This document shows positions 1 through 61,771 of a stretch of DNA of 61,771 nucleotides, piece by piece. This stretch comes from a virus (Duplodnaviria; Caudoviricetes). The DNA is taken from the IMG/VR virus record IMGVR_UViG_3300025030_000018, positions 1-61,771 of that record. One strand, written 5' to 3'. A program made the position numbers and the translations under genes. Under the pieces are notes generated by a model that saw only the letters and a program-made list of their open reading frames with translations, had not been told where the DNA came from and ran no database searches. Every line of letters begins with the position of its first letter. The first letter of the stretch is position 1.

Positions 1-127
1 CTAAAAGCCGGTCTCTCCCGGCTTGTCACGCCTGTTTTACACCGGCGTCCGTGTGCCCCCCGGCAGGTTATCAGTTAGTCTCTCTCTTTTCCTTGCCAGT
101 GTTTTCAGATATTTTTCTCGCAAGTTC
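1..127. repeat. Terminal direct repeat (copy 1), probably assembly overlap of a circular contig
   Basis: 1-127 identical to 61645-61771; 127 is a common assembler k-mer size. Confidence 0.95.
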
Positions 128-380
128 AGCGTTTATCTTCTCAGTCTCAGTAACAGGGCCATCGTTGAGAACTTGCAGAAAATAGGTATCTCCAAAATTG
201 TGTTTAAAGAGAAATATCCTCCCCTTACCATCGACTGCTTGAATCTTGTCGTACTTGTCGCCAGTTGAGCACCCGCTTAAAAACAGCAGCAGAACTGTAG
301 CGCCGATCACTATTTTACCCATGATCATTCACTCCTTTAATTTTTCAGGCGTTTTGCCCGATTGTACTTTCTACTCGCTC
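67..380 (-). mobile_element. Putative single-gene cassette C with conserved ends
   Basis: Minus strand GAGCG-AGTA-GAAAG-TACAA-TCGGGC-AAAAC-GCCTGA (380-345) and TAACTGATAAC (77-67) flank one ORF; the same ends occur at two other loci. Confidence 0.6.
71..328 (-). CDS. Small lipoprotein (cargo of cassette C)
   Basis: Hydrophobic signal with lipobox LLLFLSG-C; AAGGAG RBS; stop codon lies inside the TAACTGA motif. Confidence 0.7.
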   Translation of the reverse strand: MIMGKIVIGATVLLLFLSGCSTGDKYDKIQAVDGKGRIFLFKHNFGDTYFLQVLNDGPVTETEKINAELARKISENTGKEKRETN

Positions 381-397
381 CTAGTCATCATGTAACT

Positions 398-426
398 ACC
401 GTAACACATCTCCTACGGGGGTGCAA
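398..426 (-). promoter_or_regulatory. Sigma70-type promoter
   Basis: TTGCAC-17 nt-TACGGT with TGn extension, just upstream of cassette C. Confidence 0.5.
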
Positions 427-454
427 CAACTTTTTGTATCGCGGGTTACTAATT

Positions 455-1351
455 TTAGTGTGCCACTCCGATGAAGTCTAAGACCATGCCCATGCCCAAG
501 TAATCAATGCAGTATTTGTGCAGCTTCGGATGTGTCTCTTTCAACTTTACGAATCTCGGCTCCCTCTCCTGCATACACCCAAACATGCAGAACACACAGC
601 CTGTGCGGTCGTAGCCCATGTCATATATTGACGAATATTTGATCCCGGCCTTCAGGCATCGCCATATATCAGCCTCGGTCCAGATTGATAGTGGGCGGGA
701 CATGAGTTTTTTCTTTTCAAAAACATTGCACCCGGACGCCGCGTAGCTCCGCAGCCTCGCCCTACTGTCCGAGGCCATAACTCCTACGAACGGGACATCC
801 TCAGAGTCTTTGAGATGCTTGGCAAGCGGCTGCTTTTTCATGCAGGTACAGCAGGCTTCGCTGATCTTGAAAGGGGCGTCTACCAAGTAATGGTACTTCT
901 GAGGAATGACTCCTACAGTCTGGATTTTCCCTGTGTTCGGATTAACCCCTCCCCACAGTCTGAGGTTTCTCTGTGCCTCTGACTTGGTGTTTCTGCACCT
1001 GGATATAGCCATAGCTACTTCCTTGCTTATCACAGGGTAGCCGTACTTTTTGATTACTTCTCCGAAGGTCATCTTTGGGCGGAGCCAAATCACGTTCTGG
1101 ATCGTGCGGACAAACGCCAGTACCTCTGGGAACTCAAGCCCTGTGTTGACGAACACCGCCGGGACTTCAGGGTAAAGCTGTCGAACCAAGTACAGTAGAA
1201 TGGTAGAGTCCTTGCCGCCGGAGAAAGAGACATAGACCTTCCCTCCCCAAGCCTCATGCCACTCCCTGATCCTCTCTCGCGCCCATTCGATCTTCCAAAG
1301 GAGGTCCATCTCTTGACGCTGCTTGATCTCACACAGAGATGCGGACATCAA
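455..1351 (-). CDS. Phosphoadenosine phosphosulfate (PAPS) reductase family protein
   Basis: PP-loop SFSGGKDS, CC..MKK.P and RTGCxxC Fe-S motifs. Confidence 0.9.
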   Translation of the reverse strand: MMSASLCEIKQRQEMDLLWKIEWARERIREWHEAWGGKVYVSFSGGKDSTILLYLVRQLYPEVPAVFVNTGLEFPEVLAFVRTIQNVIWLRPKMTFGEVIKKYGYPVISKEVAMAISRCRNTKSEAQRNLRLWGGVNPNTGKIQTVGVIPQKYHYLVDAPFKISEACCTCMKKQPLAKHLKDSEDVPFVGVMASDSRARLRSYAASGCNVFEKKKLMSRPLSIWTEADIWRCLKAGIKYSSIYDMGYDRTGCVFCMFGCMQEREPRFVKLKETHPKLHKYCIDYLGMGMVLDFIGVAH

Positions 1352-2919
1352 TTCTCCTTTGCCAAATCAAGGATAATATCCTGAAGTCTCTTCTTCTCAC
1401 GCAACGCCGCGTACATTCGTTTTTCTTCTGCAGTGGCGTAGATGCAGGCGATGTCGATCTTGGTGTTCTGCTTGCTGCCATCGGTGCGGGCGTTGGCCTG
1501 TTGCACCTTCGCCGCCTTGACATATGGGGCGTACCAGATAGAGAGGGTAGCTGTCGTCAGGTCAAGGCCATGGGCCATGGTGTCTGGGTTGGCGAGGATA
1601 ATCCAAGGGTCGGGGAGAGTCCTGAACTCCCGGAATATTTTATTGCGCTGCGCTGGAGATGTGGCCCCTTCGACGATCGCCACTGACCACTTCTTCCTAA
1701 GCTCGGCAGCCAAGGTGTTGAGCGCCCCCGTGAACGGGACGAACACCAGCACCTTCTCGTTGTTCTCGGAGATCAACTCCTCCAGGATCTTGAGCCTCGG
1801 CCCGAAGTCGAACTTGACCATATTGCTGGAGGCGTCGTAAGCAACCCCACAGGCAATTTGTACCAATTTACTTAATAATACCGCAGCGTTAACCGCTGTG
1901 ATGGTCTGCCCGTTCAGGTCGGTCGAGGCCTGCCTGATCAACTGCTTGTAGGCTTTATCCTGCTCGGCTGAGAGTTCCGCCCGCCGGTCGATGAAACTCG
2001 GTTCCATAGTGCTGCATACCTTCCGCTCGAACCTGATGGCCGGCTTTAATACTCGCGCTACGACCTGCTCATGGCCTGGCTTAGGCAGCCACTTGAACTG
2101 CCGGAGTTGCCACATGGTCTCCTGCTTGAACGCGGTGAAGTGGCCCTTAAAGTTCTCAGGAGTAATCAATTTGCACTGGCCGAAGGCATCAGTAGGCTCG
2201 TTCGGCGTCGGGGTCCCTGTCAGCCCCCATGCGGACCTCGCAATCCCTTGGCGGTTCAGCACTTCGTTCAGTGGGGTCCACAGTACTCCGCCCTTCTTGT
2301 CTTTGGTCCTGCGGTTTTTCGCACTGCGCAGCTCGGCCAGTTCGTCCACGATGACGAGGTTGATGTCCGGCCTGGACTTCAAGGCTTCCTCGATTATGCC
2401 TACCCCATGGTGATTACAAATATAAAAATCGCAAGGCTTGGCGAGAAGGTCGAGGCGCTTTTGCCTCGGGCCGTGCAGGACAGCGAAGGTCCGGAGTGGG
2501 AAACTCTCGAAAATATTCTGCTCCCACACATCCCAGAGAGTGGAAAGCGGAGCGACGATCAGCGTCCTTTTTATCTGGCCGGCGAGGCGGAGGTAGTCCG
2601 CACCCCAGAGGGCACTCAAGGTCTTCCCAGTCCGCATCTCGGATAGGCAGTAGCAGCGGGAGTGAAGAGTAAAAAACTCCGCAGTTTCCACTTGGTACCA
2701 TCTCGGCTTATACCGCCCAGGCCACTCGTACTGCCGTCTGATCGGCGACTCAACCTTGATCCCAAGATTGTTGAGCACCCGAGCACTTTCCAGCGTGTGC
2801 GGCACAGCGACGAACCTCTCGCCTTTGATCGTCGCTTCCTTGATGTCTGGGAAGACGGCGCGGAGTTGGCTCGGGTTATTGTGCTTCAGCACAACGTGAT
2901 TGTCTAGGATGCGGATCAT
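1348..2919 (-). CDS. SNF2-family (SF2) helicase
   Basis: Walker A EMRTGKT, DE motif II (IVDELA), motif III LTGTP, HGLDL and Q...R C-terminal motifs. Confidence 0.9.
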   Translation of the reverse strand: MIRILDNHVVLKHNNPSQLRAVFPDIKEATIKGERFVAVPHTLESARVLNNLGIKVESPIRRQYEWPGRYKPRWYQVETAEFFTLHSRCYCLSEMRTGKTLSALWGADYLRLAGQIKRTLIVAPLSTLWDVWEQNIFESFPLRTFAVLHGPRQKRLDLLAKPCDFYICNHHGVGIIEEALKSRPDINLVIVDELAELRSAKNRRTKDKKGGVLWTPLNEVLNRQGIARSAWGLTGTPTPNEPTDAFGQCKLITPENFKGHFTAFKQETMWQLRQFKWLPKPGHEQVVARVLKPAIRFERKVCSTMEPSFIDRRAELSAEQDKAYKQLIRQASTDLNGQTITAVNAAVLLSKLVQIACGVAYDASSNMVKFDFGPRLKILEELISENNEKVLVFVPFTGALNTLAAELRKKWSVAIVEGATSPAQRNKIFREFRTLPDPWIILANPDTMAHGLDLTTATLSIWYAPYVKAAKVQQANARTDGSKQNTKIDIACIYATAEEKRMYAALREKKRLQDIILDLAKEN

Positions 2920-3062
2920 TGGCAGCAGCGAACGTACTGGTCGTACATATCTTCGGCGAATCGCTCCGAATCGAAGTCAAGTTCACGGTCTGCTCCGGAC
3001 TCCGCGGCGTAAATATCCAACAACTCTTCATTTTCTTCGTACCACTCTTCGAAATCCTTCAT
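2916..3062 (-). CDS. 48-aa highly acidic protein (not in ORF track)
   Basis: MKDFEEWYEENEELLDIYAAESGADRELDFDSERFAEDMYDQYVRCCQ; GGAG-rich RBS; ATGA overlap with helicase start. Confidence 0.7.
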   Translation of the reverse strand: MKDFEEWYEENEELLDIYAAESGADRELDFDSERFAEDMYDQYVRCCQ

Positions 3063-3129
3063 ACCTCTCCCTCCCTCCTCAAAAAGTCATACTTCTGAGT
3101 ATGTTTTCGGCCAGGTCTTTAAACGACAG

Positions 3130-3509
3130 GTTTTCAGTTAGTATCAGGCATGGTGCCTGACATTATTTTTTAAAAATATAGTCGTAATCATCACCGTATA
3201 CCTCGCGCCGTACTTCCTCTAAAACTTCCCCGAACGGCGGCTTCTTTTTAAGAAGTGCCCAATTATGCCCGTATCGCTCGATCATCCTCTTTGAGACTTC
3301 GTCGTCAATACTTTCTTCGCGGCCAGCGGCAGACTCGAACATTTCGTATTCCTGTTCAATGCGAGAGTCCATTTGGAAAAACCTTTCTTTTAGTTCTTCC
3401 ACCGACCTACTGGAGCTAAGTATGTAGCCGATGTGTTCTGTGTCTTTTTTATTCAAGTCATGCTCCTTTTTCGAGATTGCAAAATCTCGATACTACTTTC
3501 TTATCGTTC
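3130..3509 (-). mobile_element. Putative single-gene cassette A with conserved ends
   Basis: GAACG-ATAA-GAAAG-TAGTA-TCGAGATT-TTGC-AATCTCGA (3509-3471); TCAGGCA-CCA-TGCCTGA-TAC-TAACTGAAAAC (3160-3130). Confidence 0.6.
3163..3456 (-). CDS. Hypothetical charged helical protein (cargo of cassette A)
   Basis: 97-aa ORF, TTG start after AAGGAG, visibly AT-richer than neighbours. Confidence 0.65.
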   Translation of the reverse strand: MNKKDTEHIGYILSSSRSVEELKERFFQMDSRIEQEYEMFESAAGREESIDDEVSKRMIERYGHNWALLKKKPPFGEVLEEVRREVYGDDYDYIFKK

Positions 3510-3842
3510 AGCCTTAACCTTCTCCAGCCACTCTTGAAACGCTTTCAGCGTTGCCTCGCCGTCAACGACAAACACCGCGCCTCCCGAGGAGGCGATTGCA
3601 GAAATCTGCAAAGCCTGCAGTCCACTCGGCTTCTTGCCGAGGGCCTTTGCCTCGATAGCAAAGAACATGCCCAGATAGTGCCCGACTACGTCCGGGAGGC
3701 CTCCGATCGACATCGCCCCCTGCACCGCAGGATACCAGTACCCGTCAGCCTTCTCAAACGTGCCGGCCTTGGCCGCGGACAAAATATCATACTCGGCGAG
3801 GAGGGCGTAGATCAGCCGCTTCGTGCCCCCTTCAGGGGTCAT
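3501..3842 (-). CDS. VRR-NUC domain nuclease (Holliday-junction resolvase-like)
   Basis: TPEG...GLPDVVG...FFAIEAK...LQ...GG.VFVVD pattern. Confidence 0.85.
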   Translation of the reverse strand: MTPEGGTKRLIYALLAEYDILSAAKAGTFEKADGYWYPAVQGAMSIGGLPDVVGHYLGMFFAIEAKALGKKPSGLQALQISAIASSGGAVFVVDGEATLKAFQEWLEKVKAER

Positions 3843-4057
3843 ACGCCCTCCACCACAGCCATGCCCTTATCTCCTATCTGCAGACACAGTCTGGACATGA
3901 TCTGACCTCCATAGTAGACTAGCCACTTGTCGGTATCAGGCAGGTGATCTTCTGGGGACACCACGACTACGCCACGCTCACCGTTCGGATGGACGATGTA
4001 GTCCCCAACGTAAACGTCGTTGCCGGCGTAGTCAGTCCAAGGGGCTTTTCTTTTCAC
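3839..4057 (-). CDS. Hypothetical protein
   Basis: 72-aa ORF overlapping both neighbours by 4 nt. Confidence 0.6.
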   Translation of the reverse strand: MKRKAPWTDYAGNDVYVGDYIVHPNGERGVVVVSPEDHLPDTDKWLVYYGGQIMSRLCLQIGDKGMAVVEGV

Positions 4058-4566
4058 TTCACCACCTCCATCAAGTAAACCGCCTGAGACTTGGCATCGT
4101 CGAGTGCGTTGTGTGCCGTGCCTTGGTACGACCGGTCGATCTTAGGATACATGGCTCTCACCGTGCGGAAACACCTGTCGTTCCTGAACGACCAAGGAGC
4201 AGTCAGGCCCAGGCGGTCGTAAGCCGAGCGGAGGATAACGTTATCAAAGGCTACGCCGTTGCCCCAGACTGGCACATCCTCGCCGGCGGACTGCACCCAC
4301 GCCTTGAACAAGCGAAGTACGAAGTCAATGTCCTTCCCCGGCCTCTTAAACGCCGCCCGGGCCTCATCGCTCTGCTGCATCCACCAGAGGATAGTCGAGG
4401 CGTCAACGGTGCCGCCGGCCTTCATTGCCGAGTCGAGGTCAACGACCTCATAAAACTCCCGGCCGATGGTCTTGGTGTCGAGGGAGAACTCGACCCCTCC
4501 TATGGCTATTATGGCTGCGTCTGGGCGGTTGCCCATTGTTTCTAAATCTGTCATGATGTCGGTCAC
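4054..4566 (-). CDS. DEDDh 3'-5' exo(ribo)nuclease (RNase AS-like)
   Basis: DLET, T..WW, WGNG..FD, HNALDDA motifs. Confidence 0.85.
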   Translation of the reverse strand: MTDIMTDLETMGNRPDAAIIAIGGVEFSLDTKTIGREFYEVVDLDSAMKAGGTVDASTILWWMQQSDEARAAFKRPGKDIDFVLRLFKAWVQSAGEDVPVWGNGVAFDNVILRSAYDRLGLTAPWSFRNDRCFRTVRAMYPKIDRSYQGTAHNALDDAKSQAVYLMEVVK

Positions 4567-4579
4567 TTACTTCCTCCTC

Positions 4580-4723
4580 TCAATAGTCGTAAAAATCGTA
4601 GTCAGGCTCCCCCGCCCAGTCGTCATCGGCGAAGTAGTCTTCGTCCTCATCGATGACCTTGTACGCCGGGTCCTCGGCGTTATCGTATTTTTCTTGAGCG
4701 CGGTCGAAGCGTTGTTGGTTCAT
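4580..4723 (-). CDS. 47-aa highly acidic/aromatic protein (not in ORF track)
   Basis: MNQQRFDRAQEKYDNAEDPAYKVIDEDEDYFADDDWAGEPDYDFYDY; AAGGAGG RBS. Confidence 0.65.
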   Translation of the reverse strand: MNQQRFDRAQEKYDNAEDPAYKVIDEDEDYFADDDWAGEPDYDFYDY

Positions 4724-4737
4724 TTGGGGGGCCTCCT

Positions 4738-4899
4738 TTATTCATCGTTTTGGCAGTGGCAGCGGTCGCTGATAGCCCCGCAGTAGACGCAAATGCCCTC
4801 AGTCGTTTTCTCAATGAACTCCATCCGGTCCTCATCGTTCTGGAAAGACTTCAGAAGTTCGTTGATCTGTTCGGCTTGTTTTATAATCAGTAGGTTCAT
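4738..4899 (-). CDS. Small Cys-rich hypothetical protein
   Basis: Start re-called at MNLL (ATGA overlap); C-terminal CxxC..CxC. Confidence 0.6.
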   Translation of the reverse strand: MNLLIIKQAEQINELLKSFQNDEDRMEFIEKTTEGICVYCGAISDRCHCQNDE

Positions 4900-5588
4900 C
4901 TCCTTCCCCCTTTGCCACAATGGGCACATGAAGCAACTTCGCACCAGCCTCGGCACAAGCCGCTGGGTTTCGGGTCAAATCGCTCAGTCCGCCATGCGGA
5001 CTTCATCCTCTCCACCCATCCGAGGATCTCCTCCCACATCGCTGGGATATCTTCTTTCGAGAAGACGCCGTCTTTCGGAGTCACCGCGTCGTGCTTCAGC
5101 CAGATGTACTTGGTAACGAAGGTCTCGATCTCTGGGTGCTTGAGCGCCAAGAAGCAGGCGTTGATCTTGAGCTGGAGGGAGTCCTCACGGATGCCACCAG
5201 TTTTCCAATCTAAGCATGTGATCTTGTTATCTTTTTTCAGACTAACATCAATTTTACACCTGCCGTAAGCCGTCTTGTCGAACCACTTTACGAACTTCAT
5301 GTTCTCGTCGATCGCCAGTTCCTGCTCGGCGAAGAGGGTGCCTCCGGATGACTCAAGAATCCTGCAATACTTCTCGCCGCGGGTGTAGCCTGCCGGCAGC
5401 GGGGTCTTCTTGAGAAGCCGGTCCTCGAGATGCTTGTGCTCGATTGTCCCCTGCTTCATGGCCTCGATCTCCCGGTACGGGATCGTGACATAGAACCGCT
5501 TGGCTGCATAACTTAGTGGGCACGTAATGTAGTCAGCGATAGCTGATGGAGACCAGGAGAAGTTCTTGCCTACGGCGTTTTTTAGCAT
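4896..5588 (-). CDS. PD-(D/E)XK (RecB/Cas4-like) exonuclease
   Basis: WSPS...CP, G...H, E..D..DWKTG, QL, C-terminal CxxC....C. Confidence 0.85.
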   Translation of the reverse strand: MLKNAVGKNFSWSPSAIADYITCPLSYAAKRFYVTIPYREIEAMKQGTIEHKHLEDRLLKKTPLPAGYTRGEKYCRILESSGGTLFAEQELAIDENMKFVKWFDKTAYGRCKIDVSLKKDNKITCLDWKTGGIREDSLQLKINACFLALKHPEIETFVTKYIWLKHDAVTPKDGVFSKEDIPAMWEEILGWVERMKSAWRTERFDPKPSGLCRGWCEVASCAHCGKGGRR

Positions 5589-5604
5589 TTGGGGTCCTTG
5601 GTTT

Positions 5605-6376
5605 GTTATCAGTTACAATCGGGCATGATGCCTGACATATTTTTAACCGTGGTAATCGACGGTGACACAGATCCAGTCTTCTTTGGGCGTCACCTTTTCG
5701 GCATACTCTTTTCTGTAGTTTTTAAGTTTGCCCGCCCACTCTGACACCGCCGACAGAACCTTTTTGTCCCATGTGGTATCAACATGATTGACGCCATTCC
5801 ACATTGAGTCAGACAGCATAAACTTTGCCTCCATCTTCTTGTCATCGTAATCAAGCCCAGCTATGATAACCCTTGAACATGTCAGATTTTCCGGGATTTC
5901 ATCAACTCGGCAGATGTCACAAGAAAGGAGGTCGTTGCTATCGTATTGATTATTTGAATGGGCGAACAGCGGACATGCCACAATCTCACCATTTTCAGTG
6001 GGGAAGAACTCGTTCCAGATGTTGTCAACTAGGGGGATTTGACTTTTCGGCTCAAGCGACTGCTTGCCAGCCTGAATCCCTGATACCGTCACCTTGTTTT
6101 CTTGCAGCTTCACATAAAACTTCTCTAACGATTCCGCGTTATATGTGCATTTTTCCTTCGTTCCGGCCCACCTCCCACCAATAACAAACCAATCCCAAAA
6201 CGAGTGACCTGAGTGGTCTTCGCTTTCCTCGTTATTCTCACTAAACGGCAGCATGATCTCTTCAATTGACTTGCTGATATCTTTGGTTTTGGGCATGATA
6301 ATTTCGCAATGATAGTGCATGTTTTTCGCTCCTTTTTGTTCGGGCGTCATTGCCCGATACTACTTTCCTATCGCTC
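5605..6376 (-). mobile_element. Putative single-gene cassette B with conserved ends
   Basis: GAGCG-ATAG-GAAAG-TAGTA-TCGGGC-AATGAC-GCCCGA (6376-6340); TCAGGCA-TCA-TGCCCGA-TTG-TAACTGATAAC (5635-5605). Confidence 0.6.
5643..6320 (-). CDS. Hypothetical phage protein with WDWxxIGGRW...VDYH motifs (cargo of cassette B)
   Basis: Start re-called at MHYHCE after AAGGAG; AT-richer than core genes. Confidence 0.7.
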   Translation of the reverse strand: MHYHCEIIMPKTKDISKSIEEIMLPFSENNEESEDHSGHSFWDWFVIGGRWAGTKEKCTYNAESLEKFYVKLQENKVTVSGIQAGKQSLEPKSQIPLVDNIWNEFFPTENGEIVACPLFAHSNNQYDSNDLLSCDICRVDEIPENLTCSRVIIAGLDYDDKKMEAKFMLSDSMWNGVNHVDTTWDKKVLSAVSEWAGKLKNYRKEYAEKVTPKEDWICVTVDYHG

Positions 6377-6533
6377 ACCCAATCCTCACAGTATTCCCAT
6401 GGTCGTTATACATCTCAACCTCGGAGACGGGTTCAAACTCAGGCTCGTCCTCGCCTTGCCAGTCCACCAAGCACTCCACCTCCATGTCCGGAGGGAATTC
6501 TTTCAGTTTGTCTATCAGGTCTTGGACTTTCAT
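6375..6533 (-). CDS. 52-aa acidic protein (not in ORF track)
   Basis: MKVQDLIDKLKEFPPDMEV...; GGAGGAG RBS; its stop overlaps the cassette B end. Confidence 0.7.
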   Translation of the reverse strand: MKVQDLIDKLKEFPPDMEVECLVDWQGEDEPEFEPVSEVEMYNDHGNTVRIG

Positions 6534-6793
6534 TTAGGCTCCTCCAACAACTCTCCTCCAAAGATTTTCCTTTGCCCAAGGCGCACTACTTCGCCGAAGT
6601 CTTTGCCTGCGGCGGCAGCCATCAAGGACATCTTGGCCGCATTCACTTCGACCTGGATGGACTTGTTAATAGCCTCCATGCCTTCAATGACGCACGTAGC
6701 CCGGTCCGCCGGCATAGCGCCCTCTTTAACCGCCATCATCACTTCCAATATCAGTTTTCTGGAATCTCCAACAGTTTCAACTATGTCTTTCAT
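6530..6793 (-). CDS. Hypothetical helical protein paired with upstream repeat protein
   Basis: 87-aa ORF, AAGGAG RBS, overlaps upstream gene. Confidence 0.7.
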   Translation of the reverse strand: MKDIVETVGDSRKLILEVMMAVKEGAMPADRATCVIEGMEAINKSIQVEVNAAKMSLMAAAAGKDFGEVVRLGQRKIFGGELLEEPK

Positions 6794-7412
6794 TGACTGT
6801 CTCCTTTAATTGTTTTAATGCTCGATGTAATAGCAGTTGTGCTTTTTTGGCTTCGTACAGTTCGGTTGGCATATTTGCGGCGGATATGCCCATCGCCTTT
6901 GCAACATATCTAGGAAGTAATTCATGTATTGCGTGTGCCTGCCACATTCTGTAGTGGTCTCGTAATCGCTCCCTATTATTTATGTTCCAGGCCTTTTTCG
7001 CCTCTTTTGTACCCTCGTAGTACCTTCTCCTATACTTCTGCAAATACTCCGTATTATTTTCGCGCCATTTTTTCCTGTACGCAATATTACGGTCTTTATT
7101 CGTAGCCTGATATTCTTTATACCGATCCTTATTCTCCGCGTAGTATCTTCGGCCGTACTCCCTCGCCTGGTCCTTATTCGCCTCCCGATACTGTTTTTTG
7201 CGGGCACTGATCTGGTCCTTGTTTGCTTCTCTCCACGCCTTACTACGATCAAGTAGCTGCTCCTTGTTCTTTAAGTAATAATCTTTTCGGTGAGCAAGTA
7301 TCTGCTCCTTGTTCTTTAAATAGGCGGCTCTTGCCTGAGCACTTAGCTTGTCCTTGTGCTTCTCCCGGTACTCTCGCCTGTACGCTGCTTTTTCTTCTGG
7401 AGTTTTTGCCAT
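6777..7412 (-). CDS. Basic protein with about 15-aa (Y/W)RExNK(D/E) repeats
   Basis: Repeats such as YLKNKEQ, WREANKDQ, YREANKDQ; no HNH motif visible. Confidence 0.75.
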   Translation of the reverse strand: MAKTPEEKAAYRREYREKHKDKLSAQARAAYLKNKEQILAHRKDYYLKNKEQLLDRSKAWREANKDQISARKKQYREANKDQAREYGRRYYAENKDRYKEYQATNKDRNIAYRKKWRENNTEYLQKYRRRYYEGTKEAKKAWNINNRERLRDHYRMWQAHAIHELLPRYVAKAMGISAANMPTELYEAKKAQLLLHRALKQLKETVNERHS

Positions 7413-7492
7413 TAGTAATATCCTCGAAAGAAATTCACCCTCGCTTTCAGTCCAGGAGTTAACCGTCCGCGAGGGTGTTTGCGCACGGTCTG

Positions 7493-7521
7493 ATAGTAAC
7501 CCGTTTGACTTAGTACTGCAA
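7493..7521 (-). promoter_or_regulatory. Sigma70-type promoter for the 7412-6530 gene pair
   Basis: TTGCAG-17 nt-TACTAT in an intergenic gap. Confidence 0.6.
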
Positions 7522-7552
7522 CTGTTTTGTTTCTTGGGTTACAGATTTATTA

Positions 7553-7789
7553 TTAGCTGTCAACGTTCAGCCGGGCAGACAGATCCCCTTCCTCAACTTC
7601 ACAAAGGGTGTACCACTCTCTTTCAATCCCTCGTCGGCCTCCCCCCGCGAGTATGTGGGTTTTCGTCCTGTCGTCTACCTCCAAACTTTTTAGGTCCTCC
7701 AACGCGGGGCGCTTGGCGAACGCCATAACAAAATACTCTCCATACTGGTCATAGTCGTTCACTTCGTAAGTAATTACGAATAATTTCAT
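7553..7789 (-). CDS. Hypothetical protein
   Basis: 78-aa ORF with AAGGAGG RBS. Confidence 0.65.
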   Translation of the reverse strand: MKLFVITYEVNDYDQYGEYFVMAFAKRPALEDLKSLEVDDRTKTHILAGGGRRGIEREWYTLCEVEEGDLSARLNVDS

Positions 7790-7803
7790 TTACTTCCTCC
7801 TTA

Positions 7804-8037
7804 TCATTTATCAATTTCGGGTCCGAAATCTCGCAACGCCGCTCGCGCCCCGGCGTCAAACGAAGAATCTATCCCAGATACTTTGGCTTCCAGGTCTTCG
7901 GCCGAGGTTCTCGTGTGAAGCAGTTCTCCTACCGCCCAAGCGTAGCCCATCGACCACTCTTCCTCCTGTTTTCGCTTCCTACGTCTCGAGAAATAGCCTT
8001 GTATGTTCTTCCGCATACTGTTCTCCTTTAGCTTCAA
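7804..8037 (-). CDS. Hypothetical protein
   Basis: 77-aa ORF after polymerase; true start may be the internal MRKN. Confidence 0.55.
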   Translation of the reverse strand: MKLKENSMRKNIQGYFSRRRKRKQEEEWSMGYAWAVGELLHTRTSAEDLEAKVSGIDSSFDAGARAALRDFGPEIDK

Positions 8038-10236
8038 TCATTTCTCACATTCTCCATAAGAGACAGCGTACCCTCCCGACGACTTCAGCGGGAGGTCGGG
8101 GCACCAGGAAGGTGCGGTTGCCATTTCTACCTTCATCATCTGTAAGCACTCGTCGGCGTACCTCTCAGGCACGACCGTGATTAGTTCGTCGTGGGTGCTA
8201 GACACGATCTCCGCGACCTCGCCGGGGCGCAGGGAGTACTCCCGCAGCCGGGGGATAACCTTCAACGCTTGGTCGGAGATGACCAGTCGGGACAAAGCCT
8301 GGGTGCCATTTTCCGCGCATTTACCAGCATATAGCTTAGTCCACTCTTTCTTTCTTACGTTCGCCAGATACTTATAGTCGCCACTGTCAGACTTCCGGAG
8401 CTTGCTATAGCGGATCTTCATGCCGTTTGGCAGGACGTATCCTTCCTTGTCCGTATGCACCAGCGGCCTGCCGCCCACCCCGCGCTCTTGGCCGAGGAGG
8501 ATGTCAGTAAGGGACGCCTGGCAGTCCTTCCATAATGCCGTCACTCTGTTGTTCGAGGATCGGAACGAGTCCACCAGAAACTTCGTCACGGCGCAGTGCG
8601 TCAAGTGATCGTCCAAGGCTACATTCAGCGGGCAGCAGGCTTCGGCCTCTTCGTAGGCGTAGGTGAACCCCTTCTTATAGGACTTCTGATACCTGAACGC
8701 CTCGACATCGACGCCCAGTTGCTTGACGTAGGTCTGGTCGAAGATGATACCCTCCATCCCCATGAACCCGACCCGGACGCTCTCCTGCAACTTCCAGGCC
8801 CCCATCTGATAGCCGCATCCGAGAATGATAATCTTTCCTACCTGCCCCGCCGTCTTGTGCTCGGGGTTTGTCTTCCGACTGATCGGGTAGCCGTAAACTT
8901 TCGTCGCCATGAAGTCGTAAGGGTCGCCGCCGGCACGGAACATTTCAAGCATATCCTCTTGACCGGCCCAGTAGCAGAGCATCCGCGCCTCGATCTGGCT
9001 CAGGTCGCGCACAACCACAACATGCCCCGGAGGGGCGCAGAGCGACATCCGCAAGGCCCCGGCAGTAGGGTCTCGGTCGTCTACCCGGTTCAGGTTCTGG
9101 GCGTTCTGCTTATCCCCGCCGCTCCATCTATTTGTGTGGGCACCGTAGTAGTTCAGGTACACCGGGAACTTCCCTCGCTTGCCGATCTTATAGAACCGTT
9201 TGGTCCGGGTCTCCTTGATCGTGGACTTCACCCCGAGCCTGGCCTCGACCACTGCCTGGACCTGCGGGTCCGGGTGATCCTGAAGCATTTTGAACTCCTC
9301 GTCCGACTTGCCAAAGGCATAGGCCCAAGGGTAAACTTTCCCCTCGGCTTTCAACTCGGCAGCGCGAGCCTTGTAGTCACCCTGCGTCATGCCCGCCGCC
9401 TTGGCGTCTTTCCAAGGGATCATCTTGAACGACGGCAGTATCCCGCTCGGCGGATCGCCCACGTTGTCCGGGTCCACCCTGCCGTCTTTTATTTTGGCCG
9501 GGCTTAATTTCTTATGCGGGTCTACGCCCATAGTGAGCAGCAGGGCGGCAAACTTGTCGCCGGAGGAGAGCACGGTCTTGTCGGACACGCACTGCCTGAT
9601 CAGCGCCCGTTTGCGCCTCCGCTCCTGCTTATACGCCTCGACAAGCGGGGCCTGGTCCACGACGAACACCGGCTCAGTAAACCGCCGGATAGTCCAGTCG
9701 ATCAACCGCAACTCCGACACCGGGAAGTGGCCCTTGAGCGCATCGAAGATGTCAGCGGTCAGCTCTACGTCGTTGCAGCAGTACCCACCCATGATCTCCT
9801 GCTCTGCATCTGTCAGGTGCCATTTGCCTGCGAAGTGGACAAGCTCGGTGCCTTTCTCCCCTACACCGAGGAGTTTTGCGACGTTGGCGAGGCTGGAGGA
9901 CTCGTGCGGGAAGATCGCTCTTGCCATAGACAGAGTGCATCCCCAGAACGCTGGGCGGATGCCGCAGCGCCAAGTAAGGATTGCCCCGTCAAAATGACTG
10001 TGATGTGCGATGACAAAGGAGTCGTGCCACGGATGGGTTCGTAGGAAATGCACGAGGTCGTCCGGTTTGTAGATGTAAAACGCTTTGTCGCGGTCGATCT
10101 TCACTCCCAGGCCGTGGGCTTTGAATAGCTTGTGCCTCACATATTCTTCGCTGGTCATCCGGGAGAGGGTGATATTTTCCTGTGTTATCGGGTGCTTGCC
10201 GTATGCCGACTCCCAGTCAAGTACTGTTCGGATCAT
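8038..10236 (-). CDS. Family A DNA polymerase with 3'-5' exonuclease domain
   Basis: Exo DWE, H..FD, Y...D; motif A DLSQIEAR; motif B K...LGCGY; motif C THDE. Confidence 0.95.
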   Translation of the reverse strand: MIRTVLDWESAYGKHPITQENITLSRMTSEEYVRHKLFKAHGLGVKIDRDKAFYIYKPDDLVHFLRTHPWHDSFVIAHHSHFDGAILTWRCGIRPAFWGCTLSMARAIFPHESSSLANVAKLLGVGEKGTELVHFAGKWHLTDAEQEIMGGYCCNDVELTADIFDALKGHFPVSELRLIDWTIRRFTEPVFVVDQAPLVEAYKQERRRKRALIRQCVSDKTVLSSGDKFAALLLTMGVDPHKKLSPAKIKDGRVDPDNVGDPPSGILPSFKMIPWKDAKAAGMTQGDYKARAAELKAEGKVYPWAYAFGKSDEEFKMLQDHPDPQVQAVVEARLGVKSTIKETRTKRFYKIGKRGKFPVYLNYYGAHTNRWSGGDKQNAQNLNRVDDRDPTAGALRMSLCAPPGHVVVVRDLSQIEARMLCYWAGQEDMLEMFRAGGDPYDFMATKVYGYPISRKTNPEHKTAGQVGKIIILGCGYQMGAWKLQESVRVGFMGMEGIIFDQTYVKQLGVDVEAFRYQKSYKKGFTYAYEEAEACCPLNVALDDHLTHCAVTKFLVDSFRSSNNRVTALWKDCQASLTDILLGQERGVGGRPLVHTDKEGYVLPNGMKIRYSKLRKSDSGDYKYLANVRKKEWTKLYAGKCAENGTQALSRLVISDQALKVIPRLREYSLRPGEVAEIVSSTHDELITVVPERYADECLQMMKVEMATAPSWCPDLPLKSSGGYAVSYGECEK

Positions 10237-10391
10237 TTTCTCTCCAGCAGCGCCCTGCGCTCTTTGGCCTTATATGCTTTCGAGGCTTCCTTCGAGTTGC
10301 TGCCCCAAGGCGTGCAGCATGGGCAGTCAATATTTGTCCCTTTCAGTTTCCTGTTGGCGCAGGCTTTTCTCGGCTTACCATATGCTTTCAT
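10233..10391 (-). CDS. 52-aa basic protein (not in ORF track)
   Basis: MKAYGKPRKACANRKLKGTNIDCPCC...; ATGA overlaps at both ends. Confidence 0.55.
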   Translation of the reverse strand: MKAYGKPRKACANRKLKGTNIDCPCCTPWGSNSKEASKAYKAKERRALLERK

Positions 10392-10573
10392 CTCTTCTTC
10401 CCCTCGTAAAATTGCGGAGCTAGTGCGACCATCATGGCAGTGTACGCCATTGCGTTGTGCACCCTCTTGCTACGCTGTCTGGGCGTTTCATCCCTCGGCT
10501 CTGCCGGATACGGGACGTTGATGAGGAGGATTGTGAGCCAGCGGTTCTTCGGGACTGAGTATCGTTTGGTCAT
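10388..10573 (-). CDS. Hypothetical protein
   Basis: 61-aa ORF with ATGA overlaps. Confidence 0.55.
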   Translation of the reverse strand: MTKRYSVPKNRWLTILLINVPYPAEPRDETPRQRSKRVHNAMAYTAMMVALAPQFYEGKKR

Positions 10574-10749
10574 TTGGCTTTCTCCTGCCTCTCAATATGC
10601 TCCCGTAACCGGGACAACTTCTCCTCGTATTCCCTCGGCACGGCCTCGCCGCGCTCCCACCGTGCGACCTGGGAGGTGCTGGCACCGAGGATCTGGGCGA
10701 TCTGGGCCTGGGTCTTGCCGAGTGATTTTCTTATTTGTTTGGGGGTCAT
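10570..10749 (-). CDS. XRE/Cro-like HTH protein, 59 aa (not in ORF track)
   Basis: IRKSLGKTQAQIAQILGASTSQVARWERG. Confidence 0.8.
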   Translation of the reverse strand: MTPKQIRKSLGKTQAQIAQILGASTSQVARWERGEAVPREYEEKLSRLREHIERQEKAK

Positions 10750-10982
10750 CTTCTCCCCTTCGTCAAAAGGTTAACGTGTATTGCCTCTTTATTGAGGCGG
10801 CTCATCGGGTTACTTGGCGGCTCTCGGTCTACAGCGTTACGTAGGGAGCGCTCGACGAACCGTTTGAAATGGGTTTCACTCACCCCGACCGGCAGGTCCA
10901 CCTCGATGATGAATTTTTTCGCGTCTGTGGTCGTGGTAAGCACTTGGTCCTCCAGGGTGGAGGTGGTCAGTAGCTCTAGCAT
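10746..10982 (-). CDS. Hypothetical protein
   Basis: 78-aa ORF with AAGGAGG RBS. Confidence 0.6.
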   Translation of the reverse strand: MLELLTTSTLEDQVLTTTTDAKKFIIEVDLPVGVSETHFKRFVERSLRNAVDREPPSNPMSRLNKEAIHVNLLTKGRR

Positions 10983-10991
10983 GTACCCTCC

Positions 10992-11222
10992 TTAGTTAGG
11001 GAAAATTTTTAATGTGTCAAGTAAAAATGCTGTGCCTGCGATAATAAGTGCGATGTAAGCAGCAAGCCCTATTGCGACGAACCACCTCTTACGCGGCTTC
11101 GGCAGATACTCTTCGCCGTAGTCCTTCGGGCTTATAACTCGGAACGGCACCTGCTCCTGAAAGTCACGCCGAAAGCGCCTGCTTGCCTCTATGTACTCTC
11201 TATCGACTCTCGCTCTGCTCAT
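10992..11222 (-). CDS. Small membrane-anchored protein
   Basis: Start re-called at MSRARV; C-terminal hydrophobic helix. Confidence 0.55.
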   Translation of the reverse strand: MSRARVDREYIEASRRFRRDFQEQVPFRVISPKDYGEEYLPKPRKRWFVAIGLAAYIALIIAGTAFLLDTLKIFPN

Positions 11223-11640
11223 CTCCTCTCCTCCCACGCTCCGCATGGTCTGATTTTTTAAGGTTGTGTGTCCGTACTTTGTCTCCAAGCGCCTGCCAGG
11301 CGGCGTTACCCATCCCACCAAAGGAGAAGGCTTCGCCGGTTATTTTCCTGCCTTTCCTGGCCTTGGGTGCCAAGATCGCCGGGTAGTCCCACCCGTAGTT
11401 GTGTATCCGCTGACCGAGGCCGTGGGCCTTGATCCCAACGATGGCCGCGAGGTCTTTCAAACTGTAGGTCTTGCCGTCGTCGCAGTCGAGCATCGTGACC
11501 ATGTTCGGCCCTTTGCCTGTGACCTTGACGAGGTACGGCGGGCGGACTATGCGGTTCGGCTTAGGAAGGTCGGCCAAGACCTGTTTGATGAGATCTTGCA
11601 GGGCCTGGGGCTGGGTTGTTTCGGCTTGTCGAAGGTGCAT
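11200..11640 (-). CDS. Hypothetical protein with possible HTH-like DNA-binding motif
   Basis: DGKTYSLKDLAAIVGI...L..RI..YGW resembles a phage DNA-binding motif. Confidence 0.55.
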   Translation of the reverse strand: MHLRQAETTQPQALQDLIKQVLADLPKPNRIVRPPYLVKVTGKGPNMVTMLDCDDGKTYSLKDLAAIVGIKAHGLGQRIHNYGWDYPAILAPKARKGRKITGEAFSFGGMGNAAWQALGDKVRTHNLKKSDHAERGRRGDEQSESR

Positions 11641-12168
11641 TTATTCCTCCTCCAAATTTTTCTCAACCCAGTCAGTGTACCCCAGGCGGGTCTCTCCTGC
11701 CGCTACGGCGGCTTGCCAGTCGGCGAAGGGGAAGTCTTCCGCGATAGCGGTCAGGTCGATCCTCTTGGGTTCTTCGCCCTCAGTCATGACGACGAACAGT
11801 CCAGGCCCTCCAATCGGATCTCTCAGGATGTCAAGGGCGTTCATCGCGGCGGATATGGGCGAGTCGGCTTTAGTGTCCAGTTGCCATTCTACTACGTAGT
11901 GTTTGAGTTTCATTACTTGCTCCTCTTTCATCCATAGTTTTGCTTTCTTGAAGGCTTCCGCCACCACATCGTCCCGGCTTGCCATGCCTCGCTGGATATA
12001 CTCTTTCCATGCCGGAGCATTAGGGCCGTAGCCAAGAGCGTTCTGGTCTCCCTGCTTGCCCTTGACCACCTTCACGCTGAAGGTGTTGTGCTGGCAGAAC
12101 CGGGTATAGACAAAGACTGGGTAATCACCTATCCAGTTCCAGCTCATGCGGGTCTTAGCGGATGTCAT
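11641..12168 (-). CDS. Hypothetical protein
   Basis: 175-aa ORF; C-terminal DW...V..GETRLGY.DWV motif. Confidence 0.6.
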   Translation of the reverse strand: MTSAKTRMSWNWIGDYPVFVYTRFCQHNTFSVKVVKGKQGDQNALGYGPNAPAWKEYIQRGMASRDDVVAEAFKKAKLWMKEEQVMKLKHYVVEWQLDTKADSPISAAMNALDILRDPIGGPGLFVVMTEGEEPKRIDLTAIAEDFPFADWQAAVAAGETRLGYTDWVEKNLEEE

Positions 12169-12413
12169 AAGTCCGCTCCGTAAAGAATTGGTGAGTGGTG
12201 CCCCTCGAACATTACCGAGAGGGCGTAGTCGTCGTAGGGGGCTTGGTGACTGTCCGCTGAAGCGGCGTCTTTCTGCCCGAACTTGAACGCTTGGGCCTCA
12301 TCTTCAGCCTCGACGTGGGCCACGTAAACGTCCTGGCCGTGTGGAGAGTTCTCGCACAGGTAGTCCGGACGGAGTAAAACGACGGTGTATTTTTTCCTTA
12401 AGTTATTACTCAT
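12165..12413 (-). CDS. Hypothetical protein
   Basis: 82-aa ORF with ATGA overlaps. Confidence 0.6.
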   Translation of the reverse strand: MSNNLRKKYTVVLLRPDYLCENSPHGQDVYVAHVEAEDEAQAFKFGQKDAASADSHQAPYDDYALSVMFEGHHSPILYGADL

Positions 12414-12961
12414 GCGGTTTCTTCAGCCTCCATTCTCATAATGGTTTTAATGGTCTCGATATACTGTCGGTACTGTTTGCCGTGGTCGGTGCCGTTGTGA
12501 TTTTTCTCAACTGCCGCCTCGAACGCTGCGAGGTCGCCTTTAAAGCAGCCACAAACGACTTGGACAGTTTCCCCCAGCCAGTAGGTCGTAGTCTGGGCGT
12601 TGCGCGATCCGATCTTTTTGCCGGTGTACCTGTTCGGGTTCTCCTTGAAGTCGGAGCAGTCGGAGCAGTCGGAGCAGTCGGAGCAGTCGGAGCAGCTGGA
12701 GCAGTCGGAGCAGTCGGAGCAGCCGGAGCAGTCGGAGCAGTAGCGGCAGTCGGAGCAGTCGGAGCAGCCGGAGCAGCCGGAGCAGCCGGAGCAGTAGCGG
12801 CAGTAGCGGCAGCCGGAGCAGTCGGAGCAGTAGCGGCAGCCGGAGCAGTCGGAGCAGTTGGTTAAGGTCTTTGAAAAGTTCTCGGCCTGGGCCTCGGTGT
12901 AAATGTCAGCGTCCCAGCGATTATTATTGTCGTCGTAGTACCCTCCGTTTTTTAAGATCAT
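12410..12961 (-). CDS. Cys-tripeptide repeat protein with IGSR...CGCF.G C-terminal domain
   Basis: 23 tandem Cxx units followed by a C-terminal domain familiar from phage repeat proteins. Confidence 0.8.
   Translation of the reverse strand: MILKNGGYYDDNNNRWDADIYTEAQAENFSKTLTNCSDCSGCRYCSDCSGCRYCRYCSGCSGCSGCSDCSDCRYCSDCSGCSDCSDCSSCSDCSDCSDCSDCSDFKENPNRYTGKKIGSRNAQTTTYWLGETVQVVCGCFKGDLAAFEAAVEKNHNGTDHGKQYRQYIETIKTIMRMEAEETA
12650..12856. repeat. 9-bp tandem repeat, 23 units
   Basis: Units GTCGGAGCA / GCCGGAGCA / GTAGCGGCA encoding CSD / CSG / CRY on the minus strand. Confidence 0.95.
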
Positions 12962-13137
12962 TTCTCCTCCTCAAAGTGAATCTCCGCCATGCGGAGGATA
13001 GCCTGCGGGTCCAGTCCCTCTTGATGGGCGAGGTGGAGCAGGTTGGTTACTAGGTCGATGATATTTTCCTCAGTAGGCCCTTGGTGCATGAGGGCGAGAG
13101 GTTCTTCGCCTCTTGCTGCTCTTTCTTCGTTTGTCAT
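12958..13137 (-). CDS. 59-aa hypothetical protein (not in ORF track)
   Basis: MTNEERAARG...DLVTNLLHLA...AEIHFEEEK; AAGGAG RBS. Confidence 0.7.
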   Translation of the reverse strand: MTNEERAARGEEPLALMHQGPTEENIIDLVTNLLHLAHQEGLDPQAILRMAEIHFEEEK

Positions 13138-13165
13138 TTGGTCTCTCCTTTCCTTAATTATCTTT

Positions 13166-13193
13166 AAAAACGCCCCAGGATGATCCCAGGGCG
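13166..13193 (-). terminator. Intrinsic terminator
   Basis: CGCCCTGGGA-TCA-TCCTGGGGCG imperfect stem followed by TTTTT on the minus strand. Confidence 0.6.
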
Positions 13194-13376
13194 CTGGTGG
13201 CTATCGCCTGTGGTTTTGTGGTGCTGGCCTTTACTCCAGCGGTGTCATGGTGGGCCTCCTGTGGGTTTTAAATGGGAACTGGGTTAGTCTGCCGGGCAGT
13301 CCGGCCCTATGTACTGCCTCAACCCCGCTCTCTTGCGAGATTACGGGGCGGGCTTGAAGGGTTTTTGGGGATTGGG

Positions 13377-13556
13377 TCAGGTTTCGTTCTCCAGGACGAA
13401 GGTCCGTCCGCTCCACCGAGTCAGGAAATAGTTGATCTGCGTTTCCCGGCCTGCGTTGTTTATCACAGCGGCCTCGTCCGCCTTGGCCTCGTAGACGGCC
13501 TCGTCGAGGTCTTCTTGGGACATGGCTTCGAGTTCTGCTATTTGGTCTTGGTTCAT
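13377..13556 (-). CDS. 59-aa acidic protein (not in ORF track)
   Basis: MNQDQIAELEAMSQEDLDEAVYEAKADEAA...; ATGA overlap with upstream gene. Confidence 0.7.
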   Translation of the reverse strand: MNQDQIAELEAMSQEDLDEAVYEAKADEAAVINNAGRETQINYFLTRWSGRTFVLENET

Positions 13557-13804
13557 ATTTTGTCTCCGTTTGGAAAGAATTTACCGCCTCGCAACTCCCC
13601 AAGAAATACTTTCGGAGTGTGCCCATTGCTGCCGCCAGTCTGATACACCCGAAAGTAGTCTTCTTCCGTAGCCTGGTCGTACCAAGCCTCTACAGATATA
13701 CCAGCGTCCCAGCCGTTTATCTTGGCAGAGATCCCGCTGTCTTTACTGCCGAGTCTGGACGCCTCGCCTCTATTCCCTTGGATTGTTGCCATAAATTGTG
13801 CCAT
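13553..13804 (-). CDS. Hypothetical phage early protein
   Basis: MAQF..TIQGNRGEASRLG...NGW..G...TGGSNG; AAGGAG RBS. Confidence 0.7.
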   Translation of the reverse strand: MAQFMATIQGNRGEASRLGSKDSGISAKINGWDAGISVEAWYDQATEEDYFRVYQTGGSNGHTPKVFLGELRGGKFFPNGDKI

Positions 13805-13818
13805 GTTCTTTCTCCTTT

Positions 13819-14472
13819 TTAGTCTTCATCTTGATTAAACCTACGCTCTTTGAGCGTGGCGGCTACGCCGCGTAGGGTGATCAGCATATGTCGGGGTATG
13901 ACGTACTCTCCTGACTCGTACCTGTTCACGGTGGCTCGGCTGACTCCGAGGAGTACTGCGAGCTGGGCCTGGTTGAGTCCGAAGGTTTTTCTTAAGAGTT
14001 TGAGGTGCTCGGGTTTGGCTCTGGGCGCTTCGGCCTCAGATGGCCGGGAAGGGTGCTCAGAGGCCCGTGGGTCGTCCGTTTGAGGGAAGGGTATATGTCC
14101 GGTAGGGTCAGCGTGCAAATGGGCCAGAGAGAGGAATTTCAGCAGTGCTTCAGGGGCGTGCTGGCTGCGCTCCAGGGCTTCCCACTCGTCAGGGAGCAGG
14201 TAGAACTTTTCAGCGGCGTCGGAGATGGTCCAGCCGAGTTTGGTCCGGAGGGTTGCGATATCCTGGCCGGACTTGTCGGGCGCACGGTCGGATGTCAGGA
14301 GCAGCTTATTGATCTCGTGGTCCTGCTTAGGGTGGACCTTAAGCTGTCCGGACTCTTTTCGGCGCAGGGTGCGACCGTCCATGAGGAGGTACTCGGCCAA
14401 GGCTGCCTGTGACATGTTGAGGGCCTGACGCTTCAGGCGGATCAGGTGGTGTATTGGTTGGGTGGTGTACAT
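13819..14472 (-). CDS. Protein with three XRE-type HTH domains
   Basis: MSQAALAEYL..RRKESG; WTISDAAEKF..WEALE; LNQAQLAVLLGVSRATVNRYESG. Confidence 0.85.
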   Translation of the reverse strand: MYTTQPIHHLIRLKRQALNMSQAALAEYLLMDGRTLRRKESGQLKVHPKQDHEINKLLLTSDRAPDKSGQDIATLRTKLGWTISDAAEKFYLLPDEWEALERSQHAPEALLKFLSLAHLHADPTGHIPFPQTDDPRASEHPSRPSEAEAPRAKPEHLKLLRKTFGLNQAQLAVLLGVSRATVNRYESGEYVIPRHMLITLRGVAATLKERRFNQDED

Positions 14473-14475
14473 ACT

Positions 14476-14820
14476 CTATTCCTCTATAGATGCGAAGAGT
14501 TCGCGAAGGGATTCAGTGAATGCCGCAGGTATTCTCCGCTTACCGCTTTCATATCGCTGCCAAGTGCGGTAGCCGATACCGGCCAGGTCTGCCGCTTCCT
14601 TCTGAGTGAGCCTGAGGGAGTTGCGGAAAAGGATCAAGTCTTTTTTATCGCCCTCTGGTCGTAGGAGGTGCGCAAGTTTTGCCTCAGATTTCTTGGTCAC
14701 TATTCTTTCCCCGGTCTCCAAGAGGTTGAGGTGCCAGATAGGGATCTTAGTTGCGGTCGCCACCTCTGAGAGGGTAAGACCTTTTGCAAGGCGCAGGGTT
14801 TGCAATTCTTGTGATGTCAT
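14476..14820 (-). CDS. Protein with two XRE-type HTH domains
   Basis: GLTLSEVATAT..LETG; LTQKEAADLAGIGYRTWQRYESG. Confidence 0.85.
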   Translation of the reverse strand: MTSQELQTLRLAKGLTLSEVATATKIPIWHLNLLETGERIVTKKSEAKLAHLLRPEGDKKDLILFRNSLRLTQKEAADLAGIGYRTWQRYESGKRRIPAAFTESLRELFASIEE

Positions 14821-14855
14821 CGGTTCTCTCCTTGATGTTTTGTTCTCTTGTCTCC

Positions 14856-14884
14856 TTTATACAGCCACGCCCAAAAAGTGTCAA
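14856..14884 (-). promoter_or_regulatory. Near-consensus sigma70 promoter of the HTH operon
   Basis: TTGACA-17 nt-TATAAA; the spacer contains one copy of the ACGCCCAAAAA repeat. Confidence 0.75.
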
Positions 14885-15930
14885 GGAAAATGTCTGTGCT
14901 TGTGACATTCTAGTTAACAATTTTATTTTTGCTGTGATTCCAATAGGATGCATTTTTCGGGCGTGTTTTGTCAGAGGGGGCGTGTCCGAGATAGGGCGGT
15001 TTTTCGGCGTTTACGCCCAAAAAATGCTCCGATCAAAAAAATCGTGCACCAAAATGTGCTTGAAATTATTAGGAAAGTGGATTTTTTTGTTAAAAAAATA
15101 AAAAGAAGAAAGAGAGATTTTAATATTTTACGCCCTAAGTCGTTACACCTGGAGAGTAGGTGTGTTGTTAGGCAGAGGGGTGGGAGGCCAAAAAGAGGTG
15201 TAACGACTTAGGGCGTAAAATTTCAAAAATGATGATGTTTTTTTTTTTTTTTTAACAAACCAAAAAAATTATTATTACTTACTTACTTATAAAATATATA
15301 ATAATAATAAGGCTTTTGCGCTGGACACCAGCAAAAAACTTTGTGAAAAAAATTTTGGGCATTTGTAACTTTCATACACCAAAAACGCCGTTTTTCGCCC
15401 CAACTCGTTACAAAAAAATGTAGCAAATGTCCGCGTCCTATAACAAATTGTTACGCAAATGTCCGCCCTGTTACGCCCAAAAAATGCGAAATGCCCTATC
15501 TCGGAACAAAAAAAGCTGAAAATGTCCTATCTCGACACGCCCAAAACTCGCGCTAACGCCCAAAACCTGCCCGAAGCACGCCCAAAAACTACCCAAAACA
15601 CGCCCAAAAAGTGCGCAAAACTAGAGCGGTTTGCCCGACAGTTTTCAAGGGCAGCACACGCCCATTTTCGGCTTTTTTGGCCTGTTTGTGAAAAACTTTT
15701 TAACAAAGACATTTTTGGTGCTCGACTTAGGGCGGTTTTTACCTCCCATTTCAGTGTCCGACTTAGGGCGCTTTGTTAACTCAGATGTAACAAATGTTAC
15801 TCTCGGTTAACGTTTTTACGCTCGACTTAGGGCATTTTCCCGCCCTCTAAGCGTAACGCCTTGTTACGCCAAGTTAACAAAAAGCCCCATCCCGTGTCCG
15901 AGATAGGGCGGTTTTCGTGTAACAAATCGG
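14860..15930. repeat. Non-coding repeat-dense region with AT-rich core, putative replication origin
   Basis: 7 copies of ACGCCCAAAA, 9 of CGA(CT/GA)TAGG(G/A)C in both orientations, a 26-bp perfect inverted repeat, 23-bp direct repeats at 14981 and 15893, poly-T/AT tract at about 15220-15312. Confidence 0.6.
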
Positions 15931-15936
15931 ACGGTT

Positions 15937-16116
15937 TTACGTCCAGAACGACCTTCCGCAACTCGTACATTGGTGCTCGTGTAAGTAGGTGGGCTTGTCG
16001 TCTGGATCGTCTTCTGACTCCGCTTTCCATAATACGAGGTGCAGGCGGATCTCTGTATTTTTGCAAAACGGGCAGCCTGTGATGTCTTTGATTGTGTGCT
16101 TGAAGTTTTTTGGCAT
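15937..16116 (-). CDS. 59-aa zinc-ribbon protein (not in ORF track)
   Basis: CPFC ... CTSC; GAGGGG RBS. Confidence 0.65.
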   Translation of the reverse strand: MPKNFKHTIKDITGCPFCKNTEIRLHLVLWKAESEDDPDDKPTYLHEHQCTSCGRSFWT

Positions 16117-16174
16117 TTTTATCCCCTCAATTTTTAAGTTTTCCCTAACTCCCCATTGTGGGGAGGTTCGGAGT

Positions 16175-16588
16175 TTAATTCCTTACGACCAGCATCTTAC
16201 GGAATCCACAAGCTGCGGCAACGGCTTTCAATGCCTCTTCAGTTTCTCCGGTGCCGTTAATGGATCTTGACAATTTGACGCCAGCAGAGCGCAACGCCTC
16301 GTCGAGTGCCGCAGATTCTTTATGGTAGCCATACCCGCCTGCGTTGCCGGTGCCGGATGTATAACATTTTTCGTGGTGGACCCATACCGAGCAGTAGACG
16401 ACACTGGCAGACCTGGACCGCCCCATGTAAAACCGGCAAGTAATCAAATCTTTCATCGGCATGGTTTTATCTTTCTTGTTGAGGACGACAATATTATAGG
16501 TGCTGATCGTTTCTTTGCCGTTGCCGTAGTTCTTGGCATTGGAACTTTCTTTTTCCGGCAGCTTTGCAGTGAGTTTAGGGTATGACAT
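16175..16588 (-). CDS. Hypothetical phage early protein
   Basis: 137 aa with G.G.AGGYGYHKESAA motif. Confidence 0.7.
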   Translation of the reverse strand: MSYPKLTAKLPEKESSNAKNYGNGKETISTYNIVVLNKKDKTMPMKDLITCRFYMGRSRSASVVYCSVWVHHEKCYTSGTGNAGGYGYHKESAALDEALRSAGVKLSRSINGTGETEEALKAVAAACGFRKMLVVRN

Positions 16589-16590
16589 TT

Positions 16591-16806
16591 TTATTCTCCC
16601 ATATTCCAGAATTTTACCGGCAACAATATTGATCTAAATTCCCATCCGGCACCGTAGGCCAGGCGGTATTCGCCGATTAAATACCGTTTCTCTTCATTAT
16701 CTTTAGCGTAGTCGCAATGCTCCCAGGCTCGCGAGTATTGACTATTCCGGCAAAGTATTTGATACCTGTATCCCTGTTGCGGATCATAAGCGGCTGGCAT
16801 TGTCAT
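16591..16806 (-). CDS. Hypothetical early protein
   Basis: Start re-called at MTMP after GGGAGG. Confidence 0.6.
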   Translation of the reverse strand: MTMPAAYDPQQGYRYQILCRNSQYSRAWEHCDYAKDNEEKRYLIGEYRLAYGAGWEFRSILLPVKFWNMGE

Positions 16807-16926
16807 TTTTCTACCTCCCAAAATTAAAGATATACTGCATTACCATTTGCCGCCTGACGGAGACAGACAGCGAAAAATAATTGTCGGACATCAGCGCTTT
16901 TATTGCTTGACGGATCAATAGGGATT

Positions 16927-17295
16927 TCATTTGGTTTTTCCTTTGTTGAGTTTTAACCTACAAAACATCCCTTCGCCTGGACCGCGCCCTGACAGTTTTG
17001 TACCATCCTGCATTACAGCGTTAAAGGACCATTGATTGCGGCAGAAGCCAAAATTAACTATGTGGTGCCCGGTTATCGTGGCAATATGTTCCCCACTCCA
17101 AGTAGTAATGTTTTTCCCGTCGCTAGAAATATATGCTGATAGATTTCCATGTTCTCTGAGATAGGTAATATCTCTTGCCAGGCAACAATCGTAGCAATAA
17201 GTTTTCCCGGTTTCAGGATCGGTGCCGAAGCCTCTTGTAAATTCAGAGTGTTTGGATTCCATGTGCCCGCAGTCGCATAAGGTTATTTCTTTCAT
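16927..17295 (-). CDS. Hypothetical early protein, Cys/His-rich N-terminus
   Basis: CDCGH...CYDC; GGAGGTG RBS. Confidence 0.65.
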   Translation of the reverse strand: MKEITLCDCGHMESKHSEFTRGFGTDPETGKTYCYDCCLARDITYLREHGNLSAYISSDGKNITTWSGEHIATITGHHIVNFGFCRNQWSFNAVMQDGTKLSGRGPGEGMFCRLKLNKGKTK

Positions 17296-17450
17296 TTCAA
17301 CACCTCCAAAGCTCGATTAATCATTTCCAGATGATAGGTAATCTCAGGCATCGCGAAGCGATAAAAGCCGATTGCCAGGATTGCCAGAAACGCCAGGTCG
17401 AACAGGATAAAGTTCGGTTTTCGGTAAGTGATAGTTTTGTATTTTTTCAT
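17292..17450 (-). CDS. 52-aa membrane protein (not in ORF track)
   Basis: MKKYKTITYRKPNFILFDLAFLAILAIGFY...; overlaps next start. Confidence 0.55.
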   Translation of the reverse strand: MKKYKTITYRKPNFILFDLAFLAILAIGFYRFAMPEITYHLEMINRALEVLK

Positions 17451-17452
17451 TT

Positions 17453-17788
17453 TTAAATTTCCTCATTATCAAATAAGTCATCTGCAAGCGGTTTCCCGCA
17501 GCACCTACAAACTAACTCGCCCTTTTCCTCATAGTCGTAATCAACAATGTGACTGCATTCCGGGCAGGTATCGGCGTCCCATTCCTCCATTTTTTTAGTA
17601 TAAGTATCGCATATTCTAACGTGCTCATTCCAGGTATCAAGTGTTAATTCCCATTGTGTGGAGCAGAAATAACAGGCTACATACTGGCGGTCCTCGGTAT
17701 GAAGTTTTGTCGCAGCCATATAATGCCGATTACACTCCGGGCATGTGTTATTATGCAACGCAGTGATTATTTCTTTTTGGCTTATCAT
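17453..17788 (-). CDS. Double zinc-ribbon protein
   Basis: CPEC..CYFC and CPEC..CRCC; GGAGG RBS. Confidence 0.65.
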   Translation of the reverse strand: MISQKEIITALHNNTCPECNRHYMAATKLHTEDRQYVACYFCSTQWELTLDTWNEHVRICDTYTKKMEEWDADTCPECSHIVDYDYEEKGELVCRCCGKPLADDLFDNEEI

Positions 17789-17877
17789 TTCTCAATCCTC
17801 CATGTAAAATTATTCTGTTTTTAACCATTCCCGGAAACGAGCTCGGTTAAAAGCTCGCTTCGAGCAATGGTCAACGT

Positions 17878-18249
17878 TTACTTCCTGACCAATTCTTTTC
17901 TCCACTTATCAATGGCCGGGTTGTTCGGGTAATCGTTATCCTTGTATATCTTTGAGTACTGCTCTAAGTACATTGTCAGGTTGTCTTCCGTGGCGCCTAT
18001 GCAGTATGCGAATATCCCAGGGTAGACTTCCATGTATATTGCATACGAATGATTCCAGCTGCAATTATCGCAGGCCATAAACTGTGACCGGATCTTATCT
18101 TTCTTTGTGTCTAGATAATAATTCCTTTCCGTTACTGCGAACGTCACCTTGTTAGCTTCAATGAATTTAAAGCTTGTCGCCGGTACGGTATGAATCCATG
18201 GTCCAGTATGTATATTCATTCCTTGAATGTCGATATGTTGTCTCTTCAT
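17878..18249 (-). CDS. Hypothetical early protein
   Basis: 123-aa ORF with RBS. Confidence 0.65.
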   Translation of the reverse strand: MKRQHIDIQGMNIHTGPWIHTVPATSFKFIEANKVTFAVTERNYYLDTKKDKIRSQFMACDNCSWNHSYAIYMEVYPGIFAYCIGATEDNLTMYLEQYSKIYKDNDYPNNPAIDKWRKELVRK

Positions 18250-18281
18250 TTCCTCGTCTCCTTATGGTTAGGTGGGTTATG

Positions 18282-18461
18282 TTATTTAGCAGGCAGTGAC
18301 ATATACTTGCCGTCTACTGGATTGCGCAGGACAACCGTCTCACCTTTCGGCCAGTAGATAGCCTTGTGACCATGGAAGTCGATTTCCAGGGTAATATGGT
18401 TATTACGTTTAACTTGATGGATTGATCCCGCCACCTTGACTACATGTTCCATGTTTGCCAT
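18282..18461 (-). CDS. 59-aa hypothetical protein (not in ORF track)
   Basis: MANMEHVVKVAGSIHQVKR...; AAGGA RBS. Confidence 0.55.
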   Translation of the reverse strand: MANMEHVVKVAGSIHQVKRNNHITLEIDFHGHKAIYWPKGETVVLRNPVDGKYMSLPAK

Positions 18462-18538
18462 CGTCCTTACCTCATTAGTTAGTGTTAATCATTAATCAAT
18501 CTATGGTGGTTAAAATGTAACATTGTGTAACTTGATTG

Positions 18539-18727
18539 TCATATCTCAATCGGAGCATATAGCGCCCCACGGTCGGATTGTTTCAGATATTCGACATATA
18601 GTTCTAGGTCATCTCGATCCATTGCTACCACGTCCTGTCGCTCGTAATCGGCCAGGCAATAGAGTTGTTCCAAGGATATAGCCAGGCGGATAAGGTGTAG
18701 TCGTTTTGTCATGGCAGGGTACCTCAT
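18539..18727 (-). CDS. First gene of the leftward early cluster, hypothetical
   Basis: 62-aa ORF; start may be the internal MTKR. Confidence 0.5.
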   Translation of the reverse strand: MRYPAMTKRLHLIRLAISLEQLYCLADYERQDVVAMDRDDLELYVEYLKQSDRGALYAPIEI

Positions 18728-18765
18728 TACAGGTAAAGGTTAATAATTTAAAATGTAGATCACTA

Positions 18766-18794
18766 CTTGTAACATCCTGATACGCAAGATACAA
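18766..18794 (-). promoter_or_regulatory. Possible leftward early promoter
   Basis: TTGTAT-17 nt-TACAAG with TGn; overlaps a GTAAC-N5-GATAC box. Confidence 0.35.
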
Positions 18795-19179
18795 GATTTA
18801 TTTGTATCTCGATTAACATTTATTTGTTTTTTGTTTCAGGGTAGGCGTGCTTGTGTGCGGGATCTTGCTTCGCAGCTCGGGCTTGTCCAGGCGGAGTCGG
18901 GAGGTGGTACGCAGGCAGGTGGGAGGGTGTACGGGGTCGAGCGATTCTGGGGATGCCGGCCTGGGGGGAGACGCCGGGTGCCCGGCACCCTTATATCATA
19001 CATGCGCTCATAGCTCCTTAAAATTTAAGACTATTTTCCGTAACTCCTGCACCCCCTCCCATTCAGCGCCTCGCGCCAAAATTCCAAAACCCCTCCCCAC
19101 CTCAATTTCTGTAACCTGAGTTCCAAAATTTCCAAAAAAACCACGCCCCCCATTTTCCGTAACTCCCCTAACTTTCCGC

Positions 19180-19209
19180 TTGACAACTCTAAGCCATCCG
19201 TGTTACCTT
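19180..19209 (+). promoter_or_regulatory. Rightward sigma70-type promoter
   Basis: TTGACA-18 nt-TACCTT with TGn, upstream of the first plus-strand gene. Confidence 0.55.
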
Positions 19210-19236
19210 GAGCTAAACTTAAAGAGGAGGAAACCA

Positions 19237-19455
19237 ATGCCAACGCCAACATTAGATATAACTCCAGCCTTACACGAAGGCATCCCGGTCTGTAGCAAGG
19301 ATAAATGCAGTTGCTTCTCCTCTCGTGTGGAAAGCGGCTGGGGAATATACCAAACCTGCTACCGCTGGACCGAAGAGAAGTTTGGCAAGAAACCGCACTG
19401 CTGGGATAAGGCGCTGTGCAAGCCCTTCGTGGCCGCTGCCGGCGTAAAACTTTAA
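19237..19455 (+). CDS. Small Cys-containing hypothetical protein
   Basis: Start re-called at MPTP after GAGGAGG. Confidence 0.6.
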   Translation: MPTPTLDITPALHEGIPVCSKDKCSCFSSRVESGWGIYQTCYRWTEEKFGKKPHCWDKALCKPFVAAAGVKL

Positions 19456-19489
19456 CCCGCCTCCCCGAGGCGCACCAGGAGGTGGAGAG

Positions 19490-19828
19490 ATGAGATTTGT
19501 CTGCGACAAATGCGGTCCAGTGCAGCCGTCAATAGTCTTCTACAGTTGCCCGGCCCAGGCCGACTGCCCAATCTGTGGACAGCACCTGACTGAGGTGGAT
19601 GGGATACCAGTTATGGTGGCTGTTCCTCCAAAGAACGAAATAGCAGAGGCCTTCGCCGACCTGTACTGGGAGAAGCGACAGACCATCGACAAGGCCAAAA
19701 CCGCAGTAAAGACCTGCAGAGAGCAAATCCTCCCAGAGAACGCCCACTCCTACTATGGCTTCGCCAAGGAGAACAAAGCCCTCCGTACCCTCCTCTCCGA
19801 CCTCGAGAGGATCTTGGAGGAGAAGTGA
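19490..19828 (+). CDS. Zinc-ribbon hypothetical protein
   Basis: CDKC...CPIC N-terminus; GGAGG RBS. Confidence 0.6.
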   Translation: MRFVCDKCGPVQPSIVFYSCPAQADCPICGQHLTEVDGIPVMVAVPPKNEIAEAFADLYWEKRQTIDKAKTAVKTCREQILPENAHSYYGFAKENKALRTLLSDLERILEEK

Positions 19829-20025
19829 TGGCAGATACTTTGGAATTTTACGACGGCGATAAACTGATAGCCCACATCAAGTCCAGCATGGTTCCGCCCG
19901 AAGGCAGTTTCATCAGCATCAGAAAGGAGACCTGGAAAGTAGTCCAGGTAACCTTCGCCCTGGATCACGCCGACGAGCCGGCCTTTAAATCAATGCGATG
20001 CAATGTTGATCTCGAAAAGCCCTAA
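19825..20025 (+). CDS. Hypothetical protein
   Basis: 66-aa ORF overlapping the upstream stop. Confidence 0.55.
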   Translation: MMADTLEFYDGDKLIAHIKSSMVPPEGSFISIRKETWKVVQVTFALDHADEPAFKSMRCNVDLEKP

Positions 20026-20095
20026 CCCACCAAAAAAGTAACAAACCCTCACTTTCCTCTTGAACTTTTGTCCTAATCAGGGTAATACCTGATAT

Positions 20096-20647
20096 ATGGA
20101 CAAGTCTATTGCAAATAGTGAGTTTGACTTAGCTCTCCTCGACGACGCCAGCTTCGGGATGGACGACATCCTTGCCAGCGACCTGGGGATCGACCTCGAT
20201 AGTCTGCCCGCCCCGAAAAAGTCCAAAAAATCCAGACTCCCCACACCGCTCATCCCTTCGCCAGTCCCACCCACCTGTCAGTGGGACCCGAGACTTGTTC
20301 TCGATCTGGCGATCGCCGTCGACGACCTGTCCGTTATCCTCGCCCGCTACGACCTCACCGAGGCCGAGTTCAACCTCTTATCAGACACTCCCGTCTTCAG
20401 GCGCGAGCTGGCCCTTGCCATGCGCGATGCCCGGGAGAACGGCGTGGGGTTCCAAGTCAAGGCAAAAATTCAGGCAGAGAGCTACCTGTCGGTCTTAGAC
20501 GCTTTGGTCTACGACAACAACACCCCGGCCTCCGTTCGCTTGGAGTGCATCAGGTCGGCTGTCCAGTGGGGCGCGCTTCTTCCGAAGGAGGCGAAAGCAG
20601 ACAGTACCCAGAACGCTACGCAAATTAATGTAAATATTTCCTTCTAA
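20096..20647 (+). CDS. Putative terminase small subunit
   Basis: HTH-like middle, helical core, C-terminal INVNISF beta-strand; near the start of the late arm. Confidence 0.5.
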   Translation: MDKSIANSEFDLALLDDASFGMDDILASDLGIDLDSLPAPKKSKKSRLPTPLIPSPVPPTCQWDPRLVLDLAIAVDDLSVILARYDLTEAEFNLLSDTPVFRRELALAMRDARENGVGFQVKAKIQAESYLSVLDALVYDNNTPASVRLECIRSAVQWGALLPKEAKADSTQNATQINVNISF

Positions 20648-20671
20648 TATCAAGTACATAGGAGCCTCACC

Positions 20672-21052
20672 ATGGCCGGAGCCTCAAGCACTTTCAGTCA
20701 GGAGTACAACAACAATAGTAACGATCTGCCGGGAGTGACCAAGGGGTTTGCCTACTCCTTCGTGGCTGACAATGCGACCGGGGCCTTCACCGCACTCACC
20801 ACCACCGGGGTCAGCTTCGACGGCGCCCTGGCCGGTATAGGCGTGAAGTTCGGCACGACCCCGCCCGACAGCTTGATTGTGACCGTCTCCGATGTCCTCG
20901 GGATCCCGGTCGTCGTTGGCGCCGCACTCACCGCCTCAGGGTATGTCCAGCTAGACCGCCCGATGTTCTTCACTCCCGGGCCGCTGACGATCACTCTCAC
21001 TGGCAACACGACGAACAGTGCGGCTGTGACCGTCTCCCTGGTTTTCGCGTAA
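20672..21052 (+). CDS. Small beta-rich virion protein
   Basis: Thr/Gly/Ala-rich, 126 aa, precedes the fibre gene. Confidence 0.55.
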   Translation: MAGASSTFSQEYNNNSNDLPGVTKGFAYSFVADNATGAFTALTTTGVSFDGALAGIGVKFGTTPPDSLIVTVSDVLGIPVVVGAALTASGYVQLDRPMFFTPGPLTITLTGNTTNSAAVTVSLVFA

Positions 21053-21063
21053 AGGAGCCAGCC

Positions 21064-23007
21064 GTGAGACCTCGTCGACCTCGCACTGAGACTTACCACA
21101 AAGGCTACTCCTCCAGAGCCGCCCTCGGAGCCACCAACTACCTGACTACTGTGACCGGCGGAGGCCTCGTCCTTCCGTCCTCCGGGCTGGTCTTCAAAGC
21201 ACTGGCCAGTAACGGCCTGGTTGATACTATCGGCAAATCAATCGCCGAGGTATACCCGCTGACCGACCCTGCCCTGCGGTCGATTATCTCTGCTGATGGT
21301 GGGGCTACCAAACGGGATGATGCTGAGATTGTTACCCTAGCCCTTGCCTCTCCCCTGCTCAATGGTTCAACAATGTGTGGATCGGCGGAGGAGGGGATTG
21401 TCTTTTACAATTACCTGACGATTCCCGTAGCGGCACCGGCAACCGTACTGACAAAAGCGTGTAGATGTCTAGGTGCAACATACACCCCGCCAACCGGACC
21501 TGATCAATTTACCATCACTGACCAGACAGGCGTGGAATTATCCACACTCACTACATCCGCCCCAGTTACGGTTGAGGGATTGCTGGTTAGCGCAGCAATC
21601 TCGGTAACAGGTGGAGCATACCGGCTCAACGGTGCAGGGGATTTTGTTGCTACTCCTGGAATATGGAGTCCCGGCGATACGTTCGAGGCGCAGCGTCTGG
21701 CCGACGACGATTACGAGACCACTGTCAATGCAGTTGTGTCTATCAATGGCGTGAGTGATACGTTTGCCGTTACGACCAAGCAGGAGGCTACTCCTAAATT
21801 AATTTTCGACACTAAAAACAATACTCTCAACGACTCGCTGGGGGTTGGGTTGGCATATTCCACCGCAGCAGGTCAGGTGCCTAACCTTACTGGTGGCGTG
21901 CAATCATCATCCACGCCACCAGTTGATGTAAGTGGTTTTTACGCAGGTGGTGCATTTACCAATCTCTCATCAACACCCGATGCGGCGGCAGGAGGGTCGA
22001 TAAACACTAACCAGACAGATGCTTTTGGTGGCTCGACAGCAATCGCTCTGGTGAACAGTGAGGCGTCTGAGTCTCATTTTATTTATAGCGGCACAACAAA
22101 CTATGTATCAGGCACAACCTATACATTTTCGGCACTAGTAAAAGCTGGAACTCAACGGTATATCCAACTCACCGCCCCTGGCGCTCAATTCGTCAGTAAA
22201 TATGCTAACTTTGATCTACAGGATGGGGTGGTCGGCTCCCTCTCGGCGGGGTCTACATCAAGCATCACATCGTATGGCAATGGGTGGTTTCTGGTGTCGT
22301 GGACCGTGGCTGCTGCGGCTAACGGTGTCGGATATAGCAATATGTTTGTCAGTGTACCTGCTGCGACATCTGTTCGCTTGTCAGTATACTCAGCGGGAGC
22401 AGCAGCCACTATGTTTTCTGCATCTAATTTTATGTGCGTGGCGAGCGCATATCAATATCCTTGTGTACCACGTAGCCAATCAATAGTCTCCACAATCGGC
22501 ACCTCTACGGGGAATGGAGTGTCTGTGCCACTAAGTGGTAGCGACAAGGCCACGGCTCTCGGAGCAGCATTCAGCGGTGGCGCAATCTCGGCAGTAGTGC
22601 CAATTAAATTCGGAGCGTCCTCGGCCCAAATCACAGCGGATACCAATCTCGTCGCGGTAAAAAATGCCGTAGTTGATTTCCTCTATGTGGCTGATGGAGG
22701 AGTTTTTAAATCAACCGATAGTGCTGGGAACACGGCGAGCGTTACGGTTGCGTCGGGGTGGTCACGATACGAAAAACTAACTGCATACATCAAAGGATCA
22801 GGGGCGACGTTCAAAATCGGCTACCGAAAATACGGGGAATCATCCATAACCTGGGGCACTCCTGCAACATTTTCCGGATCATTTAGCCCTGACACTCTAC
22901 GGCTCGCCTACACCTCGGCTGTCCCGAATACGTTCAAAGGGGTACTCATCTACAGCTCCGATATAGCCGATGCGACCTTATTGGCAGACGAGGTGACGTA
23001 TGTTTAG
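21064..23007 (+). CDS. Fibre/spike protein with carbohydrate-binding-like domains
   Basis: 647 aa, S/T/G/A-rich; TYTFS..VKAG...FDL...GNGW motif typical of phage fibre domains. Confidence 0.65.
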   Translation: MRPRRPRTETYHKGYSSRAALGATNYLTTVTGGGLVLPSSGLVFKALASNGLVDTIGKSIAEVYPLTDPALRSIISADGGATKRDDAEIVTLALASPLLNGSTMCGSAEEGIVFYNYLTIPVAAPATVLTKACRCLGATYTPPTGPDQFTITDQTGVELSTLTTSAPVTVEGLLVSAAISVTGGAYRLNGAGDFVATPGIWSPGDTFEAQRLADDDYETTVNAVVSINGVSDTFAVTTKQEATPKLIFDTKNNTLNDSLGVGLAYSTAAGQVPNLTGGVQSSSTPPVDVSGFYAGGAFTNLSSTPDAAAGGSINTNQTDAFGGSTAIALVNSEASESHFIYSGTTNYVSGTTYTFSALVKAGTQRYIQLTAPGAQFVSKYANFDLQDGVVGSLSAGSTSSITSYGNGWFLVSWTVAAAANGVGYSNMFVSVPAATSVRLSVYSAGAAATMFSASNFMCVASAYQYPCVPRSQSIVSTIGTSTGNGVSVPLSGSDKATALGAAFSGGAISAVVPIKFGASSAQITADTNLVAVKNAVVDFLYVADGGVFKSTDSAGNTASVTVASGWSRYEKLTAYIKGSGATFKIGYRKYGESSITWGTPATFSGSFSPDTLRLAYTSAVPNTFKGVLIYSSDIADATLLADEVTYV

Positions 23008-23530
23008 GACGATTGATAGAGGGGACTACTACCACGGATATTTCCTGGCTGATCCCGCAACTCCCGGCGTTATTCACGGACTAAAACCGCTAAACCCCTG
23101 GTACTGCGGATCGTGCATGAAAGATGGCAAGCAGTACGATATCTATTTCATTCACTGGTACAAGGATTATCCAACAGGATCAGAGCAAAGCCAGGATTTT
23201 GCAGAGGTAAAGGACTTTAGCCTAGACGCCTTCGACCAATGGCTACAGGTGCCACTTGTCCAGGCGGTCATTATGGATCTACCTCTTTCCGGATTAACTG
23301 TTCTGCCAACCGTTACGGCGTTACTCGATGCCGACAGAGCACTTGGCATTCCAGGAGAGCACATAGCATATCGCCGGGCTGATATTATCCATCCTGCATT
23401 TCTCGGGTTTACATTTGATTCTGTGCTGGCTGAAAATCCATGGATTGTGCAGCCAGTTGTCGATCCTGAGACAGGGGTGGAAACTCCTAATATATGGAAA
23501 TGTAATCTCGGGACAACGGTGGAATCATGA
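23000..23530 (+). CDS. Fibre-associated hypothetical protein
   Basis: Overlaps fibre gene end; GAGGTG RBS. Confidence 0.6.
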   Translation: MFRTIDRGDYYHGYFLADPATPGVIHGLKPLNPWYCGSCMKDGKQYDIYFIHWYKDYPTGSEQSQDFAEVKDFSLDAFDQWLQVPLVQAVIMDLPLSGLTVLPTVTALLDADRALGIPGEHIAYRRADIIHPAFLGFTFDSVLAENPWIVQPVVDPETGVETPNIWKCNLGTTVES

Positions 23531-23659
23531 GGGCTACCATAATTATTTTTATGCTAATCGTGGCTGTAATTAGCACTGGGATTTGGTGCAAACTTTTAAA
23601 ACGACCGTGAAAGATAGTTAACTAAACTCAACCACTAGACTTCAAGGAGGGGGGAAATT

Positions 23660-24256
23660 ATGAGGGTTTTTTTACCTGTCACACTCTGTAGGTACTTCAA
23701 AGTGGTACTAATTTGCAGTGCGGCCTTGACCCTTTCCGGGTGCGCCACACCATACGACGCGAAGATCGCTCAGTCGAACAACGACACCGTGCAGAACCAC
23801 GATAAGCAGCAAGGCGAAGTCGCGAAGAAGAAGGCGGAGTCCATCACCGGCATTTTCGACAAACTTGCGGCGAAGTGCGAGAACACTGACTCGTTCGCCT
23901 GTGGGGCGCTGCTCGGCATGTCCGGGGCCATGGCTTCTCGTGATATCGCCGGCATTAAGACCGAAGAGTACAAAGGCCCGATGCAGAAGACCGGGGTAGA
24001 CGCCCAGATCAAGGTCGTGGAGAAAGCCGAGGCGATCGTCAACCCGATGGTCACTATGGTAGTTGCGACCAAAGCGATCGACAAGGACAAAGGCGTGGTC
24101 AACAACAACGCCTCCGAGAACTCGACAGTCAATAACTCCTACGACGAAGACCACGCCACGGCCATTAACACTGATGAGGGCAGTTCGACTGCGAACAACT
24201 CGCCAAGTGGCAACCACGAGGAAGTTGTTGCGCCGGAACCCGTAGTCGAGGAGTAA
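23660..24256 (+). CDS. Lipoprotein in the lysis region
   Basis: Lipobox LTLSG-C; AAGGAGG RBS. Confidence 0.65.
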   Translation: MRVFLPVTLCRYFKVVLICSAALTLSGCATPYDAKIAQSNNDTVQNHDKQQGEVAKKKAESITGIFDKLAAKCENTDSFACGALLGMSGAMASRDIAGIKTEEYKGPMQKTGVDAQIKVVEKAEAIVNPMVTMVVATKAIDKDKGVVNNNASENSTVNNSYDEDHATAINTDEGSSTANNSPSGNHEEVVAPEPVVEE

Positions 24257-24560
24257 AACTTTTCGAGGGAGGGCACTATGATCGACATCGTAACCCATCC
24301 GCACACCGACGAGCGCAACAACCGGCAATGGAAGACTGAAGGGTGTCACAGGGCCTGCATCCAGGGCAACAAGGAGAGCATGGTGCCGGACATCTGCCCG
24401 CACTATGAAAAGCGGCTCGCGGTAGAGCGGTGCCATAAGGACGAGGAGCAGGGATGAACGACGACTACGGCCCGGCTCCGAAGAAGGAAGTGGCGATCGC
24501 CATGGTCTCGATCCCGCTCGAGAAGCTGATCAAGTTAATTAAGAAGTTATGGAGGTGGAA

Positions 24561-24836
24561 ATGATAGACAAAGTACTTGTCAAGTTCGGCCTGAAGTACC
24601 TTGCCGGCAAACTGGATGGGAAAAAGACCTATTTTGGTGCTGCTGTCCTCATGTTTCTCGGTACAGGTAAAATTATTGCCGGTCTTCTCGGGGTTATTGG
24701 CAATATGTACCCTGACGTAGGCGCCCCAGCAGTTGACCTTGATGGCTGCTATAATCTGCTGGAAGTGGGAGCAGCTACCTTCGGTGCCGGCCTCGCCATG
24801 ATCGGCATCGGCCACAAAGTGGAGAAAAAGTCATGA
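24561..24836 (+). CDS. Holin-like membrane protein
   Basis: L.GKKTY motif and two hydrophobic helices. Confidence 0.55.
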   Translation: MIDKVLVKFGLKYLAGKLDGKKTYFGAAVLMFLGTGKIIAGLLGVIGNMYPDVGAPAVDLDGCYNLLEVGAATFGAGLAMIGIGHKVEKKS

Positions 24837-25108
24837 CCCAAAAACTGAAATTCATCCTGTCCGAGGCCTGGGCTTTCCTTCTGCCATTTATCAAGATTCT
24901 CCTCGCCCAAGGCGGCAGGCTTCTGATGGAGGCAGCTCTTGAGGCTGTCCAGGCTGCCAGTACCATGAATGGTGCATCTGGGTCGGAGAAACGGGCAGCA
25001 GCCTTTGAGATTGTGAAAGCCAAACTCGCCAGTGCGGGAGTGCAGATGGCAGCCTCAGTTATCAACTCGGCAATCGAGGCCGCAGTGCTGAAGATACGTG
25101 AAAATTGA
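24833..25108 (+). CDS. Holin-like protein (LL-H-type)
   Basis: AV.AA...SG.EKR..A...IEAAV pattern. Confidence 0.6.
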   Translation: MTQKLKFILSEAWAFLLPFIKILLAQGGRLLMEAALEAVQAASTMNGASGSEKRAAAFEIVKAKLASAGVQMAASVINSAIEAAVLKIREN

Positions 25109-25313
25109 TTACTGCACTCTCGCCCCTGACCGGATCAAGTCCTACGACCTCTCCGGCTGCTGCCTACTGCACGATGAGGGGTACGCAGCCAAGACGGCCG
25201 CGAGGGCACAGGTTGACCAGGAGTTCAGGGAGTGAGTGCCGAGAATCGCCGGTAGGCTGATCGGCGGTGTGTACTACCTGGCAGTGAGACTGTTCGGGTG
25301 GATAGTTTGGTAG
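25098..25313 (+). pseudogene. Phospholipase A2-like gene with in-frame TGA (nonsense allele or recoded selenocysteine)
   Basis: MKIDYCTLAPD...CCLLHDEGY...VDQEFRE*VPRIAGRLIGGVYYLAVRLFGWIVW; TGA at 25233-25235; fills the gap between neighbours. Confidence 0.65.
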
Positions 25314-25336
25314 GGCCTCAAGGGAGGGACGATCTG

Positions 25337-25621
25337 ATGCCAATGCCGGACCCAAGCAATGAAACAAACGCCCTAGTGCTTCTAGGGGCAAAAATCCTAG
25401 GGTACGCGGGATCATTCGTGGCCGGTATAGTCGCTGCCACATGGGCGGTAGCTACCAAGCTGAAGGGCTACGACGACCGTCTTAAATCCGTCGAGGAAGC
25501 CCAGAGCAAGTGCCAGGGCGTGACCTTGGTAAAGCTGGACGAGAAGCTGGATTACATCATTCAAGAAGGGTTCCCGGATGTGCATAAGCGAATAGATGCG
25601 GTTCTTCTCAAGGAGAAATGA
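25337..25621 (+). CDS. Single-TM coiled-coil lysis-region protein
   Basis: Start re-called at MPMP after GGGAGGG; N-terminal hydrophobic helix. Confidence 0.6.
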   Translation: MPMPDPSNETNALVLLGAKILGYAGSFVAGIVAATWAVATKLKGYDDRLKSVEEAQSKCQGVTLVKLDEKLDYIIQEGFPDVHKRIDAVLLKEK

Positions 25622-26091
25622 TGGTGAACAAAAATCTTGAAGCCTTCCTCTGTATGATTGCCTGGGCTGAGATCGGCCCTGAGATGCTCGCTGCATCTGA
25701 CCAGGGCTACAACATCCTCGTCGGCTCCCTGCCGGGTAGGATGAAACTCTTCACCGACTACTCCGACCATCCCCGCAAAATGATGAGGCTCACGCCGACG
25801 CTGCGCTCTACCGCGGCCGGCCGGTATCAGATCCTCATGCGGACGTTCGATCATTACCGCGTTCTCCTAAATCTACCTGACTTTTCGCCCTCTTCACAGG
25901 ATGTCATAGCCGTCCAACTTATCAAAGAGCGGCGGGCATTGCAAGACATTTACGACGGGAAAATTATTTCCGCCATTCACAAGGTAAAAAACATTTGGGC
26001 CAGCCTGCCCGGTGCCGGATATAGCCAAAGAGAGCACCGGATCAAACCGCTGATCATCACCTATCGCGCAGCCGGAGGTACTCTCGCATGA
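25618..26091 (+). CDS. Endolysin, lambda R-like lytic transglycosylase
   Basis: AFL.MIAWAE, STAAGRYQ, DFSP.SQD, WASLPGAGY.Q.E. Confidence 0.92.
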   Translation: MMVNKNLEAFLCMIAWAEIGPEMLAASDQGYNILVGSLPGRMKLFTDYSDHPRKMMRLTPTLRSTAAGRYQILMRTFDHYRVLLNLPDFSPSSQDVIAVQLIKERRALQDIYDGKIISAIHKVKNIWASLPGAGYSQREHRIKPLIITYRAAGGTLA

Positions 26092-27311
26092 ACCTAGCCG
26101 ACTTGTGGCGGAAGGTTTTACGACTTGAATCTGAGGTTCAGCAGGACGGCAGACGGCTCACCCGCCGTGATCTAAGGGAGCGGTTTAAACTCGGTGAGCG
26201 CGACGCCCGGTTCCTCTACGAGTGCTTAAAGAACCGACAGATTATCGGTGGCAAGGACGCCTCTGCGACCGCCAGGACTGCGGACAACCTCAAGAACACC
26301 AAAGCCGATCTGGCAGCTTCACAGCGAGAAATCGTCCGCCTGCAGCGGAAGGTCGAGCTGCTTTCAGACCTGCGAGAGCAGCACCTCGATATCCCTAGGA
26401 TGCTGTTGCCAGGCGCCGGCAAGAAGGGCGAGGTCATCGCTACCGCCGTCATGTCCGACGCCCACTTCGACGAGCATGTGGTGCCGGCCGAGATCGACTT
26501 CGTCAACGGCTATGACCGAGAGGTCGCTGGCGCAAGACTTGAGAAATACTACCGCTCAATCGTCAGGCTTGGGAGGGATTACTGCGGAGGCGTCACCATT
26601 GCAGGCCTTGTCCACCCATTGGCAGGAGACCTCGTCTCGGGGATCATCCACGACGAACTGAAAGCCTCGAACTGTTTCCCGATGTCGGAGACCCTCCTGC
26701 ACTATTCGACCAAGATCGCCTCCGGGATGCTGATGCTCCTCGACTTTTACAAGGAGATTTTCGTGCCGTGCGTCGTCGGCAACCATGGCCGATTCACACC
26801 GCACATGGTGCATAAGGGCGCGGTCCAGGACAACTACGACTACCTGCTCTACAACATGATTGCCCGGGAGCTGCAGGGGGAGAAGCACATCAAGTTCTTC
26901 ATCCCGCTTGCACCTGATGCCATTTATCCAGTCTACGGCACCAAGTACTGTTTGACCCACGGCAACCAGTTCAGAGGCGGCTCAGGCTGGATGGGGCCGC
27001 TCGGCCCAGTCATGCGCGGGGATGTCAAGAAGAAAGGACGGCAAGCCGCGGTCGGCAAGCCCTACGACATCATGGTCTGCGGCCACTTCCACAGCCAGCA
27101 CACCCTCGGCGGCTGCATCATGAGCGGCTCGATGGTTGGCTACAACGAGTATGCGTCGAACGGGAACTTCCCTTACGAGCAGCCGCAACAACCGTTCTGG
27201 CTGACCGATCCGGAGCATGGAGTGACCCTGTCGGCGCCGATTCACTGCAAATGCGACGACGAACCTTGGGAAAAAGTGCTTAATACGTGCGAATTAGGAA
27301 ACAATGGTTGA
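26088..27311 (+). CDS. Calcineurin-like metallophosphoesterase with N-terminal coiled coil
   Basis: SDAH, GDLVSG, GNHG, THG, GHFH motifs. Confidence 0.85.
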   Translation: MNLADLWRKVLRLESEVQQDGRRLTRRDLRERFKLGERDARFLYECLKNRQIIGGKDASATARTADNLKNTKADLAASQREIVRLQRKVELLSDLREQHLDIPRMLLPGAGKKGEVIATAVMSDAHFDEHVVPAEIDFVNGYDREVAGARLEKYYRSIVRLGRDYCGGVTIAGLVHPLAGDLVSGIIHDELKASNCFPMSETLLHYSTKIASGMLMLLDFYKEIFVPCVVGNHGRFTPHMVHKGAVQDNYDYLLYNMIARELQGEKHIKFFIPLAPDAIYPVYGTKYCLTHGNQFRGGSGWMGPLGPVMRGDVKKKGRQAAVGKPYDIMVCGHFHSQHTLGGCIMSGSMVGYNEYASNGNFPYEQPQQPFWLTDPEHGVTLSAPIHCKCDDEPWEKVLNTCELGNNG

Positions 27312-27489
27312 CAAGAACAAATTAACTAGACATTGTTGTCGATGTAACAAAGTGGCACTCGCCGACGGCACCTGGCTGCCGGCTGTAATCGTTCGGATAC
27401 AAGGTATCAAGGAGTCACATGGGTTTTGTCCTGAGTGTTTGGAGTGGCAGATGCGGCTGATTGATGAGCGGAGGAGAGAAAAAGCATGA
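27304..27489 (+). CDS. Small zinc-finger protein
   Basis: CCRC...SHGFCPEC. Confidence 0.6.
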   Translation: MVDKNKLTRHCCRCNKVALADGTWLPAVIVRIQGIKESHGFCPECLEWQMRLIDERRREKA

Positions 27490-28922
27490 TAGATTTCAAC
27501 TACAAGGCCACTCCTACTATATCCAAATTCATGCGCTCGAATGCGTTCCATCGAGCTATCATGGGTCCGATCGGCTCGGCCAAGTCAACCGGGTGCTGCG
27601 TTGAAATCCTTCGCCGCAACCTTGAGATGCCTGCTTGGAACGATGGCAAAAGGTCATCTAAGTGGGCGATAATACGTAACACCAATAAACAATTGCGCGA
27701 TACGACTCTCGCCACTTGGATGCACTGGATGCGAAAGCTCGGCACCTGGCACGAGTCGAAGATGACTTTCAGGCTGAAGTTCGGCGAGGTTGACTCTGAG
27801 ATACTGTTCCTCCCACTTGATACACCTGATGATGTAGGAAGGGTTCTCAGTTTGGAGCTAAGCGGAGCATTCATCAATGAATTCAGGGAGTTGCCTGTAT
27901 CTCTGTTTGCAGACATAAAAGGGCGACTTCGGCGCTACCCAAATCCGTCAGAGGTGCCAGAGGCATGGTATGGCCTTATAATGGACACCAACCCTCCAGA
28001 AATTGACAGCGCGGCCTACAAACTGATGGAGCACTTGCCACAAGAAGACGGCAACCCGAATAGCATAATTGATTGTGAGACCTTCAAGCAGCCATCAGGG
28101 CTTTCCCCTGAAGCCGAGAACTTGGATCATCTACATCCAGACTATTACAAAGACCTTGCAAAAGGGCAGACAAAGGCGTGGGTCGACACATACATCAATG
28201 GACTATACTCTCCCAGCCAGTCTGGAAAGCCGGTTTACGCAGGAGTCTTCCGGCCGGATAGGCATGTTTCCCCTGTAGCGTTGAAGGCTGACCCTGTCCT
28301 GCCGGTGATCATCAGCTTCGACTGCGGATTAACACCAGCGGCAACGTTCAAGCAGATGAGCCTTGACGGCAGAGTGAAAGTCCTGCGCGAAGCCGTAGCC
28401 TTCGACATGGGCATGAAGCGTTTTAGCCGGACGATGCTGCGGCCGATCATTAAAAACTTCTTCCCGAATAACCCTCTGATTTTCATCGGCGACCCGGCCG
28501 GCAAGCGCAGAGCGGACTCCGATGAGTCATCTGCTTTCAAGGTTCTGAAAAAGGACTACGATGAGGATGGGGCAATCGTCAAGGCGGCGTCCACAAATGA
28601 TCCAAAGGTTCGTATCCAGGCGACGGAGCAGATGCTGTCTCAGTACCCAGATGGCGAGCCGCTCATGATTATAGACCCCTCGTGTAAGTATTACATCGAG
28701 GCGCTTCGGAGCAAATACCGCTACCCCAAAATGAAAATTTCAGGAGCGTATTCCGACAGCCCTGAGAAAGGGGACCACTCGCATATCGCAGAAGCCGGAC
28801 AATATGGCGACTTATATCTCCTGTCAGGCAAATACGACCCATCCGACCACGTCCGAGTCAGCACCTATGGCCCCTTAGACCAAATATCAACCTACCGTCC
28901 GGCCCAGAGGGAGGGCTATTAA
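27486..28922 (+). CDS. terL: Terminase large subunit
   Basis: GPIGSAKS Walker A, FINE Walker B, DTNPP, nuclease SFD.G...GDPAG...SH.AEA. Confidence 0.93.
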   Translation: MIDFNYKATPTISKFMRSNAFHRAIMGPIGSAKSTGCCVEILRRNLEMPAWNDGKRSSKWAIIRNTNKQLRDTTLATWMHWMRKLGTWHESKMTFRLKFGEVDSEILFLPLDTPDDVGRVLSLELSGAFINEFRELPVSLFADIKGRLRRYPNPSEVPEAWYGLIMDTNPPEIDSAAYKLMEHLPQEDGNPNSIIDCETFKQPSGLSPEAENLDHLHPDYYKDLAKGQTKAWVDTYINGLYSPSQSGKPVYAGVFRPDRHVSPVALKADPVLPVIISFDCGLTPAATFKQMSLDGRVKVLREAVAFDMGMKRFSRTMLRPIIKNFFPNNPLIFIGDPAGKRRADSDESSAFKVLKKDYDEDGAIVKAASTNDPKVRIQATEQMLSQYPDGEPLMIIDPSCKYYIEALRSKYRYPKMKISGAYSDSPEKGDHSHIAEAGQYGDLYLLSGKYDPSDHVRVSTYGPLDQISTYRPAQREGY

Positions 28923-28923
28923 A

Positions 28924-31008
28924 ATGAACGTCAACACCCAGGAACTCGTAAAACTCGGCGCCACCTTGAAAGGGCAACTCGACCAGTTCATCCGCGATCG
29001 CAACTTCTGCGAGCAGCAGTGGCTGAAGAACCTGCGCCAGTACATGGGCAAGTACGACCCGGAGATCGAGCGGGCCATCCCGGCCGAACGCTCCAAGGTC
29101 TACCCGCGGGACACCCGGGTAAAGGTCAAGGGCGGCGTCGCCAAGATGATGGAGATGATGTTCCCGAGCCAGGAGAAGAACTGGGAATTGTCAGTCTCGC
29201 CTAACCCGTCGATCCCCAAAGAGGCCCTGCAGGAGATCCTGAACGTCCTGCAAGAGAACGAGGTTATGCTCGCTGACCAGGAGCAGCGGGCGCCTCGGCC
29301 TATCACCAGTGACGCGATCGAGCGCGAAGTCCGGGCCTTTGCCAATAAGCGCAAGGATAAGATGGAGTCGGAGATCGCCGACCAGCTTGCCGACCCCGGC
29401 ATCGACTATCCGCAGTTGTGCAAGAAGGCGGTACGCTCCGGGTTCATCTACGGCGCAGGCATCGTCCGAAGCCCCATGGTCAGGACTCAGACTGAGCGAG
29501 TGTGGGAGATGGACGAGTTCCTCGGCACCTACGTCGCCAAGGAGAAATCTCTTCGACGACCCTATCCGGAAAGTTTGCGGTTATGGGACTGCTACCCCGA
29601 TCTCTCGGCCAAGTATTGGGAGGATCAGGAAGGCTTCTTTGAGCGCATGGTTCTGGCCCGATACGACTTTCGACAACTCGGTAAGCGGGAAGACTTCATT
29701 AAGGAGAACATCACCGATTATCTAAAGAACTTTCAGACCGGCAACTACAAGGAGAAATCCTATGAGGCAGAACTCCACCAGCTTGACAAGACCTCGAACC
29801 TCGCCGAGCGAACGGCTAGAAGGTACGAAGTCTACAGGTTCCTCGGCTTCGTCTCAGCCCATACCCTGCAGGCCTGCGGCGTGCCGGTGAAGGACTCCGA
29901 ACTCGATCAGGACATCCTGGCCGATGTGTGGTTCATCGACGATGTGATCATCAAGGCCGAGAAAGCCGCCTTCGGCGACCGCCCCTCCGACCAGTACCAC
30001 GCCTTTATTTACACCGAGGATGAGGACAGCGGCTTGACCGGCGTCGGCCTGCCCGAGGAGATTAGGGACTCACAGATGTCGCTCTGCGCCTCTACCAGGG
30101 CGCTCATGGACAACATGGCGGCGACCGCCGGCCCGATCCTTGAGGTTAACACATCACTCTTGCCGAAGGGCAGGAAACACGTCGGAGCCGTTCATGCCTT
30201 CATGGTCATTGAGCGCGAAGGCGACGGCCCGGAAGCCCAGTACCCAGCAGTCAGAGACATCAAGACCGACTCGCACGTTATAGAGGTTCTGAACATCATC
30301 GAGATGCAGCGCCAGCAACTCGACATCGAGAGCAACCTGCCGGCCTTCACCATGGGCGGGATGCAACAGCCGCTCGGCGAAGCGTTCCGGACCTCCAACA
30401 ACATGTCCATGATGATGGGCGGAGCCAACATGGTGACGAAAGACACCGTCCGCGCCTTTGACAGGTTTACGACTTCCCTCCTAAACAGTCTGCTTCGGTG
30501 GAACATGGAGTTCAACCCCAACGAGGCCTTGAAGGGCGACTATCAGGTCGTTGCCAAGGGCAACCTGTCGCTCGTAGCGAAAGAGGTCCGGGGCGCGGCC
30601 CTTGACCAGTTTGTCATGACCCTCTCGCCGGAGGAGCGGGCGATTCTCGATACCTACGGCCTGCTCATCGACCGACTGAAATCCCGCGACCTGCCGGTGG
30701 ACCGGGTCCTGCCGAAAGAGGAAGCGGAAGCCGCCTTGAAGTCGATGCGTGAAGCGGCCTCGCAGGCCTCGCAGATCGAGCAGGGCCTGACCCAGGCCAA
30801 GACCCAGGACACCGCGGCCGCCGCTCAGAAGAAGCAGCTTGAGGCCCAGGCCATGTCGGCCACGACCGAGGCAACGATCCAGGAGATTTTGTCCCGGGTT
30901 GAGAGCAACCTCGCCAATGCCAAGAGCGCCGAGGACAAGAACCAGTTGGAGAACCTGAAAATGCTGCTGTCGACGGCAACTGAGAAGAAGGAGAAAGCTG
31001 ATGCATGA
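28924..31008 (+). CDS. Portal protein
   Basis: 694 aa directly after TerL; G.G.V, YPD, G.GLPE..RD.Q features of podovirus-type portals. Confidence 0.85.
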   Translation: MNVNTQELVKLGATLKGQLDQFIRDRNFCEQQWLKNLRQYMGKYDPEIERAIPAERSKVYPRDTRVKVKGGVAKMMEMMFPSQEKNWELSVSPNPSIPKEALQEILNVLQENEVMLADQEQRAPRPITSDAIEREVRAFANKRKDKMESEIADQLADPGIDYPQLCKKAVRSGFIYGAGIVRSPMVRTQTERVWEMDEFLGTYVAKEKSLRRPYPESLRLWDCYPDLSAKYWEDQEGFFERMVLARYDFRQLGKREDFIKENITDYLKNFQTGNYKEKSYEAELHQLDKTSNLAERTARRYEVYRFLGFVSAHTLQACGVPVKDSELDQDILADVWFIDDVIIKAEKAAFGDRPSDQYHAFIYTEDEDSGLTGVGLPEEIRDSQMSLCASTRALMDNMAATAGPILEVNTSLLPKGRKHVGAVHAFMVIEREGDGPEAQYPAVRDIKTDSHVIEVLNIIEMQRQQLDIESNLPAFTMGGMQQPLGEAFRTSNNMSMMMGGANMVTKDTVRAFDRFTTSLLNSLLRWNMEFNPNEALKGDYQVVAKGNLSLVAKEVRGAALDQFVMTLSPEERAILDTYGLLIDRLKSRDLPVDRVLPKEEAEAALKSMREAASQASQIEQGLTQAKTQDTAAAAQKKQLEAQAMSATTEATIQEILSRVESNLANAKSAEDKNQLENLKMLLSTATEKKEKADA

Positions 31009-31495
31009 AAGTAAATTCAAGACCATGAGGCACATAGAGACGGTTCGCAACTTCCTGAACGCAGCCGTCCGAGATCTGTTGCATCGCGGCGAGTGGCACG
31101 ACCAGAGCAAACTGCAGGCCCCTGAAGTAGAGGTATTCGCCGAGTACACGGCCAAACTTAGGAACTGCACCTACGGGTCGGAAGAGTATAAAGGCTTCCT
31201 CCAAGGGATGCAGGTTGCGCTCGACCACCACTACGCCTCCAATGCCCACCATCCCGAGTACTTCAAAGGTCCATGTGTGCAGTCACCGCTCGAGCAGATG
31301 ACCCTTATCGACCTGCTTGAAATGCTCTGCGACTGGAAAGCCGCAACTCTCCGCCATGCCGACGGTGACATCTTCAAGAGCATCCAAATAAATCAGGAGC
31401 GGTTCGGATATTCGGACGAGGTCAGGATGATTTTGTCAAACACGGCGAAGTGGCTGAATACTCGTAACGTGGAAAACTTCGCGGATGAATCGTGA
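31001..31495 (+). CDS. HD-superfamily hydrolase (DUF5662-like)
   Basis: H...V, HD.SK, HHY..N.HHPEY, EM.CDW.AA. Confidence 0.75.
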   Translation: MHESKFKTMRHIETVRNFLNAAVRDLLHRGEWHDQSKLQAPEVEVFAEYTAKLRNCTYGSEEYKGFLQGMQVALDHHYASNAHHPEYFKGPCVQSPLEQMTLIDLLEMLCDWKAATLRHADGDIFKSIQINQERFGYSDEVRMILSNTAKWLNTRNVENFADES

Positions 31496-31842
31496 AAATC
31501 CCAGAGTTCCACCCAGTTGACACCCAAGTCGCACAGGTCGGTAGGCACGAGTGGTCAGTAGCCCGGCTTATCCAGTTGGGGAAAGACCTGCCAGTGATGG
31601 AAATCCCCCTCGACCATCTTTACGTGTGGCACAAGTACACCAACCTCACGCTGCGCCAGATGGTCATGCACATGAAGACGGTGCAGGCTGCTGATCTGTC
31701 CTGTCCGATCATCCTTGACGAGGACGGCGAGATTATGGACGGCAGACACCGGATAATGAAGGCCATCCTGCAAGGCGAGAAAACAATCAAAGCGGTGCGG
31801 TTCGACGAGAATCCGGAGCCGTGCCGAATATTGGAGGACTAA
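31492..31842 (+). CDS. ParB/Srx N-terminal-like domain protein
   Basis: ADL..PIILD..G.IMDGRHRI.KA. Confidence 0.75.
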   Translation: MKIPEFHPVDTQVAQVGRHEWSVARLIQLGKDLPVMEIPLDHLYVWHKYTNLTLRQMVMHMKTVQAADLSCPIILDEDGEIMDGRHRIMKAILQGEKTIKAVRFDENPEPCRILED

Positions 31843-31843
31843 T

Positions 31844-32032
31844 ATGCAAGACCGAGAAACCGAAATCCTAGAGGCCTTGCCCTCCGTCGCCCACGAGCGC
31901 GGGGTAAAATTGCTCTTGGAACTCTTCGCCCTCCGAAGAGAAAAACACCGGGACAAGCTCGAGCATAACGAGGACCCAACCATCCGAGGGAGGGCAAAAG
32001 AATGTAAGGACCTCCTCAATCTTTTCGGTTGA
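31844..32032 (+). CDS. Small head-module protein
   Basis: 62 aa, ...RGRAKE..DLL pattern typical between portal and scaffold. Confidence 0.6.
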   Translation: MQDRETEILEALPSVAHERGVKLLLELFALRREKHRDKLEHNEDPTIRGRAKECKDLLNLFG

Positions 32033-32058
32033 CAACTATTGTAACAATCTGATACAGT
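32029..32058 (+). promoter_or_regulatory. Promoter for scaffold/capsid genes
   Basis: TTGACA-18 nt-TACAGT with TGn; contains GTAAC-AATCT-GATAC. Confidence 0.6.
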
Positions 32059-32092
32059 AATACATACGTACTAATCTAGGAGGATTAGCTTA

Positions 32093-33067
32093 ATGGATAA
32101 TGAGACCACCGAGGACGTAGGACTCACTGATTTCGATCTGGCCTTTGAGGCCGCTGCCGGGTTAGGCGATGGTGCCGAGGGCACCGCCAAGGGCGAAGGC
32201 ACAGCCGACTCAGGAGCCAGTGAAGGCGAAGGTACTGCTGCCGCAGAAGGTACTGCTGACGACGCAGCCACCAAAGAGGCTGCTGACAAAGCTGCTCAGG
32301 AAGCCGTCGACACCGCCGCAAAGGAGGAGGCCGACAAGGCCTCAGCCGACGCTGAAGCCCAGCGTGTTGCCGATGAGGCTGCTGCTAAGGCTCCTAAAAC
32401 TCCCGTCGTAGACGAGGCCGCTGTTGCCGCGAGAGCAGAAGCCGATCGCGCAGCCAAGGAAGCCGCCGACAAGGCCGTTGCCGAGGCTGCTGCCAAAGAG
32501 CAGTTCACTGACGCGGACCAGGAGGTCCTAGCGCGAACCGCCGAGGATTTCCCGGACGTTGCCAAGGCTTTTGAGATCAGAGAGCGGGTGCTCCTCGCCA
32601 AGATCGAGAACCTGTTGTCCGGAAAACTCGGACAACTGACCTCTCAGTTCGACCAACGCCTCGCCCCGGCTCTCTCGGTCGCACAGACCGTCGCCCGTAA
32701 TGCTCACGAGGCAGAGATTCTCGGCAAGCACCCGGACGCCTTCACCGTGCTCCCGCAGGTCGAGGCATGGGTCTCAGCACAACCGAAGATCGTCCAAAAC
32801 GTCTATAACGCAGTTCTCGATAAAGGCTCCGCTGCCGAGATCGTTGAACTCTACGATGTTTTTAAAAAGGCCACTGTTGTTGAGGGCGCACACTCCGGCA
32901 ACACGGCCAAGTTAGAAGCGGACAATGCTGCGAAAGCCGCGGCGGAGGCCGACCGTGAGAAAAAGCTGAAAGCTCAGGAAGGTGTCCGTAGCCGGCAGAC
33001 AGCACAAAAGAGCAGCATTGACGAGAACGACTTCGAAGGAGCGTTCGCACTGGCTGCAAACTCGTAA
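32093..33067 (+). CDS. Scaffolding protein
   Basis: Acidic, Ala-rich, helical; directly upstream of the capsid gene. Confidence 0.75.
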   Translation: MDNETTEDVGLTDFDLAFEAAAGLGDGAEGTAKGEGTADSGASEGEGTAAAEGTADDAATKEAADKAAQEAVDTAAKEEADKASADAEAQRVADEAAAKAPKTPVVDEAAVAARAEADRAAKEAADKAVAEAAAKEQFTDADQEVLARTAEDFPDVAKAFEIRERVLLAKIENLLSGKLGQLTSQFDQRLAPALSVAQTVARNAHEAEILGKHPDAFTVLPQVEAWVSAQPKIVQNVYNAVLDKGSAAEIVELYDVFKKATVVEGAHSGNTAKLEADNAAKAAAEADREKKLKAQEGVRSRQTAQKSSIDENDFEGAFALAANS

Positions 33068-33087
33068 CCTACAGGAGGAATTAGAAC

Positions 33088-34089
33088 ATGGCTACTCAGA
33101 CAGTAAGTGACATTGGCCTTAGAACTGCAGGCATGGTTGCAGCCGATCTGCTCAAACGTGCCGCTCCCGCGCTCGTTATGCAGCCGTTTCTGCAGACCAA
33201 GCCCATCCCGAAGAACTCTTCGGACACCATCAAGTTCAGACGCTACGAGGCCCTTGCCGCTGCGACGACCGACCTGACCGAGGGCGTAACCCCCCCGGGA
33301 AGCTCCATCACCAGCACCGACTATCAGGCGACTCTCGCTCAGATCGGCGACTGGGTTGGCATTACCGATAAGGTTGCCGACACTCATGAAGACCCCGTTA
33401 TCAAGGAATACAGCGACGTGCTGGCCGAGCAGGCCGCGCTCACCGTCGAGACCAAGCTGTTCTACGTAATGCGCGCCGGCACCAACGTCTACTACGCCAA
33501 CGGTTCGGCGCGAACCGATGTTAACACCCCGCTGACCAAGACCCTACAGCAGAAGATTACTCGCGGGTTCAAGCGGCAGAACGCCAAGGTCATCACCAAA
33601 AAACTGTCCAGTTCCGCCAACATGGACACGGTGAACGTCAAGCCCAGTTTCATCGCTTTCGTTCATCCTGATCTCGAGCCGACGATCCAGGCGATGTCCG
33701 GCTTCAAAGACGTGGTTGACTACGGCAGTATGCAGGCCTACCCGACCGAGATCGGCTCCGTCGGTGACGTTCGTTATCTTACGTCGACCGTGTTCGAGCC
33801 TTGGGATGATGGCGGTGGATTGAAAGCCGGCTCCGGCACTACGATGATCTCCACCTCTGCCACCAATGCGGACGTGTATCCGGTTATCTACATTGCTGCC
33901 GACTGCGCTGCAGTCACGCCGCTGAAAGGCGCCACCGCTCTCACCCCGTTCGTCAAGAACCCGGGCGAGTCCCGCGAGGGCGATCAGCTCGGCCAGCGTG
34001 GCTGGATTGGCTGGAAATCTTACTTCGCCGCCCTGATTTTGAACCAAGTCTTCTGCGCTCGAGCGGAAGTAGCGGCTGCGGAACTGTAA
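33088..34089 (+). CDS. Major capsid protein, N4-gp56 family
   Basis: P.N....IKFRRY, LTEGVTP, HPDL, EIGSV..VR, D.LGQRG.IGWK. Confidence 0.92.
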   Translation: MATQTVSDIGLRTAGMVAADLLKRAAPALVMQPFLQTKPIPKNSSDTIKFRRYEALAAATTDLTEGVTPPGSSITSTDYQATLAQIGDWVGITDKVADTHEDPVIKEYSDVLAEQAALTVETKLFYVMRAGTNVYYANGSARTDVNTPLTKTLQQKITRGFKRQNAKVITKKLSSSANMDTVNVKPSFIAFVHPDLEPTIQAMSGFKDVVDYGSMQAYPTEIGSVGDVRYLTSTVFEPWDDGGGLKAGSGTTMISTSATNADVYPVIYIAADCAAVTPLKGATALTPFVKNPGESREGDQLGQRGWIGWKSYFAALILNQVFCARAEVAAAEL

Positions 34090-34095
34090 TCAATC

Positions 34096-34118
34096 GAGGG
34101 GCGTAAGCCCCTCTTTCT
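34096..34118 (+). terminator. Terminator/attenuator after the capsid gene
   Basis: GAGGGGC-GTAA-GCCCCTC followed by TTTCT. Confidence 0.65.
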
Positions 34119-34142
34119 AAGTCCTTGAAGGAGGAAAACACC

Positions 34143-34688
34143 ATGTCTCTCGCTTTCGCCGATAATGTTCAAAAAGTTGGGACTATCACGGTCTCCAACC
34201 CGGCAGTCGCTGTCAACGTAATCCTCGGCTGGCAGCCCCGATACGTCCGCGCCTATAACGTCAATAACCTCGTAGCTTACGAGTATTTCGCCGGCATGGC
34301 CGCCGGCAAGAGCCTTGACAACGCCAACGACTCCGACACCCAGAACTCGTTGAACGCCGCTGGTTCGATCACGCTCTACGCAGGTCGGGCCGCAGGTGCA
34401 GCCGTTTCCGGCACCGTGTCCGTCACCGCAGCTTCCTCGGTTGTAACTGGGTCCAGTACCAACTTTGTGGGCGAACTGGCTGTGGGCGACAAGGTAGTCG
34501 TCAACGGCGAGACTCGCTCGGTCGTGTCCATCACCAGTTCCACCAGCATGGTTGTCGATAAGGCTTACGCTGCTTCCGCCGCCACCGTCGCCTTGTTCGA
34601 CGTTGCTGGTAAAGGCCCTGGGGTAACCCTCGGCACTGACATCTGTGACACCGCCGCCGACGTAGTTTACTGGCTGGCGATCCGCTAA
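34143..34688 (+). CDS. Head decoration/minor virion protein
   Basis: After MCP; LGWQPRYV..N and C-terminal YWLA.R. Confidence 0.6.
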   Translation: MSLAFADNVQKVGTITVSNPAVAVNVILGWQPRYVRAYNVNNLVAYEYFAGMAAGKSLDNANDSDTQNSLNAAGSITLYAGRAAGAAVSGTVSVTAASSVVTGSSTNFVGELAVGDKVVVNGETRSVVSITSSTSMVVDKAYAASAATVALFDVAGKGPGVTLGTDICDTAADVVYWLAIR

Positions 34689-34699
34689 GGAGGTAAGCA

Positions 34700-36106
34700 A
34701 TGGCGAAAAAGAATATTTACGGTGACTTAACGGTATCTGGCAGAGTGATCTGCGATACCGTGGTCAACCACGCAGGAGTGGCAGTTACGACGGCCACCGA
34801 CTCTGCGCTTTCCGGCAACTTGACCGTTGACGGGACTACAACGCTGACCGGAGGCCTGACAGCCAACGGCGGGATCTCTGCTGACGGCGGAGTGTTCTCG
34901 GTGGCGAACACCACCGGCAACGTCGTCACTACCGGCACTCTGGCAGTTACCGGAGCCTCCACCCTGACCGGCAACGTAGCCGCAGGCGGAACCCTCGGTG
35001 TGGTGGGCGACGTTGCGGTCAATACCAACAAGTTTACTGTTGCTGCTGCATCTGGCAACACGGTCGTCGCAGGCACTTTGGCTGTAGCGGGAGCGCTCGC
35101 TGCCAACGCTGGGATCACTGTTGATACCAACGCCTTCACAGTCGCTGACACCTCTGGCAACACAGCCATCGCTGGCACTCTGACCGTCACAGGCGCAACG
35201 GCGCTGAACGGCGGGCTGACCATGGACACCAACAAGTTCACGGTCGCGGATACCTCTGGCAACGTCCTGACCGCCGGTACGCTCACCGTAGCAGGCGACG
35301 TCGCGGTAAACACCAACAAGTTCACGGTCACCGCTTCGTCTGGAAATACTCTGGTCGCTGGCACCCTGGCAGTTACCGGGGCGTCCACTCTTACCGGAGC
35401 ACTTACCGCTAACGGCGGTATTGACGCCGGGGCTTCCGGCACTGCCGGATCGGTCGATGTTTTCCCGGCAACAGGAAGTAGGGGCAAGTTGGCAATTACC
35501 TGCACCGATCAGACTGGAGATACTACAGTGTCCCTCGTCGCCGGAGCGATGGGCGCGGCCAGAACGATTACCCTGCGCGACCCTGGGGCCGCAGCGAGTT
35601 TCTTGACGACCACCGACGCGACTGCTGCCGCGACTGCCGCGACTGCCGCTGAGATCACCCGGGCTTGTGACATCAGCGCGATGGCTGCAGTTTCCCTTAC
35701 CGGAACTGCTGCTATTACTGCCGCTGATCATGCAGGGAAAATATGCTACATCACCGGCTCCGGCGCAGCGTATACCTACACCCTTCCGGAAGCAACCGGC
35801 ACAGGGCACGTTTATACGTTCATTATGGGCCAGGTGAATACCAGCAACACGGTTTTCACCACCGCCGACGCCACCAACGCGGACTATCGCGGGGTCGCCA
35901 TTCTTGGCGACGCAGACGACAACTCCATGAAGATGTTCGCCGCCGCGGCAACCGATGAGCTTATCACTCTCAACGGCACCACAACGGGCGGCGCGATCGG
36001 TGACAAGGTAGTTCTTACCGATGTCGCTACTGATATTTGGCAAGTAAATATCATCGGGTGGGTCCCTGCCGGGTCCAACCCCGCTACACCGTTCTCAGGC
36101 GCGTAA
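34700..36106 (+). CDS. Head fibre-like protein with beta-repeats
   Basis: Repeated NTNKFTV..SGNT..AGTL.V.G units. Confidence 0.65.
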   Translation: MAKKNIYGDLTVSGRVICDTVVNHAGVAVTTATDSALSGNLTVDGTTTLTGGLTANGGISADGGVFSVANTTGNVVTTGTLAVTGASTLTGNVAAGGTLGVVGDVAVNTNKFTVAAASGNTVVAGTLAVAGALAANAGITVDTNAFTVADTSGNTAIAGTLTVTGATALNGGLTMDTNKFTVADTSGNVLTAGTLTVAGDVAVNTNKFTVTASSGNTLVAGTLAVTGASTLTGALTANGGIDAGASGTAGSVDVFPATGSRGKLAITCTDQTGDTTVSLVAGAMGAARTITLRDPGAAASFLTTTDATAAATAATAAEITRACDISAMAAVSLTGTAAITAADHAGKICYITGSGAAYTYTLPEATGTGHVYTFIMGQVNTSNTVFTTADATNADYRGVAILGDADDNSMKMFAAAATDELITLNGTTTGGAIGDKVVLTDVATDIWQVNIIGWVPAGSNPATPFSGA

Positions 36107-36118
36107 GCTTCAACCGAG

Positions 36119-36143
36119 GGGAGGGTGCAGAGTCCCTCCCTTT
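36119..36143 (+). terminator. Possible intrinsic terminator
   Basis: GGGAGGG-TGCAGAGT-CCCTCCC followed by TTT. Confidence 0.5.
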
Positions 36144-36184
36144 CATTGAGCCTTGCAATCACCTCTTAAAGGGAGACTTGAAAA

Positions 36185-36454
36185 ATGTACATGAAACGGA
36201 TGCTGGAGATTGGACAGGCAAGTAATGGCTACGTCATTGAGTGCCGGGTGCCGATCAAGCCGAAGGAAAAGAAAAGCAGCCAAGGGCTGTGTGAGTGCTA
36301 CCCAGGCTCCAGCGAGAAACAGTACATCGCCAAGGACGCTAAAGAGGTCGTAGCAATCATTGAAAAACTGATGCCGATGCTGGACGACAAGTTTACCTCA
36401 GAAGAGGAATTTGACGCCGCATTCACCGAAGCTGCAAAACCCAAGGAGAAATAA
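36185..36454 (+). CDS. Hypothetical protein
   Basis: 89 aa; GGGAG RBS. Confidence 0.65.
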   Translation: MYMKRMLEIGQASNGYVIECRVPIKPKEKKSSQGLCECYPGSSEKQYIAKDAKEVVAIIEKLMPMLDDKFTSEEEFDAAFTEAAKPKEK

Positions 36455-36859
36455 ATGTCCGTGAACGACGAGTTCGACCTGGCAAAAGACCTTGATATGG
36501 AAGAGATGGTTGCCCCTCCGGCGATGAAAAAACCCGCCGCCAAGCTGGCAAAGAAGATCGAAGCCCAGCCCGATCCAGTGGCTGACGAGAAGGTAACCGA
36601 GGAACCCGCTCCGAAGAAAAAGAACCGCGTCCGTATCATGATCGACGAGGTTGCCGGCATGAATAACTTCGAGGTTGTTGGGGTCAACGGTGTCATTTAC
36701 CAGATCAAGCGAGGAGTTCCGGTTGAAGTCCCGCCCGAGGTCGTCCATGTCCTTGAGAACGCTCAGATGACCCATGTGGAGCGTAAGCGAAACCTCCTGA
36801 CCGGCGAAGTCGAAGAGACCCGCAAGGTTTTCTCGGCGATCCCCTGGCGGAGAGTGTAG
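36455..36859 (+). CDS. Morphogenesis-region protein
   Basis: VGVNG..Y.IKRG..VEVP..V..VL.NA motif. Confidence 0.7.
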   Translation: MSVNDEFDLAKDLDMEEMVAPPAMKKPAAKLAKKIEAQPDPVADEKVTEEPAPKKKNRVRIMIDEVAGMNNFEVVGVNGVIYQIKRGVPVEVPPEVVHVLENAQMTHVERKRNLLTGEVEETRKVFSAIPWRRV

Positions 36860-36862
36860 GCC

Positions 36863-37810
36863 ATGACCCGGGCTGAGATGCTGGCAGAACTTCGTGAGGT
36901 TATCCATGACACGACGCTCTCAGTAGGCTGGGGGGATGCTGTTTTGGTCGGGTATCTTGCTGAAGGGCAGGATAAGTTCTGCGAGGAGACCGGCTATTTT
37001 CGTGATGCTACCAACTACACGGTGACGTTGCAGACGGACACCGCGAGATACGACATCAGCGACCGGATTATTCAGGTCCTGCATGTATGGGACGGGATGC
37101 GGCGCCTCGGAAAGATTCACGACGACCGAGTAGTCAGCAATGACGACTGGCCCGCAACGATCAGCGTTACGGCCGGCCTACCCACCCACTGGCGCACTGA
37201 CAAAGAGACCGGAGCTATCGAGTTCTACCCGACGCCGACTTCCGATTACGATGAGCGCGTTATGACGCTTCAGGTGTGGCGGTACAGTCGGTACCCGCTC
37301 GATCGAATGAGTAGTACTATAACCTTAACAGGCTCTTTGCATGCTGGCGACGTTATTACCGCTACGGTGAATGGAGCGGTTTACTCATATGCGGTTCTCG
37401 GAAGTGAAGGATCGTTGTCCGCTGTTGCTGCCGCACTGGCCGCTGTTATTGACGCCTCTACCGATCTGGTAGCTACTGCATCCGGCCAGGTGGTGGCTGT
37501 ATCCGCGCTTCTACCAGAAGTGTCTACATCTACGACTACTGTCGTTAGCGGCGAGGGCGCTACGGTGACGGCTACAGCGGCAGATGTGTACTCTGCATCT
37601 CCTGAGATTGTTAACCGCCTTCAACGCGCCTGCGTCGAGTGGGCAGCCTACAAGGCGCTCATGCATCACGACTCAGAGACACAAGATCCGATCAAGGCGT
37701 CAGAGCATTTGGCTGCGTTCAATGCGTATGTGCTTGATGGGATTCGGCAGTTCCGCAGGAAGCACAATCAGGAGACCTGGGTCGGTACTGATCCGGCGTA
37801 CCGGACATGA
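36863..37810 (+). CDS. Head-to-tail adaptor protein with inserted domain
   Basis: W.D..L..YL.EGQ, P..W....IEFYPTP, PEI....WAAYKAL. Confidence 0.7.
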   Translation: MTRAEMLAELREVIHDTTLSVGWGDAVLVGYLAEGQDKFCEETGYFRDATNYTVTLQTDTARYDISDRIIQVLHVWDGMRRLGKIHDDRVVSNDDWPATISVTAGLPTHWRTDKETGAIEFYPTPTSDYDERVMTLQVWRYSRYPLDRMSSTITLTGSLHAGDVITATVNGAVYSYAVLGSEGSLSAVAAALAAVIDASTDLVATASGQVVAVSALLPEVSTSTTTVVSGEGATVTATAADVYSASPEIVNRLQRACVEWAAYKALMHHDSETQDPIKASEHLAAFNAYVLDGIRQFRRKHNQETWVGTDPAYRT

Positions 37811-38751
37811 CAGTAACCATCGTCGACAAGTGTGAAGGCCTCAACACTATTCTCGACCCAATGCACCCTGTCAAGGATACTGACCAGTACGGCAGACCTA
37901 TTCCCAGCCCGCATCTGGCGAAAGCCGTCAACATCAGGATCACCGATTCAAACAAGATCGAGTTGGGGCCAGGCTTTACAAAACTCGAAGACCTGACCGC
38001 AGGCCATTCCCTGTTTTGCGACAACGGTCCATGCCTGGTCCATGACGGCGGCAGTATGTACGAAGTTGCGGCGGATCTGTCGCTATCGGCTGCAAAGCGC
38101 ACCGGCATGAGCGGCGATCCAATGGATCATGTGCAGTACGGACAGGCAATCTACTTCGGCAACCGGCAGGAGAAAGGCGTCTACTACGGAGGCGCAAGCC
38201 TGGCGTGGGATGTGGACACTTACAACGGCCCGCCGACTGATCGACAGTTTGAAACATCAGTCCCGCTGTTCAACCATCTCGCAGGATTCAATGGCTACAT
38301 TCTCGGTTCGATTGATAACGCCCTGTTCGCTTGTGAGATTGGCAAGCCTGGCTTGTGGGAGATGAAACCGATCTGGATGAGCGACACCGATATTATCATG
38401 ATCAAGGCGGTTGCCTCGGATGGAGCGCAGCCTTTCGGTGGCATCTTCGTCAGCGACACGAAGCGGCAGTTTTTTCTCTCTGGACTCGATCCGCGAAATC
38501 TCGCAGAAGGCAAAATAGCAGACTATCCGGCCATCGAATGGGCCGTTGCTCACGGTTATGCAGATGCCTCTGAGTTTTCCGAAAACTCCGGGCGGCGAGT
38601 TGGGGCATGGTTCAGCCGCAAAGGGCTTTGCCTTGGCACCGCGCAAGGAGGATTCACTAATGTCATGCACACCAAGATCGCAATCCCATCAACCGGGACT
38701 GCTGGGGCATGTTTGATTAAAGGGCATAATATCATTTCAATTTTGAGGTAA
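37807..38751 (+). CDS. Tail tubular/nozzle-type protein
   Basis: GLN...AVNI.I...PGF N-terminus, beta-propeller-like; position after adaptor. Confidence 0.55.
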   Translation: MTVTIVDKCEGLNTILDPMHPVKDTDQYGRPIPSPHLAKAVNIRITDSNKIELGPGFTKLEDLTAGHSLFCDNGPCLVHDGGSMYEVAADLSLSAAKRTGMSGDPMDHVQYGQAIYFGNRQEKGVYYGGASLAWDVDTYNGPPTDRQFETSVPLFNHLAGFNGYILGSIDNALFACEIGKPGLWEMKPIWMSDTDIIMIKAVASDGAQPFGGIFVSDTKRQFFLSGLDPRNLAEGKIADYPAIEWAVAHGYADASEFSENSGRRVGAWFSRKGLCLGTAQGGFTNVMHTKIAIPSTGTAGACLIKGHNIISILR

Positions 38752-38755
38752 GCAC

Positions 38756-39181
38756 ATGGCAGGAACAATTTCACTCAACGTCCCAACCAAGAATGCAATA
38801 TGGGATGATATCGCCGCAGAGTTTGCGAATGGCATTATCCATTGCTTCGGCGGAACGGCTGTTGCAGTAACGACTACTGCTCCGGGAACCGATATTCTCG
38901 TCAAATTCACAAAAGATGGTGGTGCATTCACCCCCGGTATTGCGGCCAATGGTATTAACCTTGGCACCGCATCAGCCGGTGAGATCGAGAAAGATGCCTA
39001 TGACTATGAAGGACTCGGCCTTGTCGCTGGGACTATGACTTGGTTTCGCCACTACAATAACGACCTGACCAAGTGGATTCAGGGTGCAGTTAATACGTCC
39101 GGAGCAGCTATGACGGTTACGACAACAGCGGTTGTGGTTGATAGTCCTGTGGCAATCACCAGTCTTAAGTACAGATTTTAA
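38756..39181 (+). CDS. Virion structural protein
   Basis: GTMTWFR...IQG.V motif; tail module. Confidence 0.6.
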   Translation: MAGTISLNVPTKNAIWDDIAAEFANGIIHCFGGTAVAVTTTAPGTDILVKFTKDGGAFTPGIAANGINLGTASAGEIEKDAYDYEGLGLVAGTMTWFRHYNNDLTKWIQGAVNTSGAAMTVTTTAVVVDSPVAITSLKYRF

Positions 39182-39190
39182 GGAGATATC

Positions 39191-39616
39191 ATGGCACTTG
39201 TTCTTACAGACGTTGGGGCAGACGAGTTTTTAAAGGTTTACTTCAACAACGATAGACCGGCAGGAGGAAATGACCTTACGCTCAGGTTGTTCGTTAATGA
39301 CGTTACTCCTGGACAAGCAGGAATTTCCTATACCGAAGCAGCAGGTGGCGGGTATGCGGCGATCACGCTTACTAATGGATCGTGGACAGTCAACACGGCA
39401 AATGATCCGAGTGACGCAGTGTACGCGCAACAGACATTCACGCTGACCGGGGCGCTTACTACGAACGATACAATTTACGGATATTATGTGACTGACGCCG
39501 ACGCTACGGTTGTTTATGCGGAACGCCTTGCAGCCTCATTCACCCCATTGAACAACGGCGACAATATCAAGGTTACTCCCAAATTCCAGATGAGTTCTGG
39601 TACTCCGGGCAACTAA
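39191..39616 (+). CDS. Virion structural protein
   Basis: LRLF.ND.TP...TEA.GGGYA...YGYYV...AERL. Confidence 0.65.
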   Translation: MALVLTDVGADEFLKVYFNNDRPAGGNDLTLRLFVNDVTPGQAGISYTEAAGGGYAAITLTNGSWTVNTANDPSDAVYAQQTFTLTGALTTNDTIYGYYVTDADATVVYAERLAASFTPLNNGDNIKVTPKFQMSSGTPGN

Positions 39617-39626
39617 GAGGCTTTAA

Positions 39627-40844
39627 GTGCCGAATTACTTTAATCCCAGTGATGCATATAGTGGCGCGTTCACATTCTCGAACAATGACAAGACGGCCAC
39701 TTATGCCGCGTCTTCCGTTTGGCGCTCTGCTAGGTGTTATCCGCCAATAGATACAGCAAATGATTCGGCATATTTTGAATTTGTTTTTGCCACGAATGCT
39801 GGAAGTTCAATCTTTGGTGTTGGCACAGCCTCAGCTGACTTAGCCAGCTATGTTGGGGCTTCAACAACTGGATGGAGCTACCATCAAGATGGTAGAAAGT
39901 TTTATAATGGCTCTCCTGAGTTATTTGGAGCCACTCTTACAACCGGAGACATAATAGGCGTTGCCATCAAGAATGGCAAGATATGGTTCTCGAAGAACGG
40001 AACTTGGCAAGCAAGCGGAAATCCTGAAACTGAGGCGAATCCAGCATATTCAAATTTAACCGGAACTGTTTATCCAGCTATCTCAGGGTACTCGCAAAAC
40101 TCAGTTGCCACAGTTAGAACTATGGCCGGGGAGTTTTCGTATTCTCCTCCTTCGGGTTTCTCAGCTATTGCATCCGGTGATTCGGTCTCAATCACAGGAT
40201 CAGGCGGCGCGGAAGCTGGTGGCGCAGCAGATTTTATCCTTGCCGCAAGCGTTATAGCGACAGGGGGCGGCGTTGGTGGCGGCGAAGCAACTATTGAGAC
40301 ATACGACCTCGCTGAATCTGTTTCGATAACCGGATCAGGCGGAGCGGTCGCAGGCGGTGCGTCTGAATATATCCGCGAGGCCAGCCATATTGCGGCAGGC
40401 GGTGCAGTTGCGGGGGGTGCGGCAACTATCAAGACGCCTGCTCCTGTTTGGGTTGAAGGCGTAATGCCAGACATGTACGGCGAGGTTGATCTTTTCGTCA
40501 CCCCTGCCGCAGTGATTGAAGGCGTCATGCCCCTGATGTATGGCGATATTCAGACCGGCTGGAGCATTGAGGGCGTCATGCCCATGATGTACGGCGAGAT
40601 ATCCGCTGTTACAAAGATTCATGCCGATATGGAAGGGGTAATGCCTTCGATGTACGGGGAGATTGATGCAAGAGGGATTTTCTGCAACCTGGAAGGCGTA
40701 ATGCCGCCAATGTATGGCGACATCGACGCAACCGGCAGTATTACTTTCAGCACCCTGGCCTTTCCTGCGAGAGTCCATGTTGCTGACGATGGAATCACCA
40801 ACGCGCCATACTCCGACACCATTCTCCAATTCGTGCGTCAATGA
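39627..40844 (+). CDS. SPRY/ConA-domain tail protein with C-terminal repeats
   Basis: YFEF...GVG...GDIIGVA..KIWFSKNGTWQ; GGA.AGG and EGVMPxMYG repeats. Confidence 0.75.
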   Translation: MPNYFNPSDAYSGAFTFSNNDKTATYAASSVWRSARCYPPIDTANDSAYFEFVFATNAGSSIFGVGTASADLASYVGASTTGWSYHQDGRKFYNGSPELFGATLTTGDIIGVAIKNGKIWFSKNGTWQASGNPETEANPAYSNLTGTVYPAISGYSQNSVATVRTMAGEFSYSPPSGFSAIASGDSVSITGSGGAEAGGAADFILAASVIATGGGVGGGEATIETYDLAESVSITGSGGAVAGGASEYIREASHIAAGGAVAGGAATIKTPAPVWVEGVMPDMYGEVDLFVTPAAVIEGVMPLMYGDIQTGWSIEGVMPMMYGEISAVTKIHADMEGVMPSMYGEIDARGIFCNLEGVMPPMYGDIDATGSITFSTLAFPARVHVADDGITNAPYSDTILQFVRQ

Positions 40845-41527
40845 AGATCCCGACCAAGATCATCTTTCACGGCCCATACGAGCGGTGTCAGGCTGTTCTT
40901 GGGATTGCGAGAAGTAGGTTGGCTCTCCTAGAAGATCGCTTGAGAAGAAGTAATGGGACTGTTCAGCAGGGATGGCAGCGACCTATCCGGCTTGATACCG
41001 GGGAAGTGATCAGGTGCGGAGTGTCTTTCAATACCAGCGTGGTGGAAATATATGCAGGCGGAGAACCGGAACCGCTGAGAGAGATCAGTCGCGAGTGTTT
41101 CTGTAGCTGCAATCTTGCTCTCGGAGTTGTCGTTAAAGTTCATGAAGAGGAACTTGAGTCAGACGTTACGCTTTATGATGTAAGAGTTTGCAATAAGAAA
41201 GACCGATACCTCAAGTATGAAAACATCATTGCCAGCGATTTTACTCCATACGTCAAGAATCAAAAGGTTCTGGTGATGGCTTATAACGATTTTCAATATG
41301 TGTGCTGTTCTCAAAAGCCTGTTGTTACAGCCTGTGTGCCGAAGAAATCAGCAAACGTGGTCAGCTCTGACGCATGGCGAACTACCTACCGAATAATCCC
41401 ATTCTGCGCTCGGAAGGTGCCGAAGTGGCTGAACATGAAAGAATCTGATGTTGATCCTGTAACGGGCGGAGATCCAGATAAAACGAAAGTTGCCACAGGC
41501 ACACATGGCACGATAGGAACGAACTGA
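40841..41527 (+). CDS. Tail-module protein
   Basis: 228 aa, overlaps both neighbours. Confidence 0.6.
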   Translation: MKIPTKIIFHGPYERCQAVLGIARSRLALLEDRLRRSNGTVQQGWQRPIRLDTGEVIRCGVSFNTSVVEIYAGGEPEPLREISRECFCSCNLALGVVVKVHEEELESDVTLYDVRVCNKKDRYLKYENIIASDFTPYVKNQKVLVMAYNDFQYVCCSQKPVVTACVPKKSANVVSSDAWRTTYRIIPFCARKVPKWLNMKESDVDPVTGGDPDKTKVATGTHGTIGTN

Positions 41528-43359
41528 TGGCAGCCTGCGGCGATTCTGCATATGAGATGGTTTCCGTCTTCGGCATTGGGGACATCAAGAAGAATGTCGT
41601 GGCCGAGGCACAGATTTCCAGCATTAACCGAGCAAACAATACGGCTGATCTGGTTTACGTCTCGACTTGTAATCCAGCACTACCGAGTACTGATGTTGAG
41701 TTTTTCTATCATTGCGAAACTTCAACCGGGACTATTGAAGATTTGGCAAATGGTCATAGTGCATTTGTTGATGGTGATACTGTCTATGTGGTACATCTAC
41801 CAGCCATCGGAGGGCAAGCAGCCAGGACGTACATAGTTGGGCATGTTGATATCAGATCGACCAAGAAATGTAAGCAATGGATGGCCATAAGACTCAACGC
41901 CAGAGGGCGTGGTTACACAGATGCTTTTGTGGCTATAATAGACATTACTTCTGGAGAGCTTTACGATAAATGGGATGATGTGAGTTTCCCGGTTAGGTGG
42001 AACGATACAGCATTTCTGGCTAGAGCCTCTTTGGTTACACCGGTAACACCCGATGTCATAGATGAGGCTATTGCAGGGGAAAATCGGGATTATTGGTACA
42101 ACGGTAACTTTGATCAGTTTAAAGCAGGGTTGCCATGGACAAATGGAAGGATAACGACAACTACCCAAGGTAGTATAACCACTATTGACAATACGTCAGA
42201 AACAAATCAGCCTGGTATATTTGAACGAATTAATCCTGATTCATCTCAATGCTATCTTCATCATTCTTCGTGGACAATTGATAGCACTGAAACAAATGTT
42301 ACTTTGCCTAGTATAGAGTATGAGCTTGAGGTGGGGCCGTTACCTTATGATTATGAAGGCGATTTGACATCTTTGGGCAGCGTAGGAGGGTATAACAAAA
42401 ATACTCGAAATACCTTATCAAGCGAAAAAGACGGTGAGATGTATGTATGGAACCTGGCAAATGGGCATACTTACTTTCTAAACCCGAACACAGAAAATAA
42501 TGTAACTTCTGATTCATCGTATATTAATCCGTACTACGCCCAATCAGTTACTACTGGCGGAGCGAACTGGCCAAGTGTATCATTTGCATGTTACGTACTG
42601 AAGGATAATACAAGTCAAATATATGAGTTTTCGGTATCTGTAGACGCCTCTTATCACTATGAAGGAACGCTTACTGGAAATGGCGACTATGAGTATTCTT
42701 TTTGTGAGGGATCAGCAGAAACTCTATCTGGCCATAGGTCAGGGACGCGCACATTTAATTACTCCATGAAAGCACCTTGGGGAGCTAGTGCATTTTCGGC
42801 AGCAACAATAACAGCTACTCAAGAGACAGATGTCACTACTATTTCCGGTTGGAACTTTTCAAATATTTCAGCTATAGGCAATCCAGCGTTGCTTTCGTAC
42901 GTAGATGATTATAACCAGAATCCATTATTCTATACATCTAGGCTAGATGGCCCGATAGACGTTCCTGTTATTCCACAGAACCCACTGAAAATAGCAACCT
43001 CTTGTATGGCAAATAGTAGCTTCGGTGTATTTGGTATTTCTGTGGTAGCCCGCTACGAAAATGATGCATACGCGATAACGGCCAATACAATGGCCGATTA
43101 TACTGGTGCTAACACTGAGATTGACTTATCTAAAATAGTTGTGGATGTAGCACTTGGGTTTGCTAATCATTCACCAAGTTTAAGCCTTGGAAGTATTAAT
43201 TCTATTACTGTTCCAAGTGGGTTAATGAATACAATTAAAACCATGATTCAAATGCATGATCAAAGCGCGTCAGAACAGTTAACTCCAGAAGGAGTAGCAT
43301 CAGTTATGGGTGAGAGCTTACTTTTTGATATGCTGCCAGTTATTATCAGTGAAGAATAA
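41527..43359 (+). CDS. Tail protein with AT-rich variable C-terminus (possible receptor-binding)
   Basis: 610 aa; composition shifts to AT-rich from about 41.7 kb. Confidence 0.6.
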   Translation: MAACGDSAYEMVSVFGIGDIKKNVVAEAQISSINRANNTADLVYVSTCNPALPSTDVEFFYHCETSTGTIEDLANGHSAFVDGDTVYVVHLPAIGGQAARTYIVGHVDIRSTKKCKQWMAIRLNARGRGYTDAFVAIIDITSGELYDKWDDVSFPVRWNDTAFLARASLVTPVTPDVIDEAIAGENRDYWYNGNFDQFKAGLPWTNGRITTTTQGSITTIDNTSETNQPGIFERINPDSSQCYLHHSSWTIDSTETNVTLPSIEYELEVGPLPYDYEGDLTSLGSVGGYNKNTRNTLSSEKDGEMYVWNLANGHTYFLNPNTENNVTSDSSYINPYYAQSVTTGGANWPSVSFACYVLKDNTSQIYEFSVSVDASYHYEGTLTGNGDYEYSFCEGSAETLSGHRSGTRTFNYSMKAPWGASAFSAATITATQETDVTTISGWNFSNISAIGNPALLSYVDDYNQNPLFYTSRLDGPIDVPVIPQNPLKIATSCMANSSFGVFGISVVARYENDAYAITANTMADYTGANTEIDLSKIVVDVALGFANHSPSLSLGSINSITVPSGLMNTIKTMIQMHDQSASEQLTPEGVASVMGESLLFDMLPVIISEE

Positions 43360-43393
43360 TGGATAGTAAAATAAACGTATATAAGAGGTAATT

Positions 43394-44362
43394 ATGGGTG
43401 GTTATCCAGTAACAGTCTCAGAAGACAAAGTACCTATTCCGTCAGCAGGATATGTAGGCGGCGAGAACATTATCCTTCAGCAGTTCAATTCAACGAATCT
43501 GCTCGTTGACGAAATGAAGGCTTTGGTTCTCGGCTACATGTCAGACCTGAGTGCAATGCTGGCCAGTATCGAGATGCCAGATGGTTGGGCTGATGCTCTG
43601 GCTGACGTGACGATTGCGCCGGTTCCGGCAATTGATATGTCGTCGGTTCCTACTCCTTCGCCGCCAATGGATGTTTCCGCGCTCTGGTTGGCGATCCTGA
43701 CGAAGATTCAGACCGACTTAGCCGGAGGATCAGGACTTGGTGCGGCGGTTGAAGCAGCTCTCTATCAGCGTGACGCCGACCGGAAACAGGCAGCGAACGA
43801 AAAGGCGTATGCGGCAGGAGTCAGCGAGATCGCATCAAAAGCCTTATCATTTCCGCAGTACGCCATGCAAAATCTCAGTAACCAGATGGCAGCAGAAATA
43901 TTGCGACAGGAACACGCTTCGAGCAACGAGATCGTTATTTCCCAGGCCGAGCTTGCCCAGAAAAATACTCAGTTCGCCGTTGAAACTGGCGGCACTATTC
44001 TGACTGGACTCACCAAGGCTGAAGCCGATATCTACGAATCCATGGTCCGGGCGCAGACGGCTTGGTACAACGCACTCTCAGCCAACAACGAGGCTCAGTT
44101 GAAATTTGCTGAGTTGGAGTTGCGGAAAGTCACCGAGCAACTGAAGGCAACCCTGGATGGTACAGTTTCGATCAACAGCGTCAGGGAGAGGATCACCAAC
44201 GGCTTGCTCGGGGCTACCGCTCAGACCATGGCATCCGCTCTCAATGCGGTCAACACCTCTGTTGGACATACCACCAGCCGCAGCGCAGGCGTCCAGGAGT
44301 CTTGGGGCCATAGCGAAAGCGTCAGCGATATTCACCAAACCGAACACGATCCGGAGGCATAA
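43394..44362 (+). CDS. Helical virion protein
   Basis: 322 aa; G.GL...VE.ALY.R...AEL.QKN.QFA. Confidence 0.6.
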   Translation: MGGYPVTVSEDKVPIPSAGYVGGENIILQQFNSTNLLVDEMKALVLGYMSDLSAMLASIEMPDGWADALADVTIAPVPAIDMSSVPTPSPPMDVSALWLAILTKIQTDLAGGSGLGAAVEAALYQRDADRKQAANEKAYAAGVSEIASKALSFPQYAMQNLSNQMAAEILRQEHASSNEIVISQAELAQKNTQFAVETGGTILTGLTKAEADIYESMVRAQTAWYNALSANNEAQLKFAELELRKVTEQLKATLDGTVSINSVRERITNGLLGATAQTMASALNAVNTSVGHTTSRSAGVQESWGHSESVSDIHQTEHDPEA

Positions 44363-44811
44363 TGCTTACCCTGCATACCAACCTCAAAAACAACGCCACC
44401 ACCCAGCTTGCCGGATTTGATTTCAATTCGTTCTGCAAGTTTGGGGAGCATTATCTTGCCTGTTCAACTACGAAACTCTGTGAGATTGGCGGTGAAACGT
44501 ATGATGGAGTTGACATTGCCAGCGTGCTCGAAACGTTCGTCACAAAGCTCGGGTACGCCGGCAACAAGCGCCTGCAGTACATCTATCTCGGGGTCGAGAC
44601 CGAAGGCACGGTTATTGTCACCCCTACGGTTGACGGCGCCGATCAACCTGCGGTAACGTTCGCTCCTACCGCACCTGGCCGGCAGTATATATACAAGCCC
44701 GTCGGCCGCGGCTCTACCGGCGCTTACTGGAGCTTTAAAGTCGAGAACGTCGATGGGTGCTGGTTCGCCATAGATCACATGAGCGCAAGTGTTGTGAAGC
44801 TCAGGCGGTGA
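44362..44811 (+). CDS. Tail-associated protein
   Basis: N.A.T....FNSF...KR...YLG...GRG..G.YW.F. Confidence 0.6.
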   Translation: MLTLHTNLKNNATTQLAGFDFNSFCKFGEHYLACSTTKLCEIGGETYDGVDIASVLETFVTKLGYAGNKRLQYIYLGVETEGTVIVTPTVDGADQPAVTFAPTAPGRQYIYKPVGRGSTGAYWSFKVENVDGCWFAIDHMSASVVKLRR

Positions 44812-44859
44812 AATTGCCAGGCGTTTTCTGAAGCAGAGAGCGCCATGTCAAGAATAAAA

Positions 44860-44888
44860 GTGCATTTTCTGTAATAATATGTTACTAT
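44860..44888 (+). promoter_or_regulatory. Extended -10 promoter for internal virion protein genes
   Basis: GTGCAT-17 nt-TACTAT with TGn; contains GTAAT-AATAT-GTTAC. Confidence 0.5.
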
Positions 44889-44917
44889 ACTCCTAAAATT
44901 TTAGAGGAGGTACGCCG

Positions 44918-46393
44918 ATGGCTGATCTTGCGAGATATAAGCGCCCTGACGAAGTTTACAGCATTTACGCCCCTGGCACCCCGACTGTGGCGGCGCAGGA
45001 CAAGATGACTACCGCTGTTGTTGCGCCTATAAGGCGGGCAGTAGATGACGCTGTCACTATGACAGGGGGTAAACTTGTGCAGCGAGGGATAAACGCTTTG
45101 GCTGCTACCTCGGCTGCTAACGATGCGGCGGTAAATAGGTACAACCTCCAGTCTGGTATTGTCGACCGACGTAACGAACTTATGCGGGAATCGACTCTTC
45201 CGGGAGGGGTGCTTCCGCCTCAACCAGTGGTGGCAGCCGATCCTCCTGTTCCGGCGGGTCTGCAGCGTGACGGCATCCAGAGTGCTGGATGGCAGCCTGC
45301 CGCATCGCCTGTCGCTTCACAGAACGACCTCGCAATAAAAGACAGCATCGCCAAGATCGACGCAGCCATCGCTGGGGGGATGCGGCCGTCGGCCGAGCAG
45401 GCCCAGCGCATCGCTGCCATTAAGCAGCAGGCAGGCTTCTTACGCGGCAGTCCGTCAGGGCCTACCGGGACGCGGTCGGTGCCGCTGCAGGCCCGGACAG
45501 GAGGCATCCGCCGAGTAGGTAACATGGACGTTCAGTTCGCCCCGGGCACCGACGCCGCAGCGCAATCTAGGTTCCTTGAAAATCCAGTTCGACCAACTGC
45601 GCAGATCAATCGGTTCAACGCCAGTCGAGGGCTTGACGCCGGCCAAGGTATCCGCGCCGCGCAGAATGCAGACAGGATACTTGATCGCCCCCCGCAGGGA
45701 GGCCCAGGCCCTACGCTCCTTACCAGAGAAAACTCTCCCGGGATGGGGTGGAAGCAACGCAGCAAGCTCAACGAGCAGCTTCTCGCTAACGAGCAGTCCG
45801 GGCAGAACGCCAGATTGCAGTCAGAAACTTCGTTTGGCACCGCCGGTATCCAGGCCGACACTTCGCGACTCGGGTTCCGTAACCAGCGGGAGATCGCCGG
45901 TATCCAGGCCGACACTTCGCGACTCGGGTTCCGTAACCAGCGGGAGATCGCCGCAGCCGGCGACGCAGTACAGATGGACAGGAACAAGATTCTCGCCTCC
46001 GAGGCTGAGTCGCAGAATGCCTATCGCGGGGTGCAGGCTGCAGAACTCCCCAAGGAGAACGCCTCGCAGCAGGCAGAACGATCAGCGCGAGCGGAGCAAG
46101 CGGCAGCGACCACGGCCGGGATTCGACAGGCTACGGAGCAAGGGAAACTGATGAAGTTCTCCAGAGAAGTTCCGAACTCAGTCGATCCGAAGTTTGGGGT
46201 GCCAATGAAGCAAGAAGGGTTCTACAACCCGTTGACGGAGAAAACGATTATTCCCGGAGAACTTGGGATGCGGAGCGCAGCACCTGCAGTACCACAAGAC
46301 GCCTCGCAGCTAGTGGTAGGTCAGACGTACACTGCCGCAAACGGCAGTCAGGTTATATGGGACGGTAAAGGCTTTAAGAGGATATCCAACTAA
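44918..46393 (+). CDS. Putative internal virion/ejection protein
   Basis: 491 aa, Ala/Gln-rich and low complexity; precedes the giant gene; AGGAGG RBS. Confidence 0.6.
   Translation: MADLARYKRPDEVYSIYAPGTPTVAAQDKMTTAVVAPIRRAVDDAVTMTGGKLVQRGINALAATSAANDAAVNRYNLQSGIVDRRNELMRESTLPGGVLPPQPVVAADPPVPAGLQRDGIQSAGWQPAASPVASQNDLAIKDSIAKIDAAIAGGMRPSAEQAQRIAAIKQQAGFLRGSPSGPTGTRSVPLQARTGGIRRVGNMDVQFAPGTDAAAQSRFLENPVRPTAQINRFNASRGLDAGQGIRAAQNADRILDRPPQGGPGPTLLTRENSPGMGWKQRSKLNEQLLANEQSGQNARLQSETSFGTAGIQADTSRLGFRNQREIAGIQADTSRLGFRNQREIAAAGDAVQMDRNKILASEAESQNAYRGVQAAELPKENASQQAERSARAEQAAATTAGIRQATEQGKLMKFSREVPNSVDPKFGVPMKQEGFYNPLTEKTIIPGELGMRSAAPAVPQDASQLVVGQTYTAANGSQVIWDGKGFKRISN
45841..45953. repeat. Exact in-frame 54-bp tandem duplication
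   Basis: 45841-45894 = 45895-45948 (AGIQADTSRLGFRNQREI twice). Confidence 0.95.
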
Positions 46394-46405
46394 GCAGGGG
46401 CGCAA

Positions 46406-49400
46406 ATGGCTGAGTACTTGTCAGACGATGAGGTTTTCGGGGCAACCGATGGATACCTTCCAGAGGATCAAGTTTTTGGTAGTTCGCCCCCTGCCGAAGG
46501 AGGCCTCGCGGCTTCTTTCAAGTCCGCCGTAGGGCAGACGATCAAGGGTGTCGGCCAGGCCGCTGCGGACTTTATTCCCGGTGTCTCTCAGGCCAACCCG
46601 GTCAGCACCTACGGGCAGAGCGTCATCGACGCCAACCCGACGGCGATCAACAAACTGAGCGATGTCGTCGACAAGCCAGTCACCGCGGTCAAGGAAGCGG
46701 TAGGTAACGTCGCCCCGTCCGTCGCCGGCGCTCTCGGCATCCGCGCTCTTGGGCAGGGGATCACTGCGGCTGCGCCGTATGCCACTGCGATTAACCCACT
46801 TCTTGGCGGACTTACTGCTATAGCAGGTCAAGCTATCTCTTGGGGCGGTCCGATCGCCATGGCAGCCCTCCCCTCTTACGGTGGGATCAGAGGCGAGCAG
46901 ATTGAGAAGGACCCAACCGCCACAACCTCCGGAGCCGACAAGGCCGTAGCCGCTCTCGGTGCGGCGACAGTCGGTGCGATCGAGCAGAAGTTCGGCCCGC
47001 AGGATTGGGCAACAAAACTCGTCACGAAAGAAGGCCGCGACCAGCTTGCCAAGATGATGGCGAGCACCACCCTGAAAGGCGCAGTCGTGAAAGGTGCCGG
47101 CAAGGGCGCACTCATCGAAGGCGCGGAGGAACTCGTCCAGAACCCGGTTGAGCAGATCGCTGCCTACGACAACCCCCTGACCAAAGAGAGTCTCGAAGAG
47201 ACCGCACTCGGCGGCGTGATGGGTGCTTTAGGCGGAGGTGTTGCCGGCGGAGCGTTCGGTGGTGGGGCACGACGTAGTCCGGCTGCGGTCGACAAGGTAC
47301 AGGAGCAGCTACTTAATAATTTATTAAAAGACACCAACGTCTCCGTCACCGACGGCAAGGCGTCGTTCATGGTCGGAGACCAGCAGGTCACAGTCGACCC
47401 GATCGAGTTGGGTAACCGGCTTGCTGCCGGCGAGACTCTTGCCACCATGCCCCAGGACTTTTTGTTTGGGGAGAGAGGCCTTGCCAGGCCCGCCGCTCCT
47501 GCAGTTGCCGGCACTGACCTCGACAGAGCTACCTCCGACATTGACTGGGAGCAGCAGGCTCAGGCTGCACAAGCGCGGAACCAAGCGGCCAACAACCAGG
47601 ACTACGACGCCCAGATCGCCCGGGCCGAGGCTCTTGGGATGCGCGACCCGCGCAGCATCGCCATTGATCAGGACATCAAGAGCTATAGCCCGGACGTGCC
47701 GCTCGGGATGAGGCGCCTGGCCCAGCCGGCCCCGGCCGCAGTCGCCGAGACGAACCTTGAGCAGGCGACTTCCGACATCGAGTGGGAGCAACAGCAGAGC
47801 GAGGCCCTCGCCCGTAACCAATCGGCGAACACAGTTGAGACCAAACGTAATTTCTTAGGCACGGCTGCACCCGAACTCGGCAACGCTGACGAGGTAGCCC
47901 TGCGGGAGTACACTCCCGAGCCGCCTCCTGCCGACAAGTCGATCATCGCCAACCTCTCAGGCCGGCCGATCGCAACCGAACGCGCGACGCTTGGAGCCAT
48001 CAAGCGGGAGGGCGAGGACCCGGCAAACTACGATGTCGTGCCTGTCAAGGACGGGTTTATTGCCGTAAGGAAACCAGATGCTCCCCAAGCCTCTACCGTT
48101 GAGCCGGCATCCGGAACCGGCGTCGCGGCAAGCTCACCCCGGGGAGCCGCTTCTTTAGACAACCGTTCCATAACTGACCTTTCCCCTCAAGTGATGGAGG
48201 CAGCGAGTGCAGAAGCCCAAGGACGAACCCAAACCCCCGCCCAAGGAGCCGGAAATCCGGCTGCCGAGCTGGGGAGTGTCAATCCCGCGCAAGCGGCTCA
48301 GGTGGTAACCAACCCGGAGGTCTCGACCCCGGGCGCGGGGGCGGCAACGCCCCCTGCTTCAAAAATCTCCTTCGTCAACCAGCAGGCTTACGACAACTAC
48401 CTCGCCACGAACAACCTCAAGCCCGAGGGAGTGAGCACCTCCGTTTCGCCGGAGGGCGTGATCACCGTCGACCCGGCCGCGCCGGTGTTTACTGCTCAGA
48501 CCAAAGGTGCGGCTCTGGGGTATATCAGCAGGAACAAACTGCAGGCGACGCACGAGGTCGTGACCCGGGCTGACGGCGGAGCAGACGTGGTGCTGAAGGC
48601 GCCTGAGACTTACGAATCCCTCCAAGCCAAAACTGCTAAAGGCGAGGTTCAGGAGATCACTGCCACGCAGCTTTTCTCCTCAATAGCCAAGGCGCCGAGC
48701 GAGGTGACGAGAAACTTAGGCACCCTTCTCCATCAGTTCACGCCGCAGTCAAAACTCGCAAATATCAAGGTCGTCATCGACCCGAATGCAAAATCTGCAT
48801 CTTACCGGCCGTCGACCAGGACGGTCACGGTCAAGGACCTGAACCAGTTCGAGACCTCGCTGCATGAGATAGTGCATTCTGTCACCGTTGCCGAACTCGC
48901 GGCGAACCCGGGTATGCAGAAGCGCCTTAAGCAGGTCATGCTGCAGGCCCGTAGGGAAGCGATCAAGCAGGGGCTGATCTCTGAGCAACAGATGAAAGAG
49001 ATCGAAGCGGCAGGGGGCAGCAAGGCCTTCAAAAACAAGTTCCCGGCGGGCACCTTATCCGGGGTTGAGAATATCGCCTACGCTTTCACCAATGAGAAAG
49101 AGTTCCTCGCTCAAGCGTTCTCCTCGCCGCAGGTCCAGCAGTTCCTCGAGTCGGTGCAGATCAATAACGGCGGCAAGCTCCGCTCGGCCTGGGACGCGCT
49201 CGTTGAGAAGGTCATGCAGGTCCTGGGGATTGATGTCAAGCACAAGACGGCGTTCAGCGAGGCGATCAAGATCACGGCGCAGTTGGCAGGGCAGGAGGCG
49301 TCTTCCACAAGCACCACCTCGCAGCAGGTGAGCGCCGAGCAGAAAAGCTACGACCCAGATACTGCCGAGGCTACGTTCGTCCAGAAAGGTATTGAAGGCA

Positions 49401-52400
49401 AGACAACTACCGAGGCTATTCAATTCTTGGTGGACAACGCGCCGAGTGCCAGCTACATGCTGATCGCCAAGAAGGTAAAAGACGCCATCAACAAACTGAA
49501 GGGCGCCGGAGTCAAGTTCGACTTTAAGGTAGTGCATGTCGGAGATCAGGTGCCCAGGTCCCTGCTCGGGTCTAGAGGCATATCCTCTACAGATTTCAAG
49601 GGCGGAATCTCTAACACCATCTGGCTGAACGGGGCGGACGTTACCGGCAAAGTTGGGATGTCTTACGAGACAGTCCTGCATGAATTGGTTCACGCCGCTT
49701 CGCAGGCTGCAATCTTTCTCGGCAACCGCAAGGCAAGCGCAGGCAGTTCGATCGCAAAGTCTACGGCCGACCTGTTCGTCGTGACGAATCAGATCGTTAA
49801 GCACTTCAACAATAGAGTTAGAGAGTCACAAGCCGGAGGCCCTGCGCTCACAGAATTTGAGCAAAGGATTTACTCAGGCGCGACCAACTCAGTACAGTCC
49901 GTTGACGAGATTCTCGCTTGGACTTTGACCAACAAGGAGATGCAGGCCTACCTGGAGACGATAAAAATATCCAAGACCGAGACCCTTTGGAGCAAGTTCG
50001 TCTCCGCAGTCCGCACCCTTCTTGGCTTGCCGGCCTCGGCCGACACCGCTCTCAGTGAGGTTCTCCGCATCGGCGAGGACATTTTCAACGCCCCGATCAA
50101 TGAGATTGCGGAAGCGAACACTGTTTTTAATGGGGGACTCGCTACGGCCAAGCAGGCTACTGCGTTTCAAGTGACGAGCGAACAAGTCTTCGAATCCCTC
50201 GACACCGCCCTCAAGGCCGGCCACGACCGGGTACTGCAGGCTGCTCAGGCTCTGGCGAATCCGAAAAATAAACTGCACGAGTTCTACCTGCAGCACGCGG
50301 ACAAGTGGCTGAGTGTCCTGCCCAAATCCTTCCTCGGGGCGACACTGGGGAAGACGGTCAAGCAACTGCAGTGGTCGGTTGATCACTTGAACGAGATGCT
50401 GTCGACCAAGACCAGGATCTCCGACGACTCTTACAAGATTTATCAGCAGGCGAAAAAAGTCGCCGAGAAGGGCGCAGGCGTCGACGCCTTCAACGATGCA
50501 CTCCTGAAAGGCACCTATTATCAGATGCTCCCGTGGGCGGACCAGTACAGCCAAGATTGGGGCCGGAAAGGGGCCAACAAGCAGGAGTATATAAAGAGCG
50601 CCCAGATCGAGTGGGAGAACTCCGGTATGGCGAAGTCCACCGGCAAGCATTATCTGCAGGCGTGGAAAGAAGCGCACGCCGCTTGGGCAAAGATGGACAA
50701 GGCCTCAAAAGAACAAGCCCTACGTGTGATCGACGATCTCAAGGCCATGCGCCAGAGGGAGCGGGACAACCTCCTCGCAGCCATCGAAGAGAGTACTAAG
50801 AACGACCCGGCCACAAGAGCAAAGTTGATGGAGAGGTTCAACCTCGTGTTCTCCAACATCAAGGGTATCTACGTACCACTCTCCCGGTACGGCAACCTGT
50901 ATCTCGAGTACACGGCAAAGGACGGCACCAGAGAAGTTCTTCACTTCGACTCCATCGCCGAGCGTGATCAGGCGAAACTCACCGCCAAAGCAAACGGGGC
51001 GAAGCAGGACTCTTTCGTCGAAGGCGTAATCGAGGAGCACACCGCTACTCACGGCGCGGTGCCGTCGGAACTCATCAACCAAGTCCTCACCAGTGTCAGA
51101 GCCAACTACCTGACGGGAGTAGACCCGACCGACGGCGACGCTGTAGCCGACGCCGAGAGCCGGGCACAGGCCCTGGTATCAGGGATCAACCAGACTTTTC
51201 TGCGCTGGCTGCCGGACACCGCAGCACTCAAGAACTCGATCCACAGGAAGAGCACCAAGGGCGCCAGCACCGACATGCTGCGCAGCTACATCGACTACAT
51301 GCTCAGGCACGCCTCATCCGCCGCGTGGATGGAAGTAGGCAAGAAACTCGAAGCTGACATCCAGAGCCTGGCCGAAGAAAACCGAGAACTCCGCAAGAAG
51401 GGAGACATCGACCTGACACTGCGCGGGCACATCTTGAACAATGAGCGCCGGTGGCTGCAGGCTATCCGGACCCGGTCGACCAACGTAGTCAGTTCGACGA
51501 TCAGCGCCCTCGGCACCGGCTACTACATGACCTCGCCGTCCACCTTCCTCGTGCAGTTGACTCAGTTGCCGGCAATCACGCTGCCTAATCTCTCAGCGCG
51601 GTTCGGATGGGGCAAGTCCTCCGCGGCTCTTGGCAAAGGGTTCAAACAGGCGTTCTCCAAGGACTTCACCGAAGAGGCCATGCTCGCTGATACCGAGGTC
51701 GACAAGGTCTACCAAGCACTGCACCGTAGGGTAAGCGAGGCCGAGCGCACCCCCAACCGTCCGGTAGGCTCCGAGTGGTACACTCAGGCCGAGAAAGACG
51801 CGATGATCGCCAAGTTGAACTACAAGCAGAAGCAGTTGCTCATGCTCCGAGAAGCCATTGCTATGAACCTCCTTGATATCTCAGCAGTGCATGAGGCCCA
51901 GGCAGAGGCGTTCGGCAAGAAGACCTCGGTGCTCGGCAAAGCGTTCAGCTACGCTATGCTCCCTATGCAGCATGGAGAGTTAGGCAGCCGGAAAGCTGCG
52001 GCGCTCGCCACGTTCGATCTCGCTACTCAGGATAAGAAAGACTTCTTCACCGCCATGCAGGAGATCAAGAAGACCATCTCCGAAACTCTCTACTCCTACG
52101 CTAAAGAGGACAAAGGATATGTCCTGCAAGGCTCGGTGCCTACCGCACTCCTGCAGTTCCAGACCTACCGGATAAACACCGCCCTGCGCCTCGGGCTGCT
52201 TATGTGGCAGTCAGTGAAGGGGGAAACACCGGAGGTGAAAAAGGCCGCGTGGAAAGAGTTCAAGGGCATTGCCGGCATGTCGGCCCTTCTCGGCGGAGCC
52301 AACGGTCTCGTCTTCGGTTCTCTCTTGTTCGGAGTGGCGAACCTCTTCGGTGGCGATGACGACGAGCCGTGGGATGCCAAACTCGCCATGACCAACTGGC

Positions 52401-53110
52401 TGAAAGAGACCTTCGGCGAGACTGCCGGCGACGCTGCGATGTTCGGCCTGCCCTCCCTCTTGGGCGTCAACGTCTCCAACCGGATCGGCATGGCGAACAT
52501 CTTCGGCACCCAGACCGACCCGCCCTCTGGCCTCCATGGGGCAGGACTCGCCGCCTGGTACGCAGGCAACCTGCTCGGCCCAGGCTTCTCGGTCGCCCAG
52601 TCGTGGGTTAAGGGCTACGACCAGATGATGAACAAAGGGAACTACATGCGAGGGCTCGAGGAGGCCACACCCAAACCGATCAGGGACGCTCTGAAGGCGT
52701 ACCGTGTCGGCGCGGAAGGGTTGAAGGACGGACAAGGCAAGAGGTTGCTGGACGACGCTGCGATCGGGCCGGACGAGATCCTGATGGTAGGCCTTGGGTT
52801 TACTCCCTCTGAGATCGCCGCCGCTCAGACCGCAAACTTCACCCTGAACAAGATGAAGACCGAGGTCAGCGAACGCCGCGGCCGGCTGGTGCGTGATGCG
52901 GCTAACGCCATTATCGAGGGCGGAGACACGACGGAAGTTCTCGAAGCTATTCGGAAGTACAACGAGAGGATGCCGGGGAGAGCCATCTCCGGCCGAGACC
53001 TCCGGCCAGTTATAAGAAGACTGGTACTCGGAGACCTCGGGGAGACGGACAGCACTGATCTAATGATGGCCGATCAGTTTGGGATTCCTACTTATACTGC
53101 GGGGCAGTAA
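46406..53110 (+). CDS. Large polyvalent internal virion protein with two zincin metallopeptidase-like domains and a PLxRFG-like region
   Basis: 2234 aa; HEIVH...EFLAQAFS and HELVH...EILAWTLT; YVPLSRYG. Confidence 0.8.
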   Translation: MAEYLSDDEVFGATDGYLPEDQVFGSSPPAEGGLAASFKSAVGQTIKGVGQAAADFIPGVSQANPVSTYGQSVIDANPTAINKLSDVVDKPVTAVKEAVGNVAPSVAGALGIRALGQGITAAAPYATAINPLLGGLTAIAGQAISWGGPIAMAALPSYGGIRGEQIEKDPTATTSGADKAVAALGAATVGAIEQKFGPQDWATKLVTKEGRDQLAKMMASTTLKGAVVKGAGKGALIEGAEELVQNPVEQIAAYDNPLTKESLEETALGGVMGALGGGVAGGAFGGGARRSPAAVDKVQEQLLNNLLKDTNVSVTDGKASFMVGDQQVTVDPIELGNRLAAGETLATMPQDFLFGERGLARPAAPAVAGTDLDRATSDIDWEQQAQAAQARNQAANNQDYDAQIARAEALGMRDPRSIAIDQDIKSYSPDVPLGMRRLAQPAPAAVAETNLEQATSDIEWEQQQSEALARNQSANTVETKRNFLGTAAPELGNADEVALREYTPEPPPADKSIIANLSGRPIATERATLGAIKREGEDPANYDVVPVKDGFIAVRKPDAPQASTVEPASGTGVAASSPRGAASLDNRSITDLSPQVMEAASAEAQGRTQTPAQGAGNPAAELGSVNPAQAAQVVTNPEVSTPGAGAATPPASKISFVNQQAYDNYLATNNLKPEGVSTSVSPEGVITVDPAAPVFTAQTKGAALGYISRNKLQATHEVVTRADGGADVVLKAPETYESLQAKTAKGEVQEITATQLFSSIAKAPSEVTRNLGTLLHQFTPQSKLANIKVVIDPNAKSASYRPSTRTVTVKDLNQFETSLHEIVHSVTVAELAANPGMQKRLKQVMLQARREAIKQGLISEQQMKEIEAAGGSKAFKNKFPAGTLSGVENIAYAFTNEKEFLAQAFSSPQVQQFLESVQINNGGKLRSAWDALVEKVMQVLGIDVKHKTAFSEAIKITAQLAGQEASSTSTTSQQVSAEQKSYDPDTAEATFVQKGIEGKTTTEAIQFLVDNAPSASYMLIAKKVKDAINKLKGAGVKFDFKVVHVGDQVPRSLLGSRGISSTDFKGGISNTIWLNGADVTGKVGMSYETVLHELVHAASQAAIFLGNRKASAGSSIAKSTADLFVVTNQIVKHFNNRVRESQAGGPALTEFEQRIYSGATNSVQSVDEILAWTLTNKEMQAYLETIKISKTETLWSKFVSAVRTLLGLPASADTALSEVLRIGEDIFNAPINEIAEANTVFNGGLATAKQATAFQVTSEQVFESLDTALKAGHDRVLQAAQALANPKNKLHEFYLQHADKWLSVLPKSFLGATLGKTVKQLQWSVDHLNEMLSTKTRISDDSYKIYQQAKKVAEKGAGVDAFNDALLKGTYYQMLPWADQYSQDWGRKGANKQEYIKSAQIEWENSGMAKSTGKHYLQAWKEAHAAWAKMDKASKEQALRVIDDLKAMRQRERDNLLAAIEESTKNDPATRAKLMERFNLVFSNIKGIYVPLSRYGNLYLEYTAKDGTREVLHFDSIAERDQAKLTAKANGAKQDSFVEGVIEEHTATHGAVPSELINQVLTSVRANYLTGVDPTDGDAVADAESRAQALVSGINQTFLRWLPDTAALKNSIHRKSTKGASTDMLRSYIDYMLRHASSAAWMEVGKKLEADIQSLAEENRELRKKGDIDLTLRGHILNNERRWLQAIRTRSTNVVSSTISALGTGYYMTSPSTFLVQLTQLPAITLPNLSARFGWGKSSAALGKGFKQAFSKDFTEEAMLADTEVDKVYQALHRRVSEAERTPNRPVGSEWYTQAEKDAMIAKLNYKQKQLLMLREAIAMNLLDISAVHEAQAEAFGKKTSVLGKAFSYAMLPMQHGELGSRKAAALATFDLATQDKKDFFTAMQEIKKTISETLYSYAKEDKGYVLQGSVPTALLQFQTYRINTALRLGLLMWQSVKGETPEVKKAAWKEFKGIAGMSALLGGANGLVFGSLLFGVANLFGGDDDEPWDAKLAMTNWLKETFGETAGDAAMFGLPSLLGVNVSNRIGMANIFGTQTDPPSGLHGAGLAAWYAGNLLGPGFSVAQSWVKGYDQMMNKGNYMRGLEEATPKPIRDALKAYRVGAEGLKDGQGKRLLDDAAIGPDEILMVGLGFTPSEIAAAQTANFTLNKMKTEVSERRGRLVRDAANAIIEGGDTTEVLEAIRKYNERMPGRAISGRDLRPVIRRLVLGDLGETDSTDLMMADQFGIPTYTAGQ

Positions 53111-53152
53111 AAAAGAAAACGCCTCGACCGCTGGGAACGGTCAAAGGCGTTA
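53108..53152. terminator. Terminator between the convergent arms
   Basis: AACGCCT..GACCG-loop-CGGTC..AGGCGTT stem flanked by an A-tract (U-tract on the minus strand). Confidence 0.7.
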
Positions 53153-53164
53153 AAGATGTGTTGA

Positions 53165-53446
53165 CTAATTTGGAGAGTAGCCTATCTGCGCAGAATGTGC
53201 AACAGGTTTCTTTACCGCCCACCCATTCTTTTTCGAGTACGTGAGTACTCCGGCCTTTCTCAAGGCGAACAATCGGCGGTTAAGAACGTTGTACGGGGTT
53301 TTGTAGGTGCTGCTCCCCAGGCCGATAACTTCTTCGAACACTTTCCCGTCCATCACTATGTCATACATCTGGCATTTACCCTCGAGATTGGCTACTCTTT
53401 CCAGGATTAAGCCATCTATGGCAGCGACTTTTTCTTGAATGCTCAC
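53165..53446 (-). CDS. Hypothetical protein, possibly winged-helix
   Basis: 93 aa; LNRRLFALRKAGVLTY...GW; AAGGAG RBS. Confidence 0.6.
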   Translation of the reverse strand: MSIQEKVAAIDGLILERVANLEGKCQMYDIVMDGKVFEEVIGLGSSTYKTPYNVLNRRLFALRKAGVLTYSKKNGWAVKKPVAHSAQIGYSPN

Positions 53447-53536
53447 AGTATTCTCCTTTTTGTTCGCAACTCGTTACCGGAGGTAACGGCACCACCGGCC
53501 GGCGAGACCTCGGCGTGGCCGAGGAGTTTGGGATTC

Positions 53537-53863
53537 CTACTTACTACCAGACAGCCAATTGAGTACCTCAAGCTCCATGCGCTTTCCGAAGTTTCTTAAA
53601 TCTCTGAGTCGCTCGCCGGAGGCTAAGAATTTTTGTAAGTCGTCCTTTGAAGTAATACCATTGTTGTGTAAAATATTCCGGACTCGTGTAGAAAGCGCGT
53701 TCTCCATGGTTTGAGAATCTCCGTTTTTCGCCCTGGACTCCTCGCGCTTAAGGATTTGACGGGCGCGTTCTGTAGATACTCCCACTGCCTCTCCTATGAT
53801 TCTGTACGGATACCCCTCAGAGCGCCATTTTTTCATAAGTTCTATCCATCGTGCGCATACCAT
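53537..53863 (-). CDS. HTH plus RNA polymerase alpha-CTD-like domain protein
   Basis: IGEAVGVSTERARQI and LSTRVRNILHNNGI...LRNFGKR..EV. Confidence 0.75.
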   Translation of the reverse strand: MVCARWIELMKKWRSEGYPYRIIGEAVGVSTERARQILKREESRAKNGDSQTMENALSTRVRNILHNNGITSKDDLQKFLASGERLRDLRNFGKRMELEVLNWLSGSK

Positions 53864-53922
53864 CCCTCCACCTCCTTATTTTAGTTTTCCCGCCTCAAGT
53901 TAAAATAAGAGGCGGGGTTGTT

Positions 53923-54432
53923 TTAGTTTCCGAGACGATCAGCCGCAATAGCGGCGTAGCCACAAATATCCACATATGAATCCCGGCTTGGCTTCTGGCC
54001 TTGGATACGGGCCATCTTGAACAGGACCATCATGTGGGCGATGTCCTTGGCGGAGAGCGGGTCACTGCATACTTTATACTCTTGCAAGTACACCTCCCAG
54101 TATTGAGCAATCACCGCGAACGAATCCTCCGGACTCCCGTAAACGTCCTGCCGCTCGCCACAGATTGTGGCCTTGGCCTCGTCGAGGCAGTCTCCCAATT
54201 TCACTTCCATCTTCGCTTTCTCCTCATAAAATTCATCTACCATCCGTTGTGAATCGGCAACGGCCCACGCCTGCCATTCCTTATTACACTCCTCGCATAA
54301 TATTTTGCCGTGATTCGGCTTGCCGCATTTGATGCACTCGTTCGGCGCCTTCTCCGTCGGCCGGTAGCACCCGCAATGATACGACTGGTGAACGCTGCAG
54401 TAGCCTGATTCGTCGATCCAAGATGGTCTCAT
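53923..54432 (-). CDS. DUF6378-like protein with Cys-rich N-terminus
   Basis: L.EA...I.GERQ..YG.PEDSF..IA..W...K.AR....DSYVDICGYAA. Confidence 0.75.
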   Translation of the reverse strand: MRPSWIDESGYCSVHQSYHCGCYRPTEKAPNECIKCGKPNHGKILCEECNKEWQAWAVADSQRMVDEFYEEKAKMEVKLGDCLDEAKATICGERQDVYGSPEDSFAVIAQYWEVYLQEYKVCSDPLSAKDIAHMMVLFKMARIQGQKPSRDSYVDICGYAAIAADRLGN

Positions 54433-54433
54433 A

Positions 54434-54955
54434 TCAGCCCCTCCCTTCCGGAAAAATCAAAACGTCAAAGTGCGGAAGCCCTTCGACGAAGTCACAGAAT
54501 ATCTGCCAGTCAGGATGTCGGTGCTTTCGCCTCGCCCGATACATTGCCCGCAGGGCCTGGTAGGACACCATGATAATCCTGGTGTAGACTTTCTCCGGCA
54601 GGTCGGCCTGCTTCTGTTCAGCAAGAGCCTCGCCAGTCAGTTCTTTCAGTTCGCCGTGCATGGCCGACGAGGTGGACAGGCACTCTACGCCGTGCCTGTA
54701 AGTCTCGAACTCCATCATGAAGCCGACCTGCAGGTTCATGCGGAGATAAGCTACAACCCCCCTCATAGCCTTGGCGTGATCGCTGCCAGCGCGGATAAGC
54801 CTTCCAGCAAGGTTAGCGTCTTCCGAGCCTATGTCGACGGTGTCTGCGGCATACGCGATCGAATCAGACTTGGTTCCTTTCGGCAACCGCATGGCAAGCA
54901 TAGACTCCCACACTCCATGTACTGAGAGTAGTTCAATTTCCAGTGGTTTATACAT
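54434..54955 (-). CDS. Divergent ThyX-like protein
   Basis: AMR.P, G.DH.K.MR, EF.TYR, S.S.MH, Y..LR.MY..RR.HR...W..FC. Confidence 0.5.
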   Translation of the reverse strand: MYKPLEIELLSVHGVWESMLAMRLPKGTKSDSIAYAADTVDIGSEDANLAGRLIRAGSDHAKAMRGVVAYLRMNLQVGFMMEFETYRHGVECLSTSSAMHGELKELTGEALAEQKQADLPEKVYTRIIMVSYQALRAMYRARRKHRHPDWQIFCDFVEGLPHFDVLIFPEGRG

Positions 54956-56430
54956 CTCTCCCTCCTTCCATAAACCCAACCCATCGCCACTCGTTCGCCC
55001 CAAGGCGCAGCCGGGACATCTCGGCCGCTACCGCTCTCGCCTCCTCGCCGTGCAAGAGCCTCGCACCTTCACCCATGGAGGCGAGGATCAGGGTCGCCCC
55101 GAAGGGCGACTCCACTTTAGCGGCTTGGAAATCTGTCGGACTTTTCTTTTTGGCGGATACTCGGCATCTTAACATAAGCTCATCCCCCCATCCTCCTGAT
55201 ACTCCCACTCATAATACTCATCGCCGACGGCCCAGACCCGTCCGTTATCGGCCGCAGTTAAAGCCTGCGCCTCGTCCTCGGTCTCGACGACTCTTGGCGG
55301 AGTGGTCTCCGACGCCATTGCCAGCTTGATTATTTCTGCAAGAGTTATTTTCATTTGTGGTCTCCAAGTATGGTTTCGAGGTCCTTTTTGAGAGTCTGCA
55401 GAGAGGTGAAATGTTTCCCTGAGGCGTATGCGTCTTGACACTTTTCGTATACGGCGCGAATGGCTGCTAACTGCGCCTCCAAATTACGAAGTTTGTCTGC
55501 AGCATACATGATTGCCCTATCGTCAGAAAAGTCGTTAAAATCCTCAATCGCACCTCTTGATTCGTTAACCATTTCGCTCCACTTCTTCTCGTCGCTCATC
55601 TCCACTCCCCCACCATGCGCATTATCTCCTCCGCTACGGCGGTCGCGCTCCGCCAAGGGATAACATCACCTTTTATCATCAGCCCCTCGTCCCGGGCGAT
55701 CAGGCACACGTCGCCGTCGGCTATCGTCGTCATGGCGGTTTTGCCGGGGAGGCAGTCTTGGACGGCGACGATCTCGTCGAGATTGTCTTTCATAAGCAAC
55801 CTCCCACCAAATAACCCACACCAGTCCAAAACGACAGCAGGCCGGCCAGCACTACGGCCAGGATAAGTTTATCAACAGCGGTCATCTCTTCACGGCACTC
55901 CTCGTACTCCTCCAAGTTCGTCATACCCCCGCCTCCTTGCCTAGTAAATATGAACTGTTCCGGGTCTTAACCACCCCGCCTTCCCGCAGCCGACAGGCTG
56001 CGACCTTCACAAATTTCACTGCATGGCCATCCGGCCACCGGCCTTTCTTATCGTCATAAATTTGTCCACAGAGCGCCTTACCGAAGAACGCCCAGTTCTC
56101 TAACCTGCCTGTCACTTCGTCCATGGTTGACTCCTCTTAAAGTAGTTTCTTCTAAATCTCCCTCGCAACCCCCGGTTGCGTTCAGTCACTTCACGATGCA
56201 CACGGAACTTCTGGCTCCGTGCTGCTCCCAGTTTTGACTATCGTCCGCGGTGCTGGTCGTATCGGTGCGGGCGGAATAAGTTTCCTCCCTTCAAGAACAG
56301 CGTTCAATCTTTTGACCATTCCGGCCAACCAGGCTCCATGTGACCTGAATCGTTTATCGGCACACTCATCAATAGCGGTTTGGAGATCGAGTTCAGTCAG
56401 TTTTTTCATTTGTGTCCCTCCAGTGGTCAT
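54948..56430 (-). other. Cluster of six or seven small overlapping hypothetical genes
   Basis: 54948-55175, 55169-55354, 55351-55599, 55596-55793, 55921-56124 and 56191-56409, mostly with GGAG RBS or overlaps. Confidence 0.55.
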
Positions 56431-59300
56431 ACCTCAAACTCCCCCTTCTCCCGAGCCATCTCCTCAGCTACCATCCGGAACTCCTCGGCGGTGCGCCCCA
56501 ACGCTGCGCAGGACATGTCGATCTCCCACACCGGCGTCAGTGCCCCGCCCCAGGTTGTCCCTGCCCCGAGCACCTTCCGTTTGTTGGGATTTACTAAAGC
56601 CTTCATACTAAGCAGGTCATTCTTGGTGCGAGAATACGAGGCGTGCTTCTTGCCAAGCCAGGCCTGCAGGGCGGTGCGGGACAAATACAGCAGGCGGTCC
56701 TCGATCTCGTAGCGGACAACGAGCGGGCCGCGTGGGGCCTCGATCACGGTGCAGATGCCGCGGGGGTTGACCAGTGAGCCTTTCACCAGCAGGCGGTTGT
56801 TCGCATGGTCGTCCAGGAACTGTCCGAGAACATCGACGGCGGTCGAGGTTAAATCAACCTTGTCCTCACGCATCTCAAAGATTTTCCCACAGACCCAGTT
56901 CAGCACCGGCATAACCTCGAACTGGATTAAGCCGAGCGATTTAGCCACCAGCCCGCCAAAAATAGCTGCCGATACGACCGCGCCCCAGAACCTCTCCTCG
57001 CCCTTCAACTGGGCCATCTGCTCGACCCTCGCCCGGATGTTGTCGATCCCAGGCTTGATCTTCTTCTCGTTTTTAACCAGCCACTTGACGTACTCCTCGC
57101 CGGCGTGACCGTAGTTCTCAGTGATCGTCCAGTAGAGGGCGGTGGTCACATCCTCCTGGAAGCTGTCCACACGGTGTACCTGATACTCAAACACCCGGTT
57201 GATCTCGGCACTGGCGTCGGCCTTGACCCCGCTGAGTTTGTCGATGAGCGACGAGTTCGAGGTGGTGATAGCGATGGTGTTCCACTCATTGATCCCGGTC
57301 CGCTCCGTGCCGTTCTTGGTGCTCGCCACCTTGACCCGGCCTTGGGTTACCTGATAGGCAAAATCTGAAACCGACAGCCCCTCGCTGTTGGTGACCTCAT
57401 CCACCGTCAATGGGAAATTCCCGTACACCCCGAGACGGTTCAGAGTGCCAAGCGCGGTGTCTCCCCGGAGCATCATGAGTTTCCGATGCTCCCCATAGAT
57501 CGACTGAATCATTGTCGTAATGAGCGACTTGCCGGTGCCGGACTCGCCGTGCAGGGAGACGATGGCGCCGTTGTAGCCGGTGAAGCGCATGAGCGGGGCA
57601 CCAAAGCCGGTGAGCAGCGCGAAAGCGAACTGCTCCATGCCCGGAGCACCGAGGAGCCTGGTGGCGTCGCTCCATTTGTACAGGTGCCCCTCTGAGTGAT
57701 AGGCCTCGGCCGCGGCCGGGACGTTCCGGGCAAGACTAGCTTCATCGACTGAGCCGTCGGCGTTGTAGACCTTTCTTCCTAACACTATCATCGGCAAGCC
57801 GTTGCGGGCCGTCTTCCAGCCCATCTGGCAGAGCAGCTCCTGCATCTTCCGTTCCCGTTGGAGCTTGGCCTGGTAACTTTCCAAATATGCAACCATTATC
57901 TTTTTCTCCTTGTTCCCAACGACTTTTATATGATTGTCAGCAAGCGTGGTCAGCAGCATCTTCGGGTCGTTGACGAGCGACGACCGGACAGTACACTCGA
58001 GATCCCCCTCAAACGGCAGGTAGTGCCGGATGGTCATGACCTCGTAGCCTAACGAATGGTCGTAGGCAAGACGTTCTAAGTACAGGTCTAGGTCATAAAA
58101 TTTTACCCAGTGGCCGTCCTCTGACCAGAACAGGCCGTCTTCCGCCCGCCTGAAGTTCGGCGGGGCTGAGGTGTCTTTCTTCTCTTCCGGGGCGGGCCGG
58201 CCGAGGACGATCGGACTCTTGATCTTGCCGTTGGCCTTGCAGCCAATGCACATCTCCGGGTTGTCCGCGCCGAACTTCACGCAGGTGGTAGGGCCGACGC
58301 CTGCTGTCCGCCACTGGTCCATCTTGGCACTGGTCTTGCCGTAATCATAGTCAGGGTGCCCGGCCGACCAGGCTTGGGCTGCTTCGTCTCCGTTCTCGCA
58401 GTAGGCTAGGAGTCCCAGGCAGGCGTACCAGTGGGGTTCGGCGATGTTGCCGCCGCTGTCCTTCATCTCCCGCAACTGGGCGCAGAGGTCGGCAACCTGA
58501 TATGCGTCACTAGGAGGCCCAGAAGGCTCCAGGCTGTCGTAGAACTCGGAGTTGATGTCAGTGCTCGGCTTGGGGGCCGCGAGCGTGTGGTGGGCAACCT
58601 GAGCCTTTCTTGCGGCCTTATTGAGCACCTCAACAAAATCGAGGAACCGGATCGGCTCCATGTCTTTTAAGATTACGACCTGCTTACTAGGACGGTTAGG
58701 CTTACGATTAGTAGTGCCCGGGGCACGCAGGACTGAGGCGCTGTCAGAGGTGCGCGACGAGTCGCCGCCGAGTTTCGGGGCCAGCTTGGCTACGACCTGC
58801 TTTAAGATAAAAGCGACGGAGCGCCACTTCTCGGCGTCGATCGGTTCGTCCAGTAACCACTGGGCGTACAGACCATTTCCAGAGTTGATCACGGCAGGGA
58901 AGGGCAGACCTGAGTCGGCGATGAACTGCTTGAGCGCGGCAGCGCCCTCTTTCTGATCTTTAAGCGGCCACTTCTCACCGCAGTCGATGTCGAGGAAAAA
59001 GTTTTTGATGAGCAGGGCGTTGGCCTGGCTACGCTCTTTCATCTTGAGCGCTTTGTCGTGGCCGTAGGGCAGGGCCTTGTTGTGGGCCTGGGCCGCGGTT
59101 ATCTTGGCCGGGTCGTAGGTAGCCTGGGCGATATAGCAGGTAACCCCTGACTGGTCGAGGATGCCAAGTTGGGCTTGGGCGTCGACTAATGCCGGGTAGA
59201 AGAAATGCTTAAACCCTCCGCCAGGCAGCAACTGCGCGACGCAGTACAGCCCTTCGGACGGGAGGAGCTTGGAAAGGAAACCGCCGTCATCAGGAAACAT
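56427..59300 (-). CDS. DNA primase-helicase (N-terminal primase, DUF927-like region, SF3-type ATPase)
   Basis: LDIDC, SGNGL, VLRAPGT.N; WYACLG; HGESGTGKS Walker A; VDEVTN; TTSN. Confidence 0.88.
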   Translation of the reverse strand: MFPDDGGFLSKLLPSEGLYCVAQLLPGGGFKHFFYPALVDAQAQLGILDQSGVTCYIAQATYDPAKITAAQAHNKALPYGHDKALKMKERSQANALLIKNFFLDIDCGEKWPLKDQKEGAAALKQFIADSGLPFPAVINSGNGLYAQWLLDEPIDAEKWRSVAFILKQVVAKLAPKLGGDSSRTSDSASVLRAPGTTNRKPNRPSKQVVILKDMEPIRFLDFVEVLNKAARKAQVAHHTLAAPKPSTDINSEFYDSLEPSGPPSDAYQVADLCAQLREMKDSGGNIAEPHWYACLGLLAYCENGDEAAQAWSAGHPDYDYGKTSAKMDQWRTAGVGPTTCVKFGADNPEMCIGCKANGKIKSPIVLGRPAPEEKKDTSAPPNFRRAEDGLFWSEDGHWVKFYDLDLYLERLAYDHSLGYEVMTIRHYLPFEGDLECTVRSSLVNDPKMLLTTLADNHIKVVGNKEKKIMVAYLESYQAKLQRERKMQELLCQMGWKTARNGLPMIVLGRKVYNADGSVDEASLARNVPAAAEAYHSEGHLYKWSDATRLLGAPGMEQFAFALLTGFGAPLMRFTGYNGAIVSLHGESGTGKSLITTMIQSIYGEHRKLMMLRGDTALGTLNRLGVYGNFPLTVDEVTNSEGLSVSDFAYQVTQGRVKVASTKNGTERTGINEWNTIAITTSNSSLIDKLSGVKADASAEINRVFEYQVHRVDSFQEDVTTALYWTITENYGHAGEEYVKWLVKNEKKIKPGIDNIRARVEQMAQLKGEERFWGAVVSAAIFGGLVAKSLGLIQFEVMPVLNWVCGKIFEMREDKVDLTSTAVDVLGQFLDDHANNRLLVKGSLVNPRGICTVIEAPRGPLVVRYEIEDRLLYLSRTALQAWLGKKHASYSRTKNDLLSMKALVNPNKRKVLGAGTTWGGALTPVWEIDMSCAALGRTAEEFRMVAEEMAREKGEFEV

Positions 59301-59332
59301 CGGACCTCCAAAGTAGTAAAGTGAGAAACTAC

Positions 59333-59611
59333 TTATTTTGCCGACATTTCTCTAATAATGCTACCGAGAACTTGTACCCTCTGGTCTTTTTTCAGGCGAT
59401 CGGTGAGCGGCAGGCGCTGGTGCTGGACGGCTTTATTCAACCGCATCGCTGTGTTATACGCCAAATTGAGGCGCAGCTCGTCCTTCACTTCCCCGCCGTT
59501 TCGCCACCTGTAGATCGTAACCCTGCTGATACTTGTCAGGGTAGAGAAGTCGGTGACTGAGACTTCCGAGGTATTGAGAGCGTCCAGGATGTATTTTACT
59601 TTTGTGTTCAT
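59333..59611 (-). CDS. Cro-like HTH protein
   Basis: VSVTDFSTLTSISRVTIYRWRNG; start re-called at MNTK. Confidence 0.7.
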   Translation of the reverse strand: MNTKVKYILDALNTSEVSVTDFSTLTSISRVTIYRWRNGGEVKDELRLNLAYNTAMRLNKAVQHQRLPLTDRLKKDQRVQVLGSIIREMSAK

Positions 59612-59625
59612 GGTTTCTCCGAGAG

Positions 59626-59650
59626 AAAAGCCCCTCCGTTGGAGGGGCTT
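59626..59650 (-). terminator. Intrinsic terminator
   Basis: AAGCCCCTCC-AAC-GGAGGGGCTT, running into a short T-tract. Confidence 0.7.
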
Positions 59651-59670
59651 GAGGTTCACCTAACTGCTAC

Positions 59671-59838
59671 TTACGCTTTGACTGACTTCGCCCGCCACTC
59701 CTTGAGGAGTGCTGTCAGTTCGAGACTGGCTTTGCGGGACCGGGTGCCTGCGGCCTTGTTGCCCTTCTCGCAGAACTTCGCGGCCTCTTGCTTGAACTCT
59801 TCAAACTTCGACTCGATTGTAACCAGGTCAGCTATCAT
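59671..59838 (-). CDS. Histone H1-like (Hc1-family) small basic protein, 55 aa (not in ORF track)
   Basis: EKGNKAAGTRSRKASLELTALLKEWR matches the GNKAAGTRARK signature; AAGGAGGTG RBS. Confidence 0.75.
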   Translation of the reverse strand: MIADLVTIESKFEEFKQEAAKFCEKGNKAAGTRSRKASLELTALLKEWRAKSVKA

Positions 59839-59850
59839 CAGATCACCTCC

Positions 59851-60900
59851 TTAAATAAGACCAAGCTCGGCGCGGAGCAGGTCGTCGGAAACATCCCCGC
59901 TTGATGCCGGAGCACTCGCTGCCGCAGCAGCGGCCTTCTCAGCAGCTTCTTTCGCGGCCTTGGCCTCGGCGTCAGCTCTTGCCTTGGCGGCTTTCTTCGC
60001 GGCTGCAGCGTCGGCTTTCGTCTTGGCATCGGCAGCAGCTTTCGCCTCTGCTTCGGCCTTGGCAGCTAACTCCTCGGGAGAGGGGCCGGCAGGAGCCTCG
60101 ATGGCCTTCTTCTCAGCAGGAGTCGGCAGGGCCAGGGGCGCGCCGTTGTTGCCAATGATTGCCTCGGCTTCAGTCGACATGGCCTTCTGGGCCAGCAACT
60201 CGACGATCTTTTGCTGTTGCTCAGGCTTGTCCGCGCCGACGAAGCCGCCGAACCGGAAGACCAGGACGGAGAAGTCAGACTGGGCATCGAAGCCGATCAG
60301 GGTCTTGATGGCGTAGAGCGGTACGTCCGGTAGGTTGACCCGGACTTGGTCCAGGTACAGCCGGTAGTTCTTCAAGGATGCCGGCGGGATCTTCAGTTGG
60401 TAGACGGCACCTGCAGCGTAGACCGCTAGGATCTTGTTGTCGGTACAGGCCTTGCCCTTGGAGGCGGTGCCGTTCTGGTCCTTACCACTGCCGAAGGCGT
60501 TCATCGGGCAGGCGGCGCAGGTCTCGCACTGGGGCGAGGAGGACGACGGATCTGGGCGCAGGGCGTCAAGGCTGAAACAGTCCGGGGCCTTCACTTCCTC
60601 GTTGTTCGGGTTGTAGGCCTCCAGATACCAGACTTTGGAGAAGGCGCGTTTGGCCCGGAGGATGATGGCCGGCATGTAGAAGCCGTCATCAGAGGCAAAC
60701 ATCTGGCTCGGTGGGAAGGCAGTCTCCTCACCGTTGCTGTCCACCAGCTTGAACTGCTTGGCACTCAGCTTGATTCTCGGGGGCATCCCGGCGCCGATGC
60801 CGGCAGCCGCCTCGTCCATGAAGTTCGCTGCAAGCTGCTTGTTCAGCAAGAAAGCAGGGATTGAGTTTTTGTCGGGGATCATCAGGTTATTGTCGCTCAT
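59851..60900 (-). CDS. Putative single-stranded DNA-binding protein
   Basis: PDCFS.D...C..CP.N.FGS...GKAC, IPPASL; Ala/Lys-rich linker; replication context. Confidence 0.65.
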   Translation of the reverse strand: MSDNNLMIPDKNSIPAFLLNKQLAANFMDEAAAGIGAGMPPRIKLSAKQFKLVDSNGEETAFPPSQMFASDDGFYMPAIILRAKRAFSKVWYLEAYNPNNEEVKAPDCFSLDALRPDPSSSSPQCETCAACPMNAFGSGKDQNGTASKGKACTDNKILAVYAAGAVYQLKIPPASLKNYRLYLDQVRVNLPDVPLYAIKTLIGFDAQSDFSVLVFRFGGFVGADKPEQQQKIVELLAQKAMSTEAEAIIGNNGAPLALPTPAEKKAIEAPAGPSPEELAAKAEAEAKAAADAKTKADAAAAKKAAKARADAEAKAAKEAAEKAAAAAASAPASSGDVSDDLLRAELGLI

Positions 60901-60956
60901 GTGTTGTTGCTCCTTGTTGGTTGGTGTTGCGCCTCTAGGGGAGGCTGGTCAATTTA

Positions 60957-61637
60957 TTATGCTCGTCGCACTTTTACATCTTTGATTTTCGTGTAGTTCA
61001 CTCCAGGAGGAGGAGTCTCTTTCTCATCCTCAATGCGGGCCTTGACCGCGGTCTTGCTGACCCGGTTCTCCAGGAAGTGTTTCCTGTCCTCCCATTTTTC
61101 GTGGACCCAGGCCATGAAGGCGGGCCCGTCGGCAACAGTGGCCGAGTCTTTCCAGTCAACGAAGAACGTACCAGCGTCGCACTTCATGCTCTTTGCCTGC
61201 TGCCGGTCGAGGGTGCCGAGGAGCCATCCCCCACGCTTTGCCTGAATAGCTTCGAGCGCAGCCTTCTCTTCTTCGTATTTTTTGGTAAGTGCAGAGATGG
61301 CATCCCTAGTGGCGATGTACGCCGCTACGACCATCTCTGGGGTAATTGTCGTTGTTTTCGGAGCGCCCTCTCTTCGGTTACTTCCCATGTCTTCTACCTC
61401 CTTGATCTCTTCGGTGGACACGAGGATATTCCTCGGCACCCCTTCGATTTCTTTAATCTTTATGTAAGCGATCATGATGTCGCCCCGACCCTCGTTGACC
61501 CACCAGCACCAGCCGTTGTCAGCCTCACGGACAATCTCTGCCGGGCGCAGGGTTTTGAAAGTGTCGTCGTACCACTTGATCTTGACGCCCGGGGCGAGTT
61601 CGTCTACGCCGTCGTTGAATTTTCTATATGTTGTCAT
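60957..61637 (-). CDS. Replication-module protein with extra N-terminal domain
   Basis: Start re-called at MTTY after AGGAG; C-terminal YI..RD...GT....LE.RVSKTAV...PPG.N. Confidence 0.65.
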   Translation of the reverse strand: MTTYRKFNDGVDELAPGVKIKWYDDTFKTLRPAEIVREADNGWCWWVNEGRGDIMIAYIKIKEIEGVPRNILVSTEEIKEVEDMGSNRREGAPKTTTITPEMVVAAYIATRDAISALTKKYEEEKAALEAIQAKRGGWLLGTLDRQQAKSMKCDAGTFFVDWKDSATVADGPAFMAWVHEKWEDRKHFLENRVSKTAVKARIEDEKETPPPGVNYTKIKDVKVRRA

Positions 61638-61644
61638 TTTTCTC

Positions 61645-61771
61645 CTAAAAGCCGGTCTCTCCCGGCTTGTCACGCCTGTTTTACACCGGCGTCCGTGTGC
61701 CCCCCGGCAGGTTATCAGTTAGTCTCTCTCTTTTCCTTGCCAGTGTTTTCAGATATTTTTCTCGCAAGTTC
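61645..61771. repeat. Terminal direct repeat (copy 2)
   Basis: Identical to 1-127. Confidence 0.95.

What the first reader, a model, noticed from the sequence alone, without database searches (positions are those of the whole stretch)
67..6376. Three unrelated single-gene cassettes share precisely spaced, structured ends: candidate new gene-cassette system
Seen: three AT-richer genes with no mutual similarity (71-328 lipoprotein, 3163-3456, 5643-6320) sit between core replication genes. On the minus strand each is preceded by the same motif with identical spacing. C is GAGCG-AGTA-GAAAG-TACAA-[TCGGGC..GCCTGA] (380-345), A is GAACG-ATAA-GAAAG-TAGTA-[TCGAGATT..AATCTCGA] (3509-3471) and B is GAGCG-ATAG-GAAAG-TAGTA-[TCGGGC..GCCCGA] (6376-6340). 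An A-run and AAGGAG RBS follow in each case. Each gene is followed by TAACTGAWAAC (77-67, 3140-3130, 5615-5605), and in A and B this is 3 nt after a TCAGGCA-N3-TGCCYGA hairpin. The 5' hairpin of A has a different sequence but keeps its pairing, which points to a single-stranded RNA or DNA structure. Inference: a standardised format for capturing, moving or expressing cargo genes. I recognise no integrase, HUH transposase or RT here, so any mobilising factor would be in trans or an unannotated ORF. It does not match attC, pdif or REP consensus as I know them.
Basis: partly seen in the sequence, partly recalled or inferred. Interest (0 to 1): 0.92.

Follow-up and report, generated by a model that had tools for sequence, protein, structure and literature searches.

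The report
Phage accessory genes with shared hairpin ends
Three foreign-looking accessory genes in a 61.6-kb groundwater phage are each wrapped in the same short signal-plus-hairpin ends, which most likely act as lineage-specific expression and recombination punctuation rather than as a new, widespread gene-capture system.

Summary
A 22-nt motif plus hairpin, A-run and AAGGAG precedes three unrelated AT-rich genes. TAACTGAWAAC follows each, and these motifs occur nowhere else in this complete phage genome. New here: the 3' hairpin of cassettes A and B is an inverted copy of the 5' element, TA(GT/CA)AT running into TCRGGC..GCCYGA. The only close relative, G001, carries different cargo at all three sites: a 62-aa ORF, a four-gene island, and tRNA-His. 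It keeps a related 5' element at site B and half of one at site A, and has no 3' motif.

Against a general cassette system:
- Neither end was found in 2.9 million viral contigs, 185,579 species genomes, GenBank phages or 170 related loci, apart from chance hits inside ORFs.
- Homologues of cargo B elsewhere lack both ends.
- No integrase, resolvase, Y1 transposase or HNH is encoded.
- About 20 other variable islands lack the motifs.

Best reading (0.45): PeSL-like or moron-like boundary modules that give expression signals and short homology for cargo swapping. A hairpin-ended mobile cassette is not excluded (about 0.12). Interest is moderate to low.

The parts
67..380 (-). Cassette C, whole unit from the 5' motif to the 3' motif (314 bp, 42.0% GC)
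   Evidence: Replaced in G001 by an 83-bp stretch holding tRNA-His, with homology resuming exactly outside both motifs. A joint 66->378 is seen in contigs of X1 and X5.
359..380 (-). Cassette C 5' motif GAGCGAGTAGAAAGTACAATCG. It contains the -10-like hexamer TACAAT at 366-361.
   Evidence: This is the only one of the three that passes the sigma-70 scan (ATGACT-16-TACAAT, 388-361).
345..361 (-). Cassette C 5' hairpin TCGGGC-AAAAC-GCCTGA. It has one G.U pair and so folds on the - strand. AAGGAG follows at 337-332.
71..328 (-). Cargo C, an 85-aa ORF (the likelier start is the second ATG at 322). Reading the sequence suggests a signal peptide and an LSGC lipobox, so a putative lipoprotein.
   Evidence: No Pfam or PHROG family. 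No relative found in viral contigs. The lipobox is my reading of the sequence and was not tested with a tool.
67..77 (-). Cassette C 3' motif TAACTGATAAC. Its TAA is the cargo stop codon. No hairpin precedes it.
   Evidence: Shares 22 nt at 86% with the 3' end of cassette A (61-82 with 3124-3145, D14).
3130..3509 (-). Cassette A, whole unit (380 bp, 42.6% GC), between VRR-NUC (3501-3842) and a 48-aa ORF plus the SNF2 helicase
   Evidence: At this site G001 has a 1.8-kb island with GNAT, NUDIX, a 167-aa ORF and a 55-aa ORF.
3488..3509 (-). Cassette A 5' motif GAACGATAAGAAAGTAGTATCG. GAACGATAA is the end of VRR-NUC plus its stop codon. The hexamer TAGTAT lies at 3495-3490.
   Evidence: G001 shares GATCGCTAAGAAACTAG and then diverges.
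3471..3490 (-). Cassette A 5' hairpin TCGAGATT-TTGC-AATCTCGA (8 bp). Its stem sequence differs from those of B and C. AAGGAG follows at 3468-3463.
3163..3456 (-). Cargo A, a 97-aa acidic ORF with a TTG start; an orphan
   Evidence: Weak match to phrog_2052, E = 0.0076. No relative in viral contigs. No usable Atlas hit.
3130..3160 (-). Cassette A 3' end: hairpin TCAGGCA-CCA-TGCCTGA (3160-3144), then TAC, then TAACTGAAAAC (3140-3130). Read on the + strand it is TAGTAT plus hairpin plus a T-run.
   Evidence: z = -3.3. Terminator-like on the + strand only. Inverted copy of the 5' element.
5605..6376 (-). Cassette B, whole unit (772 bp, 45.3% GC), between a 52-aa ORF (6375-6533) and the PD-(D/E)XK nuclease (4896-5588)
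   Evidence: At this site G001 has a 62-aa ORF in a 222-bp replacement.
6355..6376 (-). Cassette B 5' motif GAGCGATAGGAAAGTAGTATCG. It starts inside the TGA stop codon of the 52-aa ORF. The hexamer TAGTAT lies at 6362-6357.
   Evidence: 26 nt at 88% identity to the 5' motif of A (D2).
6340..6357 (-). Cassette B 5' hairpin TCGGGC-AATGAC-GCCCGA. The leader ACAAAAAGGAG follows, with AAGGAG at 6334-6329.
   Evidence: G001 site B keeps TAGTAT-AGGGC-TTTT-GCCCGA-CAACAAAAAG (the blastn block 6332-6543 is 78.5% identical).
5643..6320 (-). Cargo B, 225 aa, a member of a widespread phage family of unknown function
   Evidence: No Pfam or PHROG family. Homologues at 74% (L086) and 58% (L087) sit in AT-rich phage contigs without the end motifs. 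Atlas clusters of 147, 125 and 99 members are mostly viral. The best PDB hit has E = 0.38.
5605..5635 (-). Cassette B 3' end: hairpin TCAGGCA-TCA-TGCCCGA (5635-5619), then TTG, then TAACTGATAAC (5615-5605). On the + strand it reads TACAAT plus a fully paired hairpin plus a T-run.
   Evidence: 40 nt at 83% identity to the 3' end of A (D3). 28 nt at 82% complementary to the 5' element of C (I1).
381..455 (-). Conserved leader of site C, shared with G001, with promoter-like hexamers (TTGCAC-17-TACGGT by my reading; TAGACT-17-TAAAAT by the scan)
   Evidence: 378-456 is 91% identical to G001.
5..24 (-). Conserved terminator-like hairpin downstream of site C (AAGCCGG..CCGGCTT followed by T's). G001 has a compensatory C-G to T-A change in the stem.

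Best explanation
These are three horizontally acquired accessory genes ('morons') sitting in three hot spots of the replication module of a complete 61.6-kb groundwater/sediment phage. Each is wrapped in the same lineage-specific boundary module.

The 5' module runs in this order:
- the stop codon of the preceding gene;
- GAAAG;
- a -10-like hexamer (TAGTAT or TACAAT) whose last T opens a GC-rich hairpin;
- an A-rich leader;
- AAGGAG;
- the start codon.

In A and B the 3' module is the same hexamer plus hairpin turned round, followed by ACTGAWAAC.

I read the modules as regulatory and insulating punctuation of the PeSL type known from T4-type phages. They would give the cargo its own expression and insulation signals. 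They would also supply 25-50 nt patches of homology at which general recombination (phage or host functions, with no dedicated recombinase) inserts, deletes or swaps cargo.

Shown: the anatomy, the repetition, the inverted relation of the ends, the foreign composition of the cargo, and cargo turnover at the same sites in the nearest relative. Inferred: promoter, attenuator or stabiliser activity, and recombination at the modules.
For: 1. Placement is that of an expression signal. In 3 of 3 cassettes the module fills the space between an upstream stop codon and SD plus start, with fixed order and near-fixed spacing.
2. In all 5 copies (3 forward, 2 inverted) the hexamer keeps T, A, A and T at positions 1, 2, 5 and 6 and varies only at positions 3 and 4, GT or CA. 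That is the pattern expected of a -10 element (established knowledge, recalled).
3. The C copy passes the sigma-70 scan.
4. The stem-loops fold as predicted.
5. The modules outlast their cargo. G001 site B keeps hexamer, hairpin and A-run (78.5% identical block) in front of an unrelated 62-aa ORF. Site A keeps the first half of the module.
6. All 3 of 3 sites carry different cargo in G001, and a G001-like variant co-occurs in the same samples (joints 66->378 and 456->1370).
7. G000 and G001 encode no tyrosine integrase, serine recombinase, Y1 transposase or HNH.
8. The ends are confined to this lineage. This fits home-grown punctuation better than a travelling element.
9. The 5' flanks of B and C look like a copy of a gene end (GAG CGA TAG compared with GAA CGA TAA at the VRR-NUC stop). 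The 3' ends of A and C share extra flanking bases (D14). Both point to imprecise copying by recombination.
10. PeSLs have the same layout (upstream stop codon, promoter, stem-loop sometimes just after the -10, SD, start). They sit before ORFans and bound indels between close relatives (PMC2839356, sections 13 and 16).
Against: - Only 1 of 3 5' modules has an acceptable -35 in the scan, and none has a TG-extended -10.
- If the hexamer is a real -10, transcription would start inside the hairpin, so the hairpin could not also be a 5' RNA stabiliser.
- No hairpin has a U-tract on the coding strand. The 3' copies look like terminators only for the antisense (+) strand, which has no known transcripts here.
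- There are only 3 (+2) copies, against about 50 PeSLs per T4-type genome.
- About 20 other variable islands between the window and G001 have ordinary gene-boundary junctions with no such module, so the module is not needed for cargo turnover.
- PeSLs flank genes as direct repeats, whereas here the ends are inverted.
- No RNA data exist.
- Only one close relative could be found, so turnover rests on a single comparison.
Confidence: 0.45

Rival explanations
1. Hitch-hiked donor punctuation. All three cassettes were captured, ends included, from one unsampled AT-rich donor, for example another phage of the same host. In that donor this hairpin module would be the standard intergenic signal. In the present phage the ends would have no role in mobility and perhaps none in expression.
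For: - The ends are as AT-rich as the cargo; whole cassettes are 42-45% GC against 54.1% for the genome.
- The cassette SD is AAGGAG behind an A-run, whereas most backbone genes use GGAGG-type sites (listing).
- The motifs occur nowhere else in the genome.
- At site C both motifs lie inside the replaced segment.
Against: - No donor carrying either end exists in viral contigs, genome contigs or GenBank phages.
- The two known homologues of cargo B, both in AT-rich phage contigs, lack the ends.
- G001 keeps 5'-type elements at sites A and B in front of other cargo, so the element is resident at the site and not tied to the cargo.
- The 5' motif of A overlaps the backbone VRR-NUC coding end.
Confidence: 0.25
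2. A non-autonomous mobile cassette with hairpin-containing terminal inverted repeats. The inverted hexamer-plus-hairpin ends would be recognised as DNA (cruciform or single-stranded hairpin) by a trans-acting enzyme. Candidates are a host transposase or HUH enzyme, or a phage structure-specific nuclease such as the neighbouring VRR-NUC or PD-(D/E)XK proteins. That enzyme would cut out and insert the gene between the ends.
For: - The ends are true inverted repeats of 22-28 nt at 82-100%.
- The flank pentamers match 5 of 5 in two pairings, and the G.U/A.C asymmetry flips strand along with orientation.
- The cargoes are unrelated, foreign in composition, and each a single gene.
- At site C the indel edges coincide with the motif edges.
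- The stem of A differs in sequence but keeps its pairing.
Against: - No transposase or recombinase was found in G000 or G001.
- There is no target-site duplication, and the conserved outer flanks are not inverted copies of each other.
- No empty-site-like or circle-junction-like string was found in the window or in 187 loci.
- Neither end was found in any other genome searched.
- C lacks the 3' hairpin, and the two hairpins of A differ from each other.
- G001 has 5' elements without 3' partners.
- Loop length varies from 3 to 6 nt, which argues against a spacer-dependent recombinase site.
Confidence: 0.12
3. RNA-level processing and stability elements only. The cassettes would be co-transcribed with the replication operon. 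The hairpins with their flanking AU-rich single-stranded stretches (GAAAGUAGUA and UAACUGAWAAC) would mark endonuclease cuts, leaving a stable monocistronic mRNA capped by a stem-loop at each end. The elements would play no part in recombination.
For: - All genes in 1-18249 lie on one strand with short gaps, so read-through transcription is likely.
- The hairpins lie just outside the ORF at both ends in A and B.
- The 3' hairpin of B sits where the L086 homologue has its own terminator-like hairpin.
Against: - The 3' hairpin of B has an A.C mismatch in the sense RNA, and that segment does not fold better than shuffles (z = +0.51).
- The inverted-repeat relation of flank plus stem is a DNA-level symmetry that RNA function does not require.
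- There is no Rfam match.
- No RNA runs are available.
Confidence: 0.1

Closest known systems
PeSLs (promoter-early stem-loops), the mobile regulatory cassettes of T4-type phages (Arbiol et al. 2010, PMC2839356, sections 13 and 16 read; Comeau et al. 2014, PMC4122927, abstract and outline only)
   Same: - Short repeated intergenic modules that run from the upstream stop codon through a -10 region and a stem-loop to SD and start.
- They sit directly before ORFans in plastic regions, including within replication modules.
- Indels and replacements between close relatives are bounded by them.
- No dedicated recombinase is involved.
   Different: - 3 (+2 inverted) copies here against about 50 per genome.
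- No convincing -35 in 2 of 3 copies.
- No U-tract or poly-G/poly-C terminator stem.
- The ends of a cassette are inverted copies, not direct repeats of successive modules.
- There is an extra conserved 3' word, ACTGAWAAC.
- The host phage is a 61.6-kb PolA/DUF927-primase phage, not a T4-like myovirus.
- No promoter, terminator or mini-circle data exist here.
Morons of lambdoid and other tailed phages
   Same: Single extra genes between backbone genes that are adjacent or differently filled in relatives. Their base composition differs from the backbone, and they have their own flanking expression signals.
   Different: Classical morons have an individual promoter and a factor-independent terminator, not a shared pair of repeated ends. 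Here no U-tract terminator follows the genes on the coding strand.
Prokaryotic and viral MITEs and REP/REPIN-type palindromic elements (MITEs in viruses: PMC11602168, search listing and start of abstract only; REP/RAYT features recalled)
   Same: - Small units (314-772 bp) bounded by inverted repeats.
- Each repeat is a short palindrome preceded by a conserved few-base head (GTAG or GTAC just before the stem, as recalled for REPs).
- No transposase inside.
   Different: - Each unit carries a different intact gene instead of a shared non-coding interior.
- No target-site duplication.
- Only three units.
- No related copies in any searched genome.
- No RAYT or Y1 enzyme was found.
Integron gene cassettes (attC) and IS200/IS605-derived PATEs (features recalled)
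   Same: Promoterless or single-gene units of unrelated cargo with structured, hairpin-forming ends that could act as single strands.
   Different: - No attC-length imperfect repeat with RYYYAAC/GTTRRRY cores.
- No IntI, no array and no attI.
- For IS200/IS605, both hairpins should lie on the same strand and a Y1 TnpA should exist. Here the ends are inverted and no Y1 enzyme is encoded.

Membership tests
PeSL-type regulatory cassette | Intergenic, immediately upstream of an ORFan or accessory gene in a plastic region | tested here: met
   3 of 3 modules lie directly before AT-rich cargo that has no Pfam family. All 3 sites differ in the nearest relative.
PeSL-type regulatory cassette | Spans from the stop codon of the upstream gene to the SD and start codon of the downstream gene | tested here: met
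   A: the VRR-NUC TAA lies inside the motif. B: the motif begins in the TGA of the 52-aa ORF. C: the motif follows a TAG and lies 75 nt after the PAPS-reductase stop. AAGGAG and a start codon follow in 3 of 3.
PeSL-type regulatory cassette | Strong sigma-70-like promoter with both -35 and -10 boxes | tested here: inconclusive
   A -10-like hexamer TAGTAT or TACAAT is present in 5 of 5 copies. Only 1 of 3 5' modules (C) passes the two-hexamer scan. Activity was not tested.
PeSL-type regulatory cassette | Stem-loop that acts as a terminator or attenuator | tested here: inconclusive
   Stem-loops of 6-8 bp occur in 3 of 3 5' modules and 2 of 3 3' ends. None has a U-tract on the coding strand. The 3' copies score as terminators on the + strand only.
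PeSL-type regulatory cassette | Tens of copies per genome, clustered in hyperplastic regions | tested here: not met
   3 forward and 2 inverted copies in 61.6 kb.
PeSL-type regulatory cassette | Recombination between modules yields indels and mini-circles | not testable with these tools
   Only Logan contigs were available. The joints seen are the G001-like variant, and no shown joint skips A or B.
Moron | Extra gene between backbone genes, with base composition unlike the backbone | tested here: met
   Cargo GC is 42-45% against 54.1% for the genome and 54-59% for flanking core genes. The sites are filled differently in G001.
Moron | Own promoter upstream and factor-independent terminator downstream | tested here: inconclusive
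   See the promoter row above. There is no hairpin plus U-tract on the coding strand after any cargo.
IS200/IS605-type element or PATE | Y1 HUH transposase (TnpA) available | tested here: not met
   PF01797 matched 0 of 2 genomes (G000, G001), while the control genomes responded. The host genome is unknown and was not tested.
IS200/IS605-type element or PATE | Subterminal hairpins at both ends on the same strand | tested here: not met
   Flanks and wobble asymmetry show that the 3' hairpins are inverted copies of the 5' ones.
MITE | Terminal inverted repeats | tested here: met
   22-28 nt at 82-100% for A and B. C lacks the 3' hairpin.
MITE | Target-site duplication, and many copies with a shared non-coding interior | tested here: not met
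   There is no direct repeat outside the ends. The interiors are three unrelated ORFs. No further copies were found in any collection searched.
Integron gene cassette | attC recombination site at the 3' end, and an IntI tyrosine recombinase with attI | tested here: not met
   PF00589 matched 0 of 2 genomes. The 31-nt 3' end has no RYYYAAC...GTTRRRY arrangement (my reading against the recalled consensus).

The most novel reading that the evidence does not exclude
The units could be a new kind of phage gene cassette: single genes bounded by inverted copies of a hexamer-plus-hairpin element. They would be moved between intergenic 'slots' of phage replication modules by a structure-specific enzyme acting in trans on extruded or single-stranded hairpins. 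Candidate enzymes are the adjacent VRR-NUC or PD-(D/E)XK nucleases, or a host HUH/RAYT-like protein. That would make them a phage counterpart of integron cassettes or REPINs that carries cargo.
Probability: 0.12. Interest if true: 0.8.

Novelty: new variant of a known kind. Interest (0 to 1): 0.35.

Why it matters
If the best reading holds, PeSL-style modular shuffling is not peculiar to T4-like myoviruses. Short regulatory modules that double as recombination patches would also operate in a mid-sized, uncultured groundwater phage, in a new form with inverted ends. That gives a concrete handle on how accessory genes are slotted between core replication genes without breaking operons. The module itself is a compact candidate 'plug' (hexamer, hairpin, A-leader, SD) that could be tested as a portable expression signal.

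If the bolder reading holds, it would be a new cargo-carrying, hairpin-ended mobile unit in phages.

On present evidence the phenomenon is confined to one lineage: two genomes, three full units. Its general importance is therefore modest.

Tried and rejected
Chance: rejected.

Assembly artefact: rejected. Contigs from two studies span the junctions.

Widespread element: looked for and not found.
- The 5' pattern in viral contigs gave 5 hits, 5 of 5 in open frames of 100 aa or more.
- The 3' pattern in viral contigs gave 1 hit, in a short ORF.
- The 5' pattern with hairpin in genome contigs gave 3 hits, 3 of 3 in long ORFs.
- blastn of both ends against GenBank phages gave only hits with E of 4 or more, inside CDS.
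- Regex and hairpin-descriptor scans of all held loci (170 loci, 1.35 Mb; 1.39 Mb with the window) found only the window's own copies and G001 site B.

More close relatives: sought with the exonuclease in viral contigs (303 relatives, best 80 kept) and in metagenome contigs (295 relatives, best 80 kept), and with the helicase in viral contigs (11 relatives). Only G001 is close. The rest are at most 64-69% identical and have tightly packed genes with no such module.

Cargo relatives: B has 2. A and C have none in viral contigs.

Other checks:
- Rfam: nothing relevant.
- Empty-site and circle-junction strings: none convincing.
- Host REP-like origin: not properly testable.
- A covariance model of the 5' end was not built, because MAFFT did not align the differently sized hairpins in register and a model could only have searched sequence already held.
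- No RNA holder was listed, so expression is untested.
- Read laying used assembled contigs, which drop rare variants, and 29 further joints were not shown. The absence of excision joints for A and B is therefore no evidence.
- Supplementary files of the PeSL papers (promoter and terminator assays, fig. S1) could not be seen.

Full report
WHAT THE WINDOW IS. The window is a complete virus record of 61,771 bp whose first 127 bases recur at the end. This is either a circular assembly or a terminal repeat. Genes at 71-18249 and 53165-61673 run on the - strand and those at 18847-53110 on the + strand.

The finding lies in the replication module:
- PAPS-reductase-like gene, 455-1351
- SNF2 helicase, 1348-2919
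- VRR-NUC, 3501-3842
- Rv2179c-like 3'-5' exonuclease, 4054-4566
- PD-(D/E)XK nuclease, 4896-5588
- family A DNA polymerase, 8038-10236
- DUF927 primase-helicase, 56427-59300

Public runs that hold the sequence are groundwater and sediment metagenomes from two studies.

THE OBSERVATION. It is confirmed. The 22-nt 5' motif occurs three times and nowhere else, even with 3 mismatches allowed: 3 found against 0.02 expected, and 0 of 100 shuffles reached 3. Each copy is followed by a hairpin, an A-run, AAGGAG and a start codon.

TAACTGAWAAC is exact after each of the three genes. The fourth exact copy is only the terminal-repeat image of the first.

The three cargo ORFs (85, 97 and 225 aa) have no Pfam family (0 of 3) and no mutual similarity. 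The cassettes have 42.0, 42.6 and 45.3% GC in a 54.1% genome. Independent contigs (X5, second study) span cassettes A and B with 0 and 1 differences, so the structures are not assembly artefacts.

1. The N3 of the 5' motif is a stop codon: TAA, TAG or (G)TAG. In A the motif is the end of VRR-NUC itself. In B it starts in the stop codon of the 52-aa ORF.
2. The 3' hairpin is not an independent element. Read on the + strand, the 3' ends of A and B are TAGTAT-TCAGGCA..TGCCTGA and TACAAT-TCGGGCA..TGCCTGA. That is the same hexamer plus hairpin as at the 5' ends of B and C (alignment A2). The pair 339-366 with 5614-5641 is 28 nt and 82% complementary, the longest of 94 inverted pairs in 1-7000.
3. 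The one wobble pair in each case agrees with the flip. The 5' hairpin of C pairs on the - strand. The 3' hairpin of B pairs fully on the + strand and has an A.C mismatch in the sense RNA.
4. In all five copies the hexamer keeps T, A, A and T at positions 1, 2, 5 and 6 and varies only in the middle.
5. The 3' ends of A and C share 22 nt at 86%, reaching a few bases beyond the motif (D14). The 5' flanks of A and B share 26 nt at 88% (D2).

RELATIVES. Searches were run with the exonuclease (303 relatives in viral contigs and 295 in metagenome contigs, best 80 kept each time) and with the helicase (11 relatives). They found one close relative, G001, a 36-kb fragment with PolA 98%, helicase 96% and PD-(D/E)XK 83% amino-acid identity. 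All others are at most 64-69% identical. They keep the order PD-(D/E)XK, exonuclease, VRR-NUC, helicase, with tightly packed genes and no such module.

G001 is collinear with the window and highly mosaic, with blastn blocks of 71-95% identity separated by about 20 variable islands. At all three cassette sites G001 has something else:
- Site B: a 62-aa ORF. It is preceded by a recognisable copy of the 5' element (TAG-AAACTAGTAT-AGGGC-TTTT-GCCCGA-CAACAAAAAG) and has no 3' motif.
- Site A: a 1.8-kb island with GNAT, NUDIX and two further ORFs. It is preceded by GATCGCTAAGAAACTAG and nothing more.
- Site C: a tRNA-His(GTG) gene in place of the whole cassette. Homology stops and resumes exactly at the outer edges of the two motifs.

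Site C is itself a small conserved slot. It has a shared 75-nt leader with promoter-like hexamers and a shared downstream terminator hairpin that carries a compensatory change in G001. A G001-like form co-occurs with the window's form in the same samples (joints 66->378 and 456->1370).

The other islands, including the 913-bp PAPS-reductase indel, break at ordinary stop or SD-start junctions without the motifs.

IS IT A GENERAL CASSETTE FORMAT? I found no sign of one.
- The 5' pattern in viral contigs gave 5 hits, all 5 inside open frames of 100 aa or more.
- The 3' pattern gave 1 hit, inside an ORF.
- The 5' pattern with its hairpin gave 3 hits across one genome for each of 185,579 species, all 3 inside long ORFs.
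- blastn of either end against GenBank phages gave only hits with E of 4 or more, inside coding regions.
- Regex and hairpin-descriptor scans of all held loci found only G001 site B.
- Homologues of cargo B (74% and 58% identity) sit in AT-rich phage contigs with their own promoter and terminator-like flanks and without either motif. The A-rich leader ACAAAAAGG(G)AG does travel with the gene in L087.
- G000 and G001 encode no tyrosine integrase, serine recombinase, Y1 transposase or HNH: 0 of 2 genomes for each, with controls positive.
- No empty-site-like or circle-junction-like string exists in the window or the held loci.
- There is no Rfam match.

MECHANISM. The anatomy is that of expression punctuation. 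The order is: upstream stop codon, a conserved word, a -10-like hexamer whose invariant positions are the ones that matter for a -10 box (recalled knowledge), a stem-loop, an A-rich leader, a strong SD, and the start codon. This is the layout described for PeSLs in T4-type phages. There, the stem-loop can lie just downstream of the -10, the modules precede ORFans, they bound indels between close relatives, and they are proposed to recombine with one another (PMC2839356, sections 13 and 16).

Several points fit recombination at resident modules better than precise transposition:
- the 5' element persists at site B, and half of it at site A, while the cargo changes;
- a gene-end fossil (GAG CGA TAG) lies inside the 5' flank of B;
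- extra shared flank bases occur at the 3' ends of A and C;
- no recombinase is encoded.

I therefore favour (0.45) lineage-specific, PeSL-like boundary modules around morons.

The weak points are real:
- Only C has a scan-grade -35.
- No hairpin has a U-tract on the coding strand.
- The 3' copies look like terminators only for the antisense strand.
- There are five copies, not fifty.
- The ends are inverted, not direct.
- Most islands turn over without any module.

RIVALS.
- Punctuation carried in from one unsampled donor (0.25). The AT-rich ends and the AAGGAG SD support it. The resident 5' elements in G001 and the lack of any donor argue against it.
- A hairpin-ended, TIR-like non-autonomous cassette moved in trans (0.12). 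The true inverted repeats and the exact edges at site C support it. Against it: no target duplication, no partner enzyme, C has no 3' hairpin, the two hairpins of A do not match each other, the loops vary in length, and no copies exist elsewhere.
- RNA processing and stability elements only (0.10). The A.C mismatch in the sense RNA of B and the DNA-level symmetry of the ends weaken it.

COMPARISON AND NOVELTY. The units work most like PeSLs or morons, but they do not meet every defining feature of PeSLs. Copy number is not met, and promoter and terminator activity are inconclusive. The inverted arrangement and the extra 3' word are new. They fail the tested features of integron cassettes, IS200/IS605-type elements and MITEs. 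I rate this a new variant of a known kind, confined so far to two genomes, with interest 0.35.

LIMITS.
- Paper supplements could not be seen.
- Only assembled contigs of public runs could be laid.
- The host is unknown.
- The features of morons, REP/RAYT, IS200/IS605, attC and the -10 box are recalled, not taken from a call.

Noticed in passing
window 14900-15950: About 1 kb with little coding potential. It is rich in repeats: five copies of a 23-nt unit (CGTGTCCGAGATAGGGCGGTTTT and variants), many TTTTGGGCGT iteron-like repeats, CGCCCTAAGTCG in both orientations, and an A16 run in a very AT-rich core. It lies next to a perfect TTGACA-17-TATAAA promoter and an Xre-type HTH gene (13819-14472). 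It looks like an origin and/or the main regulatory switch.
   Followed up: partly
window 1-127 and 61645-61771: An exact 127-bp terminal repeat. It duplicates the 3' end of cassette C, so the fourth TAACTGATAAC is not an independent copy. It may be a k-mer overlap from a circular assembly rather than a true DTR.
   Followed up: partly
window 381-455 and 5-24; L001 9811-10030: Site C is a conserved mini transcription slot: a shared leader with promoter-like hexamers, and a shared terminator hairpin with a compensatory stem change. It holds tRNA-His(GTG) in the relative and the lipoprotein cassette in the window.
   Followed up: partly
window 456-1370: The PAPS-reductase-like gene is a clean 913-bp indel relative to G001, which has 14 other letters there. 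The same joint is seen in contigs of X1, X3 and X5. In more distant relatives (L003, L007) the gene sits between VRR-NUC and the helicase instead. So this gene also moves, without the cassette motifs.
   Followed up: partly
window 53078-53094 and 53527-53543: An exact 17-nt direct repeat, TAAGTAGGAATCCCAAA (2 found, 0 expected). It brackets the 93-aa ORF 53165-53446 and its leader at the junction of the convergent early and late arms. G001 has only one of the two copies.
   Followed up: partly
window 12595-12897: About 33 tandem copies of a 9-bp unit (GCAGTCGGA and variants) inside ORF 12410-12961, which would give a repetitive tripeptide tract.
   Followed up: no
window 45841-45948: A perfect 54-bp tandem duplication inside ORF 44918-46393 in the structural arm.
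   Followed up: no
window 59301-59332 (+ strand 59310); G001 23511: AAAGTAGTA followed by a small hairpin also occurs once on the + strand, in the 32-nt gap before the DUF927 primase gene, and is conserved in G001. A single extra 9-mer match is within chance, so I did not count it as a module.
   Followed up: partly
L001 7478-7485: CTGATAAC, the core of the 3' word, occurs once inside G001's site-A island, in the gap between the NUDIX gene and the next ORF. About 0.36 such 8-mers are expected by chance in that locus, so this is at most a weak echo.
   Followed up: no

Follow-up and report, generated by a model that had tools for sequence, protein, structure and literature searches.

Three low-GC genes in the replication operon of a groundwater phage look like swappable accessory cassettes with related, inverted end modules

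The three cassettes and their end modules

The window, by which we mean the whole 61,771-nt stretch of DNA analysed here, comes from a 61.8-kb groundwater phage. Its minus-strand replication operon contains three low-GC genes, each with related inverted end signals, which we call cassettes A, B and C; the features described below are on the minus strand unless stated otherwise. Each cassette has its own Shine-Dalgarno (SD) site and ORF and is set between complete genes. Their GC content of 0.42–0.45, against 0.541 for the genome, is among the lowest 5–10% of windows along it. The 5′ module comprises a box, a stem-loop and an SD site, and the 3′ module a stem-loop followed by TAACTGA.

Cassette C (67–380, GC 0.42) consists of a 5′ module, an 85-aa lipoprotein-like ORF (71–328) without a Pfam or PHROG match, and a partial 3′ module. 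By motif and folding, the 5′ module (345–380) is made up of a GAGCGA-N3-GAAAGTACAATC box (380–360) and a stem-loop (361–345; about -9 kcal/mol, including one G-U pair). An A-rich tract, AGGAG and the ATG at 328 come next. The partial 3′ module (67–82) is GAGACTAACTGATAAC without a hairpin (the fragment folds to 0.0 kcal/mol), and the TGA stop of the gene lies inside it. Beside cassette C is a gene resembling PAPS reductase (455–1351; Pfam PF01507, 2.3e-25), a strain-variable insert without end modules. This gene is missing from the related phage contig L037, and DNA contigs of runs X1, X3 and X5 join 456 to 1370 with 14 other letters between.

Cassette A (3130–3509, GC 0.426) has a 5′ module, a 97-aa ORF (3163–3456) with only a weak PHROG match and no usable atlas match, and a full 3′ module. 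Its 5′ module (3471–3509) begins with GAACGATAA, whose TAA is the stop codon of the upstream gene (3501–3842), and continues with the GAAAGTAGTATC box (3500–3489) and a stem-loop (3490–3471). The 8-bp stem (-8.5 kcal/mol) differs in sequence from those of B and C yet still pairs. The cargo's TAA stop is within an A-run just upstream of the 3′ module (3130–3160), which has a hairpin with a 7-bp stem and a 3-nt loop (3160–3144; -12.0 kcal/mol) and then GATACTAACTGAAAAC (3145–3130). Read on the plus strand, this module is a hairpin with a T-run and scores as terminator-like.

Cassette B (5600–6376, GC 0.453) likewise combines a 5′ module, an ORF (5643–6320) and a full 3′ module. Its 5′ module (6340–6376) consists of GAGCGATAG, the GAAAGTAGTATC box (6367–6356) and a stem-loop (6357–6340; -11.7 kcal/mol), after which come an A-rich tract, GGAG and the ATG at 6320. 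A longer ORF call starts at the ATG of position 6350, which falls in the loop of the hairpin; the atlas has the protein from residue 11 on, grouped with viral hypothetical families. By motif and folding, the 3′ module (5605–5635) is a stem-loop (5635–5619) followed by GATTGTAACTGATAAC (5620–5605), and one position of the stem is an A-C mismatch on the coding strand and a G-T wobble on the plus strand. A protein of an AT-rich phage contig without such ends (L051) shares 74% identity with the cargo. In both A and B, the opening bases of the cassette overlap the stop or C-terminal codons of the upstream gene.

The order stop codon, box, hairpin, A-rich tract, SD, ATG was the same in all three window copies, and the same 5′ layout was found in contigs L030, L029 and L018 and in the L037 variant. 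All seven of these 5′ modules are upstream of a start codon, at a distance of about 90 nt in L029. A hairpin was present at the same place in 6/6 folded 5′ modules (L018 was left out), with energies from -7.9 to -17.2 kcal/mol and loops of 4 to 10 nt. A -10-like TAGTAT or TACAAT is present in the box of every window copy without a conserved -35, and only cassette C scored in a sigma-70 promoter scan (ATGACT-16-TACAAT, 9/12). The L029 cargo ends in a canonical hairpin and T-run terminator, and the L018 box comes after a terminator-like hairpin, both consistent with a promoter-gene-terminator unit. The 3′ module itself was rejected as an intrinsic terminator: on the coding strand its hairpin is followed by TACTAACTGA, with no U-tract, and the T-run occurs only on the plus strand, antisense to the cargo.

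A shared inverted core and the pairing of cassette ends

A 12-nt core, TASWATCRGGCA, has four exact matches in the window against 0.08 expected, and none of 100 shuffles reached four. The copies at the starts of B and C are read on the minus strand, those ending A and B on the plus strand. Looser patterns for single ends were less striking (5 matches against 1.48 expected and 8 against 4.24). The 5′ box pattern matched the phage genome at the three cassette starts only, and the opening GARCGA-N3-GAAAG, initially annotated as GARCG-N4-GAAAG, is present in all three cassettes. TAACTGAWAAC closes all three; at one mismatch or fewer it also has a single-mismatch copy inside gene C (101–111), and two further matches are images in the terminal repeat. 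The 5′ and 3′ modules have a 12- to 13-nt core in common, in opposite orientation and always with a one-base offset (AAGTA versus CAGTTA). This bears out the initial annotation's description of discrete cassettes with related, inverted ends, to which we add the constancy of the offset.

The initial annotation had also proposed that the cassette ends pair in RNA as a bulged-A helix with compensatory changes, resembling intron termini. All the arms it quoted were recovered on the minus strand: GTAGTATC (3497–3490), GATACTAAC (3145–3137) and TGCCTGATACTA (3150–3139) for the 5′ arm and two versions of the 3′ arm of A, TAGTATCGGGCA (6362–6351) and TGCCCGATTGTA (5625–5614) for the 5′ and 3′ arms of B, and TACAATCGGGCA (366–355) for the 5′ arm of C, which is indeed the exact reverse complement of the 3′ arm of B. 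Because the core is shared and inverted, any 5′ end can "pair" with any 3′ end, leaving one A unpaired. The observation that the best partners lie in different cassettes was correct and fits shuffled or shared end modules, which the annotation had named as an alternative ("end shuffling", "recombination substrate"). The claim of covariation did not hold up. The dinucleotide alleles GT and CA match within the cassette in only 2 of 4 cases: GT:AC pairs in A and in the L030 cassette, whereas B (GT:TG) and C (CA:AC) do not pair.

We consider a minimal splicing or branching element, or a switch between local hairpins and a long-range helix, to be scarcely credible. The complementarity exists, UACUAAC is inside the 3′ arm of A, and the minimum-free-energy fold of cassette A contains a short end-to-end helix. 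The trans pairs between the 5′ arm of B and the 3′ arm of A (-19.2 kcal/mol) and between the 5′ arm of C and the 3′ arm of B (-21.0 kcal/mol) are in the best 1% of random 20-mer pairs. However, the cis duplexes are weak or absent (A -9.3, B -14.8 and C -5.0 kcal/mol; random 20-mers have a mean of -7.8 and a standard deviation of 3.6). The cis pairing of B has two mismatches at the supposedly covarying dinucleotide, and its helix would need two local hairpins (-11.7 and -6.4 kcal/mol) to be melted. The centroid fold of cassette A contains local hairpins alone (z = -1.3), and a box acting as a promoter would leave the 5′ arm out of the transcript of its own cassette.

Group II introns begin with GUGYG, end in AY and fold into a six-domain structure with a catalytic domain V. 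The cassettes resemble them only superficially: their 5′ end is rich in purines, one copy has a UACUAAC-like box, and an A located 8 nt from the 3′ end is left unpaired. The cassettes, in contrast, are 314–777 nt long including an ordinary translated ORF. On their boundaries we rejected group II introns, as the cassettes begin with GAGCG or GAACG (A at position 2) and the 3′ AC is present but trivial. We also rejected an intron interrupting a gene, as no gene is interrupted or re-joined at the cassettes: each flanking ORF is complete and has a stop, SD site and start of its own, and these genes remain intact both in L037, which carries different inserts, and in contigs L072, L079 and L080, which carry none at site A. 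Rfam 15 gave no match at the gathering score anywhere in the window, group II introns included, in agreement with the earlier remark that no domain V is visible. At E ≤ 1, positions 1–7000 gave one match, to an unrelated plant-virus pseudoknot (E 0.24). With no Rfam family, the GAGCG/GAACG start, no interrupted gene and weak cis duplexes, we do not retain the reading as intron-like termini of a minimal splicing RNA.

Cargo is exchanged at or inside the modules

Comparison with co-occurring phages shows that cargo is exchanged at or inside the modules. L037, whose helicase is 96% identical, carries other cargo at the same three sites. At site A it keeps TAAGAAACTAG beside 1.8 kb of other genes, and at site B it keeps box and hairpin beside a different insert of 223 bp. 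At site C, where L037 has a tRNA-His, homology is interrupted between 378 and 66. The breakpoints relative to L037 are at or inside modules and not at one fixed nucleotide, as expected if recombination takes place within the short modules that the phages share. In another study, the joint of 66 to 378 appears in DNA contigs of runs X1 and X5, and that of 5599 to 6377 in a DNA contig of run X5. In the relatives L072, L079 and L080 (78–79% identity), insert and motif are both absent at site A.

Both modules recur, singly or together, in unrelated phage contigs. L030 has one 5′ and one 3′ module in common with the window and nothing else (two blastn and no tblastx matches), and since these are on different genes, the modules act independently. 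Single modules are found in L029 and at site B of L037 (5′ only) and on the 234-aa gene of L030 (3′ only), and the L018 cargo ends in GACTGA only.

The 3′ module also occurs in bacteria. A Desulforhopalus genome (G004) contains at least 12 copies at ≤2 mismatches, against none for a reversed-pattern control. The hairpin pattern was found at 80 genome loci; the extra TCAGT flank was present at 2 of the 80, both in Desulforhopalus. Of 23 blast matches in G004, 17 begin no more than 5 nt from the TCAG edge (query positions 57–62), and on the inner side the matches decay after 45–220 nt. Such a sharp outer edge of the 3′-type unit is more typical of a mobile-element terminus. In 4 of the 12 copies the reverse complement of the 5′ box is 19–45 nt away, and a small array (contig L208, 11436–13381) carries DsrC-like, ABM and unknown cargo. 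The neighbouring ORFs are in mixed orientation relative to the 3′-type unit. The hairpin is absent from the L030 copy and from most G004 copies. In one G004 copy (L195) the core forms a perfect 10-bp palindrome, most others not being palindromic, and the offset base is kept in the window, L030, G004 and G005 copies.

Interpretation and comparison with known systems

Cassettes A, B and C look like swappable accessory-gene cassettes rather than self-splicing RNAs. Judged from sequence, we give about an even chance to the more specific reading that the region holds three strain-variable accessory cassettes ("morons") bounded by portable end modules like those of PeSL (promoter-early stem-loop) and moron units. 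The 5′ module, with its GAAAGTA(GT/CA)ATC box, stem-loop and SD site, would set cargo expression as a promoter, a stabilising 5′ leader with a translation start, or both. From the cargo stop codon onward, the stem-loop and GAT(AC/TG)TAACTGA(A/T)AAC of the 3′ module would punctuate the transcript as a 3′ hairpin, and the hairpin and T-run of the opposite strand may block antisense transcription. Recombination between the short modules that phages have in common would exchange the cargo, a mechanism also proposed for the PeSLs of T4-type phages, with no splicing involved. A profile search of the window found no Y1 transposase, tyrosine recombinase or sigma-70 region 2, so host machinery would have to read the modules.

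Several observations weigh against this explanation. Recombination between inverted copies gives inversion of a cassette, not excision, and regulation accounts for neither the inverted core nor the constant one-base offset. The phage genome has just three copies, all on accessory genes, with no conserved -35 and no coding-strand U-tract after the 3′ hairpin, and in G004 the sharp outer edge of the 3′-type unit and the mixed orientation of its neighbouring ORFs also count against it.

The main rival is a mobile cassette with terminal inverted repeats. The units would be non-autonomous elements of the mobile insertion cassette (MIC) or cargo-MITE type, moved between Desulfobulbales chromosomes and their phages by a host transposase or recombinase acting in trans, with imperfect repeats AGT[T]ASWATCRGGCA as distinct left and right ends. 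We judge this unlikely, while noting that it accounts for several features. The two ends of A, like those of B, carry the core AGT[T]ASWATCRGGCA in opposite orientations (the 3′ end of C has the outer half only), the insert edges of cassette C coincide with the outer ends of both modules, the one-base asymmetry between left and right is present in every copy seen, and the cargo is diverse and low in GC. The 3′-type end recurs in bacteria with its sharp TCAG edge in the copies of G004, where the nearby 5′ boxes (4/12) have the look expected of one cassette's end beside the next one's start. However, no target-site duplication was found at A, B or C, where the only flanking direct repeat is an imperfect GATAR, and no transposase was found in the phage or beside the 11 G004 copies inspected. 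A serine recombinase is 3.5 kb from the G004 array, with nothing to link the two. Modules occur singly, breakpoints relative to L037 fall inside the 5′ module and not at its edge, and no empty site was recovered in the phage relatives or in genomes G075 and G080, where the CbiK locus is not syntenic. An IS200/IS605-type element was rejected separately: the Y1 transposase profile PF01797 had no match in the window (control positive in 10/14).

It is very improbable, in our view, that each end type is one half of a site for site-specific recombination that, once joined in the order 3′ end, spacer and 5′ start, would fold as single-stranded DNA into a hairpin whose extrahelical base is conserved, analogous to attC and unrelated to it in sequence. 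The conserved offset base in the window, L030, G004 and G005, the compact G004 composites with boxes 19–45 nt apart (4/12), the L195 palindrome and the array-like tandem units in G004 would all suit such a site, and virulent phages are reported to carry attC clusters with no integrase (PMC9892861). Against this, the R″/R′ boxes (RYYYAAC/GTTRRRY) are not matched: by eye, the 7-mers ending in AAC (TACTAAC, TTGTAAC, TAGTAAC) and starting with GTT (GTTAGTA, GTTACAA) do not fit. The tyrosine recombinase profile PF00589, which would cover an integron integrase, had no match in the window at E ≤ 1 (control positive in 14/14 genomes). In the phage the cargo stands between the two halves, which do not form a single site 3′ of it, the variable box position is complementary in only 1/4 G004 composites and 2/4 phage cassettes, and most G004 copies are not palindromic. 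A broader proposal, which we hold to be improbable, is that the left end AAGTA... and the right end ...TAACTG with its extra base belong to an undescribed cassette-exchange system, spread among Desulfobulbales and unrelated phages of the same habitats, in which the ends, once joined, would form hairpins with a conserved extrahelical base that some host enzyme would cut and re-join. If true, the exchange mechanism would be integron-like or similar to that of single-stranded DNA transposons, without sequence relation to attC or known IS ends. N4 promoter hairpins carry, on the template strand, a 3-nt loop whose middle base is G. The 3′ hairpins of A and B have 7-bp stems with TGG or TGA loops on the plus strand, and a 2234-aa protein of the phage matches PHROG 2206 ("virion RNA polymerase") over residues 1082–1273. 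Nevertheless, N4-like virion RNA polymerase promoters ahead of the downstream backbone genes seem extremely improbable. The same residues match a solved "internal virion protein" (9sfn_G, E 1.2e-28) and not a polymerase, and the protein has no Pfam family match. PF00940 gave no match either, but its control search was likewise silent. The 5′ hairpins would point the wrong way, and the L030 copy and most G004 copies have no hairpin.

The reading as accessory cassettes with portable end modules would matter in several ways. The mechanism by which phages gain and lose single genes is documented for few groups only, such as the PeSLs of T4-like phages and the MPMEs of mycobacteriophages. In the uncultured groundwater phage studied here, exchangeable genes are marked by a compact pair of end modules that recurs in unrelated phage contigs and Desulforhopalus chromosomes. 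The modules could serve as a sequence tag for accessory cassettes in metagenomes, the Desulforhopalus copies are a lead to the host of the phage, and together they allow the idea that modules guide gene exchange between phages and bacteria to be tested. The analysis also removes a tempting "mini-intron" reading as wrong.

Morons are independent promoter-gene-terminator units in phage genomes, a concept of Hendrix and colleagues. The cassettes resemble them as single accessory genes of deviant GC between backbone genes, with putative expression signals of their own and a presence that varies between relatives; morons, however, are not defined by a conserved pair of ends found repeatedly in unrelated phages and in the host. 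The IS-derived, non-autonomous mobile insertion cassettes and MITEs are likewise small (0.3–0.8 kb) with imperfect terminal inverted repeats, passenger genes and no transposase of their own, and have multiple sharp-ended copies in a bacterial genome, as here (PMC3129680). The mycobacteriophage MPMEs illustrate movement of such elements within phage genomes and carry one conserved ORF, whereas each cassette here has unrelated cargo (PMC3029335). Compared with MITEs and MPMEs, the cassettes differ in that no target duplication, cognate IS or transposase was found in the sequences inspected and in that modules occur singly. Integron attC sites and CALINs, also reported in phages (PMC9892861), are alike in their imperfect inverted repeats, conserved unpaired base, array-like units in bacteria and an integrase that need not be near. 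They differ in their R″/R′ consensus and IntI and in being one 57–141-nt site 3′ of the cargo, versus halves at its opposite ends.

The PeSL cassettes of T4-type phages have the same module parts (Arbiol et al. 2010, PMC2839356; Comeau et al. 2014, PMC4122927). Unlike PeSLs, our modules lack a conserved sigma-70 -35 and number three copies per genome versus about 50, and the flanks are two module types with an inverted core and a one-base offset, of which the 3′ module is also found in bacterial chromosomes. Since PeSLs are direct repeats and the modules here are inverted, simple excision of a circle by homologous recombination of the flanks is not expected. PeSLs combine a stop codon, a promoter, a stem-loop (in one class downstream of the -10) and an SD beside variable ORFans (PMC2839356). 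All seven 5′ modules lie between an upstream stop codon and a downstream SD or start, as PeSLs do, and the six that were folded have a stem-loop like PeSLs. The likeness extends to modules that sit beside variable ORFans within conserved gene modules, with the insertions, deletions and replacements of close relatives falling at the modules.

End modules of the three cassettes

The three minus-strand gene cassettes A (3130-3509), B (5600-6376) and C (67-380) share a 5' module, which reads GARCGA-N3-GAAAGTA-(GT/CA)-ATC and is followed by a stem-loop, an A-rich tract, a Shine-Dalgarno (SD) site and a start codon. The 5' hairpins were judged from per-sequence folds, and their loop lengths differ among copies. 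All three cassettes close with TAACTGA(A/T)AAC, and in A and B this motif comes after GAT(AC/TG) and a 7-bp stem closed by a 3-nt loop (the 3' module). The initial annotation had proposed an intron-like pairing of these ends around a bulged A, with compensatory changes, and every string that it quoted was found in its place. Four copies of the core TASWATCRGGCA are present where chance predicts 0.08, a count reached in 0 of 100 shuffles: B and C each have a minus-strand copy at the start, and A and B each have a plus-strand copy at the end. Once co-oriented, five ends align, the 5' ends as AAGTA-SW-ATC and the 3' ends as CAGTTA-SW-ATC, and the "bulged A" is the extra T of the 3' ends. The complementarity of the ends is therefore real and reflects an imperfect inverted repeat.

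The proposed compensatory changes did not hold up, as the GT/CA dinucleotide alleles are unmatched within cassettes. They are compatible in two of four cases, A and a related cassette on phage contig L030 (GT with AC in both), and incompatible in B, where GT faces TG, and in C, where CA faces AC. Predicted duplex energies of the 5' and 3' arms in cis were -9.3 kcal/mol for A, -14.8 kcal/mol for B and -5.0 kcal/mol for C; in trans, they were -19.2 kcal/mol for the 5' arm of B with the 3' arm of A and -21.0 kcal/mol for the 5' arm of C with the 3' arm of B. Random 20-mer pairs from the same genome averaged -7.8 kcal/mol (sd 3.6). The bases needed by B's long-range helix are also used by local hairpins (-6.4 to -12.0 kcal/mol), and the centroid structure of the full cassette-A transcript retains just the two local hairpins, with an unremarkable fold energy (z = -1.3; 9 of 100 shuffles fold at least as well). 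Rfam 15 gave zero matches to the whole window at gathering score and a single, unrelated match (E 0.24) to window 1-7000 at E ≤ 1. A, B and C interrupt no genes: upstream ORFs stop at or just within the unit, a separate ribosome-binding site precedes each downstream ORF, and each unit has its own translated ORF (85 aa in C, 97 aa in A and ~225 aa in B). Because of the allele mismatch, the duplex and fold results, the absence of an Rfam match and the uninterrupted genes, a splicing or branching RNA is unsupported.

Several other readings of the modules were rejected. Sigma-54, sigma-28 and sigma-70 sites in the 3' module, compared by eye with their consensus sequences, misfit in spacing or key bases (GA at the expected -12 GC, no conserved TAAA, no -10 T). 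CRISPR or solitary repeats were discarded because pattern hits never gave more than one match per locus. A reading of the hairpins as N4-type promoters was rejected too: the stretch of a 2234-aa protein (46406-53110) assigned to a "virion RNA polymerase" PHROG matches the solved structure of an "internal virion protein" (9sfn_G, at residues 995-1247), and the PHROG label is probably misleading. The C-terminal part of the same protein matches DarB-like and other giant-protein PHROGs.

Genome setting, cargo and strain variation

The first and last 127 nt of the 61,771-bp record (1-127 and 61645-61771) are identical. This is likely an overlap left by the assembly of a genome that is circular or permuted, as the length argues against true termini; the 3' end of cassette C falls inside the repeat, along with a terminator-like hairpin. 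Minus-strand genes (1 to ~18,700 and 53,165-61,673) encode PAPS-reductase-like, SNF2-type helicase, 3'-5' exonuclease, PD-(D/E)XK nuclease, DNA polymerase and primase/helicase proteins, and the plus strand carries the structural genes. No INPHARED phage matched window 1-7000 by blastn.

Other repeats were seen in the window. About 23 overlapping copies of a 9-nt period (family D1, 12595-12897) lie within minus-strand ORF 12410-12961, look triplet-periodic and may yield a repetitive peptide. The mostly non-coding region 14800-16100, a candidate origin or operator region, holds five copies of a 23-nt repeat (14981, 15717, 15753, 15893 and 15916; two are identical) and several GGGCGT-rich repeats, and it adjoins an HTH regulator gene (13819-14472). 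ORF 44918-46393 contains a perfect 54-nt tandem duplication (45841-45948). A near-copy of the 5' box with two mismatches (29655-29671, minus strand) falls on the non-coding strand of a 694-aa gene (28924-31008), with a similar string in L037, a close relative of the phage (17478-17490); both are probably coding-sequence coincidences.

The GC contents of the cassettes (0.42 in C, 0.426 in A and 0.453 in B; whole genome, 0.541) are in the lowest 5-10% of same-size windows. Pfam assigned no family to the three proteins. The gene carried by B (its cargo) falls in viral hypothetical-protein clusters, and the sole relative found by protein search is a 74%-identical homologue in AT-rich phage contig L051, without these ends. 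By our reading of the translation, cargo C has a lipoprotein-type N-terminus. Cargo A gave a weak PHROG match (phrog_2052, unknown function, E 0.0076), no relatives in protein searches and no usable atlas match.

Among the helicase-bearing loci compared (11 viral and 14 metagenome, in overlapping sets), only the closest, L037 (= L071; helicase 96% identical), has a cassette-type motif, and it carries other DNA at all three cassette sites. At site C, homology stops at 378 and restarts at 66 around a tRNA-His (GTG) gene (L037 9643-9717); at site B, a different small ORF follows a variant of the 5' module and lacks a 3' module; and at site A, there is ~1.8 kb with several ORFs. The PAPS-reductase gene adjacent to cassette C is absent from L037, and cassette A and the motif are both absent from three 78-79% relatives (L072, L079 and L080). 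The joints 66|378, 456|1370 and 5599|6377 were also found in DNA contigs of public sequencing runs, one from another study; the most probable source of these contigs is L037-like genomes, so they are not fully independent evidence. The differing inserts of the relatives, together with these joints, establish the cassettes as strain-variable accessory inserts at hot spots of a conserved replication module, with cargo exchanged at the modules. A contig of run X5 omits or substitutes a further segment, 6543-7436 (genes 6530-6793 and 6777-7412; GC 0.44), which is diverged in L037 and has no end modules.

Modules in other phages and in bacteria

Pattern scans of IMG/VR gave mostly chance matches. 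The 15-base 5' pattern hit 36 loci, about the chance number; among these, the exact 17-nt 5' box was seen by eye in the same layout on three phage contigs. L030 has box, hairpin, SD and ATG, and its cargo ends with CACTAACTGA; L029 has the box, a long hairpin and then an ORF with a canonical terminator at its end; and in L018 a terminator-like hairpin precedes box, SD and ATG. The hairpin pattern hit eight loci, only L030 being real. The 16-base extended 5' pattern (nine loci) and the 3' pattern (10 loci) were discarded, all hits being chance-like with no hairpin. No further similarity links L030 to the window: tblastx gave no matches and blastn only two, one to a 5' module and one to a 3' module with a degenerate hairpin behind a different gene. 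The 5' and 3' modules can therefore occur independently. Overall, each module is represented by few copies.

Across 185,579 species genomes, the hairpin pattern gave 86 loci, at or below chance. The extra TCAGT flank was present in 2 of 80 loci read (~0.08 expected), both in genomes labelled Desulforhopalus. The bacterial comparison covers one genome, G004, in depth. At ≤2 mismatches, 12 copies were found in G004 (reversed control, 0), mostly non-palindromic; a second genome, G005, has three, and among the 60 family members searched only one other had a match. Of the 23 matches that a 321-nt query found in G004, 17 start no more than 5 nt from the TCAG edge, which lies at query position 62 (starts at 57-62), and similarity decays 45-220 nt inward. 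In 4 of the 12 copies, TACTTTC, the reverse complement of the 5' box, lies 19-45 nt outside the edge, which is a 3'-type end and then a 5'-type start. A Geobacteraceae MAG has a 5'-type copy behind a strong hairpin on two contigs.

ORFs beside the G004 copies lie in either orientation, and Pfam found ordinary chromosomal genes or none beside the G004 and G005 copies, with no common neighbour. A small G004 array holds three copies with DsrC-like, ABM-domain and unknown ORFs, and Rfam gave no match to it. A 666-nt ABM-gene segment lying between two units has a second copy at another place in G004 (94.7% identity). One Desulforhopalus copy (L191 5147-5983, in G004) is a perfect 10-bp palindrome of the core, upstream of an apparent cobalamin-riboswitch leader (by eye) ahead of a CbiK gene.

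Possible roles of the modules

Y1 transposase, tyrosine recombinase and sigma-70 region 2 are all missing from the window, so host machinery must act on the modules. A search of the window for T7-type RNA polymerase found no match, and its control search was equally silent. We give an even chance to a single model that combines an expression-type 5' module, a transcript-end 3' module and cargo swapping at shared modules. The 5' module, with its -10-like box, 5' stem-loop and translation start, would be an expression module travelling with its gene, as in the moron concept. The 3' hairpin may end transcripts or block antisense transcription, and the modules, being shared by many co-infecting genomes, could serve as short homology patches where cargo recombines.

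However, there is no conserved -35, the coding strand has no U-tract, a regulatory role leaves the inverted core and constant offset unexplained, and matches in G004 have a very sharp edge. These points lend weight to the main rival, a non-autonomous cassette bounded by terminal inverted repeats and moved in trans, which we think improbable given that no target duplication, empty site or enzyme was found; in Desulforhopalus, CbiK orthologues are present but upstream synteny is lost, and an empty site was not recovered. The same points lend weight to a bolder variant, a recombination site that would fold to leave a base extrahelical, which seems to us highly improbable. The combined expression and swapping model has a counterpart in PeSLs, which two reports propose as short homology patches for cargo swapping (PMC2839356, PMC4122927). 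The trans-moved cassette would be comparable to MPMEs and to MIC/MITE elements (PMC3029335, PMC3129680).
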